Source of the DNA: Escherichia phage vB_EcoM-LTH01
Strand: one strand, 5' to 3'
Sequence record: PP430345
Length of the DNA stretch: 64,000 nucleotides
Shown here: positions 1 through 64,000 of the stretch, in pieces
Numbering within the stretch: position 1 is the first letter of the stretch
Layout: each line of letters begins with the position of its first letter
The notes under the pieces: model-generated
The model's database searches: none
Told to the model about the DNA's origin: nothing
Seen by the model: the letters and a program-made list of their open reading frames with translations, nothing else
Position numbers and translations under genes: made by a program

Positions 1-224
1 GCTCGCCTAAAATTTACCGAAAAATATTTTTAAAATGTTGTTGCTTTCGAATCAAAAACGGTGCTATTATATATTCATGGTGATGAGGACGGTTTCACGA
101 GGCAATCACCACCCCTGCCCGCTATTTTGCAAATGAGAATAATTCTCACCCCCCTGAAAAATTTCTTATCAAAGACCTTGACAAGCCTTATATTTTTGTG
201 CATATAAAAAATTTTTCAATTTTG

Positions 225-700
225 AAATGAAACTGAAATTTGAAAAACCCCTCAAGTATCTGGCCTGTAGCTCAAGTTCTCAATTTAAAATGCAAACTCA
301 AAAATGAAAAACCTCTCAAGTTCCTAATCTCTGTATCGAAAAACCTCTCAAGTTCTCGTGCACAGCTTTCAGGTTACGATCTGAAAAATGAAAAACCCCT
401 CAAGTTCTCAAATTATTTTGGTCACTGGTGTTGTATGTTTGCTTTGTATCATAGGTATACTGGAACAGTAACGTATTGAATCTGGATGGTGAGTCTGTAA
501 GAGGGGCATCAACTAAGTTGATCTAGTGGTGCAGGTATGCAGGAATGACACAGTATGGATGGGGCACGGTGGCAGGAGTCTTAAATTTATCTCAAATAGA
601 ATTTCAAATTGAAATCTGAAAATCCCCCATGAAACAAATATCACAGGGAAATATCTCAAATAGATTTTGGATCTGAAATCTGAATTTGTTTCAGCGAGCA
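225..700. repeat. Repeat-rich non-coding region: four copies of GAAAAACC(C/T)CTCAAGT (241-260, 306-324, 338-357, 390-410) and two copies of ATCTCAAATAGA...ATCTGAA (589-624, 653-688); candidate origin, packaging or regulator-binding array
   Basis: Direct repeats read in the sequence; no convincing ORF; lies beyond the 3' end of the minus-strand block. Confidence 0.6.
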
Positions 701-704
701 AATA

Positions 705-1523
705 TCACTCGTTAAAGAGTGTGTACAGGTCGAACGAAACATCCCCATTCACAGCTTTGAATAGTTGGATCTCTTCTTCTGTTGGGGAAAGCCAGTCTTC
801 AAAGAAAGTTTTAAAGTCCTCCTCTTTAAATGACTTACCCATTTTACTATCCCCTGTTGCGAAACGGATATAGTTTACTAGTTTAAATTTCTGATCTCTT
901 TCTTTACCAAAGAGGATGCTCTCTTTTGTCCAGTTGTTATGGACCATCAAGGAACCATCACAAAAGATATTTAACGTAACTGAAGTATCTTTCTTACCTA
1001 CCCGATTGATGTAACGAGTAAGGGAATCTTTCTCATACTCCCAGACAAAAGCCAGACTACCGAATGCTTTTTTGGATTTAAGATAGGCTAAAGGAAACTG
1101 ATCTACACAGGTATGATCAGCCCTTACAAAACCAGGGTCCATGCTGTCAGTAGCGTCAGCTATTTGGCTGAGTAAGGTTATTGCCTTGTCATCATTTATC
1201 GGGTCTTTTGATGAAGGATCAAAAGCTTCATCAAGAATACGCGATACCTTAGTGCGGTACTCATGAAACTTCGTGATTAGCGCCTCTGACTTTTCAATAT
1301 ATTCTTGAACAGAATCATCAGTATCAAGTTCACGGATCAAGTCTTTCAATCCGTGCACAGCACTTTCAATCTCCTCATTCTCTAGATCTCTTAAAGTGTA
1401 CTCTGCATTCCTGATCATTGTTTTATGATCAAGTGGAGTAGGTGATTGCAAACCATGAGGATTGGTAATATTCATCGGGACAACTTCATAAATGATTAGT
1501 GGGTCAAATTTACGGTAGGCCAT
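705..1523 (-). CDS. hypothetical protein (272 aa)
   Basis: Long ORF in the minus-strand block; no recognisable motif. Confidence 0.65.
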   Translation of the reverse strand: MAYRKFDPLIIYEVVPMNITNPHGLQSPTPLDHKTMIRNAEYTLRDLENEEIESAVHGLKDLIRELDTDDSVQEYIEKSEALITKFHEYRTKVSRILDEAFDPSSKDPINDDKAITLLSQIADATDSMDPGFVRADHTCVDQFPLAYLKSKKAFGSLAFVWEYEKDSLTRYINRVGKKDTSVTLNIFCDGSLMVHNNWTKESILFGKERDQKFKLVNYIRFATGDSKMGKSFKEEDFKTFFEDWLSPTEEEIQLFKAVNGDVSFDLYTLFNE

Positions 1524-1628
1524 GTAAGCTCCTGTATGCGTTTGTGAAGACCTTTTATGCTTGGCAAGGTCATTTATCGTCTTGTGTTTGTTTATGCTTA
1601 CAGGGGCCTGTTTAGGCCCCTTCTTTTG

Positions 1629-1856
1629 TTACTGTCTAATCTCAATAAGGGAAAGCTCGTGTTTTGGAGTGGGGCTGTAGCCTTCCCCATCATCATTGCC
1701 CCAAAATTCGAGAACATTCTTTAAGTTCATCTCTCCCATATCCCCTTCGTACCATTCAAAACCATAAAACTCTTCTGTCTCTAAATTCTCGACAAACAGC
1801 ACAGTCTTTAATTTCAGGTCACGATAGAATCGAAAGTTCTTTGGAAGCTTGTACAT
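1629..1856 (-). CDS. hypothetical protein (75 aa)
   Basis: ORF abutting its neighbours in the same operon. Confidence 0.5.
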   Translation of the reverse strand: MYKLPKNFRFYRDLKLKTVLFVENLETEEFYGFEWYEGDMGEMNLKNVLEFWGNDDGEGYSPTPKHELSLIEIRQ

Positions 1857-2170
1857 TACATCACCTCCAGGTCATTGTCATCACAGTATTTAAGAATCCA
1901 GGCCAATGCCGCATTGAATTCTTGTTCGTGATCAGTGTCCGCAGTTAATGTAAAAACTAACCACATGTCTTTGTTCGTTTCTACCCGAACGTAGTCGGTA
2001 AAACCCTGCTTCATAATTTTACGTAGGAAGTCTTCTTCCGTCAAGGGGTAGTTTACAGAAGTATCAATACCCTCTTCGGTCATACGCTCAAGACTAATGT
2101 CTGCAACGATATTTTTACGTACACTGAAAGTCTTGTCAATAACTACTTGCGTTCTTTCATCGATAATCAT
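1856..2170 (-). CDS. hypothetical protein (104 aa)
   Basis: ORF whose stop overlaps the next start. Confidence 0.55.
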   Translation of the reverse strand: MIIDERTQVVIDKTFSVRKNIVADISLERMTEEGIDTSVNYPLTEEDFLRKIMKQGFTDYVRVETNKDMWLVFTLTADTDHEQEFNAALAWILKYCDDNDLEVM

Positions 2171-2173
2171 CTT

Positions 2174-2794
2174 TTATTCTCCTTTAACCAGTTTAGTAAG
2201 CTGTGCAATGAATTGATCCAGATTGTCCTCTGTGACTTCCGCATCCTTAACTCTGACTGTGCGCTTAATGTTCACTTCAAAAACATCCGTATCTACAACT
2301 TCCTGTTCTTTTTCTACAGGTGCAGGAGTGTAATTATCAAACTTAGCCAATGCTTTCTTTAAGCTATCTTCCTGCAAGGTGAAGTATTTTTCCAAATTAC
2401 TTTGCTTAAGCATAACATAATCGTCAGGATTATCGGAGTTATACAGTCGCCACATATTTGGATGACTTGTTTTGATCTTGTAGTCACCCCATTTATCCCC
2501 CAGCAGATACTGATCATCAATAGCCACTTCACCCCTTGGGATCGCTAGGTTAACGATGTATTCTGCCGACTCCGCTGACCATTGAGGGAAGAATGTGAAA
2601 TACTCTTCGATATCTCTGGATGTTAAGAACTGACCCTCAATACGTGGACCCACCGGACGTAAGTAAGAATCGTTATTCTCAGAAGGTCGAACAATGAATC
2701 GATCACCATGATTTTCAATCATACGTCGGTTAGATGGGTCCATTGAAATAAAATAACTTTTCTTACTTTCTTTCAGTTTTGCATATATAGCCAT
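2174..2794 (-). CDS. hypothetical protein (206 aa)
   Basis: ORF in operon context. Confidence 0.6.
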   Translation of the reverse strand: MAIYAKLKESKKSYFISMDPSNRRMIENHGDRFIVRPSENNDSYLRPVGPRIEGQFLTSRDIEEYFTFFPQWSAESAEYIVNLAIPRGEVAIDDQYLLGDKWGDYKIKTSHPNMWRLYNSDNPDDYVMLKQSNLEKYFTLQEDSLKKALAKFDNYTPAPVEKEQEVVDTDVFEVNIKRTVRVKDAEVTEDNLDQFIAQLTKLVKGE

Positions 2795-2864
2795 TTCTTT
2801 CTCCTCTTTGTTTTGATAACTGAAGTTTAGCTCAAGGGGTGACTCTCGTCAACCCCTTTTGTGA

Positions 2865-3386
2865 TTAATTTGGCTTTATAACTTTACGAACAACATCCAA
2901 AATCTCACTTTGATGCGTATATTCAGTATTGATTTTTGTGGGCCAGTCCAGATACCAAGGTTCTTCTAACTCCCTCAGGGGTTGAAGCGCAAAAGGAACC
3001 CCATGAAGGATGTGATCACGGTCAGGGGCAAACGTCTCCGTATAATCCCAAGCCCATCTCGCCTGCCCTTTAGTTATTGAATCGGCCCGGCGTTGCTTCA
3101 AGATCATCTTCTTAATGAAAACAGGATCTTCATCCTTATCTTCAATAAATTTAGGCGCTCGACCCATACATCCGATAAGGTAGTCATTATCTACACGTTG
3201 GATGAAGGACTCTACACTACCTCCCATTGCATTCCATTGGCCTACCCAAGACTTGCCACTTGAGGTGACTATAAGCTTACCTCTGCCATTCTCGTAGTTC
3301 TCAATGATAACCTCGATAGGGTCGAGCCTTTCTTCCTGGAGTTCTTCTATTCGAACCTTTTTAACTAAGCTTTCTGTGACTTTCAT
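2865..3386 (-). CDS. hypothetical protein (173 aa)
   Basis: ORF in operon context. Confidence 0.6.
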   Translation of the reverse strand: MKVTESLVKKVRIEELQEERLDPIEVIIENYENGRGKLIVTSSGKSWVGQWNAMGGSVESFIQRVDNDYLIGCMGRAPKFIEDKDEDPVFIKKMILKQRRADSITKGQARWAWDYTETFAPDRDHILHGVPFALQPLRELEEPWYLDWPTKINTEYTHQSEILDVVRKVIKPN

Positions 3387-3527
3387 TTCTTTTCCTTACG
3401 CTCTGGAAACTTCCACGCGAAGTACGCCATGTTTCGATTATGCTTCACACCATAATACACTTCATGACCGTATCCGAAAAGATATCCAGCAACAACTAGC
3501 GCGTATTCCCAAAACTTCCACTTGATT

Positions 3528-3935
3528 TTACGGATTGCATTTCCCATGTTTTCTCCCTATTAAGACTTTGTGACGTTTCTGAACGGCTCGCTCTAAAGGA
3601 TTAACCCATTTGGTATTAGTCTTCTTAAGCTTACGTGTAATGTTCCAGACAATGATCTTCTTACCAATATCAGTTCCACTCACCTTTAAAAGAACGGCTT
3701 GTTTGATAGCGCCCCCTCTTACCACAATGTTTGCAATAAGGAAAGACAACAAAGCTAAAGGACCCATCAGGATCACAACAATAAACATGAAGTAGTCCAT
3801 CCCACTTACTTTGCCAGTACCTGCCAAAAGGTCAATGTAAAACCAGATCACAAAAGGAATACACAGTAGATAGATACCGATAAATACCCAATCAACCACT
3901 GTCAGTGCAAACACCATACTCAAAAAAGCATCCAT
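3528..3935 (-). CDS. small membrane protein (135 aa, about three hydrophobic helices)
   Basis: ORF with hydrophobic segments (VFALTVVDWVFIGIYLLCIPFVIWF, FMFIVVILMGPLALLSFLIANIVV). Confidence 0.55.
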   Translation of the reverse strand: MDAFLSMVFALTVVDWVFIGIYLLCIPFVIWFYIDLLAGTGKVSGMDYFMFIVVILMGPLALLSFLIANIVVRGGAIKQAVLLKVSGTDIGKKIIVWNITRKLKKTNTKWVNPLERAVQKRHKVLIGRKHGKCNP

Positions 3936-3944
3936 AATAACCCC

Positions 3945-4046
3945 TTAATGACGACCATAGACATAGGTTTGTGCGACTGCACGTTTACCATCACCACCTG
4001 CATTATCATTTGCAGGAACTACAAACAACCACCATTTAATACCCAT
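3945..4046 (-). CDS. possible tiny ORF (33 aa)
   Basis: GAGGTG ribosome-binding site before ATG, stop immediately before the next gene's binding site; not in the supplied track. Confidence 0.25.
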   Translation of the reverse strand: MGIKWWLFVVPANDNAGGDGKRAVAQTYVYGRH

Positions 4047-4055
4047 ACTCACCTC

Positions 4056-4298
4056 TTAAACAGGATGTTGATCACAATAACCAAATACACCAAATCCATC
4101 AATTAGGATCAGATGGTTGTTCCAGTTGATACGCTCATCAACTCCCTTTTCCACAATACTGATCGAATCAACAGAGAAATTAAACGGCTTACCTAACTCT
4201 TTGTTGATATGATCTACAAGAGATTGTTTTGTACCTTCAATCTGTTTAACAGTTTTCAAACTTTCGATCAATGTACCACGATGTTGACGTACTCTCAT
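4056..4298 (-). CDS. hypothetical protein (80 aa)
   Basis: ORF preceded by GGAGG ribosome-binding site. Confidence 0.55.
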   Translation of the reverse strand: MRVRQHRGTLIESLKTVKQIEGTKQSLVDHINKELGKPFNFSVDSISIVEKGVDERINWNNHLILIDGFGVFGYCDQHPV

Positions 4299-4534
4299 TA
4301 CGACCTCCTCTTAATAAATTCCAAAACTATTGAGTAAAACTTTACCCACTGATCCAACAATCATGAAGATCAATCCCAATGTTAGACAGTATATGTAAAA
4401 CTTATCCAATTGACTTTCCTTCTCTTGTTAACTCTACATCTGTTTCATTGTGGTGTCAACACAATTTTGTGGTGACTTAAAAAATTAAGTACCGAACGAA
4501 TGTGAGTGTGGTTAATTTTTTAATAGATATATAA

Positions 4535-4580
4535 ACCCCGTCGAAGCAACCGAGCAGGTTGAGGGGTTTATCATCTAATA
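4535..4580 (-). terminator. possible stem-loop terminator downstream of the 4619-4990 gene
   Basis: AAACCCC ... GGGGTTT inverted repeat with a long loop and a T/A-rich flank; weak. Confidence 0.3.
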
Positions 4581-4618
4581 TAGTATTGTATGCCTAAATG
4601 GGCATAAAGGAAATGTTG

Positions 4619-4990
4619 TTACTTAGACCAACGTTTCAACGTATTCCTTACCATCGTGTGCATACTTTCCTCATCATGACCTGCTGACCACATTGCCGTA
4701 AGTAACGAGAGCAACCTTACAATATCTGGCTCCTCATCTAACAGACTACCAACCGTAGCGGACAGGAAATCAATATCTTCATCAGCAATACGATCAGGAT
4801 ACAGGAAAGTGTCTTCCTTTACAAGATCTATCGGCTTTCCTGATCCAATCTTATGGCGAGATAAAGTAAATCCTTTCCCGTTAAAGGTGGAGGCCCACCA
4901 TTTTACAGCCTCCGCACTTTCATTAATCATGTTGATAGTCATAACCACACCACGCCTACCAACTGATAACTTGTAAGTATACTCGCTCAA
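4619..4990 (-). CDS. hypothetical protein (123 aa)
   Basis: ORF in operon context. Confidence 0.6.
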   Translation of the reverse strand: MSEYTYKLSVGRRGVVMTINMINESAEAVKWWASTFNGKGFTLSRHKIGSGKPIDLVKEDTFLYPDRIADEDIDFLSATVGSLLDEEPDIVRLLSLLTAMWSAGHDEESMHTMVRNTLKRWSK

Positions 4991-5001
4991 AGATCCTCCC
5001 C

Positions 5002-6540
5002 TTATTTAAGATACTTGTCAAAATCAATTGCCTTGCCAAAAGGCGGGGTGAACGAAGACCCGCGACCTAGGATGATCCAAAGAACATTCTTACCATACTT
5101 TTTGGCCCAATCTTTCTTTTGAGATACATCAGCAAAGTAACCGTCAGTATAGATGATGATCTGATCCATAGGGTCTTTCATTTCATCTAATGCTTCAAAC
5201 ACACAAGAAACATCCGTACCAAATGTGGTCTTGATCTTATAGTTAGCAATCTCATTCACATTCTTCTTCGTATACGTTTCAATGTTACCAACCTTTGTTG
5301 ACCAGCAGGCCATCGTGACCTCAAACTCGTCGTAAAGATTACACAATCCACGAATCTCACGCATTGTTGGTCTTAACAGTTCATCGTTAAATGATCCCGA
5401 CACATCAAAGAAAACACCTGCACGGATAGTCTTCTGTTTATTCTTTGATGGTAAACCAATTGTTTGTCGTCCAGACAAGTAACCTGAGCTACGGAGAGTC
5501 CGAGTTAACGAGTGACTACGGCGTGACAAACGACGATATGATACATCATCTTTAAACAGGCGTTCAATAGTTTTACGCAACAAACGAAGATAGTTAATCT
5601 TTGGTTTACCTGCCGCTTCTACAAAACGTCGTGCATCTTCCGGCGCACCGCTTCCTGCTGCCTGTACGGCATTCTCAATAGCTCGACGCATAACCCCATC
5701 GTTGTACTGGCGTTCTTCTGCTGTTTGCTTGGGCTTCGCTTTACGGTCGATTCCCAGTGCATCTTCGATATCATCACCTTCTGAATCTTCTGGATCACCA
5801 TTCTGGTCCATGTGCTGATCAACACCTTTACGACCTTGACCACCTTCTTCACCATCACCCTCTCCACTTCCAGAACCAGAACCTTTCCCTTTGGATTTTT
5901 CTTTATCATCTTGCTCTTTATTCAGTATTTCATAGATCTGCTCAGTATACATATCTTTGAATCGGAAATCACAGTAAGACCAGGCCATAAATCCAAATTC
6001 AGCATTTTTATCAAATACCGTTCTCTCTCCGGCAGGGAACCAGGCTTTACCTAGCTCATCCCCTTTCTGGTGAATAAGCACAGCCGTTGTATTGATACGG
6101 TGATCCGCTGCAATGTTGTAAAGTTCATGATTAAATCCTTTACCACGAGAGGCGTGATCAGAGATCACATGATCACATTCATGCTCAAGAATAAGAGCAA
6201 GCTCACGAGCAGTCTTTCGACGATAGAAGACATTGATAAACTCAATACCCTCTTTCAGCTTTTTAGGATCTTTCTCAGATTTGGAAAGTCGATCAAGTAC
6301 CAATTTTTTACGTTCTTCTGTCATACCTGCAACGAACTCTGGATGGTAATACAGGTTACGTCCATCAGTCGCCATTGTACTACACCACTCCGTCGCCTTT
6401 TTAACAGGCATAGACGAAAGCATCACCCCGTAGAAGGGTTTAAAACGCATCAGTTGTAGACTAGCAGCCTCAATGATACGTTCTGCTTCAGAGACTTGCA
6501 TTTCAATCATGTTGCTTTCTTCAATCGTCAGTTTTGCCAT
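5002..6540 (-). CDS. metallopeptidase-like (HExxH) plus VWA-like domain protein, partner of the adjacent MoxR-like ATPase
   Basis: N-terminal HECDH (HExxH-type) motif, acidic Gly/Ser-rich linker, C-terminal VWA-like FFDVSGSF (DxSxS) motif; sits directly downstream of the AAA+ ATPase. Confidence 0.7.
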   Translation of the reverse strand: MAKLTIEESNMIEMQVSEAERIIEAASLQLMRFKPFYGVMLSSMPVKKATEWCSTMATDGRNLYYHPEFVAGMTEERKKLVLDRLSKSEKDPKKLKEGIEFINVFYRRKTARELALILEHECDHVISDHASRGKGFNHELYNIAADHRINTTAVLIHQKGDELGKAWFPAGERTVFDKNAEFGFMAWSYCDFRFKDMYTEQIYEILNKEQDDKEKSKGKGSGSGSGEGDGEEGGQGRKGVDQHMDQNGDPEDSEGDDIEDALGIDRKAKPKQTAEERQYNDGVMRRAIENAVQAAGSGAPEDARRFVEAAGKPKINYLRLLRKTIERLFKDDVSYRRLSRRSHSLTRTLRSSGYLSGRQTIGLPSKNKQKTIRAGVFFDVSGSFNDELLRPTMREIRGLCNLYDEFEVTMACWSTKVGNIETYTKKNVNEIANYKIKTTFGTDVSCVFEALDEMKDPMDQIIIYTDGYFADVSQKKDWAKKYGKNVLWIILGRGSSFTPPFGKAIDFDKYLK

Positions 6541-6552
6541 TTCATTTTCTCC

Positions 6553-6585
6553 AAATTAAAAAAGGACACCTCTTTCGAGATGCCC
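6553..6585 (-). terminator. stem-loop with GAAA loop followed by U6, between the MoxR and VWA genes; overlaps a TTGACA-N17-TAATAT promoter-like element (6588-6616, minus)
   Basis: Minus-strand reading GGGCATCTC-GAAA-GAGGTGTCC then TTTTTT. Confidence 0.4.
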
Positions 6586-6620
6586 TTATATTAAGTTAAC
6601 TGTTTTTCGTTGTCAAGAGA

Positions 6621-7850
6621 TTATTCGAATTCTTTAATCAGTTGACCATATCGAGTCATGTATTCCATAACTGCGGCAGAAACAGTCGGGCAACTCTTAC
6701 GCATCAGCGGAATCATTTTCTGACGTTTCGGGTTAACAGTTAGGATAGATGGCTTATCGTTTGGACCACGGAACACGCCCAAGATCAAAGCAATCATCGT
6801 ATCCTTGTTGTTTGCATAATAGTTATTGTACATGAACGTAAGGAAGTTACCTGCACGCTCAAGGAACTTATCATCCGTCATGTCATTATCCATAACCTCA
6901 TCTTCCATGCGACGAAGGCCAGTTTGTGCCAGTACGTAAACAAGGTCGTTCTTACTACGATCAAGTTTATGTTCTTTCACTGCCCCACTAAAGATATCTT
7001 CAATCGGTGGAAGTTCTTTAGCACGTAAATGATAAGCAAGGATCTGTACTTCCAGGCCTTCACCAACTGTACCTGCAAGAGCAACCTCTGCGATAAATTC
7101 ATTAATCTCACCTGCATCATACTTGTACAGAATGTCAGATGCTGTTTTCCATTGACGAGGAGATGAATAAACCGGAGTACTTCGGTTTTCTACGTCACCA
7201 GTATAGAAATGCTCTGGAAACTGCTTCAAGAAACCAATAATGTTCGGGTGCAGACGGAACGGAATCGCATAGTCTTCGATCCACACATCCAGATTATAAT
7301 CAACTTCTGCAATAATCATACGGTTAACCAATGGGCCAGGCATAGAAGTAGTCCCTGCTCCATCAGTATCACGGTTACCTGCACCTACAAACACAGTACC
7401 TTTCGGGAACTTATGCTCACCTGCAACGTGATCAAGAATAACCTGATATGCAGAGTGCTGAGTGCCCAATGGTGCATTTGGCAGTTCATCCAGGAACACG
7501 ATACCTTCCCAATCAGGATCAGTAGGCCAAAAGTTTGGAACTGCATATACGGTACGAGTGACTTCTTTACCAGTTTTCGGATCTGGATAAGAGATCGGAA
7601 TCGGAATACCTGCGATATCTTGTGGCTCTTTATCCGACAGACGAACATCACAAAGGTTATTGCCTACACGATGTGGGAACATGGAATCAGCGATCTGTTT
7701 TACTTTTTCAGACTTACCAAGACCAGCACCACCAAAAAAGAATACGGTCTTTCCGATGGAAGCCCCCAGGCGAATCAGTGGTTCCATATCACGGATACTG
7801 ATACGTTTTTTGAACATGGTTTGGTCCATACGTTGATAAGTTGCTTGCAT
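6621..7850 (-). CDS. MoxR-like AAA+ ATPase
   Basis: Walker A FFFGGAGLGKSEK, Walker B IVFLDELPNAP; adjacent to the VWA protein. Confidence 0.7.
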   Translation of the reverse strand: MQATYQRMDQTMFKKRISIRDMEPLIRLGASIGKTVFFFGGAGLGKSEKVKQIADSMFPHRVGNNLCDVRLSDKEPQDIAGIPIPISYPDPKTGKEVTRTVYAVPNFWPTDPDWEGIVFLDELPNAPLGTQHSAYQVILDHVAGEHKFPKGTVFVGAGNRDTDGAGTTSMPGPLVNRMIIAEVDYNLDVWIEDYAIPFRLHPNIIGFLKQFPEHFYTGDVENRSTPVYSSPRQWKTASDILYKYDAGEINEFIAEVALAGTVGEGLEVQILAYHLRAKELPPIEDIFSGAVKEHKLDRSKNDLVYVLAQTGLRRMEDEVMDNDMTDDKFLERAGNFLTFMYNNYYANNKDTMIALILGVFRGPNDKPSILTVNPKRQKMIPLMRKSCPTVSAAVMEYMTRYGQLIKEFE

Positions 7851-7920
7851 TTTATATCTCCTCTTGTTTTTGATGTGATAAGTATATCTTTTCTATTTCT
7901 TAAGTCAACAAGTTTTTAAA

Positions 7921-8454
7921 TTATTTTGAAAAATTTTTACTTCCCCAACGACCAGTAAACATAAAACCCGCATCTTCAAAAACACCATCAGGATTTTCTT
8001 TGAAGAGTTTAAGGTAGTGTTCTAGAACACCGTCCCACTGCTTTTTATCGAAGTATACAACAGATTCACCTGTCAATACAACACCTTCGTCATAACCATC
8101 TTCCTTTTTACCCATGACCATCACGGTATTCTTTTTACGTCGAATAACCACATTATCATGATAGCCTGCACAACCCCCATGACCACAGCTACAAGTAAGG
8201 AATGATGCAAAAGAAAAACCAAATTGCCGATCTCCCTTGTACGTTGGGTTCATAGCTTCAAGGAAAGAAAACATGGTGTAAACACCTTTCGGTTCAGATC
8301 CATTGATCTTACAACCGAGCTTTGTAATGTCACCTTTTGTTTCTTCAGGGAATTCTTTCCAACCATCAGCGTCTTGTACCCCATAATCACCGTAACGTTC
8401 CAAATCGTCAAAGTATGTTGTTGTGAACGGTTCAATACTCAATACCTTTTTCAT
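7921..8454 (-). CDS. hypothetical protein (177 aa), Cys/His-rich segment
   Basis: ORF; CSCGHGGCAGYH cluster. Confidence 0.6.
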   Translation of the reverse strand: MKKVLSIEPFTTTYFDDLERYGDYGVQDADGWKEFPEETKGDITKLGCKINGSEPKGVYTMFSFLEAMNPTYKGDRQFGFSFASFLTCSCGHGGCAGYHDNVVIRRKKNTVMVMGKKEDGYDEGVVLTGESVVYFDKKQWDGVLEHYLKLFKENPDGVFEDAGFMFTGRWGSKNFSK

Positions 8455-9014
8455 TTAAACTCCTTCCACTTTTTAATAAGTTTCTGAACAAATTCTTTAC
8501 GTTCGTCGAGATAGCTACAATAGGCAAAAGAATCACAATAATCGAGATACCTTCCGATACTTTCATACCAACCAACCATCTCCGTAATCAACAAGTGCAT
8601 TGTTACATACTTCCTGATCCGTTGCAAGTCTTTTTCTGTGGTGCTACAAGTTCGCAGAATATCTAAGTTGTGTTTAAGATCCGCAAGCTTAACATGACAA
8701 GCACCCTCACTCTCTAAAATCCCCTCTAGGTAATCAGATGAAGATTGCTTACGTTTCTTTGTCACTGCATCGACAATCACTAAGGTTCTTTCTGAAATCC
8801 CCTTTTTAAAGAGGTGTTCCATAGTGATTTCAGTATCTTCAATCACATCATGCAAAACTCCTGCTGCCATTAAATCTTCCCTTCCCTTTTGCTGCAATGT
8901 TTGCATCACCTGCAAAGGATGAAGAATATAGATATTCCCCCCTTTATCTACTTGGTCAACATGGGCAGAAGCAGCTACGGATATCGCAATGGCTAACTCT
9001 TTATCTTGACTCAT
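8451..9014 (-). CDS. HD-domain small alarmone hydrolase-like protein (RelA/SpoT-type (p)ppGpp hydrolase fold)
   Basis: HPLQV...AAGVLHDVIEDT and KLADLKHNL, matching the SpoT/Mesh1 hydrolase signature (HD...LHDxxEDT...KLADRLHN). Confidence 0.7.
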   Translation of the reverse strand: MSQDKELAIAISVAASAHVDQVDKGGNIYILHPLQVMQTLQQKGREDLMAAGVLHDVIEDTEITMEHLFKKGISERTLVIVDAVTKKRKQSSSDYLEGILESEGACHVKLADLKHNLDILRTCSTTEKDLQRIRKYVTMHLLITEMVGWYESIGRYLDYCDSFAYCSYLDERKEFVQKLIKKWKEFK

Positions 9015-9076
9015 TTGTTATCTCCTTCTCATTTTAGATGTGCACAGTATAATGAAAATAAAATGCAAATCAAGTA

Positions 9077-9105
9077 TTGATCTTCTCCTCAAGTTCTCGT
9101 ATAGT
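9077..9105 (+). promoter_or_regulatory. sigma70-like promoter (TTGATC-N17-TATAGT) for the plus-strand block, in the divergent intergenic region
   Basis: Hexamers read in the sequence about 30 nt upstream of the 9135 start; spacer contains the CTCAAGTTCTCGT 13-mer. Confidence 0.45.
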
Positions 9106-9134
9106 TAGCACATACAAACGACGAGGGGTTAAAA

Positions 9135-9623
9135 ATGAAACATTTCAATACACGAACTTTACATATGCTCGAAGATCACGTCGATGAAAGAGCCTACGAA
9201 TTCTTTATGTCTGATTACCAGGGCAAAAAGACTTGGCATTCTCAAGCAGAGGGAGCCAAACCTACATTGACAGTAGATGCACGAAACTCTGGTGGTTCTA
9301 TTCTTTGTGGGTATTGCGGTAGAAAAGCATTACCTATACAAAATCATATTTTAAGAGTTGTGGGCCACTGCTGTGTTTGTAAAGATGCAATGGACCAATT
9401 AGAGATAGAAAATGAGGAAGAAAAAGTAAAAGAAGAAATGGAAAAACTTCTTGACAAGCTCCGTGAAGTTAAGCCAAAATTAAACAAAGAAATCCTTAAA
9501 TTAACGATGCAGGAAGTGATGAAAGAAGAGATTCGCCGCATCGAAAATGGTTTCTTTTCAACTAATGAAAATCGTTTCGGTATCCAAATAAATAATGGGG
9601 AAGATTATGTTGAAGAAGATTAA
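9135..9623 (+). CDS. Cys-rich (zinc-ribbon-like) plus coiled-coil protein; first gene of the plus block
   Basis: CGYCG ... CCVC motifs, Glu/Lys-rich coiled-coil C-terminus; GAGGGG ribosome-binding site. Confidence 0.6.
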   Translation: MKHFNTRTLHMLEDHVDERAYEFFMSDYQGKKTWHSQAEGAKPTLTVDARNSGGSILCGYCGRKALPIQNHILRVVGHCCVCKDAMDQLEIENEEEKVKEEMEKLLDKLREVKPKLNKEILKLTMQEVMKEEIRRIENGFFSTNENRFGIQINNGEDYVEED

Positions 9624-9945
9624 AAAGATTAGTAACAAAGTTCTTGACAAGATTGACCGTTTTTGGGATAAAGTTATGGGATGGGAAGATGATGTAGAAA
9701 TTGACACTTCACCAACCCAATTCAATAAATATTTTGAAGAAAAAGTATCAAAAGGGTTGCAAGGTGGAAAAGAAATGTATACACTGGCTATGCAAGGCGG
9801 CAATGGAATACCAACAATAGGTAAGGATCACTACTTCTATGGCGACATTAATGACGCAATTGAAAAAAGAAATAGACTTCAAGGCTCTAATAAAGTAAGA
9901 TTAGAGGTACGAAAAGTTAAAGTATTTATGATGGAGGTAAAATGA
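9607..9945 (+). CDS. hypothetical protein
   Basis: ORF; start taken at the second ATG, which follows a GGGGAAG ribosome-binding site (track start 9595). Confidence 0.55.
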   Translation: MLKKIKKISNKVLDKIDRFWDKVMGWEDDVEIDTSPTQFNKYFEEKVSKGLQGGKEMYTLAMQGGNGIPTIGKDHYFYGDINDAIEKRNRLQGSNKVRLEVRKVKVFMMEVK

Positions 9946-10208
9946 AAAAGATTATTGCTGCGATTTTTATGATATGTTTCATTTCCGGTTGTGATCAAAA
10001 GGGCGTTGTCGATAAAACTACTAATTACATTTTACCGCAAGAAATGAAAGAGGCAGGTTGTAAGATTTATCGTCTCAAAGCTAACCCAGGAGATATGAGT
10101 CTGAATGTGGTGTATTGTCCTCATGCAGATACTCATATCAAGACTTCGAACGGCAAGACAAAGAAAAGCACTTCAGTAGTTACAGGAGATGTTGACTATG
10201 GGTACTGA
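9942..10208 (+). CDS. putative lipoprotein (88 aa)
   Basis: Signal peptide with lipobox ISGC; ATGA start/stop overlap with the upstream gene. Confidence 0.6.
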   Translation: MKKIIAAIFMICFISGCDQKGVVDKTTNYILPQEMKEAGCKIYRLKANPGDMSLNVVYCPHADTHIKTSNGKTKKSTSVVTGDVDYGY

Positions 10209-10464
10209 TTTTGAGAATAATCTTTGTCCACTAGAAAAGTTCTTTGGGAGGGATGTTTACAAAGTTGATCGTGAAGCAATTTCAAAGCACGGTATGCCTA
10301 AGTTTGCAAGTGACACCGTAGTTAAAGTCACTGACCCTGTAAGCCAGTTTGCAAATAAAACTTACAGGGTAAAAGGAATTATGTATTCTTGTACTTTTAA
10401 CACCTGGGCTTATAGAGTTTTACCAGGTATCTATGTCGTAGAAGCTGATTTGGAGGAAATTTAA
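10189..10464 (+). CDS. hypothetical protein (91 aa)
   Basis: ORF in operon. Confidence 0.55.
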   Translation: MLTMGTDFENNLCPLEKFFGRDVYKVDREAISKHGMPKFASDTVVKVTDPVSQFANKTYRVKGIMYSCTFNTWAYRVLPGIYVVEADLEEI

Positions 10465-10721
10465 TGTTAGATCTTATTGTTGGTGTTTTTAGTGCTGACG
10501 TACAGTTTTCAGTGTTTGTTGTGGTTCTTACTGGATTAGGATTGATCGGTTTTGCATTTGTAAGAACTCTTTATAAATATTTCAAAATCGCCTCTGATTT
10601 TTACAAAGGTAAACGTACAAAGCTGAAGGCTTATCACTTTATCTCAGGGTTTGTTGATCTATACTTTCTGATCATTGTTCCTCAGGTAATTTATCACGTT
10701 GTTTCTTTAATTTTTAGTTGA
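10464..10721 (+). CDS. small membrane protein (85 aa)
   Basis: Two hydrophobic helices. Confidence 0.5.
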   Translation: MLDLIVGVFSADVQFSVFVVVLTGLGLIGFAFVRTLYKYFKIASDFYKGKRTKLKAYHFISGFVDLYFLIIVPQVIYHVVSLIFS

Positions 10722-10746
10722 CACCATATCAAGGGTCATGTAATAT
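10718..10746 (+). promoter_or_regulatory. sigma70-like promoter TTGACA-N17-TAATAT, followed by the CCTATCAAAACAAA element
   Basis: Hexamers read directly upstream of the 10777 gene. Confidence 0.5.
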
Positions 10747-10776
10747 GGCCCTATCAAAACAAACAAGGGGAAATAA

Positions 10777-11139
10777 ATGACTAAATCAAACAAGCATCCA
10801 GTAATCTTTAAAATTGCAGATCTTATTAAAGACGAGGCAGAATGGCAGCGATTCAAAGAATACGTTGAACGAGATATCAAATTGTACGGCCTTGATGCAA
10901 TATTTATCGAGCAAATGTCAGCAGTGGAGTATGTTAAGATCTCCAACGAAGAAGTTGAAAGCAAAATGGTAGAGATTTATAAACTGTCAAAACAGAACGG
11001 TATCACAGGGCATTATTATGGTAAACGTGCAGCTTTGAAAACGGCGCTTTATACTTTTATGTATACTAGAAACATCGATCCTAAAATTATTGAAGAGATT
11101 ATTGTTAAGCCACATGAAGAAGAAAAAGGTAATAAGTGA
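10777..11139 (+). CDS. hypothetical protein (120 aa)
   Basis: ORF with AAGGGG ribosome-binding site. Confidence 0.6.
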   Translation: MTKSNKHPVIFKIADLIKDEAEWQRFKEYVERDIKLYGLDAIFIEQMSAVEYVKISNEEVESKMVEIYKLSKQNGITGHYYGKRAALKTALYTFMYTRNIDPKIIEEIIVKPHEEEKGNK

Positions 11140-11297
11140 TGAAGTATTATGCTATACTGTGTCTACATTGCGGAGAGGATGCTCAAATTCATCCGACCTT
11201 ATTTGAAGACAAAGAAAAAGCAGAGGAAATCCGAGCAGAGATTGCCAGTTCCTCTGAAACATTAATTGCAGAAATACAAGAGGTATATACAAAATGA
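11139..11297 (+). CDS. small ORF (52 aa), translationally coupled
   Basis: Fills the gap; TGATG overlap upstream and ATGA overlap downstream; not in the supplied track. Confidence 0.4.
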   Translation: MKYYAILCLHCGEDAQIHPTLFEDKEKAEEIRAEIASSSETLIAEIQEVYTK

Positions 11298-11518
11298 TGA
11301 CATTCCAGGATATTGGCGTAGATTATCAGGCAGAAATTAATATTACACCTTCAACTGAAAAAGGTAAAATCCTAATCGGTATTGACTATTGCGATCGCGA
11401 AGGTTGTGATTCTGTTGGTATTCGTGTTACTCGTGAACAAGCTCGCAATCTGGCAGAAAGTTTAAATAATCTTGCTGATGAGTTGTTCTTGCAGGAACTG
11501 AAAGAAAGACGGGGTTGA
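11294..11518 (+). CDS. hypothetical protein (74 aa)
   Basis: ORF. Confidence 0.55.
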   Translation: MMTFQDIGVDYQAEINITPSTEKGKILIGIDYCDREGCDSVGIRVTREQARNLAESLNNLADELFLQELKERRG

Positions 11519-11522
11519 TGAT

Positions 11523-11723
11523 TTGAAAGATTTAATGGGTATAGAGATCAAAGTTGGTGACAAAGTGGCTTTTACTTATGACGATCGTAAAACCATATTT
11601 AAGGGGATTATCACCAGAATCATCCCGAGTAAGGGTCTGGCAGAAATAGAGTATGTTGACCCAACTTGGACAAGGACCCAAAGAATCCGAAGAACTTCTA
11701 AATACATTGTAAAAATAAAATAG
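11523..11723 (+). CDS. hypothetical protein (66 aa; start uncertain, TTG at 11523 or ATG at 11534)
   Basis: ORF. Confidence 0.45.
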   Translation: MKDLMGIEIKVGDKVAFTYDDRKTIFKGIITRIIPSKGLAEIEYVDPTWTRTQRIRRTSKYIVKIK

Positions 11724-11731
11724 GGGATTTT

Positions 11732-12427
11732 ATGAGAAACGTAATGAAACCCGAAGTAAAATTGTCTGAATCTGGCGTATTTGAGCGTGTAATCCAGACA
11801 CACCCAGCCTATGGGTTGGCATCAATCACTCACCCAACTGGTGGGAATGTGGAAATGTTCGGATCAGACACGACCCATAATCAACGTGTTTGTTTACGTA
11901 TTGATACCGCATACCAGGAGATCTCTTATGGTTTGCCGTCTTATTATACGTCACGAAACTCTCGTGTCATTGAGATTGAATTAACATCTTACCAATGGGC
12001 AGAGTTAGTGGCATCCCACAGTGGACAAGGCGTACCAATCACATTAAGATATATCAAGGGCGATGGATATGTTCCTGGCATTGAGGGACAACAAAATAGT
12101 TCTGACATGATCGGCTTGAACGTGGATAAAGACTTAAAAGATCTTTTAAAGGACCACTTGGAAGCAGTAATTGAAGTCCAGCAACTTATTGAGAAAGGTA
12201 AGGCAACAAAGAAAGAATTGACTGAACTTAAGAATAAGATCACTCGTGTTCATTCAAAGCTGCCGGATATCACTCAACATGCGATCAACGTGTTTAAGGA
12301 AAACTCCGAGGTTGTTAAGGCGAAAGCACAAGCAGAGTTCGAAGCTTCTGTAAATCGTAAGGTTGTAGAGGCAGGCTTGGAAGCTTTAGGTATTGTACCA
12401 TTACAAATAGGGAGTACCGATGATTAA
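11732..12427 (+). CDS. hypothetical protein (231 aa)
   Basis: ORF with GGGGA ribosome-binding site. Confidence 0.65.
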   Translation: MRNVMKPEVKLSESGVFERVIQTHPAYGLASITHPTGGNVEMFGSDTTHNQRVCLRIDTAYQEISYGLPSYYTSRNSRVIEIELTSYQWAELVASHSGQGVPITLRYIKGDGYVPGIEGQQNSSDMIGLNVDKDLKDLLKDHLEAVIEVQQLIEKGKATKKELTELKNKITRVHSKLPDITQHAINVFKENSEVVKAKAQAEFEASVNRKVVEAGLEALGIVPLQIGSTDD

Positions 12428-12647
12428 TGTTAAGCTGATCAAAGCCCGTGATGTAAAGAAAGGCCAAAAGTTTAAATATATTGTTGATTGTGACTTTACA
12501 GGCCAGCCAATTTATAATAAAGTATACGCAACCTCTGATGCAGTTGTGTCTGGGGATGCTGTTTTCATAGAGGTCGCGGTCGCAGAAACTCTGAGACTGT
12601 TTTATAAAACTGATATCAATTCTGACGTGGAGATTATTAATGACTGA
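12420..12647 (+). CDS. hypothetical protein (75 aa)
   Basis: ORF overlapping its neighbours. Confidence 0.55.
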   Translation: MINVKLIKARDVKKGQKFKYIVDCDFTGQPIYNKVYATSDAVVSGDAVFIEVAVAETLRLFYKTDINSDVEIIND

Positions 12648-12957
12648 CTTTCTGAAAAATGCTGAAACTACTCTTGTGTTTGCTATTCGTGATAATGATG
12701 CAGGTCACAACATTCCGAGCATGAGTATGGGACAAACTGAAGACGGTAAAGCAATTGTCGCAAAAGCTGTATTTGCTGATCAAGAAAGTGCAGACCTGAT
12801 GGCAAGCCACATGAATAAACAACCTGGTGCTCACGAAAATCGTTTTGATGTGGTTATGGTTGAATTGTGGCGACCAACCGATATCGAACTCTACGTTCGT
12901 GAACGCCTGCGTCAAGCAGAAAAAGAAAAAGGTCCAAAAATCCAACTTATTTCTTAA
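12640..12957 (+). CDS. hypothetical protein (105 aa)
   Basis: ORF. Confidence 0.55.
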   Translation: MTDFLKNAETTLVFAIRDNDAGHNIPSMSMGQTEDGKAIVAKAVFADQESADLMASHMNKQPGAHENRFDVVMVELWRPTDIELYVRERLRQAEKEKGPKIQLIS

Positions 12958-12967
12958 GAGGTAATAC

Positions 12968-13357
12968 ATGGAAAAAGAATATGAAGTCTGGATCAAGTGG
13001 GAAGGTGAAGTTTTTAAATTTTTCAAGGGCTATGATAGTGAACAAGAAGCGCAGCATACAGCTTTGAAAATACAAAAGGAATTTCCTGCGTTGGTCAAGG
13101 TCTATAAGGTATCTCGTGAAGAAATTTCTTATGAAAAGGGATACATTATTGAATGTGTTCGATCAGAAACTAACTCCATTAAGGTAGGTAAGAAACTCCG
13201 TGCACAAATCATCTATAATGAGTATAACAATGTTGAGTTTAAACTCCTAGAAGATTTGCCTAACGAAAATGATCTTTATGACGAAATGATATTTGTTAAA
13301 GGTTCCACTATGCCTAAAGATGGTTATCTTTGGAGTTGGAAAGTTGTTGACGAGTAA
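12968..13357 (+). CDS. hypothetical protein (129 aa)
   Basis: ORF with GAGG ribosome-binding site. Confidence 0.6.
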   Translation: MEKEYEVWIKWEGEVFKFFKGYDSEQEAQHTALKIQKEFPALVKVYKVSREEISYEKGYIIECVRSETNSIKVGKKLRAQIIYNEYNNVEFKLLEDLPNENDLYDEMIFVKGSTMPKDGYLWSWKVVDE

Positions 13358-13444
13358 ATAACTGATAATAGGTTCTATCTTAATCAATAGGGGTTTTACT
13401 CTATGAAGCCCCTATAGAGAAATTTCTTATGAAAGGAGTATGTA

Positions 13445-13639
13445 ATGGAGCATATTATTGAGTTAAAGCCGGAAGATTTTGCTGCTGTTGTTAAGCAGTT
13501 TTCTGTTAAATCTGGCTGGAAACATTCCAATGATATTGGATCATTTAACCCTGTGGACCGCACCCACAAAGGTGACAACCGCCGTAAGCTGAAATATGGT
13601 AACATTATCTTTGTTGAAACGGTTGACTCGGTAGAGTAA
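13445..13639 (+). CDS. hypothetical protein (64 aa)
   Basis: ORF with AGGAG ribosome-binding site. Confidence 0.5.
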   Translation: MEHIIELKPEDFAAVVKQFSVKSGWKHSNDIGSFNPVDRTHKGDNRRKLKYGNIIFVETVDSVE

Positions 13640-13682
13640 GTCATGTATTCTGCCCTCATTGGAAACAGAGAGGGCTTTATAG

Positions 13683-14114
13683 ATGAAATTTGAAATCGGT
13701 AAATATATGGTAACAGTACGGGAAGGTAAGAGTCGCAACAAGATTGAGGTCAGCTTAAATCACCACCCTGGGCTTACTCGTGTGTATGTAGATGCCCCTG
13801 AGGACCTTATCCACCCCGTGTTTCGGAAGTTGTTCGAGTTGAAGGTAAAGGGTATTATTGATGAGGTTCAGAAGCGACTTAGTTATGCCTCTGTTTCCAA
13901 CTACATCCCTACTCGTCATCGTTCTGTCAAGTGGTCTGTGCGCGAGTTCAAAAATGAGTTCACGAACCTACATGGTGATATTGACGAGGCCAAAGATAAC
14001 TGGGATTATAACAAAGCCCCAGCAGGTTCTGCGTTTACGGAAACTAAGTTTGGAGATCTCAAAGCCTTTCTTGAGATGCGGAAAGGTGACAAATTAAATT
14101 TGACAGGAGAATAA
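13683..14114 (+). CDS. hypothetical protein (143 aa)
   Basis: ORF. Confidence 0.6.
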   Translation: MKFEIGKYMVTVREGKSRNKIEVSLNHHPGLTRVYVDAPEDLIHPVFRKLFELKVKGIIDEVQKRLSYASVSNYIPTRHRSVKWSVREFKNEFTNLHGDIDEAKDNWDYNKAPAGSAFTETKFGDLKAFLEMRKGDKLNLTGE

Positions 14115-14115
14115 T

Positions 14116-14367
14116 ATGAAGAAGCCAGTACCCCGTGAAGATATTTATGATTACCTAGCAACAAAAACAAAAGGCTCTGATAATCCAGATGTTCTATTCC
14201 TCCAAAAAATCCCTTATGACAAGGATGGCTGCTTTAAGTTAGACAAAGATGCGAAGGTTCTTGATCTTCCTAAGTTATTTGAAGAGATCGGGATGGATAT
14301 TAAGAATATAGAATACGAAGATTTCTTATGCATCTGTGAAGCTTTCCTTCAACGCTGCGGGGCATGA
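14116..14367 (+). CDS. hypothetical protein (83 aa)
   Basis: ORF with GGAG ribosome-binding site. Confidence 0.55.
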   Translation: MKKPVPREDIYDYLATKTKGSDNPDVLFLQKIPYDKDGCFKLDKDAKVLDLPKLFEEIGMDIKNIEYEDFLCICEAFLQRCGA

Positions 14368-14368
14368 T

Positions 14369-14605
14369 ATGACAGATCGTGATTACTTTGATAAAATAGC
14401 AGATCAAGTTGAAGCATCTGTTTACCATGACCTTCGTATTCTTGTTGAAAAGGACTACGAAAATAAGTATCATGTAGATGTAGAAGAAATTGACGAGGAT
14501 TATGACCCAAGTGACGACTGGAGTTCAGAATACACAGGTGTTGCTTACAAGGTGTTTGACAACTTGAAGGAGGCTGCGGAATGGTTGAAGGAAAAGTACC
14601 TTTAG
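14369..14605 (+). CDS. hypothetical acidic protein
   Basis: ORF; start moved to the ATG just after the upstream stop (track start 14336). Confidence 0.5.
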   Translation: MTDRDYFDKIADQVEASVYHDLRILVEKDYENKYHVDVEEIDEDYDPSDDWSSEYTGVAYKVFDNLKEAAEWLKEKYL

Positions 14606-14772
14606 ACGAGTTAGAGTTTGCAAGAACTGTTCTACACCTTGCAAGATCGGGTGAGTATAAAAGTGGAAGAAGTTTACTTATTAAACTTGTTGAAATTTTT
14701 CCTGAGGTGGATAAGAATGAAATTCTTATTCGTATGAAAGATGTTATTCTTCGTAGCATGGGAGGTTTATAA
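14581..14772 (+). CDS. hypothetical protein (63 aa)
   Basis: ORF. Confidence 0.45.
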   Translation: MVEGKVPLDELEFARTVLHLARSGEYKSGRSLLIKLVEIFPEVDKNEILIRMKDVILRSMGGL

Positions 14773-14966
14773 TGTTCGTAAAAGCAAATTTGTCAGGTGA
14801 GGGTGGTCTTAAAGTTGCTCTGCGTGTAGAAGAGATTCTTCTCTTTCGTGAAGGTAATCATTTTGGTGAAGAAACTACCGTTGTTGTCTTCCGTGATGGA
14901 AGTACAGCACATATCACCCAGGATGTTGAAACTTTTGAACAACTGATCAAGGAAAGTGTAAAATGA
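14772..14966 (+). CDS. hypothetical protein (64 aa)
   Basis: ORF with GGAGG ribosome-binding site. Confidence 0.55.
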   Translation: MFVKANLSGEGGLKVALRVEEILLFREGNHFGEETTVVVFRDGSTAHITQDVETFEQLIKESVK

Positions 14967-15349
14967 CAGCGCACGATAAACTGGCAGCTAAGTATGGCCT
15001 AAAATTCGGTGGTAACTTTGCACTGGAAGGGGTTAGTACGATTTCAGAAGACCTCGAAAAGAAATGCGGGTTTGCAATTGATGGAACTCAAAATCTGGTA
15101 AATCTGATAGGTTATATTGAACACTCCGAACTGGAATACCAAAAGACAGGGTTTGCGGGTCGTCGTGTAACAACCTCTCTTGTACGGGGTCTTGCTGTAC
15201 GTGATGGAAGTATCTATGCGATCACAGATGACTACGTATACCGCCTGTATGGCCCCTGGTTGGGCGAAGTCATCACAAGCAACCCTTTCCTTAATGGTTT
15301 GTGGAAAGGTATTGCTGATCAAATTCAGAAGCATATCGAAGGTAGTTGA
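14963..15349 (+). CDS. hypothetical protein (128 aa)
   Basis: ORF. Confidence 0.6.
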   Translation: MTAHDKLAAKYGLKFGGNFALEGVSTISEDLEKKCGFAIDGTQNLVNLIGYIEHSELEYQKTGFAGRRVTTSLVRGLAVRDGSIYAITDDYVYRLYGPWLGEVITSNPFLNGLWKGIADQIQKHIEGS

Positions 15350-15374
15350 CAAGAGGGTGACCCAGTGATAAGCT
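15346..15374 (+). promoter_or_regulatory. promoter-like TTGACA-N17-TAAGCT overlapping an inverted repeat GACCCAG-N7-CTGGGTC
   Basis: Read in the sequence upstream of the hydrolase gene. Confidence 0.35.
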
Positions 15375-15395
15375 GGGTCCTCAATTGGAGGTAAA

Positions 15396-15911
15396 ATGAA
15401 AAAATTAGTTTTATGTGGTTTGATTTGTACTCTGTCTCTGGCACCAGGCGTCACTTATGCCAAAGAGAGAGCACAGAAGGTTATTCATAAATGTACGAAA
15501 AAGGATAATTCTGTAAATGCCTTAGCCTGTAATGTCTATATGGAGTCCCGAGGCGAGACGATAAATGGTCAAATGGCTGTTGCCTTCGTTACAATGAATC
15601 GGATGAAAAATGATAAATTCCCGAGAACAATGAAAGGAGTTGTGTATCAAGCCTCTCAGTTTTCATGGACATTAACTAAATCCTCTTATAGCATAACAGA
15701 TAAAGACTCCTGGGAGGGCGCTCTAAGCATCTCCAAGTTTGTACACAAGATAAAAAATAATGAGGTTTTGTATAAAAGGTTTGACCCAACACATGGATCT
15801 CTGTACTATCATACTAAGAAGGTTAAACCTGTTTGGCGTAAACTTCTAAAAAGAACAGTCACCATAGAAAATCACATTTTTTACAAAGACAAAGAGGAGA
15901 AAAAGAAATGA
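15396..15911 (+). CDS. secreted cell-wall hydrolase, SleB/CwlJ-like (Hydrolase_2 family); candidate endolysin
   Basis: N-terminal signal peptide (MKKLVLCGLICTLSLAPGVTYA); NVYMESRGE...GQMAVAFVTMNR matches the SleB-type hydrolase motif. Confidence 0.6.
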   Translation: MKKLVLCGLICTLSLAPGVTYAKERAQKVIHKCTKKDNSVNALACNVYMESRGETINGQMAVAFVTMNRMKNDKFPRTMKGVVYQASQFSWTLTKSSYSITDKDSWEGALSISKFVHKIKNNEVLYKRFDPTHGSLYYHTKKVKPVWRKLLKRTVTIENHIFYKDKEEKKK

Positions 15912-16120
15912 TAAAACGCATGATACTGACATTTGCTGTAGTTATGACATTTTGGCTAGTAGGTGTCAGATATGTAAAGAATGCTTACTTTGATCATGTA
16001 GCCGACGAGGTTTTCATCCAGATCAGTGTGACTTCCATTGTAATGTATATGGCAATGATCTTATCCCTTGTAGCAGCGGAGATGTTATATGAAAAACGTA
16101 AAAATAAAACTACTAGATGA
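15908..16120 (+). CDS. small two-helix membrane protein (70 aa); holin-like candidate
   Basis: Two hydrophobic helices and a charged C-terminus, immediately after the hydrolase gene. Confidence 0.45.
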   Translation: MIKRMILTFAVVMTFWLVGVRYVKNAYFDHVADEVFIQISVTSIVMYMAMILSLVAAEMLYEKRKNKTTR

Positions 16121-16286
16121 TTTCAGTGATCGCGATGACCATCCAAAGAAAGGTGATATTCTTATAATTGAAGAAATTCACTATGATGATGATTTTTACC
16201 TTGAGAGTGTTATAGCCGTAGCACTAAAAGACAACAAAGGATATCTACTCTACCCATATGAATATGAGGAACTAAATAATGACTAA
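16089..16286 (+). CDS. hypothetical protein (65 aa)
   Basis: ORF. Confidence 0.45.
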   Translation: MKNVKIKLLDDFSDRDDHPKKGDILIIEEIHYDDDFYLESVIAVALKDNKGYLLYPYEYEELNND

Positions 16287-17637
16287 GACAGTGATCGGTA
16301 ACGAAGCAGCGATGCAGGCAATCATGAATGGTGAAAACGTTTTTATCACCGGACCTGGTGGTAGTGGTAAAAGTATGATGATCGCTGCATTGCGTGACTT
16401 CTTTGCCGATAGTTTTCTGTTTGTTGGTCCTACAGGTGTAGCATCATTAAACATCCGTGGTGTTACTGCCCACAAAGCATTTGGTTTGACATTTGGGGTT
16501 ACAACATCTGAAGATTACAAAGCCAAATCCAAAAAGGCATCTATGCTTATGGCATCTGACGCATTAGACGGTATTGTATTTGATGAGATCGGCATGACTC
16601 GAAGTGACAAGCTGAAAGAGATCGATATGAAACTTCGTCACCATCGTAAGTCTGACAAACCTTTTGGTGGCCTACAGGTCATCATGTTTGGTGATGGTTT
16701 CCAGATCAAGCCTGTACTTAAGAAAGAAGAAGTCCCTCTGTTTCGTGAACTACACGGCAAGGAAATCCCTTTTGGATGTGAAACTTGGGAATCTTTGAAT
16801 TTGACCTATGCCTACCTTCCTAAAGTGCATCGTCAAAGTGACCCTGTGTTTGCAGAACACCTGAATAATATCCGTATCGGGAAAAACATCCCTGATGCCG
16901 TTAACTTCTTTAACCAGCGTTGCTTTGGTCGTCCACTTGACGGGGCAGTAACTTTAACTACCACAAACAAGCTGGCAGAAGAGATTAACAACAAAGAGTA
17001 CGCAAAGATTAATGCTGAACAGCATGAATTTAATGCCCGTATTACTGGTGAGTTTGTTGAACGTCCAGTTAATGAAAAACTCTTTCTCAAGGAAGGTCTT
17101 AAAGTAATGATTGTTGTTAACGACAATGATCAGAAGAAGAAAGTGCCTGATTATGTCAACGGTACAGTCGGCATTGTTCGTCGTATCGCAAAAACCTTTG
17201 TTGTTGTAGATATTGATGGCAAGATGGTCCCAATCGGCCCTGCAACATGGAACAACGTCGCTCAAGTACCTGAGAAAAAGATGATGCTTGAAGAGGAAGA
17301 GGTTGATATGCCTGACGGGACTAAAAAGATGATCAAGAAGATGGTTGAAAAGACTGTTCTTGTTGATAAATCTATTGGTGAATACATTCAATACCCATTC
17401 AAGTTGGGCTATGCGATCACTGGTCACAAGGCACAAGGTTTAACTTTAGGTAAGGTAAACATCGATCTCGGCTTTGGTACTTTCACACCTGGTCAAGCAT
17501 ATGTTATGCTTTCCCGTGCCACGAGTGTAGAAGGTCTTCGCCTTTTGAAACGCTTACGAGTAAAAGATATCATTGTTGACCAAGATGTTGTAAACTTCTA
17601 TCACGAGAAGTTCCCCAGTATCTTCAAGGATCAATAA
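16279..17637 (+). CDS. SF1B DNA helicase (Dda/PIF1/RecD-like)
   Basis: Walker A ITGPGGSGKS, Walker B IVFDEIG, C-terminal ITGHKAQGLT motif. Confidence 0.75.
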   Translation: MTKTVIGNEAAMQAIMNGENVFITGPGGSGKSMMIAALRDFFADSFLFVGPTGVASLNIRGVTAHKAFGLTFGVTTSEDYKAKSKKASMLMASDALDGIVFDEIGMTRSDKLKEIDMKLRHHRKSDKPFGGLQVIMFGDGFQIKPVLKKEEVPLFRELHGKEIPFGCETWESLNLTYAYLPKVHRQSDPVFAEHLNNIRIGKNIPDAVNFFNQRCFGRPLDGAVTLTTTNKLAEEINNKEYAKINAEQHEFNARITGEFVERPVNEKLFLKEGLKVMIVVNDNDQKKKVPDYVNGTVGIVRRIAKTFVVVDIDGKMVPIGPATWNNVAQVPEKKMMLEEEEVDMPDGTKKMIKKMVEKTVLVDKSIGEYIQYPFKLGYAITGHKAQGLTLGKVNIDLGFGTFTPGQAYVMLSRATSVEGLRLLKRLRVKDIIVDQDVVNFYHEKFPSIFKDQ

Positions 17638-17719
17638 ATAATTCAAAAAGATGCAATAAACTTGTTGCATCTTTCTCTCAAAGTGATAAAGTAACTGAAC
17701 ACAAACAAGGAGATTAAAC

Positions 17720-17944
17720 ATGAGTTTCAAAGTTGATGATTTTTCTGTAGACTTGTCTGTACTCAATCGTGCACAACTGCTAAGTCTTCGTGACATTAGT
17801 GCCGATCATATCAAAAAGTGCAAACAAGAAGTTAAGGAATCTGAAGAATTTTATGATTCTGTCATTAAAGCGTTAAAAGTTGTTGAGGAGAAGGCGACAA
17901 CTCTGTATACTATTAACGGTAAGCTCGAAATTATTGAGGGATAA
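17720..17944 (+). CDS. hypothetical protein (74 aa)
   Basis: ORF with AGGAG ribosome-binding site. Confidence 0.55.
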   Translation: MSFKVDDFSVDLSVLNRAQLLSLRDISADHIKKCKQEVKESEEFYDSVIKALKVVEEKATTLYTINGKLEIIEG

Positions 17945-17947
17945 ATA

Positions 17948-18157
17948 ATGATGTTTGATATTGTTAAGTTTGAGGAGAGTGGAAAGTGGTACTTTATCAA
18001 TCGTGATAATTCACAGCCCGAAGTGTTCCGCGCGGTCGATGGCATACTGCTGCAATCTTCATCTGTAAATTTCGAAACTGTCGATCTTGCGTTACAATCT
18101 GGCAGTGCAGAGGTAATTGGTCAAGCTAAAGTCACAATAGAGATTTCACTAACTTAG
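17948..18157 (+). CDS. hypothetical protein (69 aa)
   Basis: ORF. Confidence 0.5.
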   Translation: MMFDIVKFEESGKWYFINRDNSQPEVFRAVDGILLQSSSVNFETVDLALQSGSAEVIGQAKVTIEISLT

Positions 18158-18166
18158 GGGAATGAT

Positions 18167-18535
18167 ATGGATCAACTCGGAAAGTTAAAAATCCCACCTC
18201 ACCTATTCAGTAAGCATATTGGTGAGATCATGGAGACTTTTTCAAAATATGGTCATACACAACAATTACGGGAACGTATTGTTAAAGTAATCAATAAACA
18301 CGTTGTTCCTGACCACAAGGGGGAAAGACTGATGAAAAAGATGGTTCGTTGTTTAGTTAAGAAAGAAAACGGTGATTTTGAACGAGCAGCTAAACTTGGC
18401 TATGGTGTCAATGTTTATTGTGCTGAAGGCTATATGTGGTTGCACAGAAACATAGAAGAAGGTAATATCGGCTTTGTTAAGACACTGATCCAAAATGATG
18501 GTTTTGAAATGATCAGTGAGGTTGAATACGCATGA
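18167..18535 (+). CDS. hypothetical protein (122 aa)
   Basis: ORF with GGGGAA ribosome-binding site. Confidence 0.6.
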   Translation: MDQLGKLKIPPHLFSKHIGEIMETFSKYGHTQQLRERIVKVINKHVVPDHKGERLMKKMVRCLVKKENGDFERAAKLGYGVNVYCAEGYMWLHRNIEEGNIGFVKTLIQNDGFEMISEVEYA

Positions 18536-18723
18536 ATAATGTGTTCAAATACGCAATCAATGATGATGTAAGCTTCGATCAGATTGGCGAAAAGTACGGT
18601 AAGAAAGGTGATGGTAAGATCTTGATGCTGCAAGAATACATTCTTTGCAATGCCTACCTTGTCGAGATGAAAGATGGCACTAAGCTTCAAGTTCGTGAAG
18701 AACATATCATTTCCAAAAAGTAA
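18532..18723 (+). CDS. hypothetical protein (63 aa)
   Basis: ORF with ATGA overlap. Confidence 0.5.
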   Translation: MNNVFKYAINDDVSFDQIGEKYGKKGDGKILMLQEYILCNAYLVEMKDGTKLQVREEHIISKK

Positions 18724-18759
18724 GCAGTAAATAAATATAAATTATCAGGAGAAAATAAA

Positions 18760-19035
18760 ATGCGTACAGTAAACTTCGAATTCACACATTTTCATAAAGC
18801 GATCGGTAAAGAGGTAGTAGTTGAGGCCGAGGTTATTATGTACAAGGGTATTCCAGATGCAGAATCAGATTGGGATGCCGAAGATTACTTAGATATTTTT
18901 TCAATCACTGTTTATGAAGATGGTGAAGAAATTGCTCTTGATATCCCTTATGAAGTGGTGTATCGTTGTATTGAAGAACGTGTCCGTGATGCACAAGTAC
19001 GTCAGGTATTTAATGAAGAAACTGGAGGTTTTTGA
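18760..19035 (+). CDS. hypothetical protein (91 aa)
   Basis: ORF with AGGAG ribosome-binding site. Confidence 0.55.
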   Translation: MRTVNFEFTHFHKAIGKEVVVEAEVIMYKGIPDAESDWDAEDYLDIFSITVYEDGEEIALDIPYEVVYRCIEERVRDAQVRQVFNEETGGF

Positions 19036-19193
19036 TGGACGTTAAGATCTTATCATATACAAATCTATTGGCTCTTCAAAAATTTATACTGAAGCATTAC
19101 GATTACGGTTATAAATTGATTGGTCCTGTAACAACAGGTATTAATTCAAACGGTAACACTATTTATTTGGCGACAATGATCAAGGAGCAGTAA
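19035..19193 (+). CDS. small ORF (52 aa), translationally coupled
   Basis: TGATG overlap upstream, TAATG overlap with the primase start; not in the supplied track. Confidence 0.4.
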   Translation: MDVKILSYTNLLALQKFILKHYDYGYKLIGPVTTGINSNGNTIYLATMIKEQ

Positions 19194-21238
19194 TGAGCAC
19201 TATTGGCGAAAGTCTGTTTGGCGGTTATAAGTTTGGACATAAAAATCCTAAAGCTTCAGTAGCACGTAATTATGGTGGTGGTGTGTCTCGTGTGGAAGAA
19301 ACAGTTGAAGACGTATTGACTTATCCGTGTAAAAGTATCCCTGAGCGTGGTATCGACGAAAAGACAGCTAAACGATTTGGTATTCGTACCAAGTTGTCAG
19401 CTAAAGACGGTATGACACCAGAGGCGCATTATTTTCCGTACACATTGGAAGGTAAGGTTGTAGGTTTTAAGAAGCGTGATCTTACGATCCCTAAGCAACA
19501 GAAAGGTCACTTTACAACTATTGGTTTCCAATCTGTGGCTTGTGATATGTTTGGGCTGGAAGGTGCAAATAAGTCTTCCAAACGTATGATCTTTATCACT
19601 GAAGGTGAATACGATGCTGCAATCTTGTGGCAGGTATTGACAGAGAAGTACAAACCGAAGGATGGTTCCACCCGTAAACCAAACTTCACAGTTGTATCTA
19701 TCTCTAACGGTACATCAAATGCCGTGCAAAACTTATCACAGAAGAATAACTATAAGCTTCTGAGTAAGTTTGAAGAGATTATCGTAGCTTTCGATGCTGA
19801 CCGTGCGACAGAAGCAGAGAAGGCCAAAGGGATCATGAAAGGTAAAGATGCAGTTGCAGCGGTATACTCTGTAATTCCACAAATGAAGGTCGTGGATATT
19901 CCAGAAGATATGGACCCTTGCGATATGTATAACAAAGGTCTTTCTGATCAGTTGTTTTGGGCTGCAATGAAGCCAAAAGAATATGTGCCTGATGGTTTCT
20001 CGACTTATTCACAGTTCCGCGAAAAGGCACATGAGATCCCTAAACTCGGCAAGAAGTTCCCTTGGCCCACCATGACCAAGCTTACTTTAGGCCGTCGCCC
20101 AGGTGAAGGTTACTTTATCGGGGCAGGGGTCAAAATGGGCAAGAGTGAACTTCTTAACCAGATGGTAGAGCACATCACAGGTATTGAGAAGTCAAAGGCT
20201 GCGGTGTTTAAGTTCGAAGAAGAGAACGAAATTACCTGTAAAAAGATCGCAGGTAAGCGTTATCATAAAGACTTTGTTAACGCAGAAAAGGTAATGATTC
20301 CTCAAGAAGATGGAACTTTCCGTGACATTTGGGGTAATGAAGTATTTGAAGGGCAACGTGGCTACTTTAAGCAAGAAGAACTGATCAAAGCTACAGATGA
20401 GGTTGGTGATAGTGTCATCTATTATAACAACTATGGTCGTGCAGTATGGGATGAACTGAAAGGTGCTATCCGTCACGCAGTGATTGTAGAAGGTTGTGAA
20501 GATATCTTTATTGACCCGATCACTCGTCTTGTGCAAGGTATGAGTGCTTCCGAAGCTAACCAGGAGCTGGAACGATTCTCGGATGAGATCTCTAAACTGG
20601 CAAAAGAGCTTGGCTTTACTTATTATTGCTTCTGTCACCTTAACAAGCCTGAATCTGGTAAGCCTCATGAATTTGGTGGTCAAGTCCAGTCGGCACAGTT
20701 TGCTGGTAGCCGTGCAATGATGCGTAACACTTATTACATGTGGGGTATTGAACGTAACAAAGATCCAGAACTCCCGATGAAACAACGTAACACTTCTTAC
20801 TTTGTTATTCTAGATGACCGTAAACACGGTCGTGCTGGTAAATTCCCTGTATTCTATGACATTGATACAGGTGATTATCTGGAACCGCCAGAGGGCTTCT
20901 TAGAGAGTCCTTATGAAACTCTTCGTGAGTGGTATGCCGCTCATCCAGAAGATGATCATCGTTCTCCAGACTTCAAGCCTAAGGCAGCAGAGATTCAACC
21001 CCTATCTGAACAAAACAGTGATCTCACTCGTTCAGATATTAAAGAGGAAGATATTCCTGAGCCGGATGATAACTTCCTGCGTGAGCAAGAGGAAGAGATC
21101 AAGAAGGTTATGGAAGAAATGGAACAACCCTCAGAAGAACCTACATGGGAGCAACAAAGTATCGTTGAATCCGCAGGTGATATTCCTGATGTGCCGGACA
21201 CAGAGCCGGATGATTGGGACGACAACGCACCTTTCTGA
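19193..21238 (+). CDS. bifunctional DNA primase/helicase (T7 gp4-like: Toprim primase plus DnaB-family helicase)
   Basis: Toprim-like IFITEGEYDAAILW; helicase Walker A GAGVKMGKSEL; 681 aa. Confidence 0.75.
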   Translation: MSTIGESLFGGYKFGHKNPKASVARNYGGGVSRVEETVEDVLTYPCKSIPERGIDEKTAKRFGIRTKLSAKDGMTPEAHYFPYTLEGKVVGFKKRDLTIPKQQKGHFTTIGFQSVACDMFGLEGANKSSKRMIFITEGEYDAAILWQVLTEKYKPKDGSTRKPNFTVVSISNGTSNAVQNLSQKNNYKLLSKFEEIIVAFDADRATEAEKAKGIMKGKDAVAAVYSVIPQMKVVDIPEDMDPCDMYNKGLSDQLFWAAMKPKEYVPDGFSTYSQFREKAHEIPKLGKKFPWPTMTKLTLGRRPGEGYFIGAGVKMGKSELLNQMVEHITGIEKSKAAVFKFEEENEITCKKIAGKRYHKDFVNAEKVMIPQEDGTFRDIWGNEVFEGQRGYFKQEELIKATDEVGDSVIYYNNYGRAVWDELKGAIRHAVIVEGCEDIFIDPITRLVQGMSASEANQELERFSDEISKLAKELGFTYYCFCHLNKPESGKPHEFGGQVQSAQFAGSRAMMRNTYYMWGIERNKDPELPMKQRNTSYFVILDDRKHGRAGKFPVFYDIDTGDYLEPPEGFLESPYETLREWYAAHPEDDHRSPDFKPKAAEIQPLSEQNSDLTRSDIKEEDIPEPDDNFLREQEEEIKKVMEEMEQPSEEPTWEQQSIVESAGDIPDVPDTEPDDWDDNAPF

Positions 21239-21246
21239 TCCTAAAA

Positions 21247-21274
21247 ATAAACCGCCTTCGGGCGGTTTATTTCT
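21247..21274 (+). terminator. rho-independent terminator after the primase-helicase gene
   Basis: AAACCGCC-TTCG-GGCGGTTT hairpin followed by a T-tract. Confidence 0.7.
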
Positions 21275-21275
21275 A

Positions 21276-21304
21276 TTGACACCCTCATCAAACTCCCCTA
21301 TACT
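21276..21304 (+). promoter_or_regulatory. sigma70-like promoter TTGACA-N17-TATACT
   Basis: Hexamers directly after the terminator and upstream of the 21336 gene. Confidence 0.5.
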
Positions 21305-21335
21305 TCTCCCATACCAAACAGAAAGGAGAAAACAA

Positions 21336-21599
21336 ATGCACTACTCACAAAATGACAAAATCGAATTTGAAGTTGGCGACCTGATTGTAAATCGCTCTTA
21401 CGATAATACTCCATTCGTAGAGGTTGTTACCTTTGTTGGTGAAGAAGGTGTTGTTGTGCATTCCATTGGTGGTGTTGTCGGTATGCTTGAGCGATACATC
21501 AAATACGGCAAAGTAACCGACAGCTATCCTCAGATTTATCATAAACGAAATGCAGAATCTTATATCGAATTCGTATCCACACTGAACAAAGGAGAATAA
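21336..21599 (+). CDS. hypothetical protein (87 aa)
   Basis: ATG preceded by AAAGGAG; the track ORF 20913-21599 is a 5' over-extension through the terminator. Confidence 0.6.
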   Translation: MHYSQNDKIEFEVGDLIVNRSYDNTPFVEVVTFVGEEGVVVHSIGGVVGMLERYIKYGKVTDSYPQIYHKRNAESYIEFVSTLNKGE

Positions 21600-21600
21600 A

Positions 21601-21897
21601 ATGACCAAACTTATGACTACTGTTGTTAAAGATGATATGGCAGATGAACAACAGAATACTGCTGGCGACGAGGTAGAGGTTCTTGTCAAGGTTCCTGCAT
21701 ATACAACATTGACCTTCGTCGAAGGTCACCGTACAACAAAAATAAATACTCGTCGTGAAGTTTATTTGGTAAACTCACCACGACCACGTACCCGCCGGAG
21801 CGGACCGACAGGAGAGATTGTCAAAGATATTCTGATCTACTACAAAGGTTATGAAGGTAACGATATTTACAGTGCAAAAGAACTTGGTATTAAATAA
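21601..21897 (+). CDS. hypothetical protein (98 aa)
   Basis: ORF. Confidence 0.55.
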   Translation: MTKLMTTVVKDDMADEQQNTAGDEVEVLVKVPAYTTLTFVEGHRTTKINTRREVYLVNSPRPRTRRSGPTGEIVKDILIYYKGYEGNDIYSAKELGIK

Positions 21898-21923
21898 AAT
21901 TTCTTGACCTCAAGGAAACACAA

Positions 21924-22136
21924 ATGATACAATCAAAGACAGTTACAAGATGGTACGTTAAATGCCAAATGAGTGTTGATGAAATAGCACATACCGCAGG
22001 TTGGGGTGCTGATGAGGAACAAATGAGAATCCTCGTTGAGAACCTTAAAAAGACGTGGCGTTATGTAACACCGATCAGTTATCAACAAAAAGTTTGCGAT
22101 GTAAAACCTGAGAAAAAGGAGAAAGTTAAAAAATGA
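21924..22136 (+). CDS. hypothetical protein (70 aa)
   Basis: ORF with AAGGAAA ribosome-binding site. Confidence 0.5.
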   Translation: MIQSKTVTRWYVKCQMSVDEIAHTAGWGADEEQMRILVENLKKTWRYVTPISYQQKVCDVKPEKKEKVKK

Positions 22137-22537
22137 AACCTGTATATCGTTACGACTTGGTTGGTGATATGGACGGCAATTGCAATATCAATGAAGCCCG
22201 TATGGAAAAATCAGAGGACGGCCTTTATGTGAAATATCGTGAATACAAAGAATTACTGCGGGCATTTAAAAGGGCAACTGGTCACCGTGACGATATTGTG
22301 ATTTTTAAGGAACAAGCTGTTCAGTTACCGACTGGTTGGAAATTACGAGAAACTGAGCGGGTTGAACTTATTAATCCGAAAGGAGAGTGTGTTGCCTACC
22401 TTTCCGAAATTGAAAGCATTGATTATTGGCAAGTTATTTACAAAGACAAGGCTGTTTTTAATAGCCATAATGTTCAATGTGAATGTATTGAATACATGAC
22501 TAAGATTGCATATGCAGAGGAGGAAAGTTCCCAATGA
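22133..22537 (+). CDS. hypothetical protein (134 aa)
   Basis: ORF with ATGA overlap. Confidence 0.6.
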   Translation: MKPVYRYDLVGDMDGNCNINEARMEKSEDGLYVKYREYKELLRAFKRATGHRDDIVIFKEQAVQLPTGWKLRETERVELINPKGECVAYLSEIESIDYWQVIYKDKAVFNSHNVQCECIEYMTKIAYAEEESSQ

Positions 22538-22788
22538 AAAATCCAGATCCTTGCTTACCTTATGAGGATAAGCTTTACGATGGTTGCCTTGCAATGGTCC
22601 ACAGCCATGAAGATGCCGGACTATCGGTAAGGGTTAAAATGGTTTGCAAAACAACATGTTTAGTAGAAACAAGTTCCGGCAATCTTTGCTATTATTTTAA
22701 AGAACATCTGATGCCACTGACAGTAGAAGGTTCAGACGACAGTAAAGATCTTGATGAATTCTTATATGAAGCGAGGTATGGTTTATGA
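22534..22788 (+). CDS. hypothetical protein (84 aa)
   Basis: ORF. Confidence 0.55.
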   Translation: MKNPDPCLPYEDKLYDGCLAMVHSHEDAGLSVRVKMVCKTTCLVETSSGNLCYYFKEHLMPLTVEGSDDSKDLDEFLYEARYGL

Positions 22789-23108
22789 TCGAAGCAATCA
22801 TTAATGTTTTTGTTTTTTGGGAGGCGTTTAGCCGTCAATTTGTAACCGCACCTTGGTTGATTGGTATATTTTCTGTAGGTTCTATTGCTGGATTGTTTTT
22901 AAAATTGCGGCATAATTATATCAATTACTCAAAGATGTGGCTAGGCACAGAATTCCTGTTTGCTAGTGCTTTTGGGCTGATGGTTATGGTTCTTATTTAT
23001 GGGTTTCCTTTTACAGTCTTTGCTCTCCTTTTGGCAGGGATTGGGAAGTTTATTGTGTGTCTGGTCGAAAAGGCTGTTATTGCATCTGTACCGAGGAAAA
23101 CTGAATGA
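22785..23108 (+). CDS. membrane protein (107 aa)
   Basis: Several hydrophobic helices. Confidence 0.55.
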   Translation: MIEAIINVFVFWEAFSRQFVTAPWLIGIFSVGSIAGLFLKLRHNYINYSKMWLGTEFLFASAFGLMVMVLIYGFPFTVFALLLAGIGKFIVCLVEKAVIASVPRKTE

Positions 23109-23413
23109 TTGAATTCTACAACATGTGGTTTGATATGGTTAAGTCACACATGACTTTATTTCCTTGCATTTTGTACTTTTTATTCTGGCTCGTCCTTAGC
23201 TCCGTAGTAATAACATGGGACAACATTAAAAAGGCAAGAGATCCATTTCACTATTTCGTGCCGGATCTTATTGCAAGCATAGGTATTTCAGTCTTTGCAG
23301 TGATTATGACGATATTCTTACCTATAGCATTGACTTGTGTTATTACTCTTGCTACACTGATCGGGATTTTCTGGTGTATTTGTAAATTAACCACTATATG
23401 GATGCTACGATGA
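23105..23413 (+). CDS. membrane protein (102 aa)
   Basis: Several hydrophobic helices. Confidence 0.55.
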   Translation: MIEFYNMWFDMVKSHMTLFPCILYFLFWLVLSSVVITWDNIKKARDPFHYFVPDLIASIGISVFAVIMTIFLPIALTCVITLATLIGIFWCICKLTTIWMLR

Positions 23414-24114
23414 ATAAAAAGATTATCTGGAGTCTCTTTTCTGGCTCAGGGATTGATGTTCTTCCCTGGGCGAAGGCAGGGCACAAATGCTACTGCTTCA
23501 ACTATGATGATGCTGATCACGGGGATTATGAAGGCGTAAAGGAAATTCATCCAAACATCACTTACGTTAACGCCTTTATCGATATGGAATGGATGGAGAA
23601 TGTAGAGAACTTAGGATTGCCTGCGCCGGACCTGATCCTTGCCTACCCACCATGTACGGATATGGCTGTTAGTGGTTCTCGTCACTTTGCATCGAAGAAA
23701 GCAAAAGATCCTTTCTTCCAGATCAAGGCGGTAAGAACTGCAAAGATTGCAGCCTGGCTTGCGGAATTTGTTTTTGATTGTCCGTACATGATCGAGAACC
23801 CTGTTAGTGTTTTAGCTGGACAATGGCGAAAGCCTACGGTATATTTTAACCCTTGGGAATATGGTGGTTACCTTCCGGTAAATGATGTTAACCCTTATTT
23901 CCCCCAGTACATTAAACCACGGGATGCTTATCCTAAAAAGACTGGACTTTGGACAGGGAATGGGTTTATAATTCCAAAAACCTCTCCGGTCCCTGTTGCA
24001 CCTGGTTGGTCAGATCAGCAGAATAAGTTAGGAGGTAAGTCAGCAAGAACTAAGATGATCCGGTCACTAACTCCACGGGGTTTAGCTGAAGCAATTTATC
24101 AATACAACAAATAA
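23410..24114 (+). CDS. minimal C5-cytosine DNA methyltransferase-like protein (about 235 aa)
   Basis: Motif I LFSGSG (FxGxG), motif IV AYPPCTDMAVSG (PC dipeptide), motif VI-like IENPV, in canonical order; too short for a normal target-recognition domain. Confidence 0.45.
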   Translation: MNKKIIWSLFSGSGIDVLPWAKAGHKCYCFNYDDADHGDYEGVKEIHPNITYVNAFIDMEWMENVENLGLPAPDLILAYPPCTDMAVSGSRHFASKKAKDPFFQIKAVRTAKIAAWLAEFVFDCPYMIENPVSVLAGQWRKPTVYFNPWEYGGYLPVNDVNPYFPQYIKPRDAYPKKTGLWTGNGFIIPKTSPVPVAPGWSDQQNKLGGKSARTKMIRSLTPRGLAEAIYQYNK

Positions 24115-24126
24115 GAGGGTAAATAA

Positions 24127-25344
24127 ATGAAACAGATTAAATTGAGCATCACTGAAAATTACGTCAGTCACTGGTCATGGTGGCAAGGTGCTCGTGAACT
24201 CATGCAAAACGCTATCGATACGGAAGATTTCAATATTTATTTTGGCAACGACGACAGTAATCAAGGTAAGATCACAATCATCTCTCGTGGTGGCGTTGTT
24301 CCTGTCTCCGGCCTTTTGATGGGTGTTTCAACCAAACGTGATGATGACAGTAAGATCGGTAAGTTTGGTGAAGGTCTGAAAGTGGGTCTTCTGGTGCTTG
24401 TTCGTGAAGGCGCAGATATCGTTATCGAAAATGGTAATGATCTTTGGATTCCAAATATGGTTTACGATACCACATACGAACAGAACATTTTGGCGGTGGA
24501 TATCCATGAAAACGCCTTATCGGGTCGTGATTCAAATACTGTGACCGTTATCATTGAAAACATCCCTCAGTACGCTATGTCGGAAATTATGGATAACTAT
24601 GCACCAACTACTGAACGTACAGTCGTTATTCAGAATGATCGCGGTAAAGCTTATACTAAGCTGTACAATGCTGCGGACGAATACCAAAATGAAGAAGAGG
24701 ATGGCTCTATCACAGGTGGCGACTGCAACCTGTTTGTAAATGGACTGTTCGTTACTCGTGTCCCAGGCAATTTTAAATTCGATTATGACTTTAAGCCGGA
24801 AGCTTTTACTCTCGACCGTGATCGTGACAGTGCAAATACTTTTGAGGTTAAGTATGAAGCAAACCGACTACTGTCAGAAAGCGACGATATCGAGCTTCTG
24901 GCGCGTTTAGCTCTTGAGCAGTACGATGACCTTGCTTTGTTCTCAGAGCGTCGTGCTAAGACCTCTGGTGGCTATTATTGGGGTCAAAGTCGGTCACAAG
25001 AAGATCAGGATGACTTGACAAAAACAGCAGTTAAGTTATTCTCTGAAAAATACGGCAAAGATTCTTTCCCGATCGATGACTCATGGACCGATGGCAAGAA
25101 GCGTGTTGTTACCCAAATGGCGATCAGTAAGGGTTATACTCCTGTAACTGTAAAAAATCCGGTTTATCGTATGGTCCAGAAAGAGTATGCTGTTGACGAA
25201 TCAGTACAGGAAGTGTTATCCTTTAAACCGTTAGAGTTCTTAGAAGGCTTCCTGAAGCGACACGAACGTCGTTTAGTTGCCAAACCTCGTAAAGAACTGG
25301 AGAAAACTATCCAAATGTTACGCATCGCAGGGGGTAAAGAGTGA
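24127..25344 (+). CDS. hypothetical protein (405 aa) with possible GHKL/Bergerat-fold ATPase-like motifs
   Basis: N-box-like RELMQNAIDT (ExxxNxxD) and G2-like IGKFGEGLKVG; no clear DxGxG G1 box, so assignment is tentative. Confidence 0.3.
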   Translation: MKQIKLSITENYVSHWSWWQGARELMQNAIDTEDFNIYFGNDDSNQGKITIISRGGVVPVSGLLMGVSTKRDDDSKIGKFGEGLKVGLLVLVREGADIVIENGNDLWIPNMVYDTTYEQNILAVDIHENALSGRDSNTVTVIIENIPQYAMSEIMDNYAPTTERTVVIQNDRGKAYTKLYNAADEYQNEEEDGSITGGDCNLFVNGLFVTRVPGNFKFDYDFKPEAFTLDRDRDSANTFEVKYEANRLLSESDDIELLARLALEQYDDLALFSERRAKTSGGYYWGQSRSQEDQDDLTKTAVKLFSEKYGKDSFPIDDSWTDGKKRVVTQMAISKGYTPVTVKNPVYRMVQKEYAVDESVQEVLSFKPLEFLEGFLKRHERRLVAKPRKELEKTIQMLRIAGGKE

Positions 25345-25673
25345 GTGACAACCGATTGACTATTGGTGTTATTGCAAAGCTTGAGCCGGATTCTCCGGCT
25401 ATTGCTTGGGAAAATGATCCCCATATCCAACTCACCTACGATGGTAAGATGGTTGTGTATGTTCACGATGAGAAATCTCTCCACGATGCTTACGGGGTGA
25501 ACTTGCTGGATGATTACATCTTACAATCTTTCTTCAAGGGGATTGAAAGAGCAGGGGCAAAGATCGTGAAGGATTCCCAAAAGGTTTTCGTAGAAGTGTG
25601 GTATGATGGTAGCGATCCTGGATACCTCAGTTCAAAAATTAAAGATATTTACGGAGAAGATTATGAAATTTAA
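25341..25673 (+). CDS. hypothetical protein (110 aa, GTG start)
   Basis: ORF overlapping the upstream stop. Confidence 0.5.
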   Translation: MSDNRLTIGVIAKLEPDSPAIAWENDPHIQLTYDGKMVVYVHDEKSLHDAYGVNLLDDYILQSFFKGIERAGAKIVKDSQKVFVEVWYDGSDPGYLSSKIKDIYGEDYEI

Positions 25674-25989
25674 CAAATCGCCCAGTGGATTTTATGGTCA
25701 TGTCAATGTAGAAAAGAAAGATCAAGACACCCTTGTGTTATTCCACGATGGAGATAAACCGTGGGAATACGTGGAGCTTAAACGTGAGCACTGGAAAGCT
25801 TTTGGGTTGGGTTTTTCAGAATCCGATCCCCTGGTTGAAAAAATTACTTACGGAAATTGCTTTTTAGAGAAAATAGAGCATAATTATGGACTTGATGCTG
25901 AAAAGGGATATGTTGCATTTGGTAATGATCATGAAGAAATTTTCAAGTATATTCGTAGCCTAGCTGAAGGAGATGATTCAAATGTTTAA
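25663..25989 (+). CDS. hypothetical protein (108 aa)
   Basis: ATG after GGAGAAG; track start 25603 over-extends. Confidence 0.55.
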   Translation: MKFNKSPSGFYGHVNVEKKDQDTLVLFHDGDKPWEYVELKREHWKAFGLGFSESDPLVEKITYGNCFLEKIEHNYGLDAEKGYVAFGNDHEEIFKYIRSLAEGDDSNV

Positions 25990-26461
25990 AGATTTAAGTA
26001 AGCGTAAATACCCTGCGGTATTTAATGATAACGGTAAATGGTTTACTGGTTGGGATAAGGATGCTCTTTCTACCGAAGAGATCGAAAAGCTGAAATTAAA
26101 GCATCCACATTATTCCGAAGAATACTTCGAAAATCGGAAAAAGATGAAGACGAATGAACATGAACATCGCCATTTACGTTTACAGTTTCGTCAATTCACC
26201 CAAGGACGTAGCTCTGTTGTTGCAGTTATGGAGGACGAAGATGGTTTCTGTTACAACATGACGTTGGCAGATTTTGAGCATATTTTGTTAGTGACCCAAC
26301 GGTCAGACAATAATCTTGCTGATCTGATCCTTGTTCATGAAGAAACTTTCATCAACATGGATATTGGTACTTGGTATGTTGGAACTTTCAATCAGTGTAA
26401 GCGGGGGCAGAATTACTTCATCACCCCTTCCGAGTATGAACAAACAGAAGAGGATTGGTAA
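25973..26461 (+). CDS. hypothetical protein (162 aa)
   Basis: ORF. Confidence 0.6.
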   Translation: MIQMFKDLSKRKYPAVFNDNGKWFTGWDKDALSTEEIEKLKLKHPHYSEEYFENRKKMKTNEHEHRHLRLQFRQFTQGRSSVVAVMEDEDGFCYNMTLADFEHILLVTQRSDNNLADLILVHEETFINMDIGTWYVGTFNQCKRGQNYFITPSEYEQTEEDW

Positions 26462-26466
26462 TACCT

Positions 26467-26700
26467 ATGAAAGATAATTCTGTATACTCGGAGATCAGCA
26501 GTGTTCGAATAATCAATGCTGAAAATAAAGATATCAATAACAAAGACCTACAAGCTTACGGTGTAAAAGTTGGTGACATTTACGAAGCGAGGGTGTACTA
26601 TCTATCTAGGAATGGCAAACCTACAACTGCCCGATTGAACATGGGCTACGGTGAGACTATTGTAGCTTTTAGTAGTGAATTTGAGGTAATAGAAGACTGA
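26467..26700 (+). CDS. hypothetical protein (77 aa)
   Basis: ORF; start at the ATG after the upstream stop. Confidence 0.5.
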   Translation: MKDNSVYSEISSVRIINAENKDINNKDLQAYGVKVGDIYEARVYYLSRNGKPTTARLNMGYGETIVAFSSEFEVIED

Positions 26701-26792
26701 TGCCTACTTTACTGGGTTTAATCTTCTTAGGTGGGGTATTCGCTATTTTAGTTATGCTTTACTTTATTGATGAAGGATACCTGCACTTTTGA
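26700..26792 (+). CDS. possible 30-aa hydrophobic peptide
   Basis: TGATG-coupled ATG; MPTLLGLIFLGGVFAILVMLYFIDEGYLHF; followed by a hairpin; not in the supplied track. Confidence 0.3.
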   Translation: MPTLLGLIFLGGVFAILVMLYFIDEGYLHF

Positions 26793-26865
26793 TAACCTAG
26801 CCGAAGGGTAATACCTCCGGCTGGGCTTTGTTTTAGTCTAGTTGGAGTTTAAAGAAGGAGAAAAA

Positions 26866-29202
26866 ATGAAAGGCTTATTTATTGGAGATGCGGAAGCTAA
26901 CGGCCTGTTGACAGAGGTTGATCTCATTCACTGCGTCCTGTTTAAAGAGTATAAAAAAGATAACTGGAACATCTTTCTTGATCCCCAACGGGAAGGTTAC
27001 GATCAAGCTGTTAAATTTATCCAATCTAAAGGTAAAAACTTTAAGATTCGCACTATTGAAGAATTAAACGAATGGTTTGTCACAGAGCCTAAGGCAATTG
27101 CTATCCACAACATCTTCGGCTATGACCTCCAGTTGTTTAAGAAGATGCTAGGAACAACTTACGATATGTTTGCAGACCCTGGTTGCATGGGGACGATCAA
27201 TGGTAAACAAGTAACCATCTTCGATACACTTTCAATGTCCCGTACATTGTATCCAGATCGCCCTCTGCCTCGCGGTTGTCCTGAGATGGTAAAGAACCCC
27301 GTCACAGGTAAAATGAAGCCTGTAGGGCCACACGGGCTTGAAGCTTGGGGTATGCGAGTAGCCAACCAGAAAGTGGCGATTGAAGATTGGCGTGGCCTTC
27401 CACTTTGGAAGTATTGCGATCGTATTATTGAAGACGTAATTATCAACGAAATGGTGTGGGATGCTCTGATGAAAGAGATCTCTTGTGAATCTATGCCGGA
27501 TGATAAACGCTTCATGTATAAGGATGAAACAGACAAAGATCAGAAGAAGTATAAAATGATCAACTGGAAGAATGCCCTGCGTCGAGGTATGTTGACTGAC
27601 TACCTGATGATTGAGCAAGAAATTCAAGGTGTTTCATTTGATGAAGAAAAAGCACTCAAGCTTCGTGATCGTATCGATAAGATGATGACTGACATTGAGT
27701 TAGAGGTTGAACCTAAGTTGCCGAAGAAAGAGATGTCGAAATCAGCACAACCGACATTCCCATCCAAACCTTTCAAGGGCGATGGCTCTCTTTCCGGTAC
27801 AGGTTGGAAATGGTTAGAGAAGTTAGGTTATAATATCAATTGGGAAGCCTTGGAATTTAAAGGTGCACCAAGTAAGCCGTTTAAGGCTGACGGATCTCTT
27901 ACTGCCGCCGCGATCAAGTATTGTGTTGAACACGGTGTAGAAGATGAATCCAAAATGGGTGATTTTATCCGTGCACAAAACGTTAAGCAGCAAGGGCTTG
28001 TTCCTTTGCCGCCGGAAGATATGGCTCGTGCTTTGATGGATATCAAAGAACAAAAGATGCCGGACATTATGATCCCGATGCGTATTGGTAACCAGGACGA
28101 CGTTAAGAAGTTCCTGATCCGTGATGCAGGGTGGATTCCAACAATTTGGCGTACAAAGGATGCAACTAAAGATCAGTTCAAGAAACAACGTCCAGATAGT
28201 GAGGTTGACCTGATTGTTCGTCAATATATTGAAGATTTGGATCAGACAGAGTATCGGGATTTGATTCTGAAAAGCTTATCGATCACCCCTAAACAGTGGT
28301 CCGATAAAGAAAAGATGTTCAAGTTCTTCCGTAAGAAAGCCCGTGCATTACCAACATCTCCACAACTTAAGGATCAGCAGGGTCTTTGCCCTAACCTTGA
28401 GCGAGTAGATGGTGAAATGGCTAAACAGATTGTTAAATGGCTGTCTTTACGTAACCGACGATCTGTTCTTGACCCACTGAAAGAAGAGAAGGTTGATACC
28501 GGATGGCTTAACCATCCACGTCTACGAGTTGACGGTAAACTTCCGGCCCGTTATAGTGGAATAACTAACACAGGTCGTCGTAAGCATACGATCGTAGCAA
28601 ACGTACCTAAGCCGGATGAGAAAGTTCTTCTCGGTAAAGAGATGCGTGAACTGTTTAGAGCCTCCGAGGGTAAATATCAGGTAGGTATCGACGGTTCAAA
28701 CTTGGAAGGTATGATCGCGGCATGGGGCGCGTATGATTTCGATGGTGGCGCTTATCTTCGTATCATGGAATCTGGAGATGCTCACTCCCGAAACGCAGAA
28801 GCGTATACCAAAGCGGCAGGGAAGAAGGTTTCTCGTGGTGAAGGTAAAGGTGTGACATACGGAATTATGTACGGGGCACAGGCAGCGAAGATTGCATCAA
28901 TGCTGGGGATCACTCTTGAGAAGGCCCAGGCAGTAATCGACGCATTCTGGGATAGCAACATCGGCTTGAAAGGTCGTAAAGAAGCATTAGAGAAGTTTTG
29001 GGAAGCTAACGGTAAGCGATTCATCTACGGTCTTGATGGACGTAAGATCTACACTCGTTCCAAACACTCATTGCTTAATGCTTATCAGCAGAATGGTGGT
29101 GCTGCACTGTTTGACTTGGTGGGTATCCTCCTGCACTGGCAGTTGGTCAAGAAAGGTTGGTATGATGAAGGCGTTAGACGTATTATCTATTACCATAAGT
29201 AA
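26866..29202 (+). CDS. family A DNA polymerase (T7 gp5 / Pol I-like), 5' exon; the ORF runs into the intron and stops at 29202, true splice junction unresolved
   Basis: AAGGAG then ATG at 26866; exonuclease-like FIGDAEANGL; motif B RGEGKGVTYGIMYGAQ; ...GLDGRK...LLNAYQQ..RRIIYYH aligns with the pre-motif-C region of Pol I/T7 polymerase (recalled from memory). Confidence 0.75.
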   Translation: MKGLFIGDAEANGLLTEVDLIHCVLFKEYKKDNWNIFLDPQREGYDQAVKFIQSKGKNFKIRTIEELNEWFVTEPKAIAIHNIFGYDLQLFKKMLGTTYDMFADPGCMGTINGKQVTIFDTLSMSRTLYPDRPLPRGCPEMVKNPVTGKMKPVGPHGLEAWGMRVANQKVAIEDWRGLPLWKYCDRIIEDVIINEMVWDALMKEISCESMPDDKRFMYKDETDKDQKKYKMINWKNALRRGMLTDYLMIEQEIQGVSFDEEKALKLRDRIDKMMTDIELEVEPKLPKKEMSKSAQPTFPSKPFKGDGSLSGTGWKWLEKLGYNINWEALEFKGAPSKPFKADGSLTAAAIKYCVEHGVEDESKMGDFIRAQNVKQQGLVPLPPEDMARALMDIKEQKMPDIMIPMRIGNQDDVKKFLIRDAGWIPTIWRTKDATKDQFKKQRPDSEVDLIVRQYIEDLDQTEYRDLILKSLSITPKQWSDKEKMFKFFRKKARALPTSPQLKDQQGLCPNLERVDGEMAKQIVKWLSLRNRRSVLDPLKEEKVDTGWLNHPRLRVDGKLPARYSGITNTGRRKHTIVANVPKPDEKVLLGKEMRELFRASEGKYQVGIDGSNLEGMIAAWGAYDFDGGAYLRIMESGDAHSRNAEAYTKAAGKKVSRGEGKGVTYGIMYGAQAAKIASMLGITLEKAQAVIDAFWDSNIGLKGRKEALEKFWEANGKRFIYGLDGRKIYTRSKHSLLNAYQQNGGAALFDLVGILLHWQLVKKGWYDEGVRRIIYYHK

Positions 29203-29917
29203 CATTGTGGCTTTGTGAGGTAACTCACATCGAAAACTCCTTTAATTGCTGGAAGACTAAGGTTGATATTAATTCAAGTGTGAGTTAGTATGAGACTATG
29301 TTAATCAGCAGCGAAGAGGATCATGTGGAATATAAAGATTATTTCGGTTACAAGGTTTATGAAGACGGGACCATTATAGGTCGTCGAGGGAAACCAATGG
29401 CGGCAGTTGATAATGGACGTGGGTATCTTATTGTAAGTCTGTATCTCAACAAAAGGACGACTACAAAGGCTGTTCACGTTTTGGTGGCAGAGTGTTTTGT
29501 ACCAAACCCTGAAGGTTTGCCGGAGGTTGATCATAAGTGGCCTGACAAAAGGAATAACCACTATTCAAACCTCCAATGGACAACTCGTGGTGGAAATATC
29601 AAGAAAACCTTTGCTGATAAATGTCGTTCAGCAACAGGGGTTGATAACGCCAGAAGTATAGTTACCGAAGAAGAGGTTAGAGAGATTTGCAACTTCCTGG
29701 GGCAAGGTTATGGAAGTGCACAGATTCGGGATATGGGTTATCCTTACAACGTGGTAAGGTCCATAAAAATCCGTAAAAACTGGACACACATCTCTTGTGA
29801 CTACACATGGTCCTAACGTTCAGAGACTAGCCGAGAGGCGTAGGCGAGCAAGTGCCGTCGAAATGGGGAGCATCCTGAAAAGGATGGTGATATAGTCCGA
29901 TCCATACGTGAAAACGT
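29203..29917 (+). mobile_element. group I self-splicing intron carrying an HNH homing-endonuclease ORF, inserted in the polymerase gene at or near motif C (boundaries approximate; the 3' end may lie as far as about 30116)
   Basis: After the HNH stop: GTTCAGAGACTA (J6/7-P7) ... GATATAGTCC (P7 3' strand) and a P9-like hairpin CCATACGTG-AAAA-CGTATGG, matching the conserved group I core as I recall it from the Tetrahymena and T4 td introns. Confidence 0.65.
29298..29816 (+). CDS. HNH homing endonuclease (intron-encoded)
   Basis: YKDYFGYKVYEDGTIIGRRGKP...GYLIVSLY...AVHVLVAECFVPNP..LPEVDHKWPDKRNNHYSNLQWTT is the typical free-standing HNH homing-endonuclease pattern; different frame from both polymerase segments. 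Confidence 0.75.
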   Translation: MLISSEEDHVEYKDYFGYKVYEDGTIIGRRGKPMAAVDNGRGYLIVSLYLNKRTTTKAVHVLVAECFVPNPEGLPEVDHKWPDKRNNHYSNLQWTTRGGNIKKTFADKCRSATGVDNARSIVTEEEVREICNFLGQGYGSAQIRDMGYPYNVVRSIKIRKNWTHISCDYTWS

Positions 29918-30268
29918 ATGGCAACATGTAATGATGTGGGCGAGAGTAACGACCTCGTTAAACTTTTGGATGAATACCAGCTTGAAGTGCCGCACAAGTT
30001 CAAAAAGACTTGGACCTTTGACAACGAAGCTGACGCGAAGAAATTTGTAGAAGCTTGCTTGGCTAAGAAAATGATCTTGGATGGTCATTGTGTGAAAGAA
30101 GGGAAGTTTAAGTGTGATCCTGATGAGAATGGAATCTACACGATCATGTATTGTCCAGTTGGAGAGATGGTTGTTCGTTGCGTAGAGCAAGCAGCACGAA
30201 TGATGAAATCTCCTGTACACATAACAGGTGAATACCTCACAGGGATGAACTGGGGGGCGTGCCACTGA
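29918..30268 (+). CDS. family A DNA polymerase, 3' segment (C-terminal palm region); real exon start unresolved (between about 29930 and 30117)
   Basis: C-terminus ...CDPDENGIYTIMYCPVGEMVVRCVEQAARMMKSPVHITGEYLTGMNWGACH aligns with the (H)DE...NW..AH C-terminus of Pol I and T7 gp5, including the terminal His. Confidence 0.6.
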   Translation: MATCNDVGESNDLVKLLDEYQLEVPHKFKKTWTFDNEADAKKFVEACLAKKMILDGHCVKEGKFKCDPDENGIYTIMYCPVGEMVVRCVEQAARMMKSPVHITGEYLTGMNWGACH

Positions 30269-30274
30269 TAATTT

Positions 30275-30304
30275 AAACCACCCTTCGGGGTGGTTTTCTT
30301 TTAT
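30275..30304 (+). terminator. rho-independent terminator after the DNA polymerase
   Basis: AAACCACCC-TTCG-GGGTGGTTT then TTCTTTT. Confidence 0.7.
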
Positions 30305-30317
30305 GTGCAAAAAGTTA

Positions 30318-30347
30318 TTGACAGGACATACCCACATCAACTAAGAT
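30318..30347 (+). promoter_or_regulatory. sigma70-like promoter TTGACA-N18-TAAGAT
   Basis: Hexamers directly downstream of the terminator, upstream of the paralog array. Confidence 0.5.
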
Positions 30348-30376
30348 GTATCCATCAACTGAAGAGGAGAACAAAG

Positions 30377-30748
30377 ATGGAAATCGGAAAGACTTATATT
30401 CTTAATAAAGACTTAGAAAAAGCTTTTATTAGTATGGACCCTAGCTACAATCAAGAATTGGCTGATCTTCTTTATAAACACGGTCCTAAATTTGTTGTCA
30501 ACACCACCCACGTTTATGATAATGTTACATACGTTAACAATGTCATATTTGAAGATGGTACTTTAGGTAGTGACAGTCTTCACGGCTGCGAAGGTAACAA
30601 GGGTGTATACTTTGAACTTGCAGAGAGTGAATTTCCCTTCTTTAAGGAAGTCGGGGAAGATGAAGACCCTATTATCCAGGTTGCCGTTTCTCGTGGTAAT
30701 GCACAAGAAACCGTAGACCTGATTAAAGCTACCTTTAACCTAGTATAA
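30377..30748 (+). CDS. small protein, paralog family member 1 (MEIGKTYILN...QETVDLIKATFNL)
   Basis: GAGGAG ribosome-binding site; shares N- and C-terminal motifs with the next two genes. Confidence 0.65.
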   Translation: MEIGKTYILNKDLEKAFISMDPSYNQELADLLYKHGPKFVVNTTHVYDNVTYVNNVIFEDGTLGSDSLHGCEGNKGVYFELAESEFPFFKEVGEDEDPIIQVAVSRGNAQETVDLIKATFNLV

Positions 30749-30759
30749 GGAGGACAAAA

Positions 30760-31119
30760 ATGCAAGTCGGTAAAACTTATAAACTTAATCCAAAATTCGT
30801 GGAAGAATTTATTAAGGCTGACCCAAGTTACAATCACGAGATTGTTTCTTTTCTGGATGAGCACGGGCCGCGATTTATTGTTAACAACATGAGCATGATT
30901 GAAGGTGATGAGTATGTTAATAACATCACAACAGAAGATGGTGCTGTAGGGTGTGATTCATTCAGTGTGGGCTGCGGGGCAATGTACTTTGAACTTCGTG
31001 AATCTGAGTTCAAATACTTTGAAGAGGTCAGCGACCTTAAAATTATTCAGGTATCTGTGTCAGACCGCAACGCACAAGAAACTATTGACCTGATCAAATC
31101 CACATTTAACTTACCATAA
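30760..31119 (+). CDS. small protein, paralog family member 2 (MQVGKTYKLN...QETIDLIKSTFNL)
   Basis: AAGGAGG ribosome-binding site; paralog of the flanking genes. Confidence 0.65.
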   Translation: MQVGKTYKLNPKFVEEFIKADPSYNHEIVSFLDEHGPRFIVNNMSMIEGDEYVNNITTEDGAVGCDSFSVGCGAMYFELRESEFKYFEEVSDLKIIQVSVSDRNAQETIDLIKSTFNLP

Positions 31120-31129
31120 GGAGATTGTT

Positions 31130-31519
31130 ATGATGCAAGTAGGAAAAACTTATATTCTCAACCCTCTGTATAAAGATGATTTTACCCGCAAGTACCTCGC
31201 AAACGACAAGATTTCAGATTTGCTAGAGCGGCATGGTCCCAGTTTCGTTGTAGACGAGTTAAAAACCTACAATCTTGAGAATAAATTTGTAGCCCGTGTA
31301 ACTCTAGAGGATGGTACTGTATCTTCTAGCAATATTGAAGATGATTTATTTTTTGAGGTTTATCCTGATGAATTCGAATACTTCACCGAGGTAACTTTAG
31401 AACAGCCCCAACCTATTGCCGAAGATACAGTTTCAGGTGTAGCAAAAGTTCATTGTGTTGTGGATGAAAACAACGTCGATGAAATCATCAAACTTTTGCA
31501 AAAAACTTTTAAAAAGTAG
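31130..31519 (+). CDS. small protein, paralog family member 3 (MMQVGKTYILN...)
   Basis: AAGGAG ribosome-binding site; N-terminal motif shared, C-terminus more diverged. Confidence 0.65.
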   Translation: MMQVGKTYILNPLYKDDFTRKYLANDKISDLLERHGPSFVVDELKTYNLENKFVARVTLEDGTVSSSNIEDDLFFEVYPDEFEYFTEVTLEQPQPIAEDTVSGVAKVHCVVDENNVDEIIKLLQKTFKK

Positions 31520-31530
31520 TATACAAGCGG

Positions 31531-31566
31531 ATAGGACTATGTTATAGTAGTCCTATCAAAACAAAT
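31531..31566 (+). promoter_or_regulatory. perfect 10-bp inverted repeat GATAGGACTA-N8-TAGTCCTATC followed by CCTATCAAAACAAA; operator or stem-loop upstream of the 31579 gene
   Basis: Palindrome read in the sequence; the same CCTATCAAAACAAA 14-mer follows the promoter at 10741-10765. Confidence 0.45.
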
Positions 31567-31578
31567 GAGGAGAACAAA

Positions 31579-31905
31579 ATGAAAAGCAGCCCACAACTTC
31601 TGAATTTCTACCAAGAATATAAAAAATGGTTAGATATCGGTGCACCAAAAGATGGTGCTTTTTACCGAGGCGCTGGCCTTTGTTTTAATTTGTCCTCATT
31701 CCTGGGTAAAAATGATCCAGACATGAAAGTGCAATTCGAAATGAAGAATCAATTCTTTGATGCGGGTCTTAACACCGAAACACCTTTTGATTTTGATTTT
31801 GACGAATATGCCCATCATGGTTCAAAAGGTAAATCTTACCTCAACATTTATCGTCGTGGTTGGGTAGAAGATCGAATTCGCGACATGGAGAATACACATG
31901 AGTAA
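31579..31905 (+). CDS. hypothetical protein (108 aa)
   Basis: ORF with GAGGAG ribosome-binding site. Confidence 0.6.
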   Translation: MKSSPQLLNFYQEYKKWLDIGAPKDGAFYRGAGLCFNLSSFLGKNDPDMKVQFEMKNQFFDAGLNTETPFDFDFDEYAHHGSKGKSYLNIYRRGWVEDRIRDMENTHE

Positions 31906-32164
31906 TCTGGCAGTTACAGCGATTGTTAAATATGACTTGTTTCCTCGTTATCGGGTGATCAAAGGCCGACTGCTGCCAAATGGTAATGTTCAACTTATCG
32001 GATCAACGTCCTACATGAAGGCAGAGCACATTATTCGTATTCTTCCACTCGACCAGTTCGATGAAGAAGAAAAGAAAAAGGATAAACTTGTTTCCGATTA
32101 TCGTGAAAAAGAACTTAAATTAAGACTTGACTTGTTGGAACAAGCTGGTGTAGACTATATCTAA
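31898..32164 (+). CDS. hypothetical protein (88 aa)
   Basis: ORF. Confidence 0.55.
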   Translation: MSNLAVTAIVKYDLFPRYRVIKGRLLPNGNVQLIGSTSYMKAEHIIRILPLDQFDEEEKKKDKLVSDYREKELKLRLDLLEQAGVDYI

Positions 32165-32187
32165 CTTGAAACGAAGAGGATAATATA

Positions 32188-32454
32188 ATGTCAGAAAAAA
32201 CTTTAGTTGGTATTGAAAAAGCTTTCATCGAATCTTTTGATGGGTGGGATGAAATTGATTGTGGGGTGATGTATTTTTACGACGTTGTGTTAAAAGAAGA
32301 ATATAAGCATCTCGTACCAGAAGGAACTGCCTCTGTAGGTATGGCTGTTAGTTCGACTGAGAGCTATGTCCAATTTAATTTCTTCGACAAGGACGACAAA
32401 GCTACAACAAAAGCTTTCGAGATTAATCTTACTTTAGGTAAAGAAAAGTTATAG
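32188..32454 (+). CDS. hypothetical protein (88 aa)
   Basis: ORF with AAGAGGA ribosome-binding site. Confidence 0.55.
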   Translation: MSEKTLVGIEKAFIESFDGWDEIDCGVMYFYDVVLKEEYKHLVPEGTASVGMAVSSTESYVQFNFFDKDDKATTKAFEINLTLGKEKL

Positions 32455-32475
32455 ACTACCGAGGGGAATAAATAA

Positions 32476-32733
32476 ATGAAATTTTACTCAGCAAAACATA
32501 AATTTAGCGGTGAATTTGTTTCATTTTGGCAGACTGCCGACGATGATGGTTTTGTACATACAAAATTAAGTCTTTCTAATAACGAAAGGGACACACCTTT
32601 TGTGACCTCGTTAGAACAGGTAGCCAAACTGATCAAAGGTAATCTTAACAATGATTGGTCTATTATTGTATACGATGAGCTTAAGGAAGCTGTTGAAAAT
32701 TCAATGCTTGAAATCGTAGTAATTGATATCTGA
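32476..32733 (+). CDS. hypothetical protein (85 aa)
   Basis: ORF with GAGGGG ribosome-binding site. Confidence 0.55.
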   Translation: MKFYSAKHKFSGEFVSFWQTADDDGFVHTKLSLSNNERDTPFVTSLEQVAKLIKGNLNNDWSIIVYDELKEAVENSMLEIVVIDI

Positions 32734-32915
32734 TGAAAGTCAAAATCTTAGAATCAAAGACCAAACTGCTTGAGCAACTTAAGTATTACGGTGTCCAAAA
32801 AGATTCAATTCTTTTCGTGACAAAAGAAAGCGCGTCTGGTACTATTATTGCGAATAAGGGCAAGGGCTATCAATTTATGCTCTTGAAAGATGAATACGAA
32901 ATAGTTGAAGAATAG
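32733..32915 (+). CDS. hypothetical protein (60 aa)
   Basis: ORF. Confidence 0.45.
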   Translation: MKVKILESKTKLLEQLKYYGVQKDSILFVTKESASGTIIANKGKGYQFMLLKDEYEIVEE

Positions 32916-32923
32916 GAGTCACC

Positions 32924-33160
32924 ATGTGGCCTTTTAAAAAGAAAGAAACTGAAGAAAACAAACCAAGTTGTAAACATGATTTTGTCATTACTCAATGTAA
33001 TCAAGTTACAAAGGTAATGTCTCGCTTCTACGATACAGAAGAGATCAAGACAACAGTTGTGTCACGTATTTGTCGGCAATGCCTTGTACAAGAGGCTCAC
33101 ACTGTTCCAGGTCACATTGATTATTCTAAAGCTTTAAATATTTTTGGAGGTACTCGATGA
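32924..33160 (+). CDS. hypothetical Cys-containing protein (78 aa)
   Basis: ORF with AGGAG ribosome-binding site. Confidence 0.5.
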   Translation: MWPFKKKETEENKPSCKHDFVITQCNQVTKVMSRFYDTEEIKTTVVSRICRQCLVQEAHTVPGHIDYSKALNIFGGTR

Positions 33161-33543
33161 GTTTATCAAAAAATAGAAAAGAGTTTAATGAATTTATTGA
33201 CAGCTTGGCAGGAAAGCCTTATATTAATGCCATCGTCTCTAAATATCCTTTGGCGCATCTGACCTTTGTTCCAGAAAAGCGATTGTACCAACTGGAAGAG
33301 GATGAAGTATTTTGCTGTACGTGCGGTTGTGGTGAGGTAAAACCTATTATGGTCCCTTACCCAACATTGAGTGTTGTATCACATACCGACGGACTGGAGG
33401 AGGCAGTAATCCACGGTTTTTGGGTATCACCTTGTAAACAAAAAAGTTCTTTTGATGATGAAGGTATTGTTGAATACTATGACATTGAAGTATTCAATGA
33501 TAAAACTGGTGAAATTGTTAAAGTGGAGATCAATTACGAATGA
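33157..33543 (+). CDS. hypothetical protein (128 aa) with CCTCGCG cluster
   Basis: ORF. Confidence 0.55.
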   Translation: MSLSKNRKEFNEFIDSLAGKPYINAIVSKYPLAHLTFVPEKRLYQLEEDEVFCCTCGCGEVKPIMVPYPTLSVVSHTDGLEEAVIHGFWVSPCKQKSSFDDEGIVEYYDIEVFNDKTGEIVKVEINYE

Positions 33544-33857
33544 AAATTGTATGGGGTTTTACTAAAATAATCTTTATGATCCTGTGCCTTGCTGTACTAA
33601 ACCCACATCGTTTACTGCTGGCCTTGATTCACCTTTTAGCTGCAATATTTAGTTTTATCGCTTGGCGACTAGAAGACCTCGCGGGCTTTATGGGGAAGTG
33701 CGTTAAGAAAGGCATGAAGAAATTCTGGCTTTTTGGTGAGAAGTTATTATCTGAGCCTTTACATAAGGAAATCGAAAAGCTGGATATTATTTTGAAGGCC
33801 GCAGAAAAGAAACTCAATCCGAATAATGTTGACAAGGAAAAGGATGATGGTGTATAA
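33540..33857 (+). CDS. membrane protein (105 aa)
   Basis: Hydrophobic N-terminal helices. Confidence 0.55.
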   Translation: MKIVWGFTKIIFMILCLAVLNPHRLLLALIHLLAAIFSFIAWRLEDLAGFMGKCVKKGMKKFWLFGEKLLSEPLHKEIEKLDIILKAAEKKLNPNNVDKEKDDGV

Positions 33858-34050
33858 AGTATTCTGCGAATGGGATATTGGTCAAGAAGGTATTGCATTT
33901 GTTTCAGAAAAGGCAGCACTCAATTGGATAGAGGGTCAAAAAGATATTCTTCTGTCTGACATTGATGAGACTATAAAAAGTCTTATGAAGCAACGTCTTT
34001 TAGTTATTGAGCCACTAATTGTTATTGATGAAAAAGGAGAAAGAGTATGA
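33826..34050 (+). CDS. hypothetical protein (74 aa; start uncertain)
   Basis: ORF. Confidence 0.45.
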   Translation: MLTRKRMMVYKVFCEWDIGQEGIAFVSEKAALNWIEGQKDILLSDIDETIKSLMKQRLLVIEPLIVIDEKGERV

Positions 34051-34655
34051 TCAAGAAGTTTGTTGCTTGGGTAAAATCGCTGTTTATTCCTCTGGAAGTA
34101 GAAACTGCGGCGATCGACAAGTATATTGCAAAGCAGGCCGAACAGCGTAAGGAGACTGAAAGCGTTAAATTCGGCCCAGTTGAAACACGCGATCTGGAAG
34201 AACCATTAAAAGAAAATGAGGTATTGGTTGGGGTAAACATCAAAGATAAGACGATGAAGGTTGTTGATATCTCTGTTGAACGACCAAAATCACAGGCTAC
34301 GCCGCCGAAACCGTTGGATGAACAACTGAAGGGTGTTGAATTACCGTCCTATGCTCAAGGTAAGAAATTACCACCGAAGGCAAAGCGACAGTATATTGAT
34401 CAGGCCCGTCGGGCAGCACCACGTAAGATGAGCGACTCTCCAAATGGGTATGGAACTAGCCAGGTTGATCCTCAGGTGGCAGCTTTAGGTGGTGTGGCAA
34501 CGTATACTGCTGTAATGTCCTCCAGTGAAGATCGTACAAGTAGTTCAAGTTCTCACTGTTCTTCAAGTCGGTCAAGTTCGTATGATAGCTCATCATCGTA
34601 TGATAGTTATTCTTCTGATAGTAGCAGCAGTAGTTCTTCAAGCAGTTGTGATTGA
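34047..34655 (+). CDS. hypothetical protein (202 aa) with a Ser-rich low-complexity C-terminal tail
   Basis: Last ~46 residues (from SSSEDRTS to SSSSSSCD) are about 70% Ser, with Tyr/Asp interspersed. Confidence 0.6.
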   Translation: MIKKFVAWVKSLFIPLEVETAAIDKYIAKQAEQRKETESVKFGPVETRDLEEPLKENEVLVGVNIKDKTMKVVDISVERPKSQATPPKPLDEQLKGVELPSYAQGKKLPPKAKRQYIDQARRAAPRKMSDSPNGYGTSQVDPQVAALGGVATYTAVMSSSEDRTSSSSSHCSSSRSSSYDSSSSYDSYSSDSSSSSSSSSCD

Positions 34656-34722
34656 TATTTAAGAGAGGGGCCGAAAGGCTCCTCACATCGGGAGTAAGAG
34701 TTTTAATTAGAGGAGTGATGAA

Positions 34723-35124
34723 ATGCGTAAAGTATACCCTAAGAAGCCAAATGCCACTAAAACCCCACGCTACGGTTCTGAAGAATGTCCGCGAATCACG
34801 GATGAAGAATCTCGTATCGTTAAGGAAAATTTTGCAGAAATATTTTTGTTTGGTCCCACTAATAATGATCCGTACACTCTGTTGGCTGAACGTTTAGGCT
34901 CAGATCGCAATCGAGCAAAAACTGTATACTATGCTTGGGTTTATCGACAGAAAGGTCATTATTTTCGTCATGTTACTCGGGAGCGTCAAGTTCGTTCACG
35001 TTTAGTCTGTCGTATCAAAAAGTACACAGAATTCTTAAACAATCCAGAAACTATCTATCAGATTATGTGTCGTGCAGAAGATGAGGTTGACGAACTGATT
35101 GCTAAGGGGACTATCAAACAATGA
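34723..35124 (+). CDS. hypothetical protein (133 aa)
   Basis: ORF with GGAG ribosome-binding site. Confidence 0.6.
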   Translation: MRKVYPKKPNATKTPRYGSEECPRITDEESRIVKENFAEIFLFGPTNNDPYTLLAERLGSDRNRAKTVYYAWVYRQKGHYFRHVTRERQVRSRLVCRIKKYTEFLNNPETIYQIMCRAEDEVDELIAKGTIKQ

Positions 35125-35276
35125 TGATTTCTCCAGAGATTTTTGTAACGTTTTTCATTATGGTTTCTCTTGCAGGATCAAGGTTTTTACCTTTCAACGT
35201 ACTAAGTGCGACATGGTTCATACTTGGGACAATATTTGCAGTAGAGACTACAAAATATTTTGGAGGTAGCTATTGA
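35124..35276 (+). CDS. possible small membrane protein (50 aa)
   Basis: TGATG-coupled start, hydrophobic; not in the supplied track. Confidence 0.35.
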   Translation: MISPEIFVTFFIMVSLAGSRFLPFNVLSATWFILGTIFAVETTKYFGGSY

Positions 35277-35572
35277 AAAGGTTAATCATTTTATGTATAC
35301 TTCTTCTTGTTGGTTGCGGAGAGGGTGAAGATGAGCAGACAAAGCGATACAAAAATCTACCTTCTCTGATGCCAACAGAGGTTAAGGAGTTACACGAATT
35401 TTGCAAGAAGCAACACAATTATTACAACAGTTATGCGGTTGTTGTTGATGGTGAAGCAAAATCTGTAATTTGCAAGTTCAAAGATAGTGAACGTGAAAAA
35501 GGTATCTCCTCAGGTTATACGTGGGATGCTCAAAGTTTAAGAGATAAAATGAAGGGGGTTAAAAATGAGTAA
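35273..35572 (+). CDS. putative lipoprotein (99 aa, TTG start)
   Basis: GGAGG ribosome-binding site; signal peptide with lipobox LVGC. Confidence 0.55.
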   Translation: MKRLIILCILLLVGCGEGEDEQTKRYKNLPSLMPTEVKELHEFCKKQHNYYNSYAVVVDGEAKSVICKFKDSEREKGISSGYTWDAQSLRDKMKGVKNE

Positions 35573-35753
35573 TGATCTTAGTTCACATGCGGTAATGGGA
35601 CCTGGTGGTGCACTGATCGGGATCGCAATCACAAAAGGTATTGCAAATGAAATTATCATGGAGTTTCAAAAGAAAGGTCGAACGGGTTACTATGCAACCC
35701 CTGTAGAAAGTTGGATGTTAGATTACTTTAAAGACGATACCGAGGAGGCTTAA
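35565..35753 (+). CDS. hypothetical protein (62 aa)
   Basis: ORF. Confidence 0.5.
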   Translation: MSNDLSSHAVMGPGGALIGIAITKGIANEIIMEFQKKGRTGYYATPVESWMLDYFKDDTEEA

Positions 35754-36340
35754 TGGAATACATTAGTTGGTTGTTTATCTTATCTGCGTGGGTTATCTTT
35801 GCTATCTGGTTAGCCCCTGTGATCATCGCTTTCCGTCGTAATCACAAGAACAAGGTTGTAATTTTAGCTTTGTCATTCTTTACTTCAATGATCCCTTACC
35901 CGCTTGCATTGTTTGCTTGTTGGATAGTTCTGTTGGCTTGGTCATTGTATAAAGTTTCAGTGGTCAATGATGGCTCAAAGTCTGCATATTTAGATTCTAA
36001 GTATCTTGAGTATGCAAAAGGACCGCAAGGTTTACCTGGTCCAATGGGTCCCCGTGGAGAGTCTGCTTATGAAACATACCTGAGAATTCTTCGTAAAGAA
36101 GATCCTAGCGCTATCCCACTAAATGAGAAGGATTGGCTGGATAGTTTAAAAGGGTTGGATGGTGACAAAGGTGATCGAGGGCCATCTGCATACGATCTGT
36201 ATTGCTTATCTGTATGGTCCAAAGGTGATGGTAAAGTACCTCTGTCTTTAGATGAGTGGCTAGAATCTCTCCGTGGTAAAGATGCAGACGAATTACCTTT
36301 ATCTAAAAAAGGTGTCGTTAGTCCACCAAAACGTCCTTGA
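35753..36340 (+). CDS. membrane-anchored protein with a tail-fibre-like repeat domain
   Basis: N-terminal hydrophobic helices; then GPQGLPGPMGPRG and two repeats of the SAYE/D.Y...(D/E)WL(D/E)SL(K/R)G type. Confidence 0.6.
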   Translation: MEYISWLFILSAWVIFAIWLAPVIIAFRRNHKNKVVILALSFFTSMIPYPLALFACWIVLLAWSLYKVSVVNDGSKSAYLDSKYLEYAKGPQGLPGPMGPRGESAYETYLRILRKEDPSAIPLNEKDWLDSLKGLDGDKGDRGPSAYDLYCLSVWSKGDGKVPLSLDEWLESLRGKDADELPLSKKGVVSPPKRP

Positions 36341-36394
36341 CAGAAAGTTAAGTGTGGGGCATAATGGCCCCACTTAAACAACAGAGGAAAGAAG

Positions 36395-36775
36395 ATGAGT
36401 ATTTTTGACGGTAAAGATTATTTGGTTGCTGATTGGATTCCTATCTCTGCGACACGTAACATTCACATTTACGATGGTGTTAAGAATTTGAATACGACGA
36501 TCATCTACACAAACAGTGAAGAAGACCGTGAAATGCAAATCATGAGTGTCTTCGGTATTGATGATGAGAATAAGATTGAAAAAGGTCGTGCTCGTATTGG
36601 TATCGACATTTTCGACCTGTCTGGTGACCAAAGTGCAGATCCCGTAAACATTGACCGTTCTCGTGTGTTTGCTCACAAAGAAGAACAATTTACGGAAGAA
36701 CTTATTAAAGACTTGCAGATGATCAACACTTTGTTTGATAATGTTCATGAAAAAGTTAAGCGAGTTTATCTCTAA
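36395..36775 (+). CDS. hypothetical protein (126 aa)
   Basis: ORF with GAGGAAAG ribosome-binding site. Confidence 0.6.
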   Translation: MSIFDGKDYLVADWIPISATRNIHIYDGVKNLNTTIIYTNSEEDREMQIMSVFGIDDENKIEKGRARIGIDIFDLSGDQSADPVNIDRSRVFAHKEEQFTEELIKDLQMINTLFDNVHEKVKRVYL

Positions 36776-36858
36776 AAGTTGTTTGCAATTCAAATAAGTT
36801 AGTTGTAATATAGTTTCTCGGCCTTAAGTGGTGTGTTCAATAGTTAAAGGAGATTTAA

Positions 36859-38034
36859 ATGTCTGAAGTTAAAGTTATCAATGCTGTATACGATGCTGTT
36901 TCCGATACCACAGTAAACATTGCAGCAGGTACGATTGAACGTATCCTCATTAAACGTATTAATGAAGATGGTAGTCCACGCGTTACCACCTTTAAAGATA
37001 AGAATACAGGTCAGCAAAAAAGCATTAACAATACCCACCGCTATGCAGTTCTTCTGAAAGAAGGTGAAGACCAGGCTTGGATTTCTTTTGGTGAAGGTGA
37101 AGTTAAAAACCTGAAGTATGAGAATCAGTTCCAGATTAAAAATCCTGAAGGTGGTTACACTGATCTTAAAGAAGGTATGAAAATTCGCTTACCTGTTGTT
37201 ATCAAGACCTACACCAAACAAGATGGTAGTCAGGGTTCTTCTACGGAAGGTAAGAAAGCACGTATCAAGATTACTGACGCATCCGGTGCTCGTGAGCCTC
37301 GTCAGCAACAGCAGCAATCAAGTGGTTCCCAACAGCAGCAAAAGCCGTCTGGTGGTGCAGCTAAGAAGATTTATGGTGATATCACATCTATCGAAGGCAA
37401 TAAGGTAGTTGTTAAGCTGGAAGACGGCACAGAAGTTACTGTAAACCTCACTGATGAACAGACGGGTCAGATTACAGAAGGTGGTCGTATTGCAGGTGTT
37501 CGTTCAGATGATGGTACGGTTACAAGCTTTAAAGCTTACGGTCCAAAAGGTGCAAATACTGGAACAGGATCACGTTCAGGTAAAGGTAAAGACGATCTGC
37601 CTATTCGTTTAGGTAATGCACTGTCTATCACAGATGCGATGTTCCCGAATGAAACGATCGCAAATCAGGGTATTGTTGTAGAGCAAGTTCTTGCAGCGAT
37701 GGACTCCATTAAAGCAAAACTTCGCGAAGAGTTTAAATCTATGGATGATTATTCTTTTGGTGCTCGTTTAGGCCAGTGTGGTATTCTTTCTGCCCGTTGG
37801 GGAAGTAATAACATTGAAACGTTTATTGCTAAAACAGAAGAGAATTTCCGATTTATCTGTCAGTTGGAAGATAAGATCCGTAACGGGGCTTCAACCCCTA
37901 AGCAAGAAGAAAAGAAATCTGAGCCGGAACCGCAGTTAACTCCGTCAGCAGAAGATTCACCTACACCTGATATCGAAGGCCATGTGAATATGTCTGTAGA
38001 TGATATGGATTTTGACGACGATATTCCGTTTTGA
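36859..38034 (+). CDS. ssb: single-stranded DNA-binding protein (unusually long, 391 aa, Gln-rich linker)
   Basis: C-terminal acidic tail DDMDFDDDIPF matches the conserved bacterial SSB tip (DDDIPF); AAGGAG ribosome-binding site; last gene of the plus block. Confidence 0.7.
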   Translation: MSEVKVINAVYDAVSDTTVNIAAGTIERILIKRINEDGSPRVTTFKDKNTGQQKSINNTHRYAVLLKEGEDQAWISFGEGEVKNLKYENQFQIKNPEGGYTDLKEGMKIRLPVVIKTYTKQDGSQGSSTEGKKARIKITDASGAREPRQQQQQSSGSQQQQKPSGGAAKKIYGDITSIEGNKVVVKLEDGTEVTVNLTDEQTGQITEGGRIAGVRSDDGTVTSFKAYGPKGANTGTGSRSGKGKDDLPIRLGNALSITDAMFPNETIANQGIVVEQVLAAMDSIKAKLREEFKSMDDYSFGARLGQCGILSARWGSNNIETFIAKTEENFRFICQLEDKIRNGASTPKQEEKKSEPEPQLTPSAEDSPTPDIEGHVNMSVDDMDFDDDIPF

Positions 38035-38048
38035 TCGTAAAATTTAGA

Positions 38049-38084
38049 TAAAAATAAAGGCGCTCATTTGAGCGCCTTTTCTTT
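38049..38084. terminator. bidirectional rho-independent terminator between the convergent plus and minus blocks
   Basis: AAAGGCGCTCA-TTT-GAGCGCCTTT flanked by an A-tract and a T-tract. Confidence 0.7.
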
Positions 38085-39318
38085 ATGCTGGAATAACTAT
38101 ACCTTCCAAGTTAAACTTCTGAGCTATCGTATTAGAGGCCGTAAAGTCAGCAGGGTACATAGCCCCTGTGTAACCTCTCCCTGTCCAGTAAAGATTACCA
38201 TTGCCACTAACAATTACTTTAAAAGTGTCAGCCAATGAGCCAGTCATATGGAGAATGCCGCCATCATCTATAATATCTTGATGTATGCTTTCAAAAGATG
38301 TTGCGTTGGTGGTTATAGGAAGATCTCTAAATAAGGAGTATGTGTATCCACCTTGTCCACCTGTCGATTGATAAACTCCATTAACCCTGTCAGAGATGAA
38401 TACTTGCAGTGCTGCCCTAGTGCTCACACTTGCGTTTGTATAACTGATCTGGTTAGTTAGGTAAACTTCAACTCCAGCAGGAATGCTTGCCATAGGTGCT
38501 AAATTAGGACCGAGGACGTTGGTTGAGTTTATCCCTGCTCTTGCTGCCGATCCAACTGCATCCCATGACCCATCTTCCCTCTGTGCAACAATAAGTATAA
38601 TAGATTGAGCACCTGAACCGCCAGCCGTGTTAGCCACTTGACCACGAGCACATTTTGCCCTAATATATCTTACAGAAGGGTCCCCAATAGTTGTCCAAGT
38701 TGATAATATTGTTCCGGCAGAAGTACCTGCTACTTGATCTACACCATTGTCGCCTCGGTATTTTAAAGTCCCATCAACCTCGACACGAATAGCATTATAG
38801 TTTGCAAAATACAGATATTTTGTTTTTTCACCCCAAGCTATTTGGGGTCCGTCTGGAAGAAGTCTATAAACAGTGCCGTCAGGTTGGATCGCATATGATC
38901 TAGCTATTTGTATTGCGGAAGATAAGATATTTACGCCGTCAACAATGTATGCAGATTCAGGCAAGACGTTCCAACTGTTTTGGAGAGTTGTGTCAACAGC
39001 GGGGAAGATTACGGCAGAGATATATTCATAGTGGTTATTATTTTTCTTAACCCATACACCGCCGTACAGTGTACTGTCTGTGCCTGCCTCATAAACTTCT
39101 TCGACACCCGTGTTAGTGAGTGTCCATCCAGAAGTTGCATTATTTGTGGTCCCTGTTTTACCAAGCCCGTTTAAATAATTAGATCCGGTTACATACAGAT
39201 GCCCATTAGTAAGCAAAATAAAAATATTTCCTGTACTGGTGCTTACGGCATATTTGATTGTAACGCCTACAGGCAGCGGAACACCGCCGCCGAAGTTAAT
39301 AATTGGAAAAGGGATCAT
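38083..39318 (-). CDS. putative distal tail fibre / receptor-binding protein (411 aa)
   Basis: Last gene of the structural operon, next to the 1077-aa fibre gene; Gly/Thr/Asn/Tyr-rich beta-type composition. Confidence 0.4.
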   Translation of the reverse strand: MIPFPIINFGGGVPLPVGVTIKYAVSTSTGNIFILLTNGHLYVTGSNYLNGLGKTGTTNNATSGWTLTNTGVEEVYEAGTDSTLYGGVWVKKNNNHYEYISAVIFPAVDTTLQNSWNVLPESAYIVDGVNILSSAIQIARSYAIQPDGTVYRLLPDGPQIAWGEKTKYLYFANYNAIRVEVDGTLKYRGDNGVDQVAGTSAGTILSTWTTIGDPSVRYIRAKCARGQVANTAGGSGAQSIILIVAQREDGSWDAVGSAARAGINSTNVLGPNLAPMASIPAGVEVYLTNQISYTNASVSTRAALQVFISDRVNGVYQSTGGQGGYTYSLFRDLPITTNATSFESIHQDIIDDGGILHMTGSLADTFKVIVSGNGNLYWTGRGYTGAMYPADFTASNTIAQKFNLEGIVIPA

Positions 39319-39356
39319 TTATCCTCCTAAAAAGAAAAGGCCCCGAAGGGCCTCTA

Positions 39357-42300
39357 TTAGCGACGAGTGATGAATACGTCAATCAATGGGCCTTTGCCAC
39401 GATAAACCATGTTAACTACCGATACAGTGTTTGCATCTGTGTTGATGGTTTCAGTACCGTGTACAACAAACTCCGATCCGAATGTTACCGCATGTCCACC
39501 TGTACCATCCTGTTCAAAGAAGAGGAACACTGACTCACCTTTTCCTGAACTCAACAGGCCAATCGGTGCTTTCACTTCAACATCATTTATAACGTTTACG
39601 TTATATATGCTCGTTGAGCCGTCTGGGATATAAGAAGAAGAGGTGGTGCTTACTTCTTTTGGTGTGGTGCTGAACTTGCTTGCGGAAATGGCGTTTTCAG
39701 AACTAAGGGATTGAACATTTAACGGTACAGTCGGGATATTAAACTGACCAGTTACAGTCAGGTCTGTTATGTTCGCCGTCGTTAACGTAGCTGTCGTGGT
39801 AGACAAAGATGCAGGCTCGATCGCCTTTCCAGACAAGTCGATATTGCCAGAGATGTTACCAACAACAGTCAGGTTTCCACCAACTCGAAGGTTCTTGTTG
39901 ATGTTTGCACCGGAAAGAGAAGTTATCCCGTATGTAGGTGCACCTTCATAATCTTCACCGAATGTACCAGATAATCCAGTTACCGATGTACGAGACTCAA
40001 TGGAAAGGGCACTTACTGTTCCCGTTGAGGTCATAGAAGCAACGTTAACGTCTTGAGAGCTAAGGTCAATGTTGCCAGTTACAGTTCCTGTTACGTTAAG
40101 GTCGCCCTGAATCTCACCTGGTCCACGAACTTCAAGAGCAGGATCACTAGACCCGACAGTACGAGTGATAACCGTGTTACCTGAAGTTACTTTACCAGCA
40201 CGGATATCATCGGTGATGACTTGATCAATGTTGCCTATCCCTGAAACCTCTAAGCTTCCTGCCATTACTTGTCCAGTTGAAATCAAAGAACCAACTTCAG
40301 CTTGACCTGTGGCAACAATTGCAGTAGTCTGAATCTCAACTTGAGCGGTTACGCTACGGGGAGAGATATCTTTACCGTTTATGCTTTCCGCTGTCCCTAA
40401 GGCGTTACCATTCGCGTCCAGAAGAGATCCAAATACCTGTACGTCATTGAAGCTTGCTTGACCTTGAACAGATGTGATATTACCAGCGGTGATAGTCAAA
40501 CCATCATTTAAGGTAACAGCACCTTCCAAGAGGCTAGTCTCTTCGACACGTAGCGTTTTAGTTCTCACAGACGTTGCAGACTGCACACTATTTGGAAGAA
40601 TGTCTTGACCAGTGACGTTTGCAAAGAATTGCTCACCATTGGCATTTGTCAGGTTTCCAGTTACCTGAAGATCTACCGTAGTAATCTTTTGATTGTTGGT
40701 TATGTTATTAGCAGTAACCTCGTCAAAAGTTGATCCACGAGTAACCGTCAGGGTATTAACCTGAATGTCCCGCCCAGTGAGGTCTACTTCAAAACCTGTT
40801 ACAGTTCCCGTGATTGTCAGGTTATTTACCTGAGTTTCTCCAGTGGCTGTCAGGTTTGCCGTTGTAACGCTCTCAGAAGCTTCTACAGACGTTGTTTCCA
40901 CAGAGGATGGGAGAATGTCTTGTCCGTCAACATTTCCCGTTACAGTGATTCCTGTGGTGGTTCCTGTGACTACAAGATTGTTAACCGTTGTGGTCGAAGT
41001 TGTTCCTGCGGTAATGTCGCCACTAACTGAGAGGCTCGCACCATCAATTGCAGCAGCCGTTATGTCCCCAGTATCTAAGCTTTGGATACTTAACTCACCG
41101 TCTAGAGTAATATCACCACGAACACGCATGTTGTTACCAACATCGATGTTTCCTGTGGTTGTCACCGAAGAAGGAGAGATTGCTTCACCATCAATAGAGA
41201 CTGTAACTCCCGTCAGGTTTCCAGTGATCTCAAGATCCTTGATCGTTGCCTTGTTAGTCACTGTCAGATCTTGGAATTCAACAGCAGAAGTTCCAAAGTC
41301 GATATCGGCCCTGAGTGTTCCATTAACCGTCAGGTTGTTTACCGTAACATCGCCGGAAGCAGTAGTAGGTCCAGTAATGTTTAAGCTCTCTGCCACAGTA
41401 ACAGATGTTGCACTCACATTACGAGGGGAAATGTCTTTCCCGTCAACACCGATTCCAGCACCCGTGAGAGTACCTTCGATTCTTACATTTTTCAATACTG
41501 TATTGCCAGCAACGGCAAGATCTGCACCGAGAGTTGTATTTCCCTTGACCTCCGCAGTTCTTTCAACCACAATGCTGTTAGGATTAATATCCAGACCTTC
41601 AACGTCAGCCTTCAATCCTTCAATGGTGTTCGTCACACGAAGAGTATTTATTTCCGCAATACCGTCAACGATCAGCTGTGGGCGGTCTTCTGCGTTATTG
41701 GCATTACCCTCTAAGTGAAGATAGTCACCTTGCATGAATCCATCAACATCAAGAGAATTCGTGGAAACAGAGGTATTTCCAACCTTGATCTCTCTCGCAG
41801 TTATATTATCGCTATCAACAACACCAGTGGTGACTTGGAAAGGCTTTATATTTGTTCTTTTGGTTAACCCTGCCTGGGGTGGAACGCCATTTTGTTCAAA
41901 TGCGATTTCTGCGTCTGTGCCTGTCATTCGTAATCTTTTTAAAGATAATTCGGCATCAAGAGCAGCGATCCTGTCGCCAGTGAAGATGGTTTCTCCACTT
42001 ACATAGAGATCTTTCAGACTCGCATCATCTGCAACGATAATGTTTTGGAATTCACCTTTGGACTCTTCAAGAACCTCACCACGTACTTTTTCTATTTCTC
42101 GGCTAACCCAAGCGGTGTTCGCGATAGTAAATGAGCTATCACCTTCAGCAGCAAGAGGTACAGTAGGGTTTCCACGGAAGACAGGGGAAAGGATAGGGGC
42201 GTAAGTTTCTTGAATGTTACCTTTATCGAAGAAAGGTCTGAACTTCCCGTCGTTGATCGGACTGTCTCGCATAACGACAGGGGTACTAGTAGTTGCACCT

Positions 42301-42590
42301 GGGGCATACCACCAAGTTACGTTGCCATTTACATCGGTAAAGGCATACAACTGATTGAATTCAATAACTGAACTTCCATTTCTCCACGGTAACGGTGGAG
42401 TTTTGAAATAAAAGTTATCAATTATTGCTTTACGTACACTCGGGATTAAGCTACCATCTTCTGTAACAGCTTGTTCAGTTGCTGTGCCGTTGACGATCAA
42501 ATGAAGTCTTCGAGAGTCTTCGATGATCTGATCAACAGCAAGGTCTGCTTCGGTGCTTACCAGTGCCAATATATCAGTATTAGACGACAC
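39357..42590 (-). CDS. large tail fibre / spike-like protein (1077 aa) with internal Thr/Asn/Val/Gly-rich repeats
   Basis: Long ORF in the tail module; repeated NLT(V/I)(T/N)G..TG and VTV motifs. Confidence 0.55.
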   Translation of the reverse strand: MSSNTDILALVSTEADLAVDQIIEDSRRLHLIVNGTATEQAVTEDGSLIPSVRKAIIDNFYFKTPPLPWRNGSSVIEFNQLYAFTDVNGNVTWWYAPGATTSTPVVMRDSPINDGKFRPFFDKGNIQETYAPILSPVFRGNPTVPLAAEGDSSFTIANTAWVSREIEKVRGEVLEESKGEFQNIIVADDASLKDLYVSGETIFTGDRIAALDAELSLKRLRMTGTDAEIAFEQNGVPPQAGLTKRTNIKPFQVTTGVVDSDNITAREIKVGNTSVSTNSLDVDGFMQGDYLHLEGNANNAEDRPQLIVDGIAEINTLRVTNTIEGLKADVEGLDINPNSIVVERTAEVKGNTTLGADLAVAGNTVLKNVRIEGTLTGAGIGVDGKDISPRNVSATSVTVAESLNITGPTTASGDVTVNNLTVNGTLRADIDFGTSAVEFQDLTVTNKATIKDLEITGNLTGVTVSIDGEAISPSSVTTTGNIDVGNNMRVRGDITLDGELSIQSLDTGDITAAAIDGASLSVSGDITAGTTSTTTVNNLVVTGTTTGITVTGNVDGQDILPSSVETTSVEASESVTTANLTATGETQVNNLTITGTVTGFEVDLTGRDIQVNTLTVTRGSTFDEVTANNITNNQKITTVDLQVTGNLTNANGEQFFANVTGQDILPNSVQSATSVRTKTLRVEETSLLEGAVTLNDGLTITAGNITSVQGQASFNDVQVFGSLLDANGNALGTAESINGKDISPRSVTAQVEIQTTAIVATGQAEVGSLISTGQVMAGSLEVSGIGNIDQVITDDIRAGKVTSGNTVITRTVGSSDPALEVRGPGEIQGDLNVTGTVTGNIDLSSQDVNVASMTSTGTVSALSIESRTSVTGLSGTFGEDYEGAPTYGITSLSGANINKNLRVGGNLTVVGNISGNIDLSGKAIEPASLSTTTATLTTANITDLTVTGQFNIPTVPLNVQSLSSENAISASKFSTTPKEVSTTSSSYIPDGSTSIYNVNVINDVEVKAPIGLLSSGKGESVFLFFEQDGTGGHAVTFGSEFVVHGTETINTDANTVSVVNMVYRGKGPLIDVFITRR

Positions 42591-42602
42591 AGTTTTCTCC
42601 TC

Positions 42603-42863
42603 TTACTTGTTTTCGTCGGAAGGGTCTTTATCTTTTTTCAAAGATAATCCCCAACGGAGGTTGATGAGGTCACTCAACAGGTGTGGGGCCACTACCGTAG
42701 GGGCATAAAGCCATACGTACCATTCAGGCAATGTATTGTTGAATCCATACCAGAGAAAGACGGCAGTCATAGCAGCCATACCTACGTTAGACCAAAACTT
42801 CGTATGAGAAGCTTTATCTGGTTCCACCGCAGAGGTCACTAGGTCTTTGAGAAATTTTAACAT
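42603..42863 (-). CDS. small membrane protein (86 aa)
   Basis: Two hydrophobic helices. Confidence 0.5.
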   Translation of the reverse strand: MLKFLKDLVTSAVEPDKASHTKFWSNVGMAAMTAVFLWYGFNNTLPEWYVWLYAPTVVAPHLLSDLINLRWGLSLKKDKDPSDENK

Positions 42864-42885
42864 AGATCACCTTCATTATCAATGT

Positions 42886-43344
42886 TCATACCATGTGGGC
42901 AATGAGCACTAGAAATATCACTACTGCTGTTCTTATCCATTCCGGTACGGTATTATCCTTCCAAGAATAAACGAACACAAAGGTTTCTATGAAATATTTG
43001 TGAGCGTCTCTAAGAGCGAATTCGTAAACCCATAAGGGGAACAATTCTGGATATTGGATTGCAAACACTTGAATAAGCATGAACGGAATACTTAGGCATA
43101 CGATAAGTTTTTGTCGTAATCCTTTCACTGTACAACCCATAGTGAAAAGCAGTATCGAATCCAATGTCCAGACGACATTAAAATAAAGAGTGATATCGAA
43201 ATTGATTTGCGTAGAGAAGAACCAAAGGATCAGGTTCTCCAATACGAGATAGGCCAGGCAAAGCCCAGCCATTATCTTTGTTCCACTCTCTTTTCGAGTA
43301 GCAAGGATTACGAAACAAATGCCATATATTATGGCTGTAATCAT
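42886..43344 (-). CDS. polytopic membrane protein (152 aa)
   Basis: About four hydrophobic helices. Confidence 0.55.
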   Translation of the reverse strand: MITAIIYGICFVILATRKESGTKIMAGLCLAYLVLENLILWFFSTQINFDITLYFNVVWTLDSILLFTMGCTVKGLRQKLIVCLSIPFMLIQVFAIQYPELFPLWVYEFALRDAHKYFIETFVFVYSWKDNTVPEWIRTAVVIFLVLIAHMV

Positions 43345-43706
43345 TTGCGGTTCTCAATAATTTTGTTTAGTAATTCTCGAATATCCTTCTGTAGAGCGTG
43401 GTTTTCTTCTTTTGCTTCCTTTCGCATATCTGTGATATCGGTCCTAATATCTTGGATCGTATCGGTGATATGTTTTATCTTACGGTCAAGAATGGCATCG
43501 ATACTATCCTTAGTAACCGCAGATTCCTTCAAGCGAAGAACATCTTTTTCAAGCTCACTTTGACGTGACTCTAATTTTTTAAAGTCGGTGTAAAAGATCT
43601 TTAATGCACCCAGCAAAATGAATGTTAAAAGACCCCAAAGTGCTTTCAGAACTGCCATTATATCAACAATCATAAGTCTCCATAGTCGGGCCGAAGCCCG
43701 ACTCAT
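43341..43706 (-). CDS. membrane-anchored coiled-coil protein (121 aa)
   Basis: N-terminal helix (IVDIMAVLKALWGLLTFILLGALKIF) then heptad-like charged region. Confidence 0.55.
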   Translation of the reverse strand: MSRASARLWRLMIVDIMAVLKALWGLLTFILLGALKIFYTDFKKLESRQSELEKDVLRLKESAVTKDSIDAILDRKIKHITDTIQDIRTDITDMRKEAKEENHALQKDIRELLNKIIENRK

Positions 43707-43712
43707 CTAAGG

Positions 43713-44225
43713 TTAAAAGGTGAACTCTGACCAGTCGATATCACCAGGGGAGGTGCTATCAGGGATACGCATGACTTTAACTCTCATCTTGCGAAGATCG
43801 TTATATCTCTCAAGCTCATCGTCTGTAGCATCTCCCAATTCAACAGCATCCTGAAGCGGAACGATAACAGAACCGATCACTTGCAGAATGCCAGCCTTTC
43901 TTGCAGCGGTGCTAAAAGCAGGGTCATAATCTGCCTTAACTACCTGTTTACCGTTGAATGACCAAACACCGCCTTGCAAAGAAAAATCTTTGGGAAGTGT
44001 ATTAAGATCCACAACAGACAAACCACCTGGGTGAAGACGAGTAACCTCTTCACTCTTTGCCCAGCCACGGACAATACTATGTTCATCAAAGAAAACAACA
44101 TATTTCTTTTTGAACAGTTCGCGAGAGTCGTAGAAATCACGACCTTTATCGTCCTGAAAATACTGAACACCTTCTCCAAAAGCTTTAACTTCCGGTGTAT
44201 AAAGCTTGAAGTTATTCATTCTCAT
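43713..44225 (-). CDS. tail fibre assembly protein (Tfa-like chaperone)
   Basis: C-terminal LQDAVELGDATDDELERYNDLRKMRVKVMRIPDSTSPGDIDW resembles the Tfa motif; start moved to the ATG after GGAGGG (track start 44333 overlaps the fibre gene). Confidence 0.65.
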   Translation of the reverse strand: MRMNNFKLYTPEVKAFGEGVQYFQDDKGRDFYDSRELFKKKYVVFFDEHSIVRGWAKSEEVTRLHPGGLSVVDLNTLPKDFSLQGGVWSFNGKQVVKADYDPAFSTAARKAGILQVIGSVIVPLQDAVELGDATDDELERYNDLRKMRVKVMRIPDSTSPGDIDWSEFTF

Positions 44226-44227
44226 AA

Positions 44228-45862
44228 TTAGCCCTCCACCGTTACCCATACGCCAGACATACGCTTCTGGATTGGTTTGTAATAACCTTGGTTTAATCCA
44301 AGTCCCGCTGAAACAACACCAGTGATTACGCAACCTGCCGGAGCACGTACAGGACTGGTATAGTTGTCCCCATTCATTGTCGTTTGTTGCTCAATACCTA
44401 AACGAACATCTTCGATAGTTTGAACAACTACGGCTGGAATAACTGTAACCTGCCTTGTTGCTTGGATTCCCGTAATAGATCCACGAACAGTAATAACAGC
44501 AGTACCTGGAGCAACACCCGATACATATCCACTTTGTGTAACGACAGCAACGTTAGCATTACTGGTGGAATACACTAGCGGCTCGTTGGAGTTGGCAGGT
44601 GTTCTGTTAACAGGGATCACTTCAGAATCGTTAACTTCCACACTAGGGATGCTGCCGATACTGATCGCTGTCAATGGTGTGTATGAAACTATTTTAACCT
44701 GTGCCGATATACCTGTGGAGATAGAGGCAATGATGTTAGTTTCACCTGGTCCAGTCAATCTTACATTACCAGCGCTATCCACGGTTGCAACATTACCATT
44801 CTGAGAGGTCCAAGTAACAGGATATTGGCTCGCCAAGTTTGCAGGGAGAACTTGAGCAGATATCCCTTGGGTAAAACCTACACGATTTGTAATGCTATCT
44901 GGTGTAGTAACAAGTGCAGTTGGTGACAGACTTCCAGTACCTTGTGCCTGATCAGTCTTGATAATGTACATCACTGCGACGTTCTTAGGTCTGTTTTCCG
45001 GTGCAGTCGGAACTACACGGCTTGCATCGAATCGAACATCACCTGCTGGGTTTTTACGATCGTGGTCAGGACCCGAGTTTGAGTTATATTGCGTATAAAG
45101 CGCACCTTGTTCACGATAACCGTGATCAGTACGGATACTTTCGTAACCCATTACACCCGTAATGTTTCGAATCGCATCACCTTGAATAGAACCTAAAGCA
45201 CGACCAGAGTCAGGGTCGTAAGCTCCAGATCCGTGCGCCCATCCACGAAGGAACAATCCACGATAATCAGGGACTACGTTTCGTCCTAAAACTTGGTACA
45301 GTCGTGGGTTCTGAGATGTACTGAATACTTGCCCGTTACACTCCAAGAATCCCGCCGGAGGAACTTGACCAGCCCAAGTAAGAATTGCACCAATCGGAAC
45401 CAGACGAGGCTCAAGCTCATCAATACGTGCGTTTAATCGGGAAACTGCATTATCTAAGTCTTGAGATAAACGAGTAACACGCTGATCAACCGCAGTGATC
45501 TCACGACGAAGATCTGCAACAGTCTGCTCTACATAAGTTCTTAAAGTTGCAACAGATTGTCTTACGTTCGCAACATCTTCACGAATAACTTCCAGTTGAT
45601 TGTTTACTCGTGTTTCGAGTTCCTGAATCAGTCGCTTGTATTCTTCTTCAACCTCTGGAAACTTCTCTTCTACGATCCAATTAAGCCAAGCACCAGACTG
45701 GTGAAGAATATAGTTGAATTCTTCTGCCGCTGGTTTTTGCCCTTTGTCATAGCCCTTTGCTAAAAGGTCATCAATCGGTTTTGATTTGTTAGGTCTTCCA
45801 GTACCAGGAAGGTTAACATCTTGTGCCGCAAAGACAACAATCGGTGTTGTTGGTCTAGCCAT
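44228..45862 (-). CDS. tail fibre protein with coiled-coil, phage tail collar domain and two BIG2-like Ig domains
   Basis: PIGAILTWAGQVPPAGFLECNGQ...NPRLYQVLG...VPDYRGLFLRGW (collar-domain pattern); TSQNGNVATVDSAGNVRLTG and SNANVAVVTQSGYVSGVAPGTAVITV (BIG2-like). Confidence 0.7.
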   Translation of the reverse strand: MARPTTPIVVFAAQDVNLPGTGRPNKSKPIDDLLAKGYDKGQKPAAEEFNYILHQSGAWLNWIVEEKFPEVEEEYKRLIQELETRVNNQLEVIREDVANVRQSVATLRTYVEQTVADLRREITAVDQRVTRLSQDLDNAVSRLNARIDELEPRLVPIGAILTWAGQVPPAGFLECNGQVFSTSQNPRLYQVLGRNVVPDYRGLFLRGWAHGSGAYDPDSGRALGSIQGDAIRNITGVMGYESIRTDHGYREQGALYTQYNSNSGPDHDRKNPAGDVRFDASRVVPTAPENRPKNVAVMYIIKTDQAQGTGSLSPTALVTTPDSITNRVGFTQGISAQVLPANLASQYPVTWTSQNGNVATVDSAGNVRLTGPGETNIIASISTGISAQVKIVSYTPLTAISIGSIPSVEVNDSEVIPVNRTPANSNEPLVYSTSNANVAVVTQSGYVSGVAPGTAVITVRGSITGIQATRQVTVIPAVVVQTIEDVRLGIEQQTTMNGDNYTSPVRAPAGCVITGVVSAGLGLNQGYYKPIQKRMSGVWVTVEG

Positions 45863-45874
45863 TAAATTCTCCCA

Positions 45875-46516
45875 TTAAAAGCCCCAAGGGTCTTCGTCGT
45901 CAGATACATAAACTAAAGTTGCAAGTCCACCCGCGCCAGTACGATCAGTGTCGTAGACGGATGCCCACCCAAATGCTTGTTCGTCACCCTCAAATCCAAA
46001 CGGGTATCCCTGATTCTCCACAACTCGCAAGTGAGTCACCAGAGGGAGCATATCAAGTATTTGGTCAAGAATAAGCTCAACTTCCACACAGGTATTGAAG
46101 ATGTTAATATCCATACGGTAATTTCTACCCTTATAGGTAGTCACACCCTCCTCACCGAATAATTGCTTCAGTGTGGATATAATTTCAGATCTTGTTCCAC
46201 TTTTAGATCCAATAGCTGTAAGGATTATAATAACAGCCCTGTACTCAGGATCATTCAATCCGTTACGGAAGATACCGTTTTGTCTGCCTATTTCGTCGAG
46301 AGTGTCGCCCTCTGCATTGATGATTGTTCTCATCTCTGCCAGTTCAACAGCTTTCTGATCTATGAGTTCAAGACGTTTCAAGAAGATCTCAAGGACCTTT
46401 TGGATGTTATCTTTATTCTCAAAGATCTCAGGGGGTAAATAATCAATACCCCCTTTGACGAAATCAGGCAGAGGATGGATGTGGTTAACATCCTTCTTTT
46501 CTGTAACCTCTGCCAT
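45875..46516 (-). CDS. putative baseplate / tail fibre attachment protein (213 aa)
   Basis: Position between the baseplate genes and the tail fibre gene. Confidence 0.4.
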   Translation of the reverse strand: MAEVTEKKDVNHIHPLPDFVKGGIDYLPPEIFENKDNIQKVLEIFLKRLELIDQKAVELAEMRTIINAEGDTLDEIGRQNGIFRNGLNDPEYRAVIIILTAIGSKSGTRSEIISTLKQLFGEEGVTTYKGRNYRMDINIFNTCVEVELILDQILDMLPLVTHLRVVENQGYPFGFEGDEQAFGWASVYDTDRTGAGGLATLVYVSDDEDPWGF

Positions 46517-46525
46517 TCTTTCTCC

Positions 46526-48010
46526 TTAAACTATCTGACGGAATTCAATATTCTCTGCGGACAGGGCGAATACTTCAGTAACATCGGCAGATACATCTGT
46601 TCCAACATAGGAAGACTCAGGTTCTTCTACGTTCTTAATCTCAACAAAAACTTGAGTGAAACGAGATGATGCCGTTGAACTGATAACTGTACCTACCAAC
46701 TGAACGTTGTACAGAGTTCCGGCTATAATAGTCCCATTTATCGCAGTAATCAAGCTATTTGAGATAGTTGTTTCTTCGACAACAGAAAGAGGTCTTCCAC
46801 GATAGCTGATTCTCATACTCAGGTTACGAGCTTGGGCCTTCGTGTGCCAGATTGTTTCTACTTGGTCATCTTCAGTGGTGATGTTGTAGAAAGTACTCCC
46901 TGACGTATTGTTGGAACCAGCGATAGTGTCGTAAAGTACCTGACTGATTTCAGCAGTGTTACCACCGTAAACAACAGGCATGAAGGAGTAAGGAGGCACA
47001 CCAACAGAGTTTGTCTTGTCGGTATTGTTTGCAAAGATCCTTACCTTCTCTATACCCTCAACTTTGTTCAGCAGTGCAGAAAGGATCGCTGCACGAGTGG
47101 CCTTTCCTGTGTTAACTGCATCAATTGCACGGAGACGGTATTCATTATCTGATTCTACGTCTGACCCTGGGGTGAATGCAATCAGGTTCGTCAAGTCAAG
47201 GAAACCCGCCGGAACCGGACTTATTCCACGAACACTGAAAGCATCACGAGATGTTAAACCAGGCTCCGTAGCTCTAACATCCATTGTGATAGTTCTAGTA
47301 CCTGCCAATGGTTGAGTACGGAAATCGATTCTGCTTGACAAGCCGATAAGGTTCTTGTTACTATCATACCCAATGTGGATAGAGTTGGCTACGGAATCAA
47401 TAATGATTTTATCACGGTTGGACAGGATAGTGTTCTCCACAATGAAATCTTTAATTGCAGAGAAGAATGCGATAACAGGCGCACCAGTGGTGGCTGTCAA
47501 TTGATATGTCATGGTCTTGATCGATTGATCATTGATGTTCTGGATCTGTAATCGGTAACTTCCGACAGAAAGATCCGAACCACGGATGACCTGAGCAAAA
47601 ATGTTTCCTGCAACCTGAACATCGTTAGATAGACGATAATCGTTGTCGATGGTGTATGCAGAGGCAGAGTAAATCATGTTGTAAGGGATAGTGGAATCAA
47701 TGGTCAACTGAACCTGACCTGTGCTTCGAGTCTTCCCGTTACGATAAATACCACGCTTAGATAAAAGGTCGTCAAGGTAAATACCTTCTGCACCTTGCAT
47801 TGTCTGTGCGTAATAAACAGAACCCATCAACAACCAGAGTTGATATTCACGTTCGTTAAAGATAGAAATGAGTTTGTCAGCAACTGAGTTACTTTCGGTA
47901 TTGAAATCTTCACCAAATTCATTCTTGAAAGTTTTCTTCGTTTCCTGAATCAAGTCTTCCATCGGCGGGAGGTTAAATCCACTACCCGTTAGACCGTAAT
48001 TGGACGCCAT
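46526..48010 (-). CDS. putative baseplate protein (J-like by position, 494 aa)
   Basis: Size and position in the baseplate cluster; no motif verified. Confidence 0.4.
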   Translation of the reverse strand: MASNYGLTGSGFNLPPMEDLIQETKKTFKNEFGEDFNTESNSVADKLISIFNEREYQLWLLMGSVYYAQTMQGAEGIYLDDLLSKRGIYRNGKTRSTGQVQLTIDSTIPYNMIYSASAYTIDNDYRLSNDVQVAGNIFAQVIRGSDLSVGSYRLQIQNINDQSIKTMTYQLTATTGAPVIAFFSAIKDFIVENTILSNRDKIIIDSVANSIHIGYDSNKNLIGLSSRIDFRTQPLAGTRTITMDVRATEPGLTSRDAFSVRGISPVPAGFLDLTNLIAFTPGSDVESDNEYRLRAIDAVNTGKATRAAILSALLNKVEGIEKVRIFANNTDKTNSVGVPPYSFMPVVYGGNTAEISQVLYDTIAGSNNTSGSTFYNITTEDDQVETIWHTKAQARNLSMRISYRGRPLSVVEETTISNSLITAINGTIIAGTLYNVQLVGTVISSTASSRFTQVFVEIKNVEEPESSYVGTDVSADVTEVFALSAENIEFRQIV

Positions 48011-48049
48011 TGTTCCTCCTGCTCCAAAATTAGACGATAAGCGTATTTT

Positions 48050-48084
48050 ATCATAATATCCAGAGAATTAAAAGAAAAGGGAGC
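48050..48084 (-). terminator. internal terminator or attenuator in the tail operon
   Basis: Minus-strand GGGAGC-CTCGT-GCTCCC followed by TTTTCTTTTAATT. Confidence 0.5.
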
Positions 48085-48101
48085 ACGAGGCTCCCTTGAG
48101 G

Positions 48102-48626
48102 TTATTTCCAGGTATTGACCCAAGTAGAGTCACCATATTTCGGTAATCTGAAGTTAATCAGGTAGTAAAGCTTGTTCTTGAATTCAATTAAAGAACCTTC
48201 GTCACCACACAGTTCAACGTTACCTTCCGGCGGTGTTGGATACTCATAAGTATCATCACCTAAGAATGCGAAGTTAATCTCTTCACCCTCTGACGTTACA
48301 ACCGTAAAGAAGCATTTATAACTACGGCTGTAAATCTCTACAGAGGAATTGAAATCTTTTATCGCGATCACATCCGGCTCTTGACGAACCTCTTGCTTTA
48401 TCCTATTATCCAGTACAGTTTTTGATAGTTTCTTGGCAATAAACATTCCGTAAGGGAAGCCTATTGTTTCATCGAAATACCAAGTTCCCTGCCAGATCCC
48501 GAAGCGAAGATAAAGCCTTTGACGTAAACTCATCTGGTTAGAGGTAACAACCTGCAAAGTCCTTGTCGAGAAATCAAGATCCCCTGTTAAGGGATCTAAA
48601 AGGAAGTCTTTAAATACTGTAGCCAT
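48102..48626 (-). CDS. putative baseplate protein (174 aa)
   Basis: ORF in the baseplate cluster. Confidence 0.45.
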   Translation of the reverse strand: MATVFKDFLLDPLTGDLDFSTRTLQVVTSNQMSLRQRLYLRFGIWQGTWYFDETIGFPYGMFIAKKLSKTVLDNRIKQEVRQEPDVIAIKDFNSSVEIYSRSYKCFFTVVTSEGEEINFAFLGDDTYEYPTPPEGNVELCGDEGSLIEFKNKLYYLINFRLPKYGDSTWVNTWK

Positions 48627-49318
48627 TATACTTTAACCCCACTGGTATCACCACCTCTTTCAACGCCACTATGTCTATGGTTGAGGTAGTCGGCATAAAA
48701 ATCTTCCAGATCAACACCGGAAGCTGTGATCACGTTACCGGAGGTTGTTATGGTGCAACCATTCACCCTTACCATTCCAGACTCCATCACTTCTATGTTG
48801 GCAGGACCATTCGAAAACGTCATCTTACCACTTTGCTCAATCTTTAGATTGGCAGCAGGATTCTGAAACGTCATCGTCCCATCAGGCATCAGTGTCATAA
48901 CACCTTTATCGTTCTCAAGAACAACGTTGTCGGGATGAGCAGCCTTTCCATTACCTTCGGTAAATATCTGCGTCACAGCCCAACCAGGGAATAATTGATG
49001 GGTATTCACATCCTTAAAGTCACCTTCGTTCCTTTCAGAGAAAGCAACACCCACCAAATCTCCGACTTTTATAGGCATAGATAATCTTGCCTTTCCACCT
49101 GCGCCGGAAGGGAAGTTAATCGGAACATCGTAAATAACTGGATAAGCTTCTACTGTTCCGTTATCAAATTCCGTTTGTGCCATAGGTTTAACATCGACAG
49201 AGGGGATGGCGTAATTAACGCCAACCACTGTTCCTCGGATGTTAGTATGCACGTTGTTTCGCAGATATCTTCCGACAAAGACAGATAGTGCTGCATCATA
49301 ACGATCTACGTAAGCCAT
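48626..49318 (-). CDS. putative baseplate protein (230 aa)
   Basis: ORF; stop overlaps the downstream start. Confidence 0.45.
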   Translation of the reverse strand: MAYVDRYDAALSVFVGRYLRNNVHTNIRGTVVGVNYAIPSVDVKPMAQTEFDNGTVEAYPVIYDVPINFPSGAGGKARLSMPIKVGDLVGVAFSERNEGDFKDVNTHQLFPGWAVTQIFTEGNGKAAHPDNVVLENDKGVMTLMPDGTMTFQNPAANLKIEQSGKMTFSNGPANIEVMESGMVRVNGCTITTSGNVITASGVDLEDFYADYLNHRHSGVERGGDTSGVKV

Positions 49319-49321
49319 AAG

Positions 49322-50278
49322 TTATCTTATCAACTCCCCTCGTGTTTCTGCAAGACCTAATTCGGTTACCCAGTCGCCTGTTTCGTAACCGCCCCTGTGT
49401 GTCAACTCAATGACTTTGTAAAAACCCTTAATGTATCGAGTGTTCAGGTATACTGTAGACTCAGGAAGGATCGCACCATTAAGGAGTGTAGTCACTGTCA
49501 AACCAACGTCCTCCTTTACATTCTTCTCCTTCTTCTTTGAAGTCTCTTTTGTATCTTTTTTCTTTTTCTTCTTCGAGATGTTTGGTTGCTTTAACGTTGG
49601 AGTGCCAACCATCCCGCCTTCCTCGGAGATCTCGAACATCACATTTGCAAACCTGGAGCCTTCTTTTGTCCAATAAACAGCACCATCCTGTATGGAAAAG
49701 GTAGATCCAGTATTTTTTGCAAGGTTTTCTAAGTTCTGTGCCGCATTACCAGTAAATGCCATAGAACTCTGCAATGTGTCAGCACTAAAAGGAACAACAC
49801 GCCCTTTGGGTAGCTTAAGATCAGAGATAAGGTCATTAAGAACCTGATTCACAGGCGTTCCCTTTCGGTAAGATCGGGAGGTTGTGGCGGTAGTCAAGTT
49901 TAGCGTTCCATCACCAAAAATAAACTTAGTCTCTCGTGTTTCCTCTGAGAAAGTATCCTCTACAAACTCGATTGTTCCAGAAAAGATAAGTTTTTCGTCA
50001 CCATTGTACCCCGCTTTTAAAAGGACAGCGAGGGATTCTCTTTGGTTTATACTGAGGTAGTTAACAACGTCATCGGAAAGGTTAAATACACTTACGTATC
50101 CCTTGTTAGGTTCCTTTGAGTTGTCTTTCTTTAACTGAAAGGTAATATGAAGATCCTTGATCTCATATGCTTCACCTTGGTTACTGTTACTGGCGTAGCG
50201 CTCAATGTTGACGGGCTTTTCACCAATATAAACAGGTCTTCCGATAACTAAAGTATATGTCCTTTCCAATGCCTTCAT
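49322..50278 (-). CDS. putative baseplate / tail protein (318 aa) with an internal Lys-rich tract
   Basis: ORF; KKKKKKDTKETSKKKEK segment. Confidence 0.5.
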   Translation of the reverse strand: MKALERTYTLVIGRPVYIGEKPVNIERYASNSNQGEAYEIKDLHITFQLKKDNSKEPNKGYVSVFNLSDDVVNYLSINQRESLAVLLKAGYNGDEKLIFSGTIEFVEDTFSEETRETKFIFGDGTLNLTTATTSRSYRKGTPVNQVLNDLISDLKLPKGRVVPFSADTLQSSMAFTGNAAQNLENLAKNTGSTFSIQDGAVYWTKEGSRFANVMFEISEEGGMVGTPTLKQPNISKKKKKKDTKETSKKKEKNVKEDVGLTVTTLLNGAILPESTVYLNTRYIKGFYKVIELTHRGGYETGDWVTELGLAETRGELIR

Positions 50279-50646
50279 TAATTAATCGCCTCCACATCTT
50301 CCTCTCTGGATGCATAAATCATCTGGACACCAGAAAGAGGTCCAACATTATAACGACCCACACGAGTAGCAATATCTCGCAATGGGAATAAATACAGGTT
50401 ACCATCGGGAACATTATCCAAATAACGATAAGGTCCGATAATATCACTATAGCAAGTCAATTTGGTAGTTATCGTAGGAGAAACACCGATATCACCTAAA
50501 GAGAATAACCAAGACTCATCCCTTTCATTCCATGTAAAACGAACCTCGTAAGTTACGGAGTCGAGGACCACACGGAATGTTTCGTCAGGGTATCCAGTCA
50601 ATTCAAAATCGAATGTTCTCACATATTTCTTGTTAAGATCAATCAT
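50278..50646 (-). CDS. putative tail protein (122 aa)
   Basis: ORF with overlapping boundaries. Confidence 0.5.
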   Translation of the reverse strand: MIDLNKKYVRTFDFELTGYPDETFRVVLDSVTYEVRFTWNERDESWLFSLGDIGVSPTITTKLTCYSDIIGPYRYLDNVPDGNLYLFPLRDIATRVGRYNVGPLSGVQMIYASREEDVEAIN

Positions 50647-50648
50647 TA

Positions 50649-51524
50649 TTACCTCTTCAAAGATGCTGGATCAAATTCATATTTCTTACCTGCCTCTCCA
50701 GAGAAATCTGTCGTTCCTGTAAGTGCGTTTTCGATTCGCTCTTTTGCAGCAGCATTCTTTCCGAGATACGGTGTTTTACGCTTACCTTGAGCGTTGTCGC
50801 TAACAGAACCATTCTCTGCGGTCTGTTTAGTGCCAGAGTTTACATTCTTAGCTTTCTTAGGATCAGCAGTAGTTCTTGCTAAAACTGTTTTAGAAATATC
50901 ACGGAAACGGAACTCTTCTAGGGTCAAACTAACAGCAATGCTACCTCCCTGACCATTGTCACGAGTAACAGAGAAGTTTGTGATCACATAGTTCGTCAGG
51001 ATATCATCTTCTGTTACCAAGGTAACAAGTTGATGACCATCACCAATTTGCTTAAGGATCTCTACAGCTTTTGCTGGACGCTTGGATTGTAACGGGTTAT
51101 TTTTGTCTGTATCGAAATCAATATAGTTTCTCTCGTTTATAATTAAAGGAGAGTCAGTGATGACTGCCGAAAAACTAAATTTACCATCTTGAGTTACAAC
51201 ATGATCAGATGCTTTAGCTTTTGACTCTACAGCATAGCTGGTCTTGTTATAATCCTTTGTGTAGGTGTGGGTAGTAACAACGTCAAACAGGATAGCAATA
51301 TCGTCTGTTTGGTTCTTGTCGTAAAGAAGTGGTGCTCTACCTGTATTTATACCAGAAGCGAAGAGTGTGTATTGAACATCTTCACGCAACTTGGTATTCT
51401 GTGCCGTCTGTTTTTGACGGGCCTCTTCAGCTTGACCTTGCTGATACGCCTTGTCGATAGCAGCAATCTGCTCAGGTGAATACGTACCCATTTTGTAAGT
51501 GCTAGGTTTTAAATCAGTAGCCAT
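50649..51524 (-). CDS. putative tail protein (291 aa) downstream of the tape measure gene
   Basis: ORF with AAAGGAGG ribosome-binding site. Confidence 0.5.
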   Translation of the reverse strand: MATDLKPSTYKMGTYSPEQIAAIDKAYQQGQAEEARQKQTAQNTKLREDVQYTLFASGINTGRAPLLYDKNQTDDIAILFDVVTTHTYTKDYNKTSYAVESKAKASDHVVTQDGKFSFSAVITDSPLIINERNYIDFDTDKNNPLQSKRPAKAVEILKQIGDGHQLVTLVTEDDILTNYVITNFSVTRDNGQGGSIAVSLTLEEFRFRDISKTVLARTTADPKKAKNVNSGTKQTAENGSVSDNAQGKRKTPYLGKNAAAKERIENALTGTTDFSGEAGKKYEFDPASLKR

Positions 51525-51561
51525 AAGTTTCCTCCTTTCAGTATTTTAACACGAATAAGTA

Positions 51562-51590
51562 CAATAAAAAAGGGGGCCGAAGCCCCCTGT
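51562..51590 (-). terminator. rho-independent terminator or attenuator after the tape measure gene
   Basis: Minus-strand GGGGGC-TTCG-GCCCCC followed by TTTTTTATT. Confidence 0.6.
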
Positions 51591-51592
51591 AA

Positions 51593-54016
51593 TTATTGGT
51601 TACCACCCTGAGTGAGCAGGTTGATATTGAATCCGTTCTCTTCATCCACAATTGCACGGATATATTGACGAATCTCTCCACTCTTGATCTCAACGGTGAT
51701 CTTACCTTCAGGTGGTGCTGCTGGAGTTTCCAGAGGAAATCCGCTAGGGCGAATACCAGATGGAGTCGAGATAGTGTTAGGATCTACAGTTATGTCACGA
51801 GAGCCACCAAACAACTCTCTGAACACATCAGTTAACCCGACAGGTTGTGGAGTTACACCATATTGCTGCTGGAAAGCTGTTGCGTCAAGCCCTGCTCCAG
51901 CCAATCGGCTCTCTCCACTTTGGATAAAGCGGTCATTGATTTCTGACCCTGCTGAATAAAGCGTACCAAGGCCAAAAAGATTACCAAGCTTACCAAGTTG
52001 ACTGAATCTTCCAGCTACACTTGTCTTACCTGGGGTAGTTGCGCCACCAGAGGCTGTGGTGTTTGCACCAGTTGTGGTTTTTCCACCCGTAGCTAAATCT
52101 CCACCAAGGGTTCCACGAATCTCCTTAAGTGCACCTTTTAATCCTGCAATCTTAGCTAGGATATTAAACACTTTAGTTAGACCGCCGAGGAACAATCCGA
52201 TACCAAGGAGATAAGAACCCCAATCAAACACTTGACGAAGAGTATCACCTTCAACACCTATTTTCTTGAAGTAATAAGACACCACACGATCCAAAAGGAC
52301 AAGGTTATCATGTATTTCAAGAACCATGTCTGTAAATCCTTCAATTACGTTACCGAAGAATCTACCGATGGTGCTTGCAACGTTACCATTACTTGATAGG
52401 ATTGTAGCTAAGTTATTGAAAACTCTTGTCAGTTGTTCACCAAAGCCACCTTGGAATATTCTGTTTTGAAACTCTGCAAAAGTCTGAGTTAAACGCTGGT
52501 AAGCAACACGGTTACTTTCCAAAGCTTTATCCAGTGCACCACCTTTGTTAGCAGCCTCTGCATAGTATTTACCAACCAAAGGTATGATCTTGGAGGCTTT
52601 CAATTCACCATCTTCCATCAACTTCAACAATTTTGCAATGTCGATAGAGGTGTCGCCGAATGCTTCTTGAGTTGCTTTCAAGAATACCTGTAAAGAACCA
52701 GGAATTGCTTCAGCCAACTGACCCTTTAGTTCTTCAGCCATTACTTGACCTTTACCAAGGATCTGTTGAATTGCTGTAATGCCACGCTGATATCTTACAG
52801 GATCGACCTGAAGTGCGGTGGAATATTCAGAAAATGCACTAAATAATTCGTCTGTTTGAGATTTACTAATAACACCATCAGCAGAGATCGCTAACTGGGT
52901 AAATCCCTGCGATGCAGTTTTCAGATCCAAACCTAAACGGTATGCTTCGTCACGAACAAACTTAACACGCTGACCAGCTTCTTCTGCCGAATCAGAGATC
53001 AACAGAGATGTTGCATTGATTCCTTCGAAGAATTGACCTTGACGAGTTATTGATGCACCTGCTGAGAAAACTCCATATGCGGCAGTAGCACTTACCAAGC
53101 TGGAACGAACATCTTTAAGTGTGGAAGAGAAAGATCCAGCACTTGACTGTGCAGCACGGAATTGTCTTTCTAGCGCCTGTATGCTTTGACGATACTGCCC
53201 AGATGATAACGTACCAGCACGAAATTGTCTATTAAGATCTTCAATCCCACGACCTTCCGAGTCACGACCCAAAGCACCTGCATAACCACGACCATATCGA
53301 GAGGATAGACGAATACGTTGTTGTGCTGTAACATCATCAATACGGGCAGCAGCACGAGCAGCGCGGACACGTTCACGTTCCTGTTCTTGAGTTTGTTGCT
53401 TCTGCATTCTCTCTTTGATACGAGAACTACGTTGCATCGCTCTGTTTTGTGCAGCAATTAAATCAGGGTTGAATCGGCTATTAGGATCTCCAACAATACC
53501 TGACCCTGGCTCTCTGTTACCGCGAGATAATAATTGATTTGCAGCTTCCACACGTTGGATGTTGAAAGGCGGTAAAGGTGTCGCTGTACGGTTTGCAGAT
53601 CTTGCAGCAGCACGGGCAGCTTTCTCCTGTTCCTGATAGAACTTTCTCATCTCAGCAGAACCAGGGGATGCAGCCGTCAGGCTTTTAACCTGTTGTCGTA
53701 TTCTTGCAGCAGAAACCTTCTGAATTGCCTCTTTTGCCTTGGCTTCTTTCTTTGCCAGAGCAATACGATAATCAGTGGCCTTCTTCTCCTCACGCTTCCG
53801 AGTTTCTTCCAGACGTTTACTGACTAGTCTCATTTCACGAGCGGATTGTTTATAAGCCTCAGCAGGAGAATTCTTTCCGGCAGCGGTAGCCTCTGTTGAA
53901 GCCTTTTTCCATTCGTTGGAGAGTTTTCGGATCTCCTCACGAGCTTTTCGATAGGAACCTTTGTCAGTTTCAAATATGACTCGGTTCTTTGTTGTTGCAA
54001 TTACTTCAACAGCCAT
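51593..54016 (-). CDS. tail tape measure protein (807 aa)
   Basis: Long Ala/Gln/Arg-rich ORF immediately downstream of the frameshifted chaperone pair; Gly-rich C-terminal half. Confidence 0.7.
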   Translation of the reverse strand: MAVEVIATTKNRVIFETDKGSYRKAREEIRKLSNEWKKASTEATAAGKNSPAEAYKQSAREMRLVSKRLEETRKREEKKATDYRIALAKKEAKAKEAIQKVSAARIRQQVKSLTAASPGSAEMRKFYQEQEKAARAAARSANRTATPLPPFNIQRVEAANQLLSRGNREPGSGIVGDPNSRFNPDLIAAQNRAMQRSSRIKERMQKQQTQEQERERVRAARAAARIDDVTAQQRIRLSSRYGRGYAGALGRDSEGRGIEDLNRQFRAGTLSSGQYRQSIQALERQFRAAQSSAGSFSSTLKDVRSSLVSATAAYGVFSAGASITRQGQFFEGINATSLLISDSAEEAGQRVKFVRDEAYRLGLDLKTASQGFTQLAISADGVISKSQTDELFSAFSEYSTALQVDPVRYQRGITAIQQILGKGQVMAEELKGQLAEAIPGSLQVFLKATQEAFGDTSIDIAKLLKLMEDGELKASKIIPLVGKYYAEAANKGGALDKALESNRVAYQRLTQTFAEFQNRIFQGGFGEQLTRVFNNLATILSSNGNVASTIGRFFGNVIEGFTDMVLEIHDNLVLLDRVVSYYFKKIGVEGDTLRQVFDWGSYLLGIGLFLGGLTKVFNILAKIAGLKGALKEIRGTLGGDLATGGKTTTGANTTASGGATTPGKTSVAGRFSQLGKLGNLFGLGTLYSAGSEINDRFIQSGESRLAGAGLDATAFQQQYGVTPQPVGLTDVFRELFGGSRDITVDPNTISTPSGIRPSGFPLETPAAPPEGKITVEIKSGEIRQYIRAIVDEENGFNINLLTQGGNQ

Positions 54017-54073
54017 TTCGACTCCTCATAATAAAAATAAAGGCCAGAGTCTTTCGACTCCAGCCCTATTTAT

Positions 54074-54460
54074 TTACTTTCTCCGTTTTAACTGGGCCTC
54101 TTGTTGTTCCATTCGCTGGCGTTCGTATTCCTTCTCTTTCTCTTGAACACCTTCCAAATATTCTTGAATATCTATATATTCATTTTTCTTAAGAAGGTCT
54201 TCCATGTCCCCACTTTCAATAGAAAGTTCATTAACTCCCTTGAATTTCTCCATGACACGGAAATAAAGATAGTCATACCATTTCAGACTGGAGTTTTTCC
54301 TACAATACTCCAAGGCCCTTTCCACCGTACTCAGCGGCCTCAGGCTTCCGTCTGATCCAGTTGGTCCACCTTGCGAACCAGACCGAACTTCTGAAGGAGA
54401 TTTTCGATTGTCCCGAAACCGCTCTTGCCGAAAAAACAGCCGTAGTTCACCTGTATGATT
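54074..54460 (-). CDS. tail assembly chaperone, -1 frameshift extension (T-like part); the annotated GTG start at 54325 is probably not used independently
   Basis: Reading frame is open upstream to 54460 and overlaps the upstream chaperone ORF in the -1 frame; slippery T-TTT-TTC lies in the overlap. Confidence 0.55.
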   Translation of the reverse strand, partial: NHTGELRLFFRQERFRDNRKSPSEVRSGSQGGPTGSDGSLRPLSTVERALEYCRKNSSLKWYDYLYFRVMEKFKGVNELSIESGDMEDLLKKNEYIDIQEYLEGVQEKEKEYERQRMEQQEAQLKRRK

Positions 54461-54810
54461 TCAGCAAGTAACTTGAACAAATCTTCTACGTGACCATCAA
54501 ACACTTCATCGATATCAATCGGGCCGCCCATGTTGTCTACTTCAACGCCTTCCAGTAAAAGGTTGATAATTTCCAGACCACCTTCATCGATACGATCCAG
54601 AATATAAAGAATTGCGGTTGGGACAGCATCTTGAAAATCTTGTCCACCGGAAATAGCAGAGCCTGCCATTGTACCCAAAGGAACAGCTACCAGCTTGCCA
54701 ATTTTAGGCATATTACGGATAACTTGAGTAGGCGACCAATGATAAATCGTGAATCGCTTACCGCCGCAGAGAGTGATCTCTGTAGTCTTTTTAAATTTAA
54801 AACCTTGCAC
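54340..54810 (-). CDS. tail assembly chaperone (G-like, 156 aa)
   Basis: ORF between the tube and tape measure genes; contains the slippery heptamer. Confidence 0.6.
   Translation of the reverse strand: MQGFKFKKTTEITLCGGKRFTIYHWSPTQVIRNMPKIGKLVAVPLGTMAGSAISGGQDFQDAVPTAILYILDRIDEGGLEIINLLLEGVEVDNMGGPIDIDEVFDGHVEDLFKLLAEIIQVNYGCFFGKSGFGTIENLLQKFGLVRKVDQLDQTEA
54430..54436 (-). other. candidate -1 programmed ribosomal frameshift site (T TTT TTC)
   Basis: Heptamer in X-XXY-YYZ register of the upstream chaperone frame (codons TGT TTT TTC), inside the two-frame overlap. Confidence 0.55.
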
Positions 54811-54889
54811 GTTTACACTCCTGTGTCCACTTTGTTAATATAAATATGTCCATAGCGTGAGAAGGGCCTCATCCTTGAGGCTCACGTAA

Positions 54890-55372
54890 TTATTGATCCA
54901 GTCCGAGTATTCCACCGATACCAGCAGCAACGCCTTGAATCTGATCAGCGCTCAACTGTGCATCGACTACGCCAATTTCCCAGTCCATCTGACCTACTTC
55001 AGAACCGTAGGTCAGGTCTGGTTGACGTTGAATCCATCCGAAGGTGTTCAGAGATAGACCCTGAGAACCTTCAATCTGAATCGGGAAGTAAACAAGTCCG
55101 GTAAGACGGGCTTGCAACTGCCATTGAGAGAGATAACCGTTCCATACAGAGGTATTCTGCAAAGAGATGGTCACTACGCCGGAGTTATCACGGACGATAG
55201 CAGAACTCACTTCACCATCTACACCCGACAGCGGAGTAATGTTATCATTGTTACGAGAAACAACGACTTTCGTATCAGCGGCGAATCCAGAAACACGTTG
55301 ACCACCGATAAAGATCAGGACTTTGGCTGGGTCATACGCCTGGAGACTAATTAACTTAGGATTCAGTGCCAT
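54890..55372 (-). CDS. putative tail tube protein (160 aa)
   Basis: Size and position directly downstream of the putative sheath gene and upstream of the chaperones. Confidence 0.5.
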   Translation of the reverse strand: MALNPKLISLQAYDPAKVLIFIGGQRVSGFAADTKVVVSRNNDNITPLSGVDGEVSSAIVRDNSGVVTISLQNTSVWNGYLSQWQLQARLTGLVYFPIQIEGSQGLSLNTFGWIQRQPDLTYGSEVGQMDWEIGVVDAQLSADQIQGVAAGIGGILGLDQ

Positions 55373-55375
55373 CTA

Positions 55376-56791
55376 TTACACCCCTACAGAAGAAGTAGTG
55401 AAAGAAGTCTGAGTGCTTTGGGTCGTAGTTTGAGGACGATCCAGAACAACAGCAGCGCGAATTTTAACGTAGTGCAGGGAGTTGTTGTAAACTACTTCAA
55501 CTTTAACATCACGCAGGATACGGTTAGCCAAGTCGTTGCTTGGAATTTCAGCACGACGAGGAATAGTAATGATTGGATCGTAGCTCACACGGTTCACTGT
55601 ATCATAACCAGTCAGAATACCACCGTTACGAATACCGATGTTGATTGGATTATTGAACAGGATAGAACGCAGAACCGGAAGATCTTCATCACTCATCTTC
55701 ATGGACTGGCCTTGATCAGAACGACGCTTCATGTATCCGAATACAGATTCTTCCATGCGGAATTTCAGCCAATGGGAGAAACGAATAACGTCAACATACT
55801 GACCGCTGGAGGTACGACCTTCGATGTAGCTGTTAGTGCCGTACATTGCACGATAGATGTTTGCGTTACGTCCCCAAGCGTTGCTACGCTGAGTTTCGGA
55901 GATGGTAGAAGGCTTCATGCCAGGCATTGTCTTCAGGTGAATAGAGTCACCGTAAGAAGGATCGTTGGCAGCCATTGCACCGATAACAGAACCTTCGGTG
56001 AATTCTACATCCGCTTCTTTGTCGTAAGTACCCAGAGAGTTGTAACCCAGAGCTTTCAGTGTATCAAACACGGAAGCGCTTTGGTTAGCTGCTGCCAGAG
56101 CATCGCTGTCACTGGAATTATATACGTGCAGTTTATAATTGGCTTGTGCAAATTCAGCCGCTGCAACGATATCTGCATCAGAACGTTGTTCGTGAGACAG
56201 GAAGTACCAGTTGTGGTTTTCAGCAAGTACCTGCGGAAGAACAGTTGCAACAGTTTCAACAGAGGTGTTTACAATCTTGTAATTACCTTCGCCTTTTCCT
56301 ACGCTGATAATTTCTGCGGATTGTACAACAACGACGACACCACCTTCAACAGTTGCAGTAACGCGACCAGCCAAATCCGCATCGTTGTTAATGCCTTCTG
56401 CCAGAGCGGTTGCGATCTGACCAGGGGTGTTTCCAACGTTAACCAAAATGGTGATTGCTTTAACAACCTTATTGATGGTAATATTTACAACAACACGTTC
56501 GGTATTGGTAGTGCCAGTAAAGTCGATTCGAGAACCCGACATAGACATACGACCAATAGCCACCAGTTGCGGAGCAAAAGAACCGCCAAATGCATTGGAT
56601 GCAAACTGATGCGCTGCGGAACCAACTGCAAATCCATCACCAACCAGACTTTCCAAAGACCCGTACAGACGGAGACGTTCAGGGAAGTTGTTGTGTACTG
56701 CTAAGAACATTGGGGTTTCAAACCCTACGGTATCAATAGGTTGAGTGCCAAGAGTTACCTCGACGTCAACTACCTTATCTTCATAAGCCAT
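55376..56791 (-). CDS. putative contractile tail sheath protein (471 aa)
   Basis: Size and gene order (sheath, tube, chaperone pair, tape measure); AGAGGA ribosome-binding site. Confidence 0.55.
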   Translation of the reverse strand: MAYEDKVVDVEVTLGTQPIDTVGFETPMFLAVHNNFPERLRLYGSLESLVGDGFAVGSAAHQFASNAFGGSFAPQLVAIGRMSMSGSRIDFTGTTNTERVVVNITINKVVKAITILVNVGNTPGQIATALAEGINNDADLAGRVTATVEGGVVVVVQSAEIISVGKGEGNYKIVNTSVETVATVLPQVLAENHNWYFLSHEQRSDADIVAAAEFAQANYKLHVYNSSDSDALAAANQSASVFDTLKALGYNSLGTYDKEADVEFTEGSVIGAMAANDPSYGDSIHLKTMPGMKPSTISETQRSNAWGRNANIYRAMYGTNSYIEGRTSSGQYVDVIRFSHWLKFRMEESVFGYMKRRSDQGQSMKMSDEDLPVLRSILFNNPINIGIRNGGILTGYDTVNRVSYDPIITIPRRAEIPSNDLANRILRDVKVEVVYNNSLHYVKIRAAVVLDRPQTTTQSTQTSFTTSSVGV

Positions 56792-56902
56792 GTTTATCCT
56801 CTGCTTCTAGACGATTATTGACTAGCACCGGAAGTGCCAATTGATTAGGGGCCGAAGCCCCTCATTTGTCACTGATAAGCGTGGGCCTATCAATAACCGG
56901 AT

Positions 56903-57562
56903 TTACTTCTCGTTTACAGTAACGATAGTATCGATGTAAGTGAAAGGAATATCCGGTTCTGGCGGGATACTAGGACCATCACCACCTGGTTTGACGTTGA
57001 TATCGATAAGGGCTTCATTTTCGATCTTGTTTCCAGAGGGATCTGAAACACTAGTGTCGATAATGATGCTTTCGATATTTTCAAACTGACCGAAGTCACT
57101 TTCAACGAATGTAACGTTAAAGGTAATCAGTACCCTTGCCCTGTTTTCGTAATATTGCTCATTAAGGGGAATTCTTAATCTTGCAATAGAAGAAGTGGAC
57201 GAGTAAGCATAAGGTGATCCGACAGGGAAGTATTTATCTCTTATCCATGCAAGGCTCAATGCCTGATGAAAACGAGTCAATGCCCAGTGAGGTTTTCCAC
57301 GATATGCGGTGAGTGTGTATGTTGCAGTGTAGTTGTGAACAGTGTGGGTGATACCATTCTCAACAATCTGATTTGTTTCCCAATCGAGAGGGCTTAAATC
57401 TGATAGGTCTACGAGGATGAATGGTCCCTCAACTTTAGGGATTGTTTCACCAGCTTCAACCACCTTGTAAGTGGTTACGTCTTTCAAGAGACGACCGATA
57501 ACCTTTGTGAGATTGCCCATAATCTCGTCGGAGTTTGTAAACTCATTAGGCAATTGATCCAT
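56903..57562 (-). CDS. putative neck / tail completion protein (219 aa)
   Basis: ORF upstream of the sheath gene. Confidence 0.45.
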   Translation of the reverse strand: MDQLPNEFTNSDEIMGNLTKVIGRLLKDVTTYKVVEAGETIPKVEGPFILVDLSDLSPLDWETNQIVENGITHTVHNYTATYTLTAYRGKPHWALTRFHQALSLAWIRDKYFPVGSPYAYSSTSSIARLRIPLNEQYYENRARVLITFNVTFVESDFGQFENIESIIIDTSVSDPSGNKIENEALIDINVKPGGDGPSIPPEPDIPFTYIDTIVTVNEK

Positions 57563-58002
57563 TATAATCCACCCTCTGTTCCAACAGGTACAGCGATCAG
57601 ATAGTAACGATATCTCATGTTGCCTGCACTTGGATAACGGTCAGCTTTCATTACTGTAAACCAACTGTTCTCACCAACAGAATTGGGAAGCCACAATTGA
57701 TCAGAAAGTTTATCCGTTCCTTCTTGTGCACGATACAATACAGTTTCTGAATACACAGTATAGGAGTCGTAATCTTCCTCACCTGCTGTAGTCAGTTGGT
57801 TGTTTTGATCACGAAGCGCTTTGCCTCGGATTGGTTGAATGACACACTCAACAGCCGTGAATGGTGTGTATTCAATTTCCAGACCACCGTTGTCGAATGG
57901 GTCATCCAAATCAACCTTTTTATAAGAACGTCTGCGACCTTCAACCTCGATACGAGGGATAAGCTGGTTGCGACGACTTAACAATAAATAGCCACGAGAC
58001 AT
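57562..58002 (-). CDS. putative neck protein (146 aa)
   Basis: ORF with overlapping stop/start. Confidence 0.45.
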   Translation of the reverse strand: MSRGYLLLSRRNQLIPRIEVEGRRRSYKKVDLDDPFDNGGLEIEYTPFTAVECVIQPIRGKALRDQNNQLTTAGEEDYDSYTVYSETVLYRAQEGTDKLSDQLWLPNSVGENSWFTVMKADRYPSAGNMRYRYYLIAVPVGTEGGL

Positions 58003-58011
58003 TATGCCTCC

Positions 58012-58473
58012 TTAGTCTTTCGTAAGAGGAACAATCTTAAACTTCGCTGCATCTGAAAGATCGCCGTAATGGATCATTGCATCACTGAATCCTTTATAGC
58101 TCGCCCATGCAGTGGATACTCGGTTATTGGAGAACGTACCTTGATCAATTGTAAAACGAATGCTGTCAGCGTAGTCCTTACCGATTTTCTTGAGTGCAGG
58201 GCTATATGACTTACCTTTCAGCAAATCATCATTAAGCCTTTTGAGGTTCTTGATGAGTCCACCGCGATAATGAATCGAAGTAGAAAGCATGAAGTTACGT
58301 TCAGGAAGATTGTTCCATCCTAATTCGTGAATTGCTGCAAGAGTCGCCATATTTAGACCAGAATAGTGAGCCTCATCAAAGAAGCCCACCTCAATCTCTT
58401 TTGTTTCCAATTCAGAGAGTTGGTCGAAATAGTGATCCATGACAGAAAAATCAACTGTTGATGTTTTCTTCAC
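58012..58473 (-). CDS. putative neck / head-tail joining protein (153 aa)
   Basis: ORF. Confidence 0.45.
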   Translation of the reverse strand: MKKTSTVDFSVMDHYFDQLSELETKEIEVGFFDEAHYSGLNMATLAAIHELGWNNLPERNFMLSTSIHYRGGLIKNLKRLNDDLLKGKSYSPALKKIGKDYADSIRFTIDQGTFSNNRVSTAWASYKGFSDAMIHYGDLSDAAKFKIVPLTKD

Positions 58474-58536
58474 GGTTATTTCTCCATGAAAGTTATTTTA
58501 CCACAATAGATGAGCAAAAGCAACAAAGTCAAAGCT

Positions 58537-59094
58537 TTAGTTGACCATCCAAGGATTACGCTTTCTTACACCAGTTCTTGTACCCACAGCAGGGAAAATA
58601 CCTGGTTCCATGAATCCATTGAAGGAATCCCGATTTCTTTTAACTCTCGCAAATTCACCATTCCTTGTTCCACCGATAATGATCAAACCGAGGCCAGAAC
58701 CTACGGCGTTGTCTTTAAGGCACGGGTCAATATACTCAGGATGCTCAGTCAACCAGTCGAGAAAGTCTTGCCAGTTTCCAGAGTTAGACCCGTATTTCAC
58801 AGATATGGTTTCATCGCCAACTTTTTCGAATCGTTCACGAATTGAAGAAGCACCACTTGAAACTTCCTGAACAATAAGCCAACGTACACAATCAAGAACG
58901 GTATTGTAAAGAATGATGGAGAACTGATCCGGCCTGTTTTCTAGGTCGTAACAAATCTTCCATTTATTATAGAAAAACAGAATCATGCTGTCAGGCATTT
59001 CATCTTCAGTAAGTCCACCTAAAAAGTTACGGACAAGTTGTACTACTTCTTCATCAGTCATGTTATCCTCCAGTGTATTAAAACATATTATCAC
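58537..59094 (-). CDS. putative head-tail connector-associated protein (185 aa)
   Basis: ORF. Confidence 0.45.
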   Translation of the reverse strand: MIICFNTLEDNMTDEEVVQLVRNFLGGLTEDEMPDSMILFFYNKWKICYDLENRPDQFSIILYNTVLDCVRWLIVQEVSSGASSIRERFEKVGDETISVKYGSNSGNWQDFLDWLTEHPEYIDPCLKDNAVGSGLGLIIIGGTRNGEFARVKRNRDSFNGFMEPGIFPAVGTRTGVRKRNPWMVN

Positions 59095-59153
59095 AAAATA
59101 AAGAGAAAGTCATTTGTATAAAAATAAAGCCACCCGAAGGTGGCCTTATACAT

Positions 59154-60851
59154 TTAATAGACATTACCGGTTTGAATAGTTTGTGTAGCTCCGTCAAAAA
59201 TACAAATAGAATATATTGACAATCTCCCACCTGTGTCACTTGAAGAAGATTTATTCATCGTTGCTGTTATCCAAACCCTCCAACAACTTCCGTCGTTATT
59301 GTCTGTAACAACAAGGTGCATTGTATCTGGATACCCTACAGTCGCCGACGCATTTTCAACATAAGCAACAGTATTGCTCAATGTTGCATTACTTACCCTC
59401 CCTGTTTTTATTCTATTAATATCCGTGTAGTTAGCCGTCAAGTACCATCCAAAATTTATTTGTCTGGAAGAAGACGATGTTCCTGCGGAGAAACCTACCT
59501 TAACTTGACTAGCCAAACCTGCGGCGTCAATAATAAGCCTTACATTACCATTATTAGTACCGGGTAAAGGTAACCACATTTTTTTAGTCCCAGTAGGTGT
59601 ATTATAAACCCCAGCTAAGGTAGGAGTAGCAGCTGGACCTACATCTCCTTTATCCCCTTTGTCCCCTTTCTCGCCCTTAGGACCTTGAGGGCCTATCATA
59701 CCTGCCGGACCTTGTGGTCCAATAGCACCTGTCTCCCCCTGAGGGCCAGTCGGACCCCTGATACCCTGAGGGCCAGCTATGCCTTGAGTGCCTTGAGGGC
59801 CTGCTGGGCCGATATCTCCTTTATCTCCCTTAGGACCTTGCGGACCCTCTGGGCCAGTTGGTCCTGCATCACCCTTCACTCCCTGGGGACCTTGTGGACC
59901 TTGAGGACCAGTCGGACCTATATTACCTTGAGGGCCAGTTGGACCCGTTGCACCAATTGGACCTTGAGGACCTTCAGGGCCTGCTGGACCTTCAGCGCCT
60001 ATATCCCCTTTAGGTCCTTGTGGTCCCATAGGACCCTGAGGTCCTTCAGCACCTTGATCACCTTTGGGACCAACAGCGCCTGCAATCCCCTGAATACCCT
60101 GGGGACCCTGAGGGCCTGTTGGCCCTTGTTCCCCCCTTGCACCTTGATCACCTTTTGGACCCTGCGGTCCTTGTGGACCTGTTGGCCCTTGAGATCCTTC
60201 TAAGGCTAAGATAACCCAATCTTCATTTGTACCAGGTTCTGAGCCAATACTGGCAGAACTGGCAAAATACGTTGAACCATTGTAAGAAACCGAATCATTT
60301 TCAGAATAAGATTCCTCAGCGTCCCAAGTACCTTTGAAAGTCAAACCAGCAGGGCCAACCTCACCTTTTTCCCCTTTAGGGCCTGTAAGTCCGATCGGTC
60401 CTTGCGGACCTTCTGCTCCAGTCTCACCCTTAGGACCTTCAGGGCCAACAAGTCCCTGAGGACCTTGCTCACCTTTTTGTCCTTGTGGCCCTTGCGGACC
60501 CATAGGTCCTTGAGGGCCAACAATACCAGCTGCCCCCGCTATACCTGCGGGACCTTGTTCTCCTTTATCACCCTTAGGACCTGTAAGGCCACGGACACCT
60601 TCATCTCCTTTGGGACCAATAGGACCTTGCGGTCCAATATCCCCTTTTGGACCCTGAGGGCCAGCAGGTCCAACTGGACCTTGTTCTCCCTGAGGTCCGC
60701 GAGGACCAGTGTTACCAACATCACCTTGTTCTCCGACACGGGAAAACAAATCTTTAAACAAATACCTCTTTCTTGCATTAAGATCGTAAACGGCAGTCCC
60801 GAAATAAACCCCGCTGTGATCTCCCGTAATACCTTTAGCTGTAGAAGGCAT
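59154..60851 (-). CDS. collagen-like fibre protein (565 aa) with an embedded carbohydrate-binding-like module and a C-terminal globular domain
   Basis: Long Gly-X-Y tracts ([20 protein letters not shown]...), interrupted by [39 protein letters not shown] (W...Y..GD.V.YNG..Y...W pattern), then ~150 aa without collagen repeats. Confidence 0.7.
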
Positions 60852-60863
60852 AGATTACTCCTA

Positions 60864-61502
60864 TTAAACAGTGCGGAAAGATTCAGGTACGGAAGGAAGT
60901 TCTTCAATATTTTTTGCAATATTCACTTCTTTAATAAAAGTCCCCATATTATTGTAACTTTCTACATAAACGGAGATTATTTCTTTGATAAGTTCGATTA
61001 CATCTAGACGAAGATGCTCGATCACTTTATTATCATAAGTTAACAGACTAAATAATTGATCGTCTTCAGCCAGTTCTGCAACAGAAAGAATGGAGTGATA
61101 AAGAGACAGTGAATTTGAATCTACAGAATAGAAACTACCATCAACCTCTACGCCGCCCATGTTTTCATTTTCGAAATTAGATTTGGCAGAGTAGATTAAT
61201 TGTTCTTTTTCACGAGTCAAGTTATCAGCTAACTCTTCCTCGGTAAAATCCCTAACGTTCCAAGTTCTGTACCAGAAACCGTCTTCTCGCAATTCTGGAA
61301 GTCCTTCCGTCACAACATCCCCTTGCGGCATCGGTACATCATAAACCGCATGATATCCAACTTCAGCCATACCGACAGCGTAAACAAAGCTACCAATAGA
61401 TACGTTAGGATATTCAGCACGGTAGTCGGCCAGGTATACCGGATAACGCATGTCAGACATGCGGATCATGGGGGTCCAGCCATAAATCTTATCGATCACC
61501 AT
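60864..61502 (-). CDS. hypothetical protein (212 aa) between the two collagen-like genes
   Basis: ORF. Confidence 0.55.
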   Translation of the reverse strand: MVIDKIYGWTPMIRMSDMRYPVYLADYRAEYPNVSIGSFVYAVGMAEVGYHAVYDVPMPQGDVVTEGLPELREDGFWYRTWNVRDFTEEELADNLTREKEQLIYSAKSNFENENMGGVEVDGSFYSVDSNSLSLYHSILSVAELAEDDQLFSLLTYDNKVIEHLRLDVIELIKEIISVYVESYNNMGTFIKEVNIAKNIEELPSVPESFRTV

Positions 61503-61509
61503 ATTAATT

Positions 61510-61540
61510 CCTTTCTGAAAGAGGGGGCCTAAGCCCCCAT
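61510..61540 (-). terminator. GC hairpin GGGGGC-N4-GCCCCC, possible attenuator
   Basis: Same hairpin family as at 51572 and 56847; weak U-tract. Confidence 0.35.
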
Positions 61541-61547
61541 TTAAAAA

Positions 61548-64000
61548 TTAACCTATAGTCATTGCTTGAGTACCCGTCAGGAACTCACCATCCCAGAACA
61601 AGGTCAGGATAGTGCGAGTAGCCCCGAGAGTAGGTGCTGTTCCGTTAGACCAAGCGATCTGGCTATCCCAGTTAATCTGACCACCGTTACCAGTGAATCG
61701 TAAGACTATGGTTTTAGCCCTTCCTGCTGGCAATCCGGTGATGACTAAGGATTTGTTGGTAGTCCCATCTAAAGTCCAAGCGTTACCTGTGCTTGCATCA
61801 ATTGCCCCTGTAGAAGCAACAACACGCAAATCGTACTGGTCCAGCTTAACCCATGCGCCGTTTTCACGAACATAGAACCCACCTTCCAGCGGTGCTTCCA
61901 GAACTGGAACCGTCAATGTAGACCAAGCACCATCTTTACGGACGTACTGGTTACCATCACGAGGTGCTTCCAGAACTTCTGCGGTAGGCAGTTCAGTCCA
62001 ATCACCGTCGGTACGGACATACAGCTTTCCGTCCCCTGGTGCGTCATACACGTTACCACCACCTAAGAATCCGAGCAGTGCCCAGTTCGTTGCGGAAGTT
62101 TTACGGTAATATTCCAGAGTGGAAGAGTTCAGGTACAAATCGTTAAGACGACCATCGCTAACCATCGGTGCACGAGGGAAAACAACCCACAATGTACCTT
62201 GATCACCTTTAGCACCTGTCGGACCAGAAGGGCCTTGCGGACCTTGGTTACCCGTTGGACCAACTGGTCCTACTGGACCTTGGATACGTCCTAAGTTTTC
62301 GTATGCTGCACCAGTCCAACCCCAGAAGTCACCTTGGATAAGATAACCTTGACCCAAAGTACCAGTTGAAGGTAATTCATCAGAGGTATCAAATCGACCA
62401 ATGATCTCTACACCAGGACCAATATCTCCCTGAGGACCTTGCTCACCCTGTGGGCCTTGGTCGCCTTGTGGTCCTACTTCACCACGTTCACCCTGAGGAC
62501 CTTGCTCCCCTTGTGGCCCTGTGGCTCCAGTATCACCTTTGTCACCTTTAGCGCCAGTCAATCCCTGAGGGCCCTGAGTACCCTGAGGACCTTGCTCCCC
62601 TTGTGGGCCACGGGCAACCCCAGCCTCTACAAAAGCAGTTCCGTCGAAAGCGTAACCGATCCCAGTGTCGTCTGTGACATAGAAATCACCTACAGCACCA
62701 GTTTGAGGAAGGTCTGCTTGAGATGGTACAGTTCCTTTAGGGATCAGGCCAGAGCCAACATCCCCCTTGTCGCCTTTGTCTCCTTTTGCACCAGTTTCAC
62801 CAGCAGGTCCTTGTGGTCCTTGGTCACCCGTAGAACCTTTCTCACCTTGTGGACCTTGAGGACCAACTTCTCCTTGAGGGCCGACCTCACCCTGCGGTCC
62901 GCGAACGGTTCCGGCAGAAACGAATTCCACGCCATCCCAAGCGTAACCGATCCCAGTGTCTTCAGCTACGTAGAAGTCACCTAATTCAGCAGTAGAAGGA
63001 AGTTCAGCGGAGGTTGCAACCAAACCTTTCAGCTTCAGTGCATCACCTGCGTCGCCTTTGTCTCCTTTGTCTCCTTTCTCACCAGTGTCGCCTTTGTCGC
63101 CCTTCAGACCCTGAGGTCCACGAGTAAGACCAGTCAGTACCCATGCAGTGCCATCCCAAGCATAACCATTACCTTCAGACTCTACAACGTAGAAGTCACC
63201 AGTGGTGGCATCGGCAGGAAGTGCTTCTTGAGTTGCAACAATACCACGAGCAACGATACCAATTCCAGTATCACCCTTATCACCCTTATCGCCCTTGTCA
63301 CCTTTTTCGCCAGTCTCACCCTGTGGACCAATACCACCTTGTGGACCAGTCTCACCTTGGGGGCCAGCAGGACCTTGTGCCCCTGTTGCACCCTGCGGTC
63401 CTTGTGCACCAGTCAGACCAATAGGACCTTGTGGACCTTGTGGTCCTACATCCCCTTGGGGACCTTTGATGTTACCAACGTTAGTCCACTGACCGCCAGT
63501 AAAGATATAAAGATCAGCTTCAATCAGATAAGCATCACCTTCACTAATACCAGTCTGAGGCAATTGGTCTTCGGAAGCTACTGAGCCAAGGATATTCAGA
63601 CCCGCACCAACAGGACCTTGTTCACCTTGTGGACCAGTTAATCCACGAGGGCCAGTTGCACCCACGTCACCTTTTTCACCCTTCAAGGTTGCAAGGTATT
63701 CATTAACTGAACCTTCGAAACCGTTAGCAACCGCGATAGTGTAGTTGTCGTCTCCTTTATCGCCTTTATCGCCTTTGTCCCCTTTATCGCCTTTATCACC
63801 CTTAGCACCAACTGGGCCTTGTGGGCCTTGGAAAGATCCCAAATCTTCCCAGTTACCAGTACCATCAGAAACGAAGACATTAGTTCCGATCAGGTAAGCA
63901 TCACCCGCATCAGCACCTGCTGGCAAACTTGCTTCATCGGCAACAGAACCTAAGATATTAATAGCGTTAGCATTCTTACCGTCAACACCAGGTTCACCCT
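61548..64000 (-). CDS. collagen-like modular fibre protein, 5'-partial (N-terminus lies beyond the window end)
   Basis: Frame stays open to position 64000; at least five repeats of a ~25-aa module (LP.TG..GD.Y......Y.W.G..W...G...GP.G) alternating with Gly-X-Y tracts; non-collagen C-terminal domain. Confidence 0.7.

What the first reader, a model, noticed from the sequence alone, without database searches (positions are those of the whole stretch)
59154..64000. Two collagen-like fibre proteins with embedded carbohydrate-binding-type modules upstream of the neck genes
The 59154-60851 gene encodes long Gly-X-Y tracts interrupted by a module matching the W...Y..GD.V.YNG..Y...W carbohydrate-binding pattern, plus a C-terminal globular domain. 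The 61548-64000 gene alternates collagen tracts with at least five copies of a ~25-aa module (LP.TG..GD.Y......Y.W.G..W) and runs off the window end. Their position upstream of the neck and sheath genes suggests head fibres or whiskers rather than baseplate fibres (inference). The low-complexity repeats are also prone to recombinational length variation.
Basis: partly seen in the sequence, partly recalled or inferred. Interest (0 to 1): 0.55.

Follow-up and report, generated by a model that had tools for sequence, protein, structure and literature searches.

The report
Collagen-like virion fibre cassette, Vequintavirinae phage
Two real collagen-like fibre genes and a small partner gene sit between the head and neck genes of an E. 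coli myophage; close relatives carry all three proteins in the virion, but where the fibres attach is still unknown.

Summary
Both genes are on the minus strand.

- **Gene A** (59154-60851, 565 aa) has 44 + 63 Gly-X-Y triplets split by a CBM5/12-like insert, and a 158-aa C-terminal domain.
- **Gene B** (61548 to beyond 64000) runs off the window. A metagenome contig identical over the window's 816 aa gives the full 1266-aa protein. It has nine collagen tracts and eight ~45-aa modules (six in the window).

The window is a Septuagintavirus-like Vequintavirinae phage. Published virion mass spectrometry of phage W70 (91.6% nucleotide identity) detects the homologues of A, B and the 212-aa protein between them.

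Gene A's C-terminal domain is swapped among near-identical phages (at least four types), as expected of an adhesin tip. Its N-terminal 39 aa resemble the anchor of phiTE gp217, which lies at the same genome position and was tentatively assigned to a capsid hexamer-centre decoration. This points to a head fibre. Gene B is conserved. It is probably the unmodelled "third fibre" near the phiTE baseplate, and the phiTE neck shows no whiskers.

The "head fibre or whisker" reading is partly supported. This is a new member of a known kind, of moderate interest.

The parts
59154..60851 (-). Gene A: 565-aa collagen-like fibre protein (homologue of W70_129, phrog_5073)
   Evidence: ORF; domain map; Pfam Collagen E 4e-50; PHROG phrog_5073; homologue detected in W70 virions.
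60735..60851 (-). Gene A N-terminal anchor (aa 1-39), core motif G..G...GV..G.A.YDL.......F
   Evidence: Invariant columns among six homologues. hhalign to the phiTE_217-type anchor: Prob 79%, E 1.6e-5 over 32 columns. The motif occurs only once in the window.
60339..60734 (-). Gene A collagen tract 1 (44 Gly-X-Y triplets, aa 40-171)
60198..60338 (-). Gene A CBM5/12-like insert (aa 172-218) between the two collagen tracts
   Evidence: Pfam CBM_5_12 E 1.7e-5, 25.2 bits against a cut-off of 26.2, with 7 of 8 homologous inserts hitting. Profile match to the chitinase A1 chitin-binding domain 1ED7, E 5e-4.
59631..60197 (-). Gene A collagen tract 2 (63 triplets, aa 219-407)
59157..59630 (-). Gene A C-terminal 158-aa globular domain, a swappable cassette (CR3_011 / IME08 gp169 type)
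   Evidence: 41.8-43.7% identical to the C-termini of the Cronobacter and Pectobacterium Certrevirus homologues and 40% to T4-like IME08 gp169. Replaced by unrelated domains in UPEC06, A5-4/L012 and W70/L014, although the first ~60 aa of A are identical or nearly so and gene B and p212 are identical where the contig covers them. No PDB sequence match.
59124..59149 (-). Intrinsic-terminator-like hairpin directly after gene A
   Evidence: 11-bp stem followed by a T-run. The phiTE record annotates a terminator at the equivalent place, after phiTE_217.
60864..61502 (-). p212: 212-aa protein (phrog_4998, homologue of W70_130 and CB7_11), conserved partner gene of B-type fibres
   Evidence: Found in W70 and CB7 virions. 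Lies immediately downstream of B-family fibres in Seunavirus, Certrevirus and several jumbo phages. AF2 model pLDDT 92. Its C-terminal half is prefoldin-beta-like. DUF4376 hit for the PhiEaH1 homologue at E 8.9e-8, and weak hits for 4 of 18 relatives.
61548..64000 (-). Gene B, C-terminal 816 aa of a 1266-aa segmented collagen-like fibre (homologue of W70_131, phiTE_215, CR3_008; phrog_3904)
   Evidence: Open to the window end. Full length recovered from Logan contig L012:6155-9955, whose last 816 aa are identical to the window. PHROG assignment. Highest spectral count in W70 virions.
62277..63962 (-). Span holding the six ~45-aa modules of gene B (63825-63962, 63462-63599, 63117-63257, 62898-63038, 62607-62747, 62277-62411), which alternate with collagen tracts
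   Evidence: Alignment A8, invariant G5 L13 P14 G21 Y24 G35 G42 G46. No Pfam family and no PDB sequence match. The profile hits 5,940 cluster representatives at E<=1e-3, with up to 15 copies per protein.
63681..63746 (-). 22-aa helical-type module [22 protein letters not shown] between two collagen tracts (third of three such modules in the full protein)
   Evidence: The same motif gives 58-67% identity hits in tail-fibre genes of unrelated phages.
62064..62189 (-). Conserved beta-rich segment after the last collagen tract (WVVFPRAP...GGGN)
   Evidence: Many invariant columns among 7 homologues. AF2 pLDDT 60-78.
61842..62045 (-). Three tandem T4-fibritin foldon-like repeats (aa 652-670, 677-695, 701-719 of the window part)
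   Evidence: Pfam Fibritin_C E 1.4e-10. PDB foldon and tandem-foldon constructs at E 4.7e-8. Regex map. Copy number is 1-3 among relatives.
61551..61832 (-). Gene B C-terminal ~95-aa all-beta domain, conserved from E. coli phages to Erwinia jumbo phages
   Evidence: Alignment; PhiEaH1 homologue. AF2 pLDDT about 70-77 for this part. No significant fold match.
58537..59094 (-). Context: head-to-tail adaptor gene (Pfam Phage_Adaptor_PhiTE on the 174-aa call), the first neck gene downstream of the cassette
   Evidence: 78-83% identical to relatives, against 97-100% for the sheath, terminator and head-completion proteins.

Best explanation
The locus is a three-gene accessory fibre cassette (gene B, then p212, then gene A, plus an upstream 197-aa Inh-like gene). 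It belongs to a Septuagintavirus-like Vequintavirinae myophage and looks like a separate late unit between the major-capsid operon and the neck genes. All three cassette proteins are virion components; this is shown by mass spectrometry in the close relative W70.

Both large proteins are trimeric collagen-like rods. This is inferred from uninterrupted Gly-X-Y tracts with Pro at X in 36-54% of triplets and Pro essentially absent from Y. The tracts would span about 92 nm in A and about 111 nm in full-length B.

**Gene B** is the conserved scaffold fibre.
- A beta-rich N-terminal attachment region comes first.
- Nine collagen segments follow, re-registered by eight ~45-aa beta modules and three short helical modules.
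- A C-terminal block of three foldons plus a beta domain most likely nucleates trimerisation, so that the triple helices zip up from the C-terminal end. This is inferred from the known behaviour of foldon-collagen fusions.
- p212, a prefoldin-like and DUF4376-like protein, is its dedicated chaperone or cap and stays on the particle.

**Gene A** is the variable adhesin fibre.
- A 39-aa N-terminal anchor fixes it to the particle.
- The collagen stalk carries one CBM5/12-like node.
- The exchangeable C-terminal domain binds a variable host surface structure.

**Attachment sites** are inferred, not shown.
- A most likely sits at capsid hexamer centres through its phiTE-gp217-type anchor (about 45%).
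- B most likely belongs to the lateral tail-fibre network, as the unmodelled third fibre seen in phiTE (about 50%).

Together the fibres would enlarge the capture radius and give reversible first contact with the host before the baseplate fibres commit the particle to infection.
For: **Sequence anatomy.**

**Identity of the phage.** 92.9% nucleotide identity to UPEC06 and 91.6-91.8% to the Septuagintavirus phages.

**Virion presence.** W70_129, W70_130 and W70_131 carry the same PHROG families that I obtained for A, p212 and B. CB7_10, CB7_11 and CB7_12 are in CB7 virions.

**Full-length gene B.**

**Foldons.**

**Cassette swapping in A.**
- There are at least four unrelated C-terminal domains. 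The first ~60 aa of A are identical or nearly so, and gene B and p212 are identical where the contig covers them.
- Conservation drops sharply across the cassette: sheath 97-100%, B 92-94%, p212 64-66%, A 43-45%.
- The same C-terminal domain and the same collagen/CBM-like/collagen layout occur in T4-like IME08 gp169. That gene is encoded beside the gp24 head-vertex and hoc genes.

**Anchor.**
- hhalign of the A-type against the phiTE_217-type N-termini gives 79%, E 1.6e-5. Two negative controls on PhiEaH1 proteins gave E 0.33 and 0.44.
- The 217-type anchor is 78-84% conserved across Certrevirus while the rest of the protein varies. It is followed directly by collagen repeats in CR3_010, POP15_010 and SSBI34_010.
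- phiTE_217 occupies gene A's position in the genome.
- The phiTE paper assigns gp217 to the hexamer-centre 'Pagoda' density.
- The Seunavirus counterpart carries a phi29 head-fibre unit, PF11133, E 4.8e-19.

**Gene B as the third fibre.**. The window already encodes the short- and long-tail-fibre types in its baseplate cluster.

**p212.** Conserved adjacency to B-type fibres in distant phages, a confident model with a prefoldin-like half, and DUF4376, the tail-fibre chaperone domain.

**Transcription unit.** Terminator-like hairpin after A and terminators annotated in phiTE after the MCP and after gp217.
Against: - **No direct localisation exists for any of these proteins.** The Pagoda assignment in phiTE rests on mass-spectrometry abundance only, and the density could not be modelled.
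- **The anchor similarity is short.** It covers 32 columns at 25% identity and 79% probability.
- **Divergence of the anchor does not track the MCP.** A's anchor is only about 35-45% identical between this phage and UPEC06 or W70, although their MCPs are 98-100% identical. p212 and the adaptor co-diverge with it. This fits docking on p212 or the neck as well as docking on the capsid, or it may simply reflect one recombination tract.
- **Published microscopy mentions no head fibres.** TEM descriptions of W70 and CB7 report only a bundle of thin tail fibres.
- **The third fibre is not named.** That it is phiTE_215 is my inference from the annotation; the main text does not say so, and the supplement was not available.
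- **The CBM-like insert is just under Pfam's cut-off,** and its sugar binding is untested.
- **The C-terminal model of B is of low confidence** (mean pLDDT 58.8).
Confidence: 0.5

Rival explanations
1. One composite tail fibre. B is a proximal half-fibre attached near the baseplate or along the tail. p212 is the joint or cap at B's distal end. A's N-terminal anchor docks on p212, so A forms the distal, receptor-binding half. The gene order would then mirror the order of the proteins along the fibre, as with T4 gp34-35-36-37.
For: - The gene order B-p212-A is conserved, and p212 always follows B-type fibres.
- p212 and A's anchor co-diverge while B and the MCP stay conserved.
- GenBank annotators call both proteins tail fibres, and W70_129 a 'side tail fiber protein'.
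- The unmodelled third fibre lies near the phiTE baseplate.
- p212 has DUF4376 and chaperone-cap affinities.
Against: - phiTE gp217 carries the related anchor and was by far the most abundant unassigned virion protein: emPAI 79,432 against 533 for the next. That is hard to square with 1:1 stoichiometry on a few fibres.
- IME08 gp169, an A-type protein in a T4-like phage, has no B or p212 partner beside it and lies among head genes.
- Many phages with B and p212 lack any A-type gene.
Confidence: 0.27
2. Neck whiskers. One or both fibres attach to the adaptor or head-completion ring, like T4 fibritin, and hang down along the tail. There they would sense the environment or hold the tail fibres.
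For: - The genes lie directly upstream of the adaptor gene.
- B carries fibritin-type foldons.
- B's collagen length alone (about 111 nm) approaches the 120-nm tail reported for W70. A neck-attached B could therefore reach the baseplate region, where phiTE shows an extra fibre that the long tail fibre contacts 'bending toward the capsid'.
- The adaptor co-diverges with p212 and A.
Against: - The phiTE connector maps (C12 and C6) show only portal, adaptor, head-completion and terminator proteins, with no collar or whisker density.
- There is no similarity to fibritin outside the foldon. The shaft is collagen rather than coiled coil.
- Foldon motifs are common in unrelated fibre proteins.
Confidence: 0.12
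3. The proteins are not functional virion fibres. They would be low-complexity ORFs, assembly scaffolds removed before maturation, or contaminants of virion preparations.
For: Nothing positive. The only point in its favour is that spectral counts are not quantitative: the portal scores higher per residue than the sheath in W70.
Against: - They were detected in two independent virion proteomes, W70 and CB7. The paper's authors matched W70_129 and W70_131 to SDS-PAGE bands by molecular weight.
- The reading frames are intact and conserved across genera, with thousands of relatives.
- Gly-X-Y periodicity is perfect over 63 triplets.
Confidence: 0.02

Closest known systems
W70_129 / W70_130 / W70_131 of Escherichia phage W70 (Septuagintavirus) and CB7_10 / CB7_11 / CB7_12 of Pectobacterium phage CB7 (Certrevirus)
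   Same: They are direct homologues at the same genome position with the same PHROG families, and were found in virions by ESI-MS/MS. Gene B is 92-94% identical to its Septuagintavirus homologues over the 816 aa in the window.
   Different: Gene A here has a different C-terminal domain (the CR3_011 type) and different triplet counts. p212 is only 64-66% identical. The published papers call these proteins 'virion structural protein of unknown function' or 'tail fibre', with no localisation.
phiTE gp217, the putative 'Pagoda' hexamer-centre capsid decoration protein (Nat Commun 2025, PMC11972413)
   Same: It occupies the same genome slot, between the p212 homologue and the adaptor gene. Its N-terminal ~32-aa anchor is related to gene A's. 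Both have a conserved anchor with a variable distal part.
   Different: gp217 has a ~130-aa globular distal part and no collagen. Gene A has about 92 nm of collagen plus a binding domain. The capsid assignment of gp217 is itself tentative.
T4 fibritin (wac) neck whiskers
   Same: Both have a C-terminal foldon trimerisation motif. The second repeat, [16 protein letters not shown], closely matches the T4 foldon sequence in the foldon-tagged PDB constructs, EAPRDGQAYVRKDGEW (alignment). Both are trimeric fibres encoded next to neck genes.
   Different: The shaft is collagen rather than an alpha-helical coiled coil. There are three foldons, followed by a further domain. There is no fibritin N-terminal domain. 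The related phage phiTE shows no collar or whiskers at its neck.
Prophage-encoded collagen-like tail-fibre proteins of E. coli O157 (EPclA-D; Ghosh et al. 2012, PMC3368898) and bacterial collagens such as Bacillus BclA (the comparison rests on my own knowledge)
   Same: These are Gly-X-Y rods without hydroxyproline, flanked by non-collagen trimerisation and binding domains. They are used as surface or virion fibres.
   Different: This locus has different flanking domains, many more interruptions (eight 45-aa nodes in B), and sits in the head-neck region of a lytic 140-kb myophage.
phi29 gp8.5 head fibres and T4 Hoc (capsid-anchored adhesin appendages)
   Same: They are functional analogues if A sits on hexamers: non-essential, outward-pointing adhesive appendages. 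The Seunavirus protein in the same slot carries a phi29 head-fibre unit (PF11133).
   Different: There is no sequence relation between gene A and gp8.5 or Hoc. Capsid attachment is unproven.
Tail-fibre chaperone 'caps' with DUF4376 (Alteromonas phages V22 gp27 and A5 gp9; PMC10579305)
   Same: p212 lies directly downstream of its fibre gene. DUF4376 is detected in the PhiEaH1 homologue and weakly in 4 of 18 relatives. Unlike a purely transient chaperone, p212 is retained in virions.

Membership tests
Collagen triple-helix repeat proteins (Pfam PF01391; bacterial and phage collagen-like proteins) | Long uninterrupted Gly-X-Y repeats | tested here: met
   A has 44 + 63 triplets. B has 99 triplets in the window and 129 in full length. 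Pfam E is 4e-50 for A and 2e-35 for B. Shuffled controls reach at most 8 triplets.
Collagen triple-helix repeat proteins (Pfam PF01391; bacterial and phage collagen-like proteins) | Adjacent non-collagen trimerisation domain | tested here: met
   B has three foldon repeats. A has a C-terminal globular domain whose role in trimerisation is only inferred.
Collagen triple-helix repeat proteins (Pfam PF01391; bacterial and phage collagen-like proteins) | Actual formation of a triple helix | not testable with these tools
   This needs circular dichroism, protease resistance or EM of recombinant protein. Only monomer prediction was available.
CBM5/12 carbohydrate-binding modules (insert in gene A) | Score above Pfam's gathering threshold for PF02839 | tested here: inconclusive
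   25.2 bits against a cut-off of 26.2 for the isolated insert, and 20.9 bits in the whole protein. Seven of 8 homologous inserts hit, best E 4.9e-6.
CBM5/12 carbohydrate-binding modules (insert in gene A) | Full-length alignment to a solved CBM5/12 with the conserved aromatic residues (W...Y..D.V.Y.G..Y...W) | tested here: met
   The insert profile aligns to residues 1-44 of 1ED7, the chitinase A1 chitin-binding domain, at E 5e-4.
CBM5/12 carbohydrate-binding modules (insert in gene A) | Binding of chitin or another glycan | not testable with these tools
In a trimeric rod the module may be purely structural.
CBM5/12 carbohydrate-binding modules (the ~45-aa modules of gene B) | Any sequence match to PF02839 | tested here: not met
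   None of 11 module copies hits CBM_5_12, even at E<=10. Only faint hits appeared, to GYF_2 and DUF2793.
T4 fibritin (wac) neck whiskers | C-terminal foldon | tested here: met
   Pfam Fibritin_C E 1.4e-10. Three tandem copies align to T4 foldon constructs.
T4 fibritin (wac) neck whiskers | Segmented alpha-helical coiled-coil shaft and fibritin N-terminal neck-binding domain | tested here: not met
   The Pfam match covers only profile positions 53-92, the foldon. The shaft is collagen with beta modules.
T4 fibritin (wac) neck whiskers | Attachment at the neck | not testable with these tools
   The only related structure, phiTE, shows no collar or whisker density.
phiTE gp217-type capsid decoration ('Pagoda') proteins | Homologous N-terminal anchor | tested here: met
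   hhalign Prob 79%, E 1.6e-5 over 32 of 35 columns. Controls were negative.
phiTE gp217-type capsid decoration ('Pagoda') proteins | Same genome position, between the p212 homologue and the adaptor gene and followed by a terminator | tested here: met
phiTE gp217-type capsid decoration ('Pagoda') proteins | Location at capsid hexamer centres | not testable with these tools
   Even in phiTE this location was assigned from mass-spectrometry abundance alone.
Baseplate-attached tail fibres (as annotated in GenBank and RefSeq) | Encoded in the baseplate / tail-fibre gene cluster | tested here: not met
   The cluster with the Collar/Big_2 fibre, Caudo_TAP and the 1077-aa fibre lies at 38-46 kb. A and B lie between the MCP and the adaptor genes.
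Baseplate-attached tail fibres (as annotated in GenBank and RefSeq) | N-terminal domain docked on baseplate wedge proteins | not testable with these tools
   There is only a weak match of B's N-terminal region to an internal part of the 7-7-1 baseplate fibre, 9RKV_M, E 7e-4. phiTE has an unmodelled third fibre.
DUF4376 tail-fibre chaperones (for p212) | Pfam PF14301 match | tested here: inconclusive
   The window's p212 gives no hit. Four of 18 relatives hit weakly (best E 0.0074), and the PhiEaH1 homologue hits at E 8.9e-8.
DUF4376 tail-fibre chaperones (for p212) | Gene immediately downstream of its fibre gene | tested here: met

The most novel reading that the evidence does not exclude
Gene A and its relatives (CR3_010/011, phiTE gp217, the Seunavirus 84-aa protein) form one family of modular capsid appendages. 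They share a ~35-aa anchor that plugs into MCP hexamer centres. In this phage the appendage would be a ~90-nm trimeric collagen head fibre with a recombinationally exchangeable receptor-binding tip. That would make a 'hairy' capsid that takes part in host-range determination. The widespread, uncurated 45-aa 'collagen node' domain of gene B would then define a new structural repeat class for segmented phage fibres.
Probability: 0.35. Interest if true: 0.65.

Novelty: new member of a known kind. Interest (0 to 1): 0.42.

Why it matters
- **Unplaced virion proteins.** The homologues of these two fibres gave some of the highest spectral counts in W70 virions, yet they have no assigned place on the particle. 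They are absent from phi92, the other structurally solved phage of this group examined here.
- **Host range.** If gene A is a capsid-anchored adhesin with swappable tips, host range in these candidate therapeutic and biocontrol phages is not set by the baseplate fibres alone. Engineering efforts would need to take the head into account.
- **Interpreting phiTE.** The anchor link gives a concrete way to interpret the unmodelled 'Pagoda' density, and gene B is a candidate for the unmodelled third fibre.
- **Flagellar attachment.** These are long, thin fibres in a clade whose Certrevirus members are flagellotropic. They are obvious candidates for flagellum capture.
- **Protein engineering.** The triple foldon and the 45-aa node (5,940 cluster representatives, no Pfam family, no structure) are of practical interest for engineering collagen.

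Tried and rejected
- **45-aa modules as elongated foldons.** hhalign of the module profile against the foldon profile gave Prob 0.7%. No relation was detectable.
- **45-aa modules as CBM5/12.** No Pfam hit. A faint DUF2793 signal (E 0.065, and PDB 8RK3_a at E 0.2) was not pursued.
- **Homologues of A's C-terminal domain in the 5.8-billion-protein set.** Nothing was found, so no alignment was available and its structure was not predicted. tblastn against the phage collection did find 12 records.
- **PDB sequence searches.** Searches with A's C-terminus, p212, p197 and the helical module gave nothing significant.
- **Fold search of the B C-terminal model.** No match at E<=0.001. The weak top hits were phage baseplate proteins and tailspikes, including an N-terminal tailspike fragment. 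The model is of low confidence, so this counts as uninformative.
- **GYFGTV motifs in PhiEaH1 paralogues as the same anchor as gene A's.** hhalign gave E 0.33 and 0.44, so this was rejected.
- **Spectral counts as stoichiometry.** Rejected, because the portal outscores the sheath per residue.
- **phi92 and rV5 as structural guides.** They lack these genes. In phi92 only gp125 lies between the MCP (gp124) and the adaptor (gp126).
- **9RKV_M match.** It belongs to a 7-7-1 baseplate fibre, but covers only an internal repeat-like stretch, so it says nothing about attachment.
- **phiTE supplementary tables.** They were not available as text.

Full report
**What is in the sequence**

Gene A (59154-60851, 565 aa) has five parts:
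- a 39-aa N-terminus;
- 44 Gly-X-Y triplets;
- a 47-aa interruption;
- 63 triplets;
- a 158-aa C-terminal domain.

Gene B starts beyond the window. The frame is open from 63998 down to the stop at 61548, giving 816 aa.

The periodicity is far beyond chance. The longest Gly-X-Y runs are 63 and 23 triplets, against at most 8 in 1000 shuffles. Pfam Collagen scores E 4e-50 and 2e-35. Pro occupies X in 54% of A's triplets and 36% of B's, and is essentially absent from Y. Gln, Lys and Thr fill Y, the usual bacterial and phage solution without hydroxyproline.

The interruption in A is a CBM5/12-like module:
- It scores 25.2 bits, just under Pfam's cut-off of 26.2.
- Seven of 8 homologous inserts hit the family.
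- The insert profile aligns over the whole chitin-binding domain of chitinase A1.

The window part of B contains:
- seven collagen tracts of at least 4 triplets, plus a cut one at the window edge;
- six copies of a ~45-aa module (consensus L.I.G.V.....LP.....GD.Y........Y.W.G..W...G...G);
- one 22-aa helical-type module.

The 45-aa module is not a CBM5/12 and is not detectably related to the foldon.

**Which phage, and the full gene**

The region is 92.9% identical to Escherichia phage UPEC06 and 91.6-91.8% to the Septuagintavirus phages A5-4, A7_1, A73 and W70, all Vequintavirinae. It is about 73% identical to Certrevirus phages over the sheath region.

The gene order on the coding strand is: terminase, portal, protease, phiTE_211-like protein (Pfam Phage_phiTE_211), decoration protein, MCP, a 197-aa Inh-like protein, gene B, a 212-aa protein (p212), gene A, adaptor, Neck1, head-completion protein, tail terminator, sheath, tube.

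A Logan contig (L012, 78.6 kb) carries an identical p212. Its 1266-aa gene B has a last 816 aa identical to the window. This supplies the missing N-terminal 450 aa.

Full-length B has 129 triplets in nine tracts, eight 45-aa modules, three helical modules and a 211-aa beta-rich N-terminal region. The collagen alone would span about 111 nm in B and about 92 nm in A.

**Are they in the virion?**

Yes, in close relatives. The Septuagintavirus paper (PMC11370258) reports ESI-MS/MS of purified W70:

| W70 protein | Size | PHROG | Spectra | Window equivalent |
|---|---|---|---|---|
| W70_129 | 53 kDa | phrog_5073 | 728 | gene A |
| W70_130 | 24 kDa | phrog_4998 | 114 | p212 |
| W70_131 | 129 kDa | phrog_3904 | 2032 (highest of all proteins) | gene B |

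The authors also matched W70_129 and W70_131 to SDS-PAGE bands by molecular weight. The coordinates and PHROG families match my assignments. In Certrevirus CB7 the homologues CB7_10, CB7_11 and CB7_12 are also virion proteins.

**What distinguishes the two fibres**

Gene B is conserved: 92-94% over the window part against UPEC06, A5-4 and W70, and 54-55% against Certrevirus. B-family proteins with the same C-terminal block occur in Seunavirus and in the jumbo phage PhiEaH1, and matching fibre genes are found in Psa21, EL and Ralstonia jumbo phages. In PhiEaH1, Psa21, SSE121 and others a p212 homologue lies immediately downstream.

Gene A is a hot spot:
- Conservation falls from 97-100% (sheath, terminator, head-completion protein) to 43-45% for A and 64-66% for p212.
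- A's C-terminal domain exists in at least four unrelated versions. The first ~60 aa of A are identical or nearly so in L012-L014, and gene B and p212 are identical where the contig covers them.

| C-terminal type | Found in |
|---|---|
| CR3_011 type | the window |
| A5-4 type | A5-4, L012, L013 |
| W70 type | W70, L014 |
| UPEC06 type | UPEC06 |

- The window's version is 41.8-43.7% identical to the C-termini of the Cronobacter and Pectobacterium Certrevirus homologues.
- It is 40% identical to gp169 of the T4-like phage IME08. That protein has the same collagen/CBM-like/collagen layout and is encoded beside the gp24 vertex and hoc genes.

A conserved proximal part with a swappable distal tip is the signature of a receptor-binding fibre.

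**Where do they attach?**

Nothing direct is known. TEM of W70 and CB7 mentions only thin tail fibres. Three indirect lines are available.

1. *The phiTE neck.* The cryo-EM study of Certrevirus phiTE (PMC11972413) shows a neck made only of portal, adaptor, head-completion and terminator proteins. This argues against whiskers.

2. *The phiTE capsid.*
   - The capsid has an unmodelled hexamer-centre 'Pagoda' density, which the authors assign to gp217 from its very high abundance.
   - phiTE_217 lies exactly in gene A's slot, followed by a terminator. The window has a matching 11-bp-stem terminator at 59149-59124.
   - The 32-aa N-terminus of gp217 is 78-84% conserved across Certrevirus while the rest varies. 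In CR3_010, POP15_010 and SSBI34_010 it is followed directly by collagen repeats.
   - A profile of gene-A-type N-termini matches it at hhalign Prob 79%, E 1.6e-5 over 32 columns. Two controls gave E 0.33 and 0.44.
   - The Seunavirus protein in the same slot has a related anchor (E 2.9e-4) fused to a phi29 head-fibre unit (PF11133, E 4.8e-19).
   - Together these favour gene A as a capsid-anchored fibre.

[quoted passage not shown] RefSeq annotates exactly three tail-fibre proteins in phiTE:
   - phiTE_236, whose Ig domains fit the paper's description of the short fibre;
   - phiTE_241, which I take to be the long fibre;
   - phiTE_215, the gene B homologue.

   The window encodes the short- and long-fibre types in its own baseplate cluster. 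By elimination, B is the likeliest third fibre. This is my inference; the paper's main text does not name the gene.

**Caveats on location**

- The Pagoda assignment is tentative.
- The anchor similarity is short.
- A's anchor is only about 35-45% identical between this phage and UPEC06 or W70, although their MCPs are 98-100% identical. p212 (64-66%) and the adaptor (78-83%) diverge with it.

That pattern fits a rival model in which A docks on p212 at the end of B, forming a composite fibre whose gene order mirrors the protein order, as in T4 gp34-37. It may also simply mark one recombination tract. Against the rival, gp217 is far more abundant than any other unassigned phiTE protein, and IME08 has an A-type gene without B or p212 beside it.

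**p212**

The PhiEaH1 homologue hits DUF4376 (E 8.9e-8), as do 4 of 18 relatives weakly. DUF4376 marks the tail-fibre chaperones of Alteromonas phages V22 and A5. I read p212 as B's dedicated chaperone or cap that remains on the particle. This is inferred.

**The 45-aa module**

A profile built from the six window copies alone finds 5,940 cluster representatives at E<=1e-3 and 925 at E<=1e-10, with up to 15 copies per protein. Six of seven sampled hits carry Pfam Collagen as their only domain match apart from one foldon hit; the seventh has no Pfam match.

The module has no Pfam family and no solved relative by sequence. It is therefore common but uncurated. It is most plausibly a small trimeric beta node that re-registers successive triple helices.

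**Length variation**

Triplet counts in gene A differ among relatives:

| Phage or contig | Tract 1 | Tract 2 |
|---|---|---|
| window, L012, L013 | 44 | 63 |
| L014 | 44 | 65 |
| UPEC06 | 51 | 49 |
| A5-4 | 53 | 49 |
| W70 | 51 | 48 |

In gene B, one tract has 23 triplets here and 22 in A5-4. CR3 has one module fewer. Foldon number ranges from 1 to 3.

At the DNA level the repeats are only 60-73% identical, with a 9-nt register. Homologous exchange of whole segments looks more important than slippage.

**Verdict**

The fibre interpretation is right. The 'head fibre or whisker' placement is plausible for A (about 45% capsid) and doubtful for B (about 50% tail-fibre network, about 12% neck).

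The genes themselves are already in databases and in a published virion proteome as proteins of unknown role. This is therefore a new member of a known kind. It comes with a specific, testable hypothesis about a capsid anchor shared with the phiTE Pagoda protein.

Noticed in passing
window 59124-59149 (-): A strong terminator-like hairpin (11-bp stem plus T-run) lies directly after gene A. Together with the terminators annotated in phiTE after the MCP and after gp217, this suggests that p197, B, p212 and A form their own late transcription unit.
   Followed up: partly
L007:10319-10573 (Salmonella phage SSE121): An 84-aa ORF after the Seunavirus p212 homologue combines a gp217-type N-terminal anchor (hhalign E 2.9e-4) with the C-terminal unit of the phi29 head-fibre family (PF11133, E 4.8e-19).
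   Followed up: partly
L005:5275-6462 (T4-like phage IME08 gp169): This is a gene-A-like protein with collagen, a CBM5/12-like insert, collagen again and the same C-terminal domain (40% identity). It is encoded between duplicated gp24 head-vertex genes and hoc-like genes. It has almost no N-terminal non-collagen segment and an ATT start as annotated.
   Followed up: partly
window 62277-63962 (-) and 5,940 metagenomic cluster representatives: The ~45-aa inter-collagen module is very widespread, with up to 15 copies per protein. It has no Pfam family and no solved structure by sequence. There are faint signals to DUF2793 (Pfam E 0.065; JBD30 baseplate chain 8RK3_a, E 0.2).
   Followed up: partly
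window 58537-59094 (-): The adaptor protein is only 78-83% identical to relatives, whereas the neighbouring neck and tail proteins are 93-100% identical. The recombination tract that replaced p212 and gene A may extend into the adaptor, or the adaptor may co-evolve with them. The gene is called as 174 aa on the Logan contigs, against 185 aa for the longest ORF.
   Followed up: no
window 38083-45862 (-): The baseplate fibre cluster contains a 544-aa coiled-coil, Collar and Big_2 fibre (phiTE short-tail-fibre type), a Caudo_TAP assembly protein, a 1077-aa fibre with no Pfam match (phiTE long-tail-fibre type) and a 411-aa protein (W70_106 type).
   Followed up: partly
L006:9772-15718 (Erwinia jumbo phage PhiEaH1): Six 'virion structural protein' genes, several visibly paralogous, follow the B-type fibre and the p212 homologue. 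A DUF7941 protein precedes the fibre; this family was recently proposed to form a 'fibre cloud' in phage Goslar. The resemblance of their GYFGTV motif to gene A's anchor was not statistically supported.
   Followed up: yes
P0019, P0021, P0023 (metagenomic proteins, 283-305 aa): These are miniature B-type proteins with only the last 45-aa module plus the C-terminal block. They start with a segment (KVSLTFKMTDDTEKKVSF) that resembles the small C-terminal domain of CR3_010-type proteins. This hints at further domain shuffling between the anchor-bearing proteins and the B family.
   Followed up: no
window 1-37000 (+/-): The rest of the window carries replication and other genes: a family A DNA polymerase fragment at 26842-29202, a DnaB-like helicase at 19193-21238, a PIF1-like helicase at 16279-17637 and a DUF2201 metallopeptidase/VWA protein at 5002-6540. 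No tRNA genes were found in the window.
   Followed up: no
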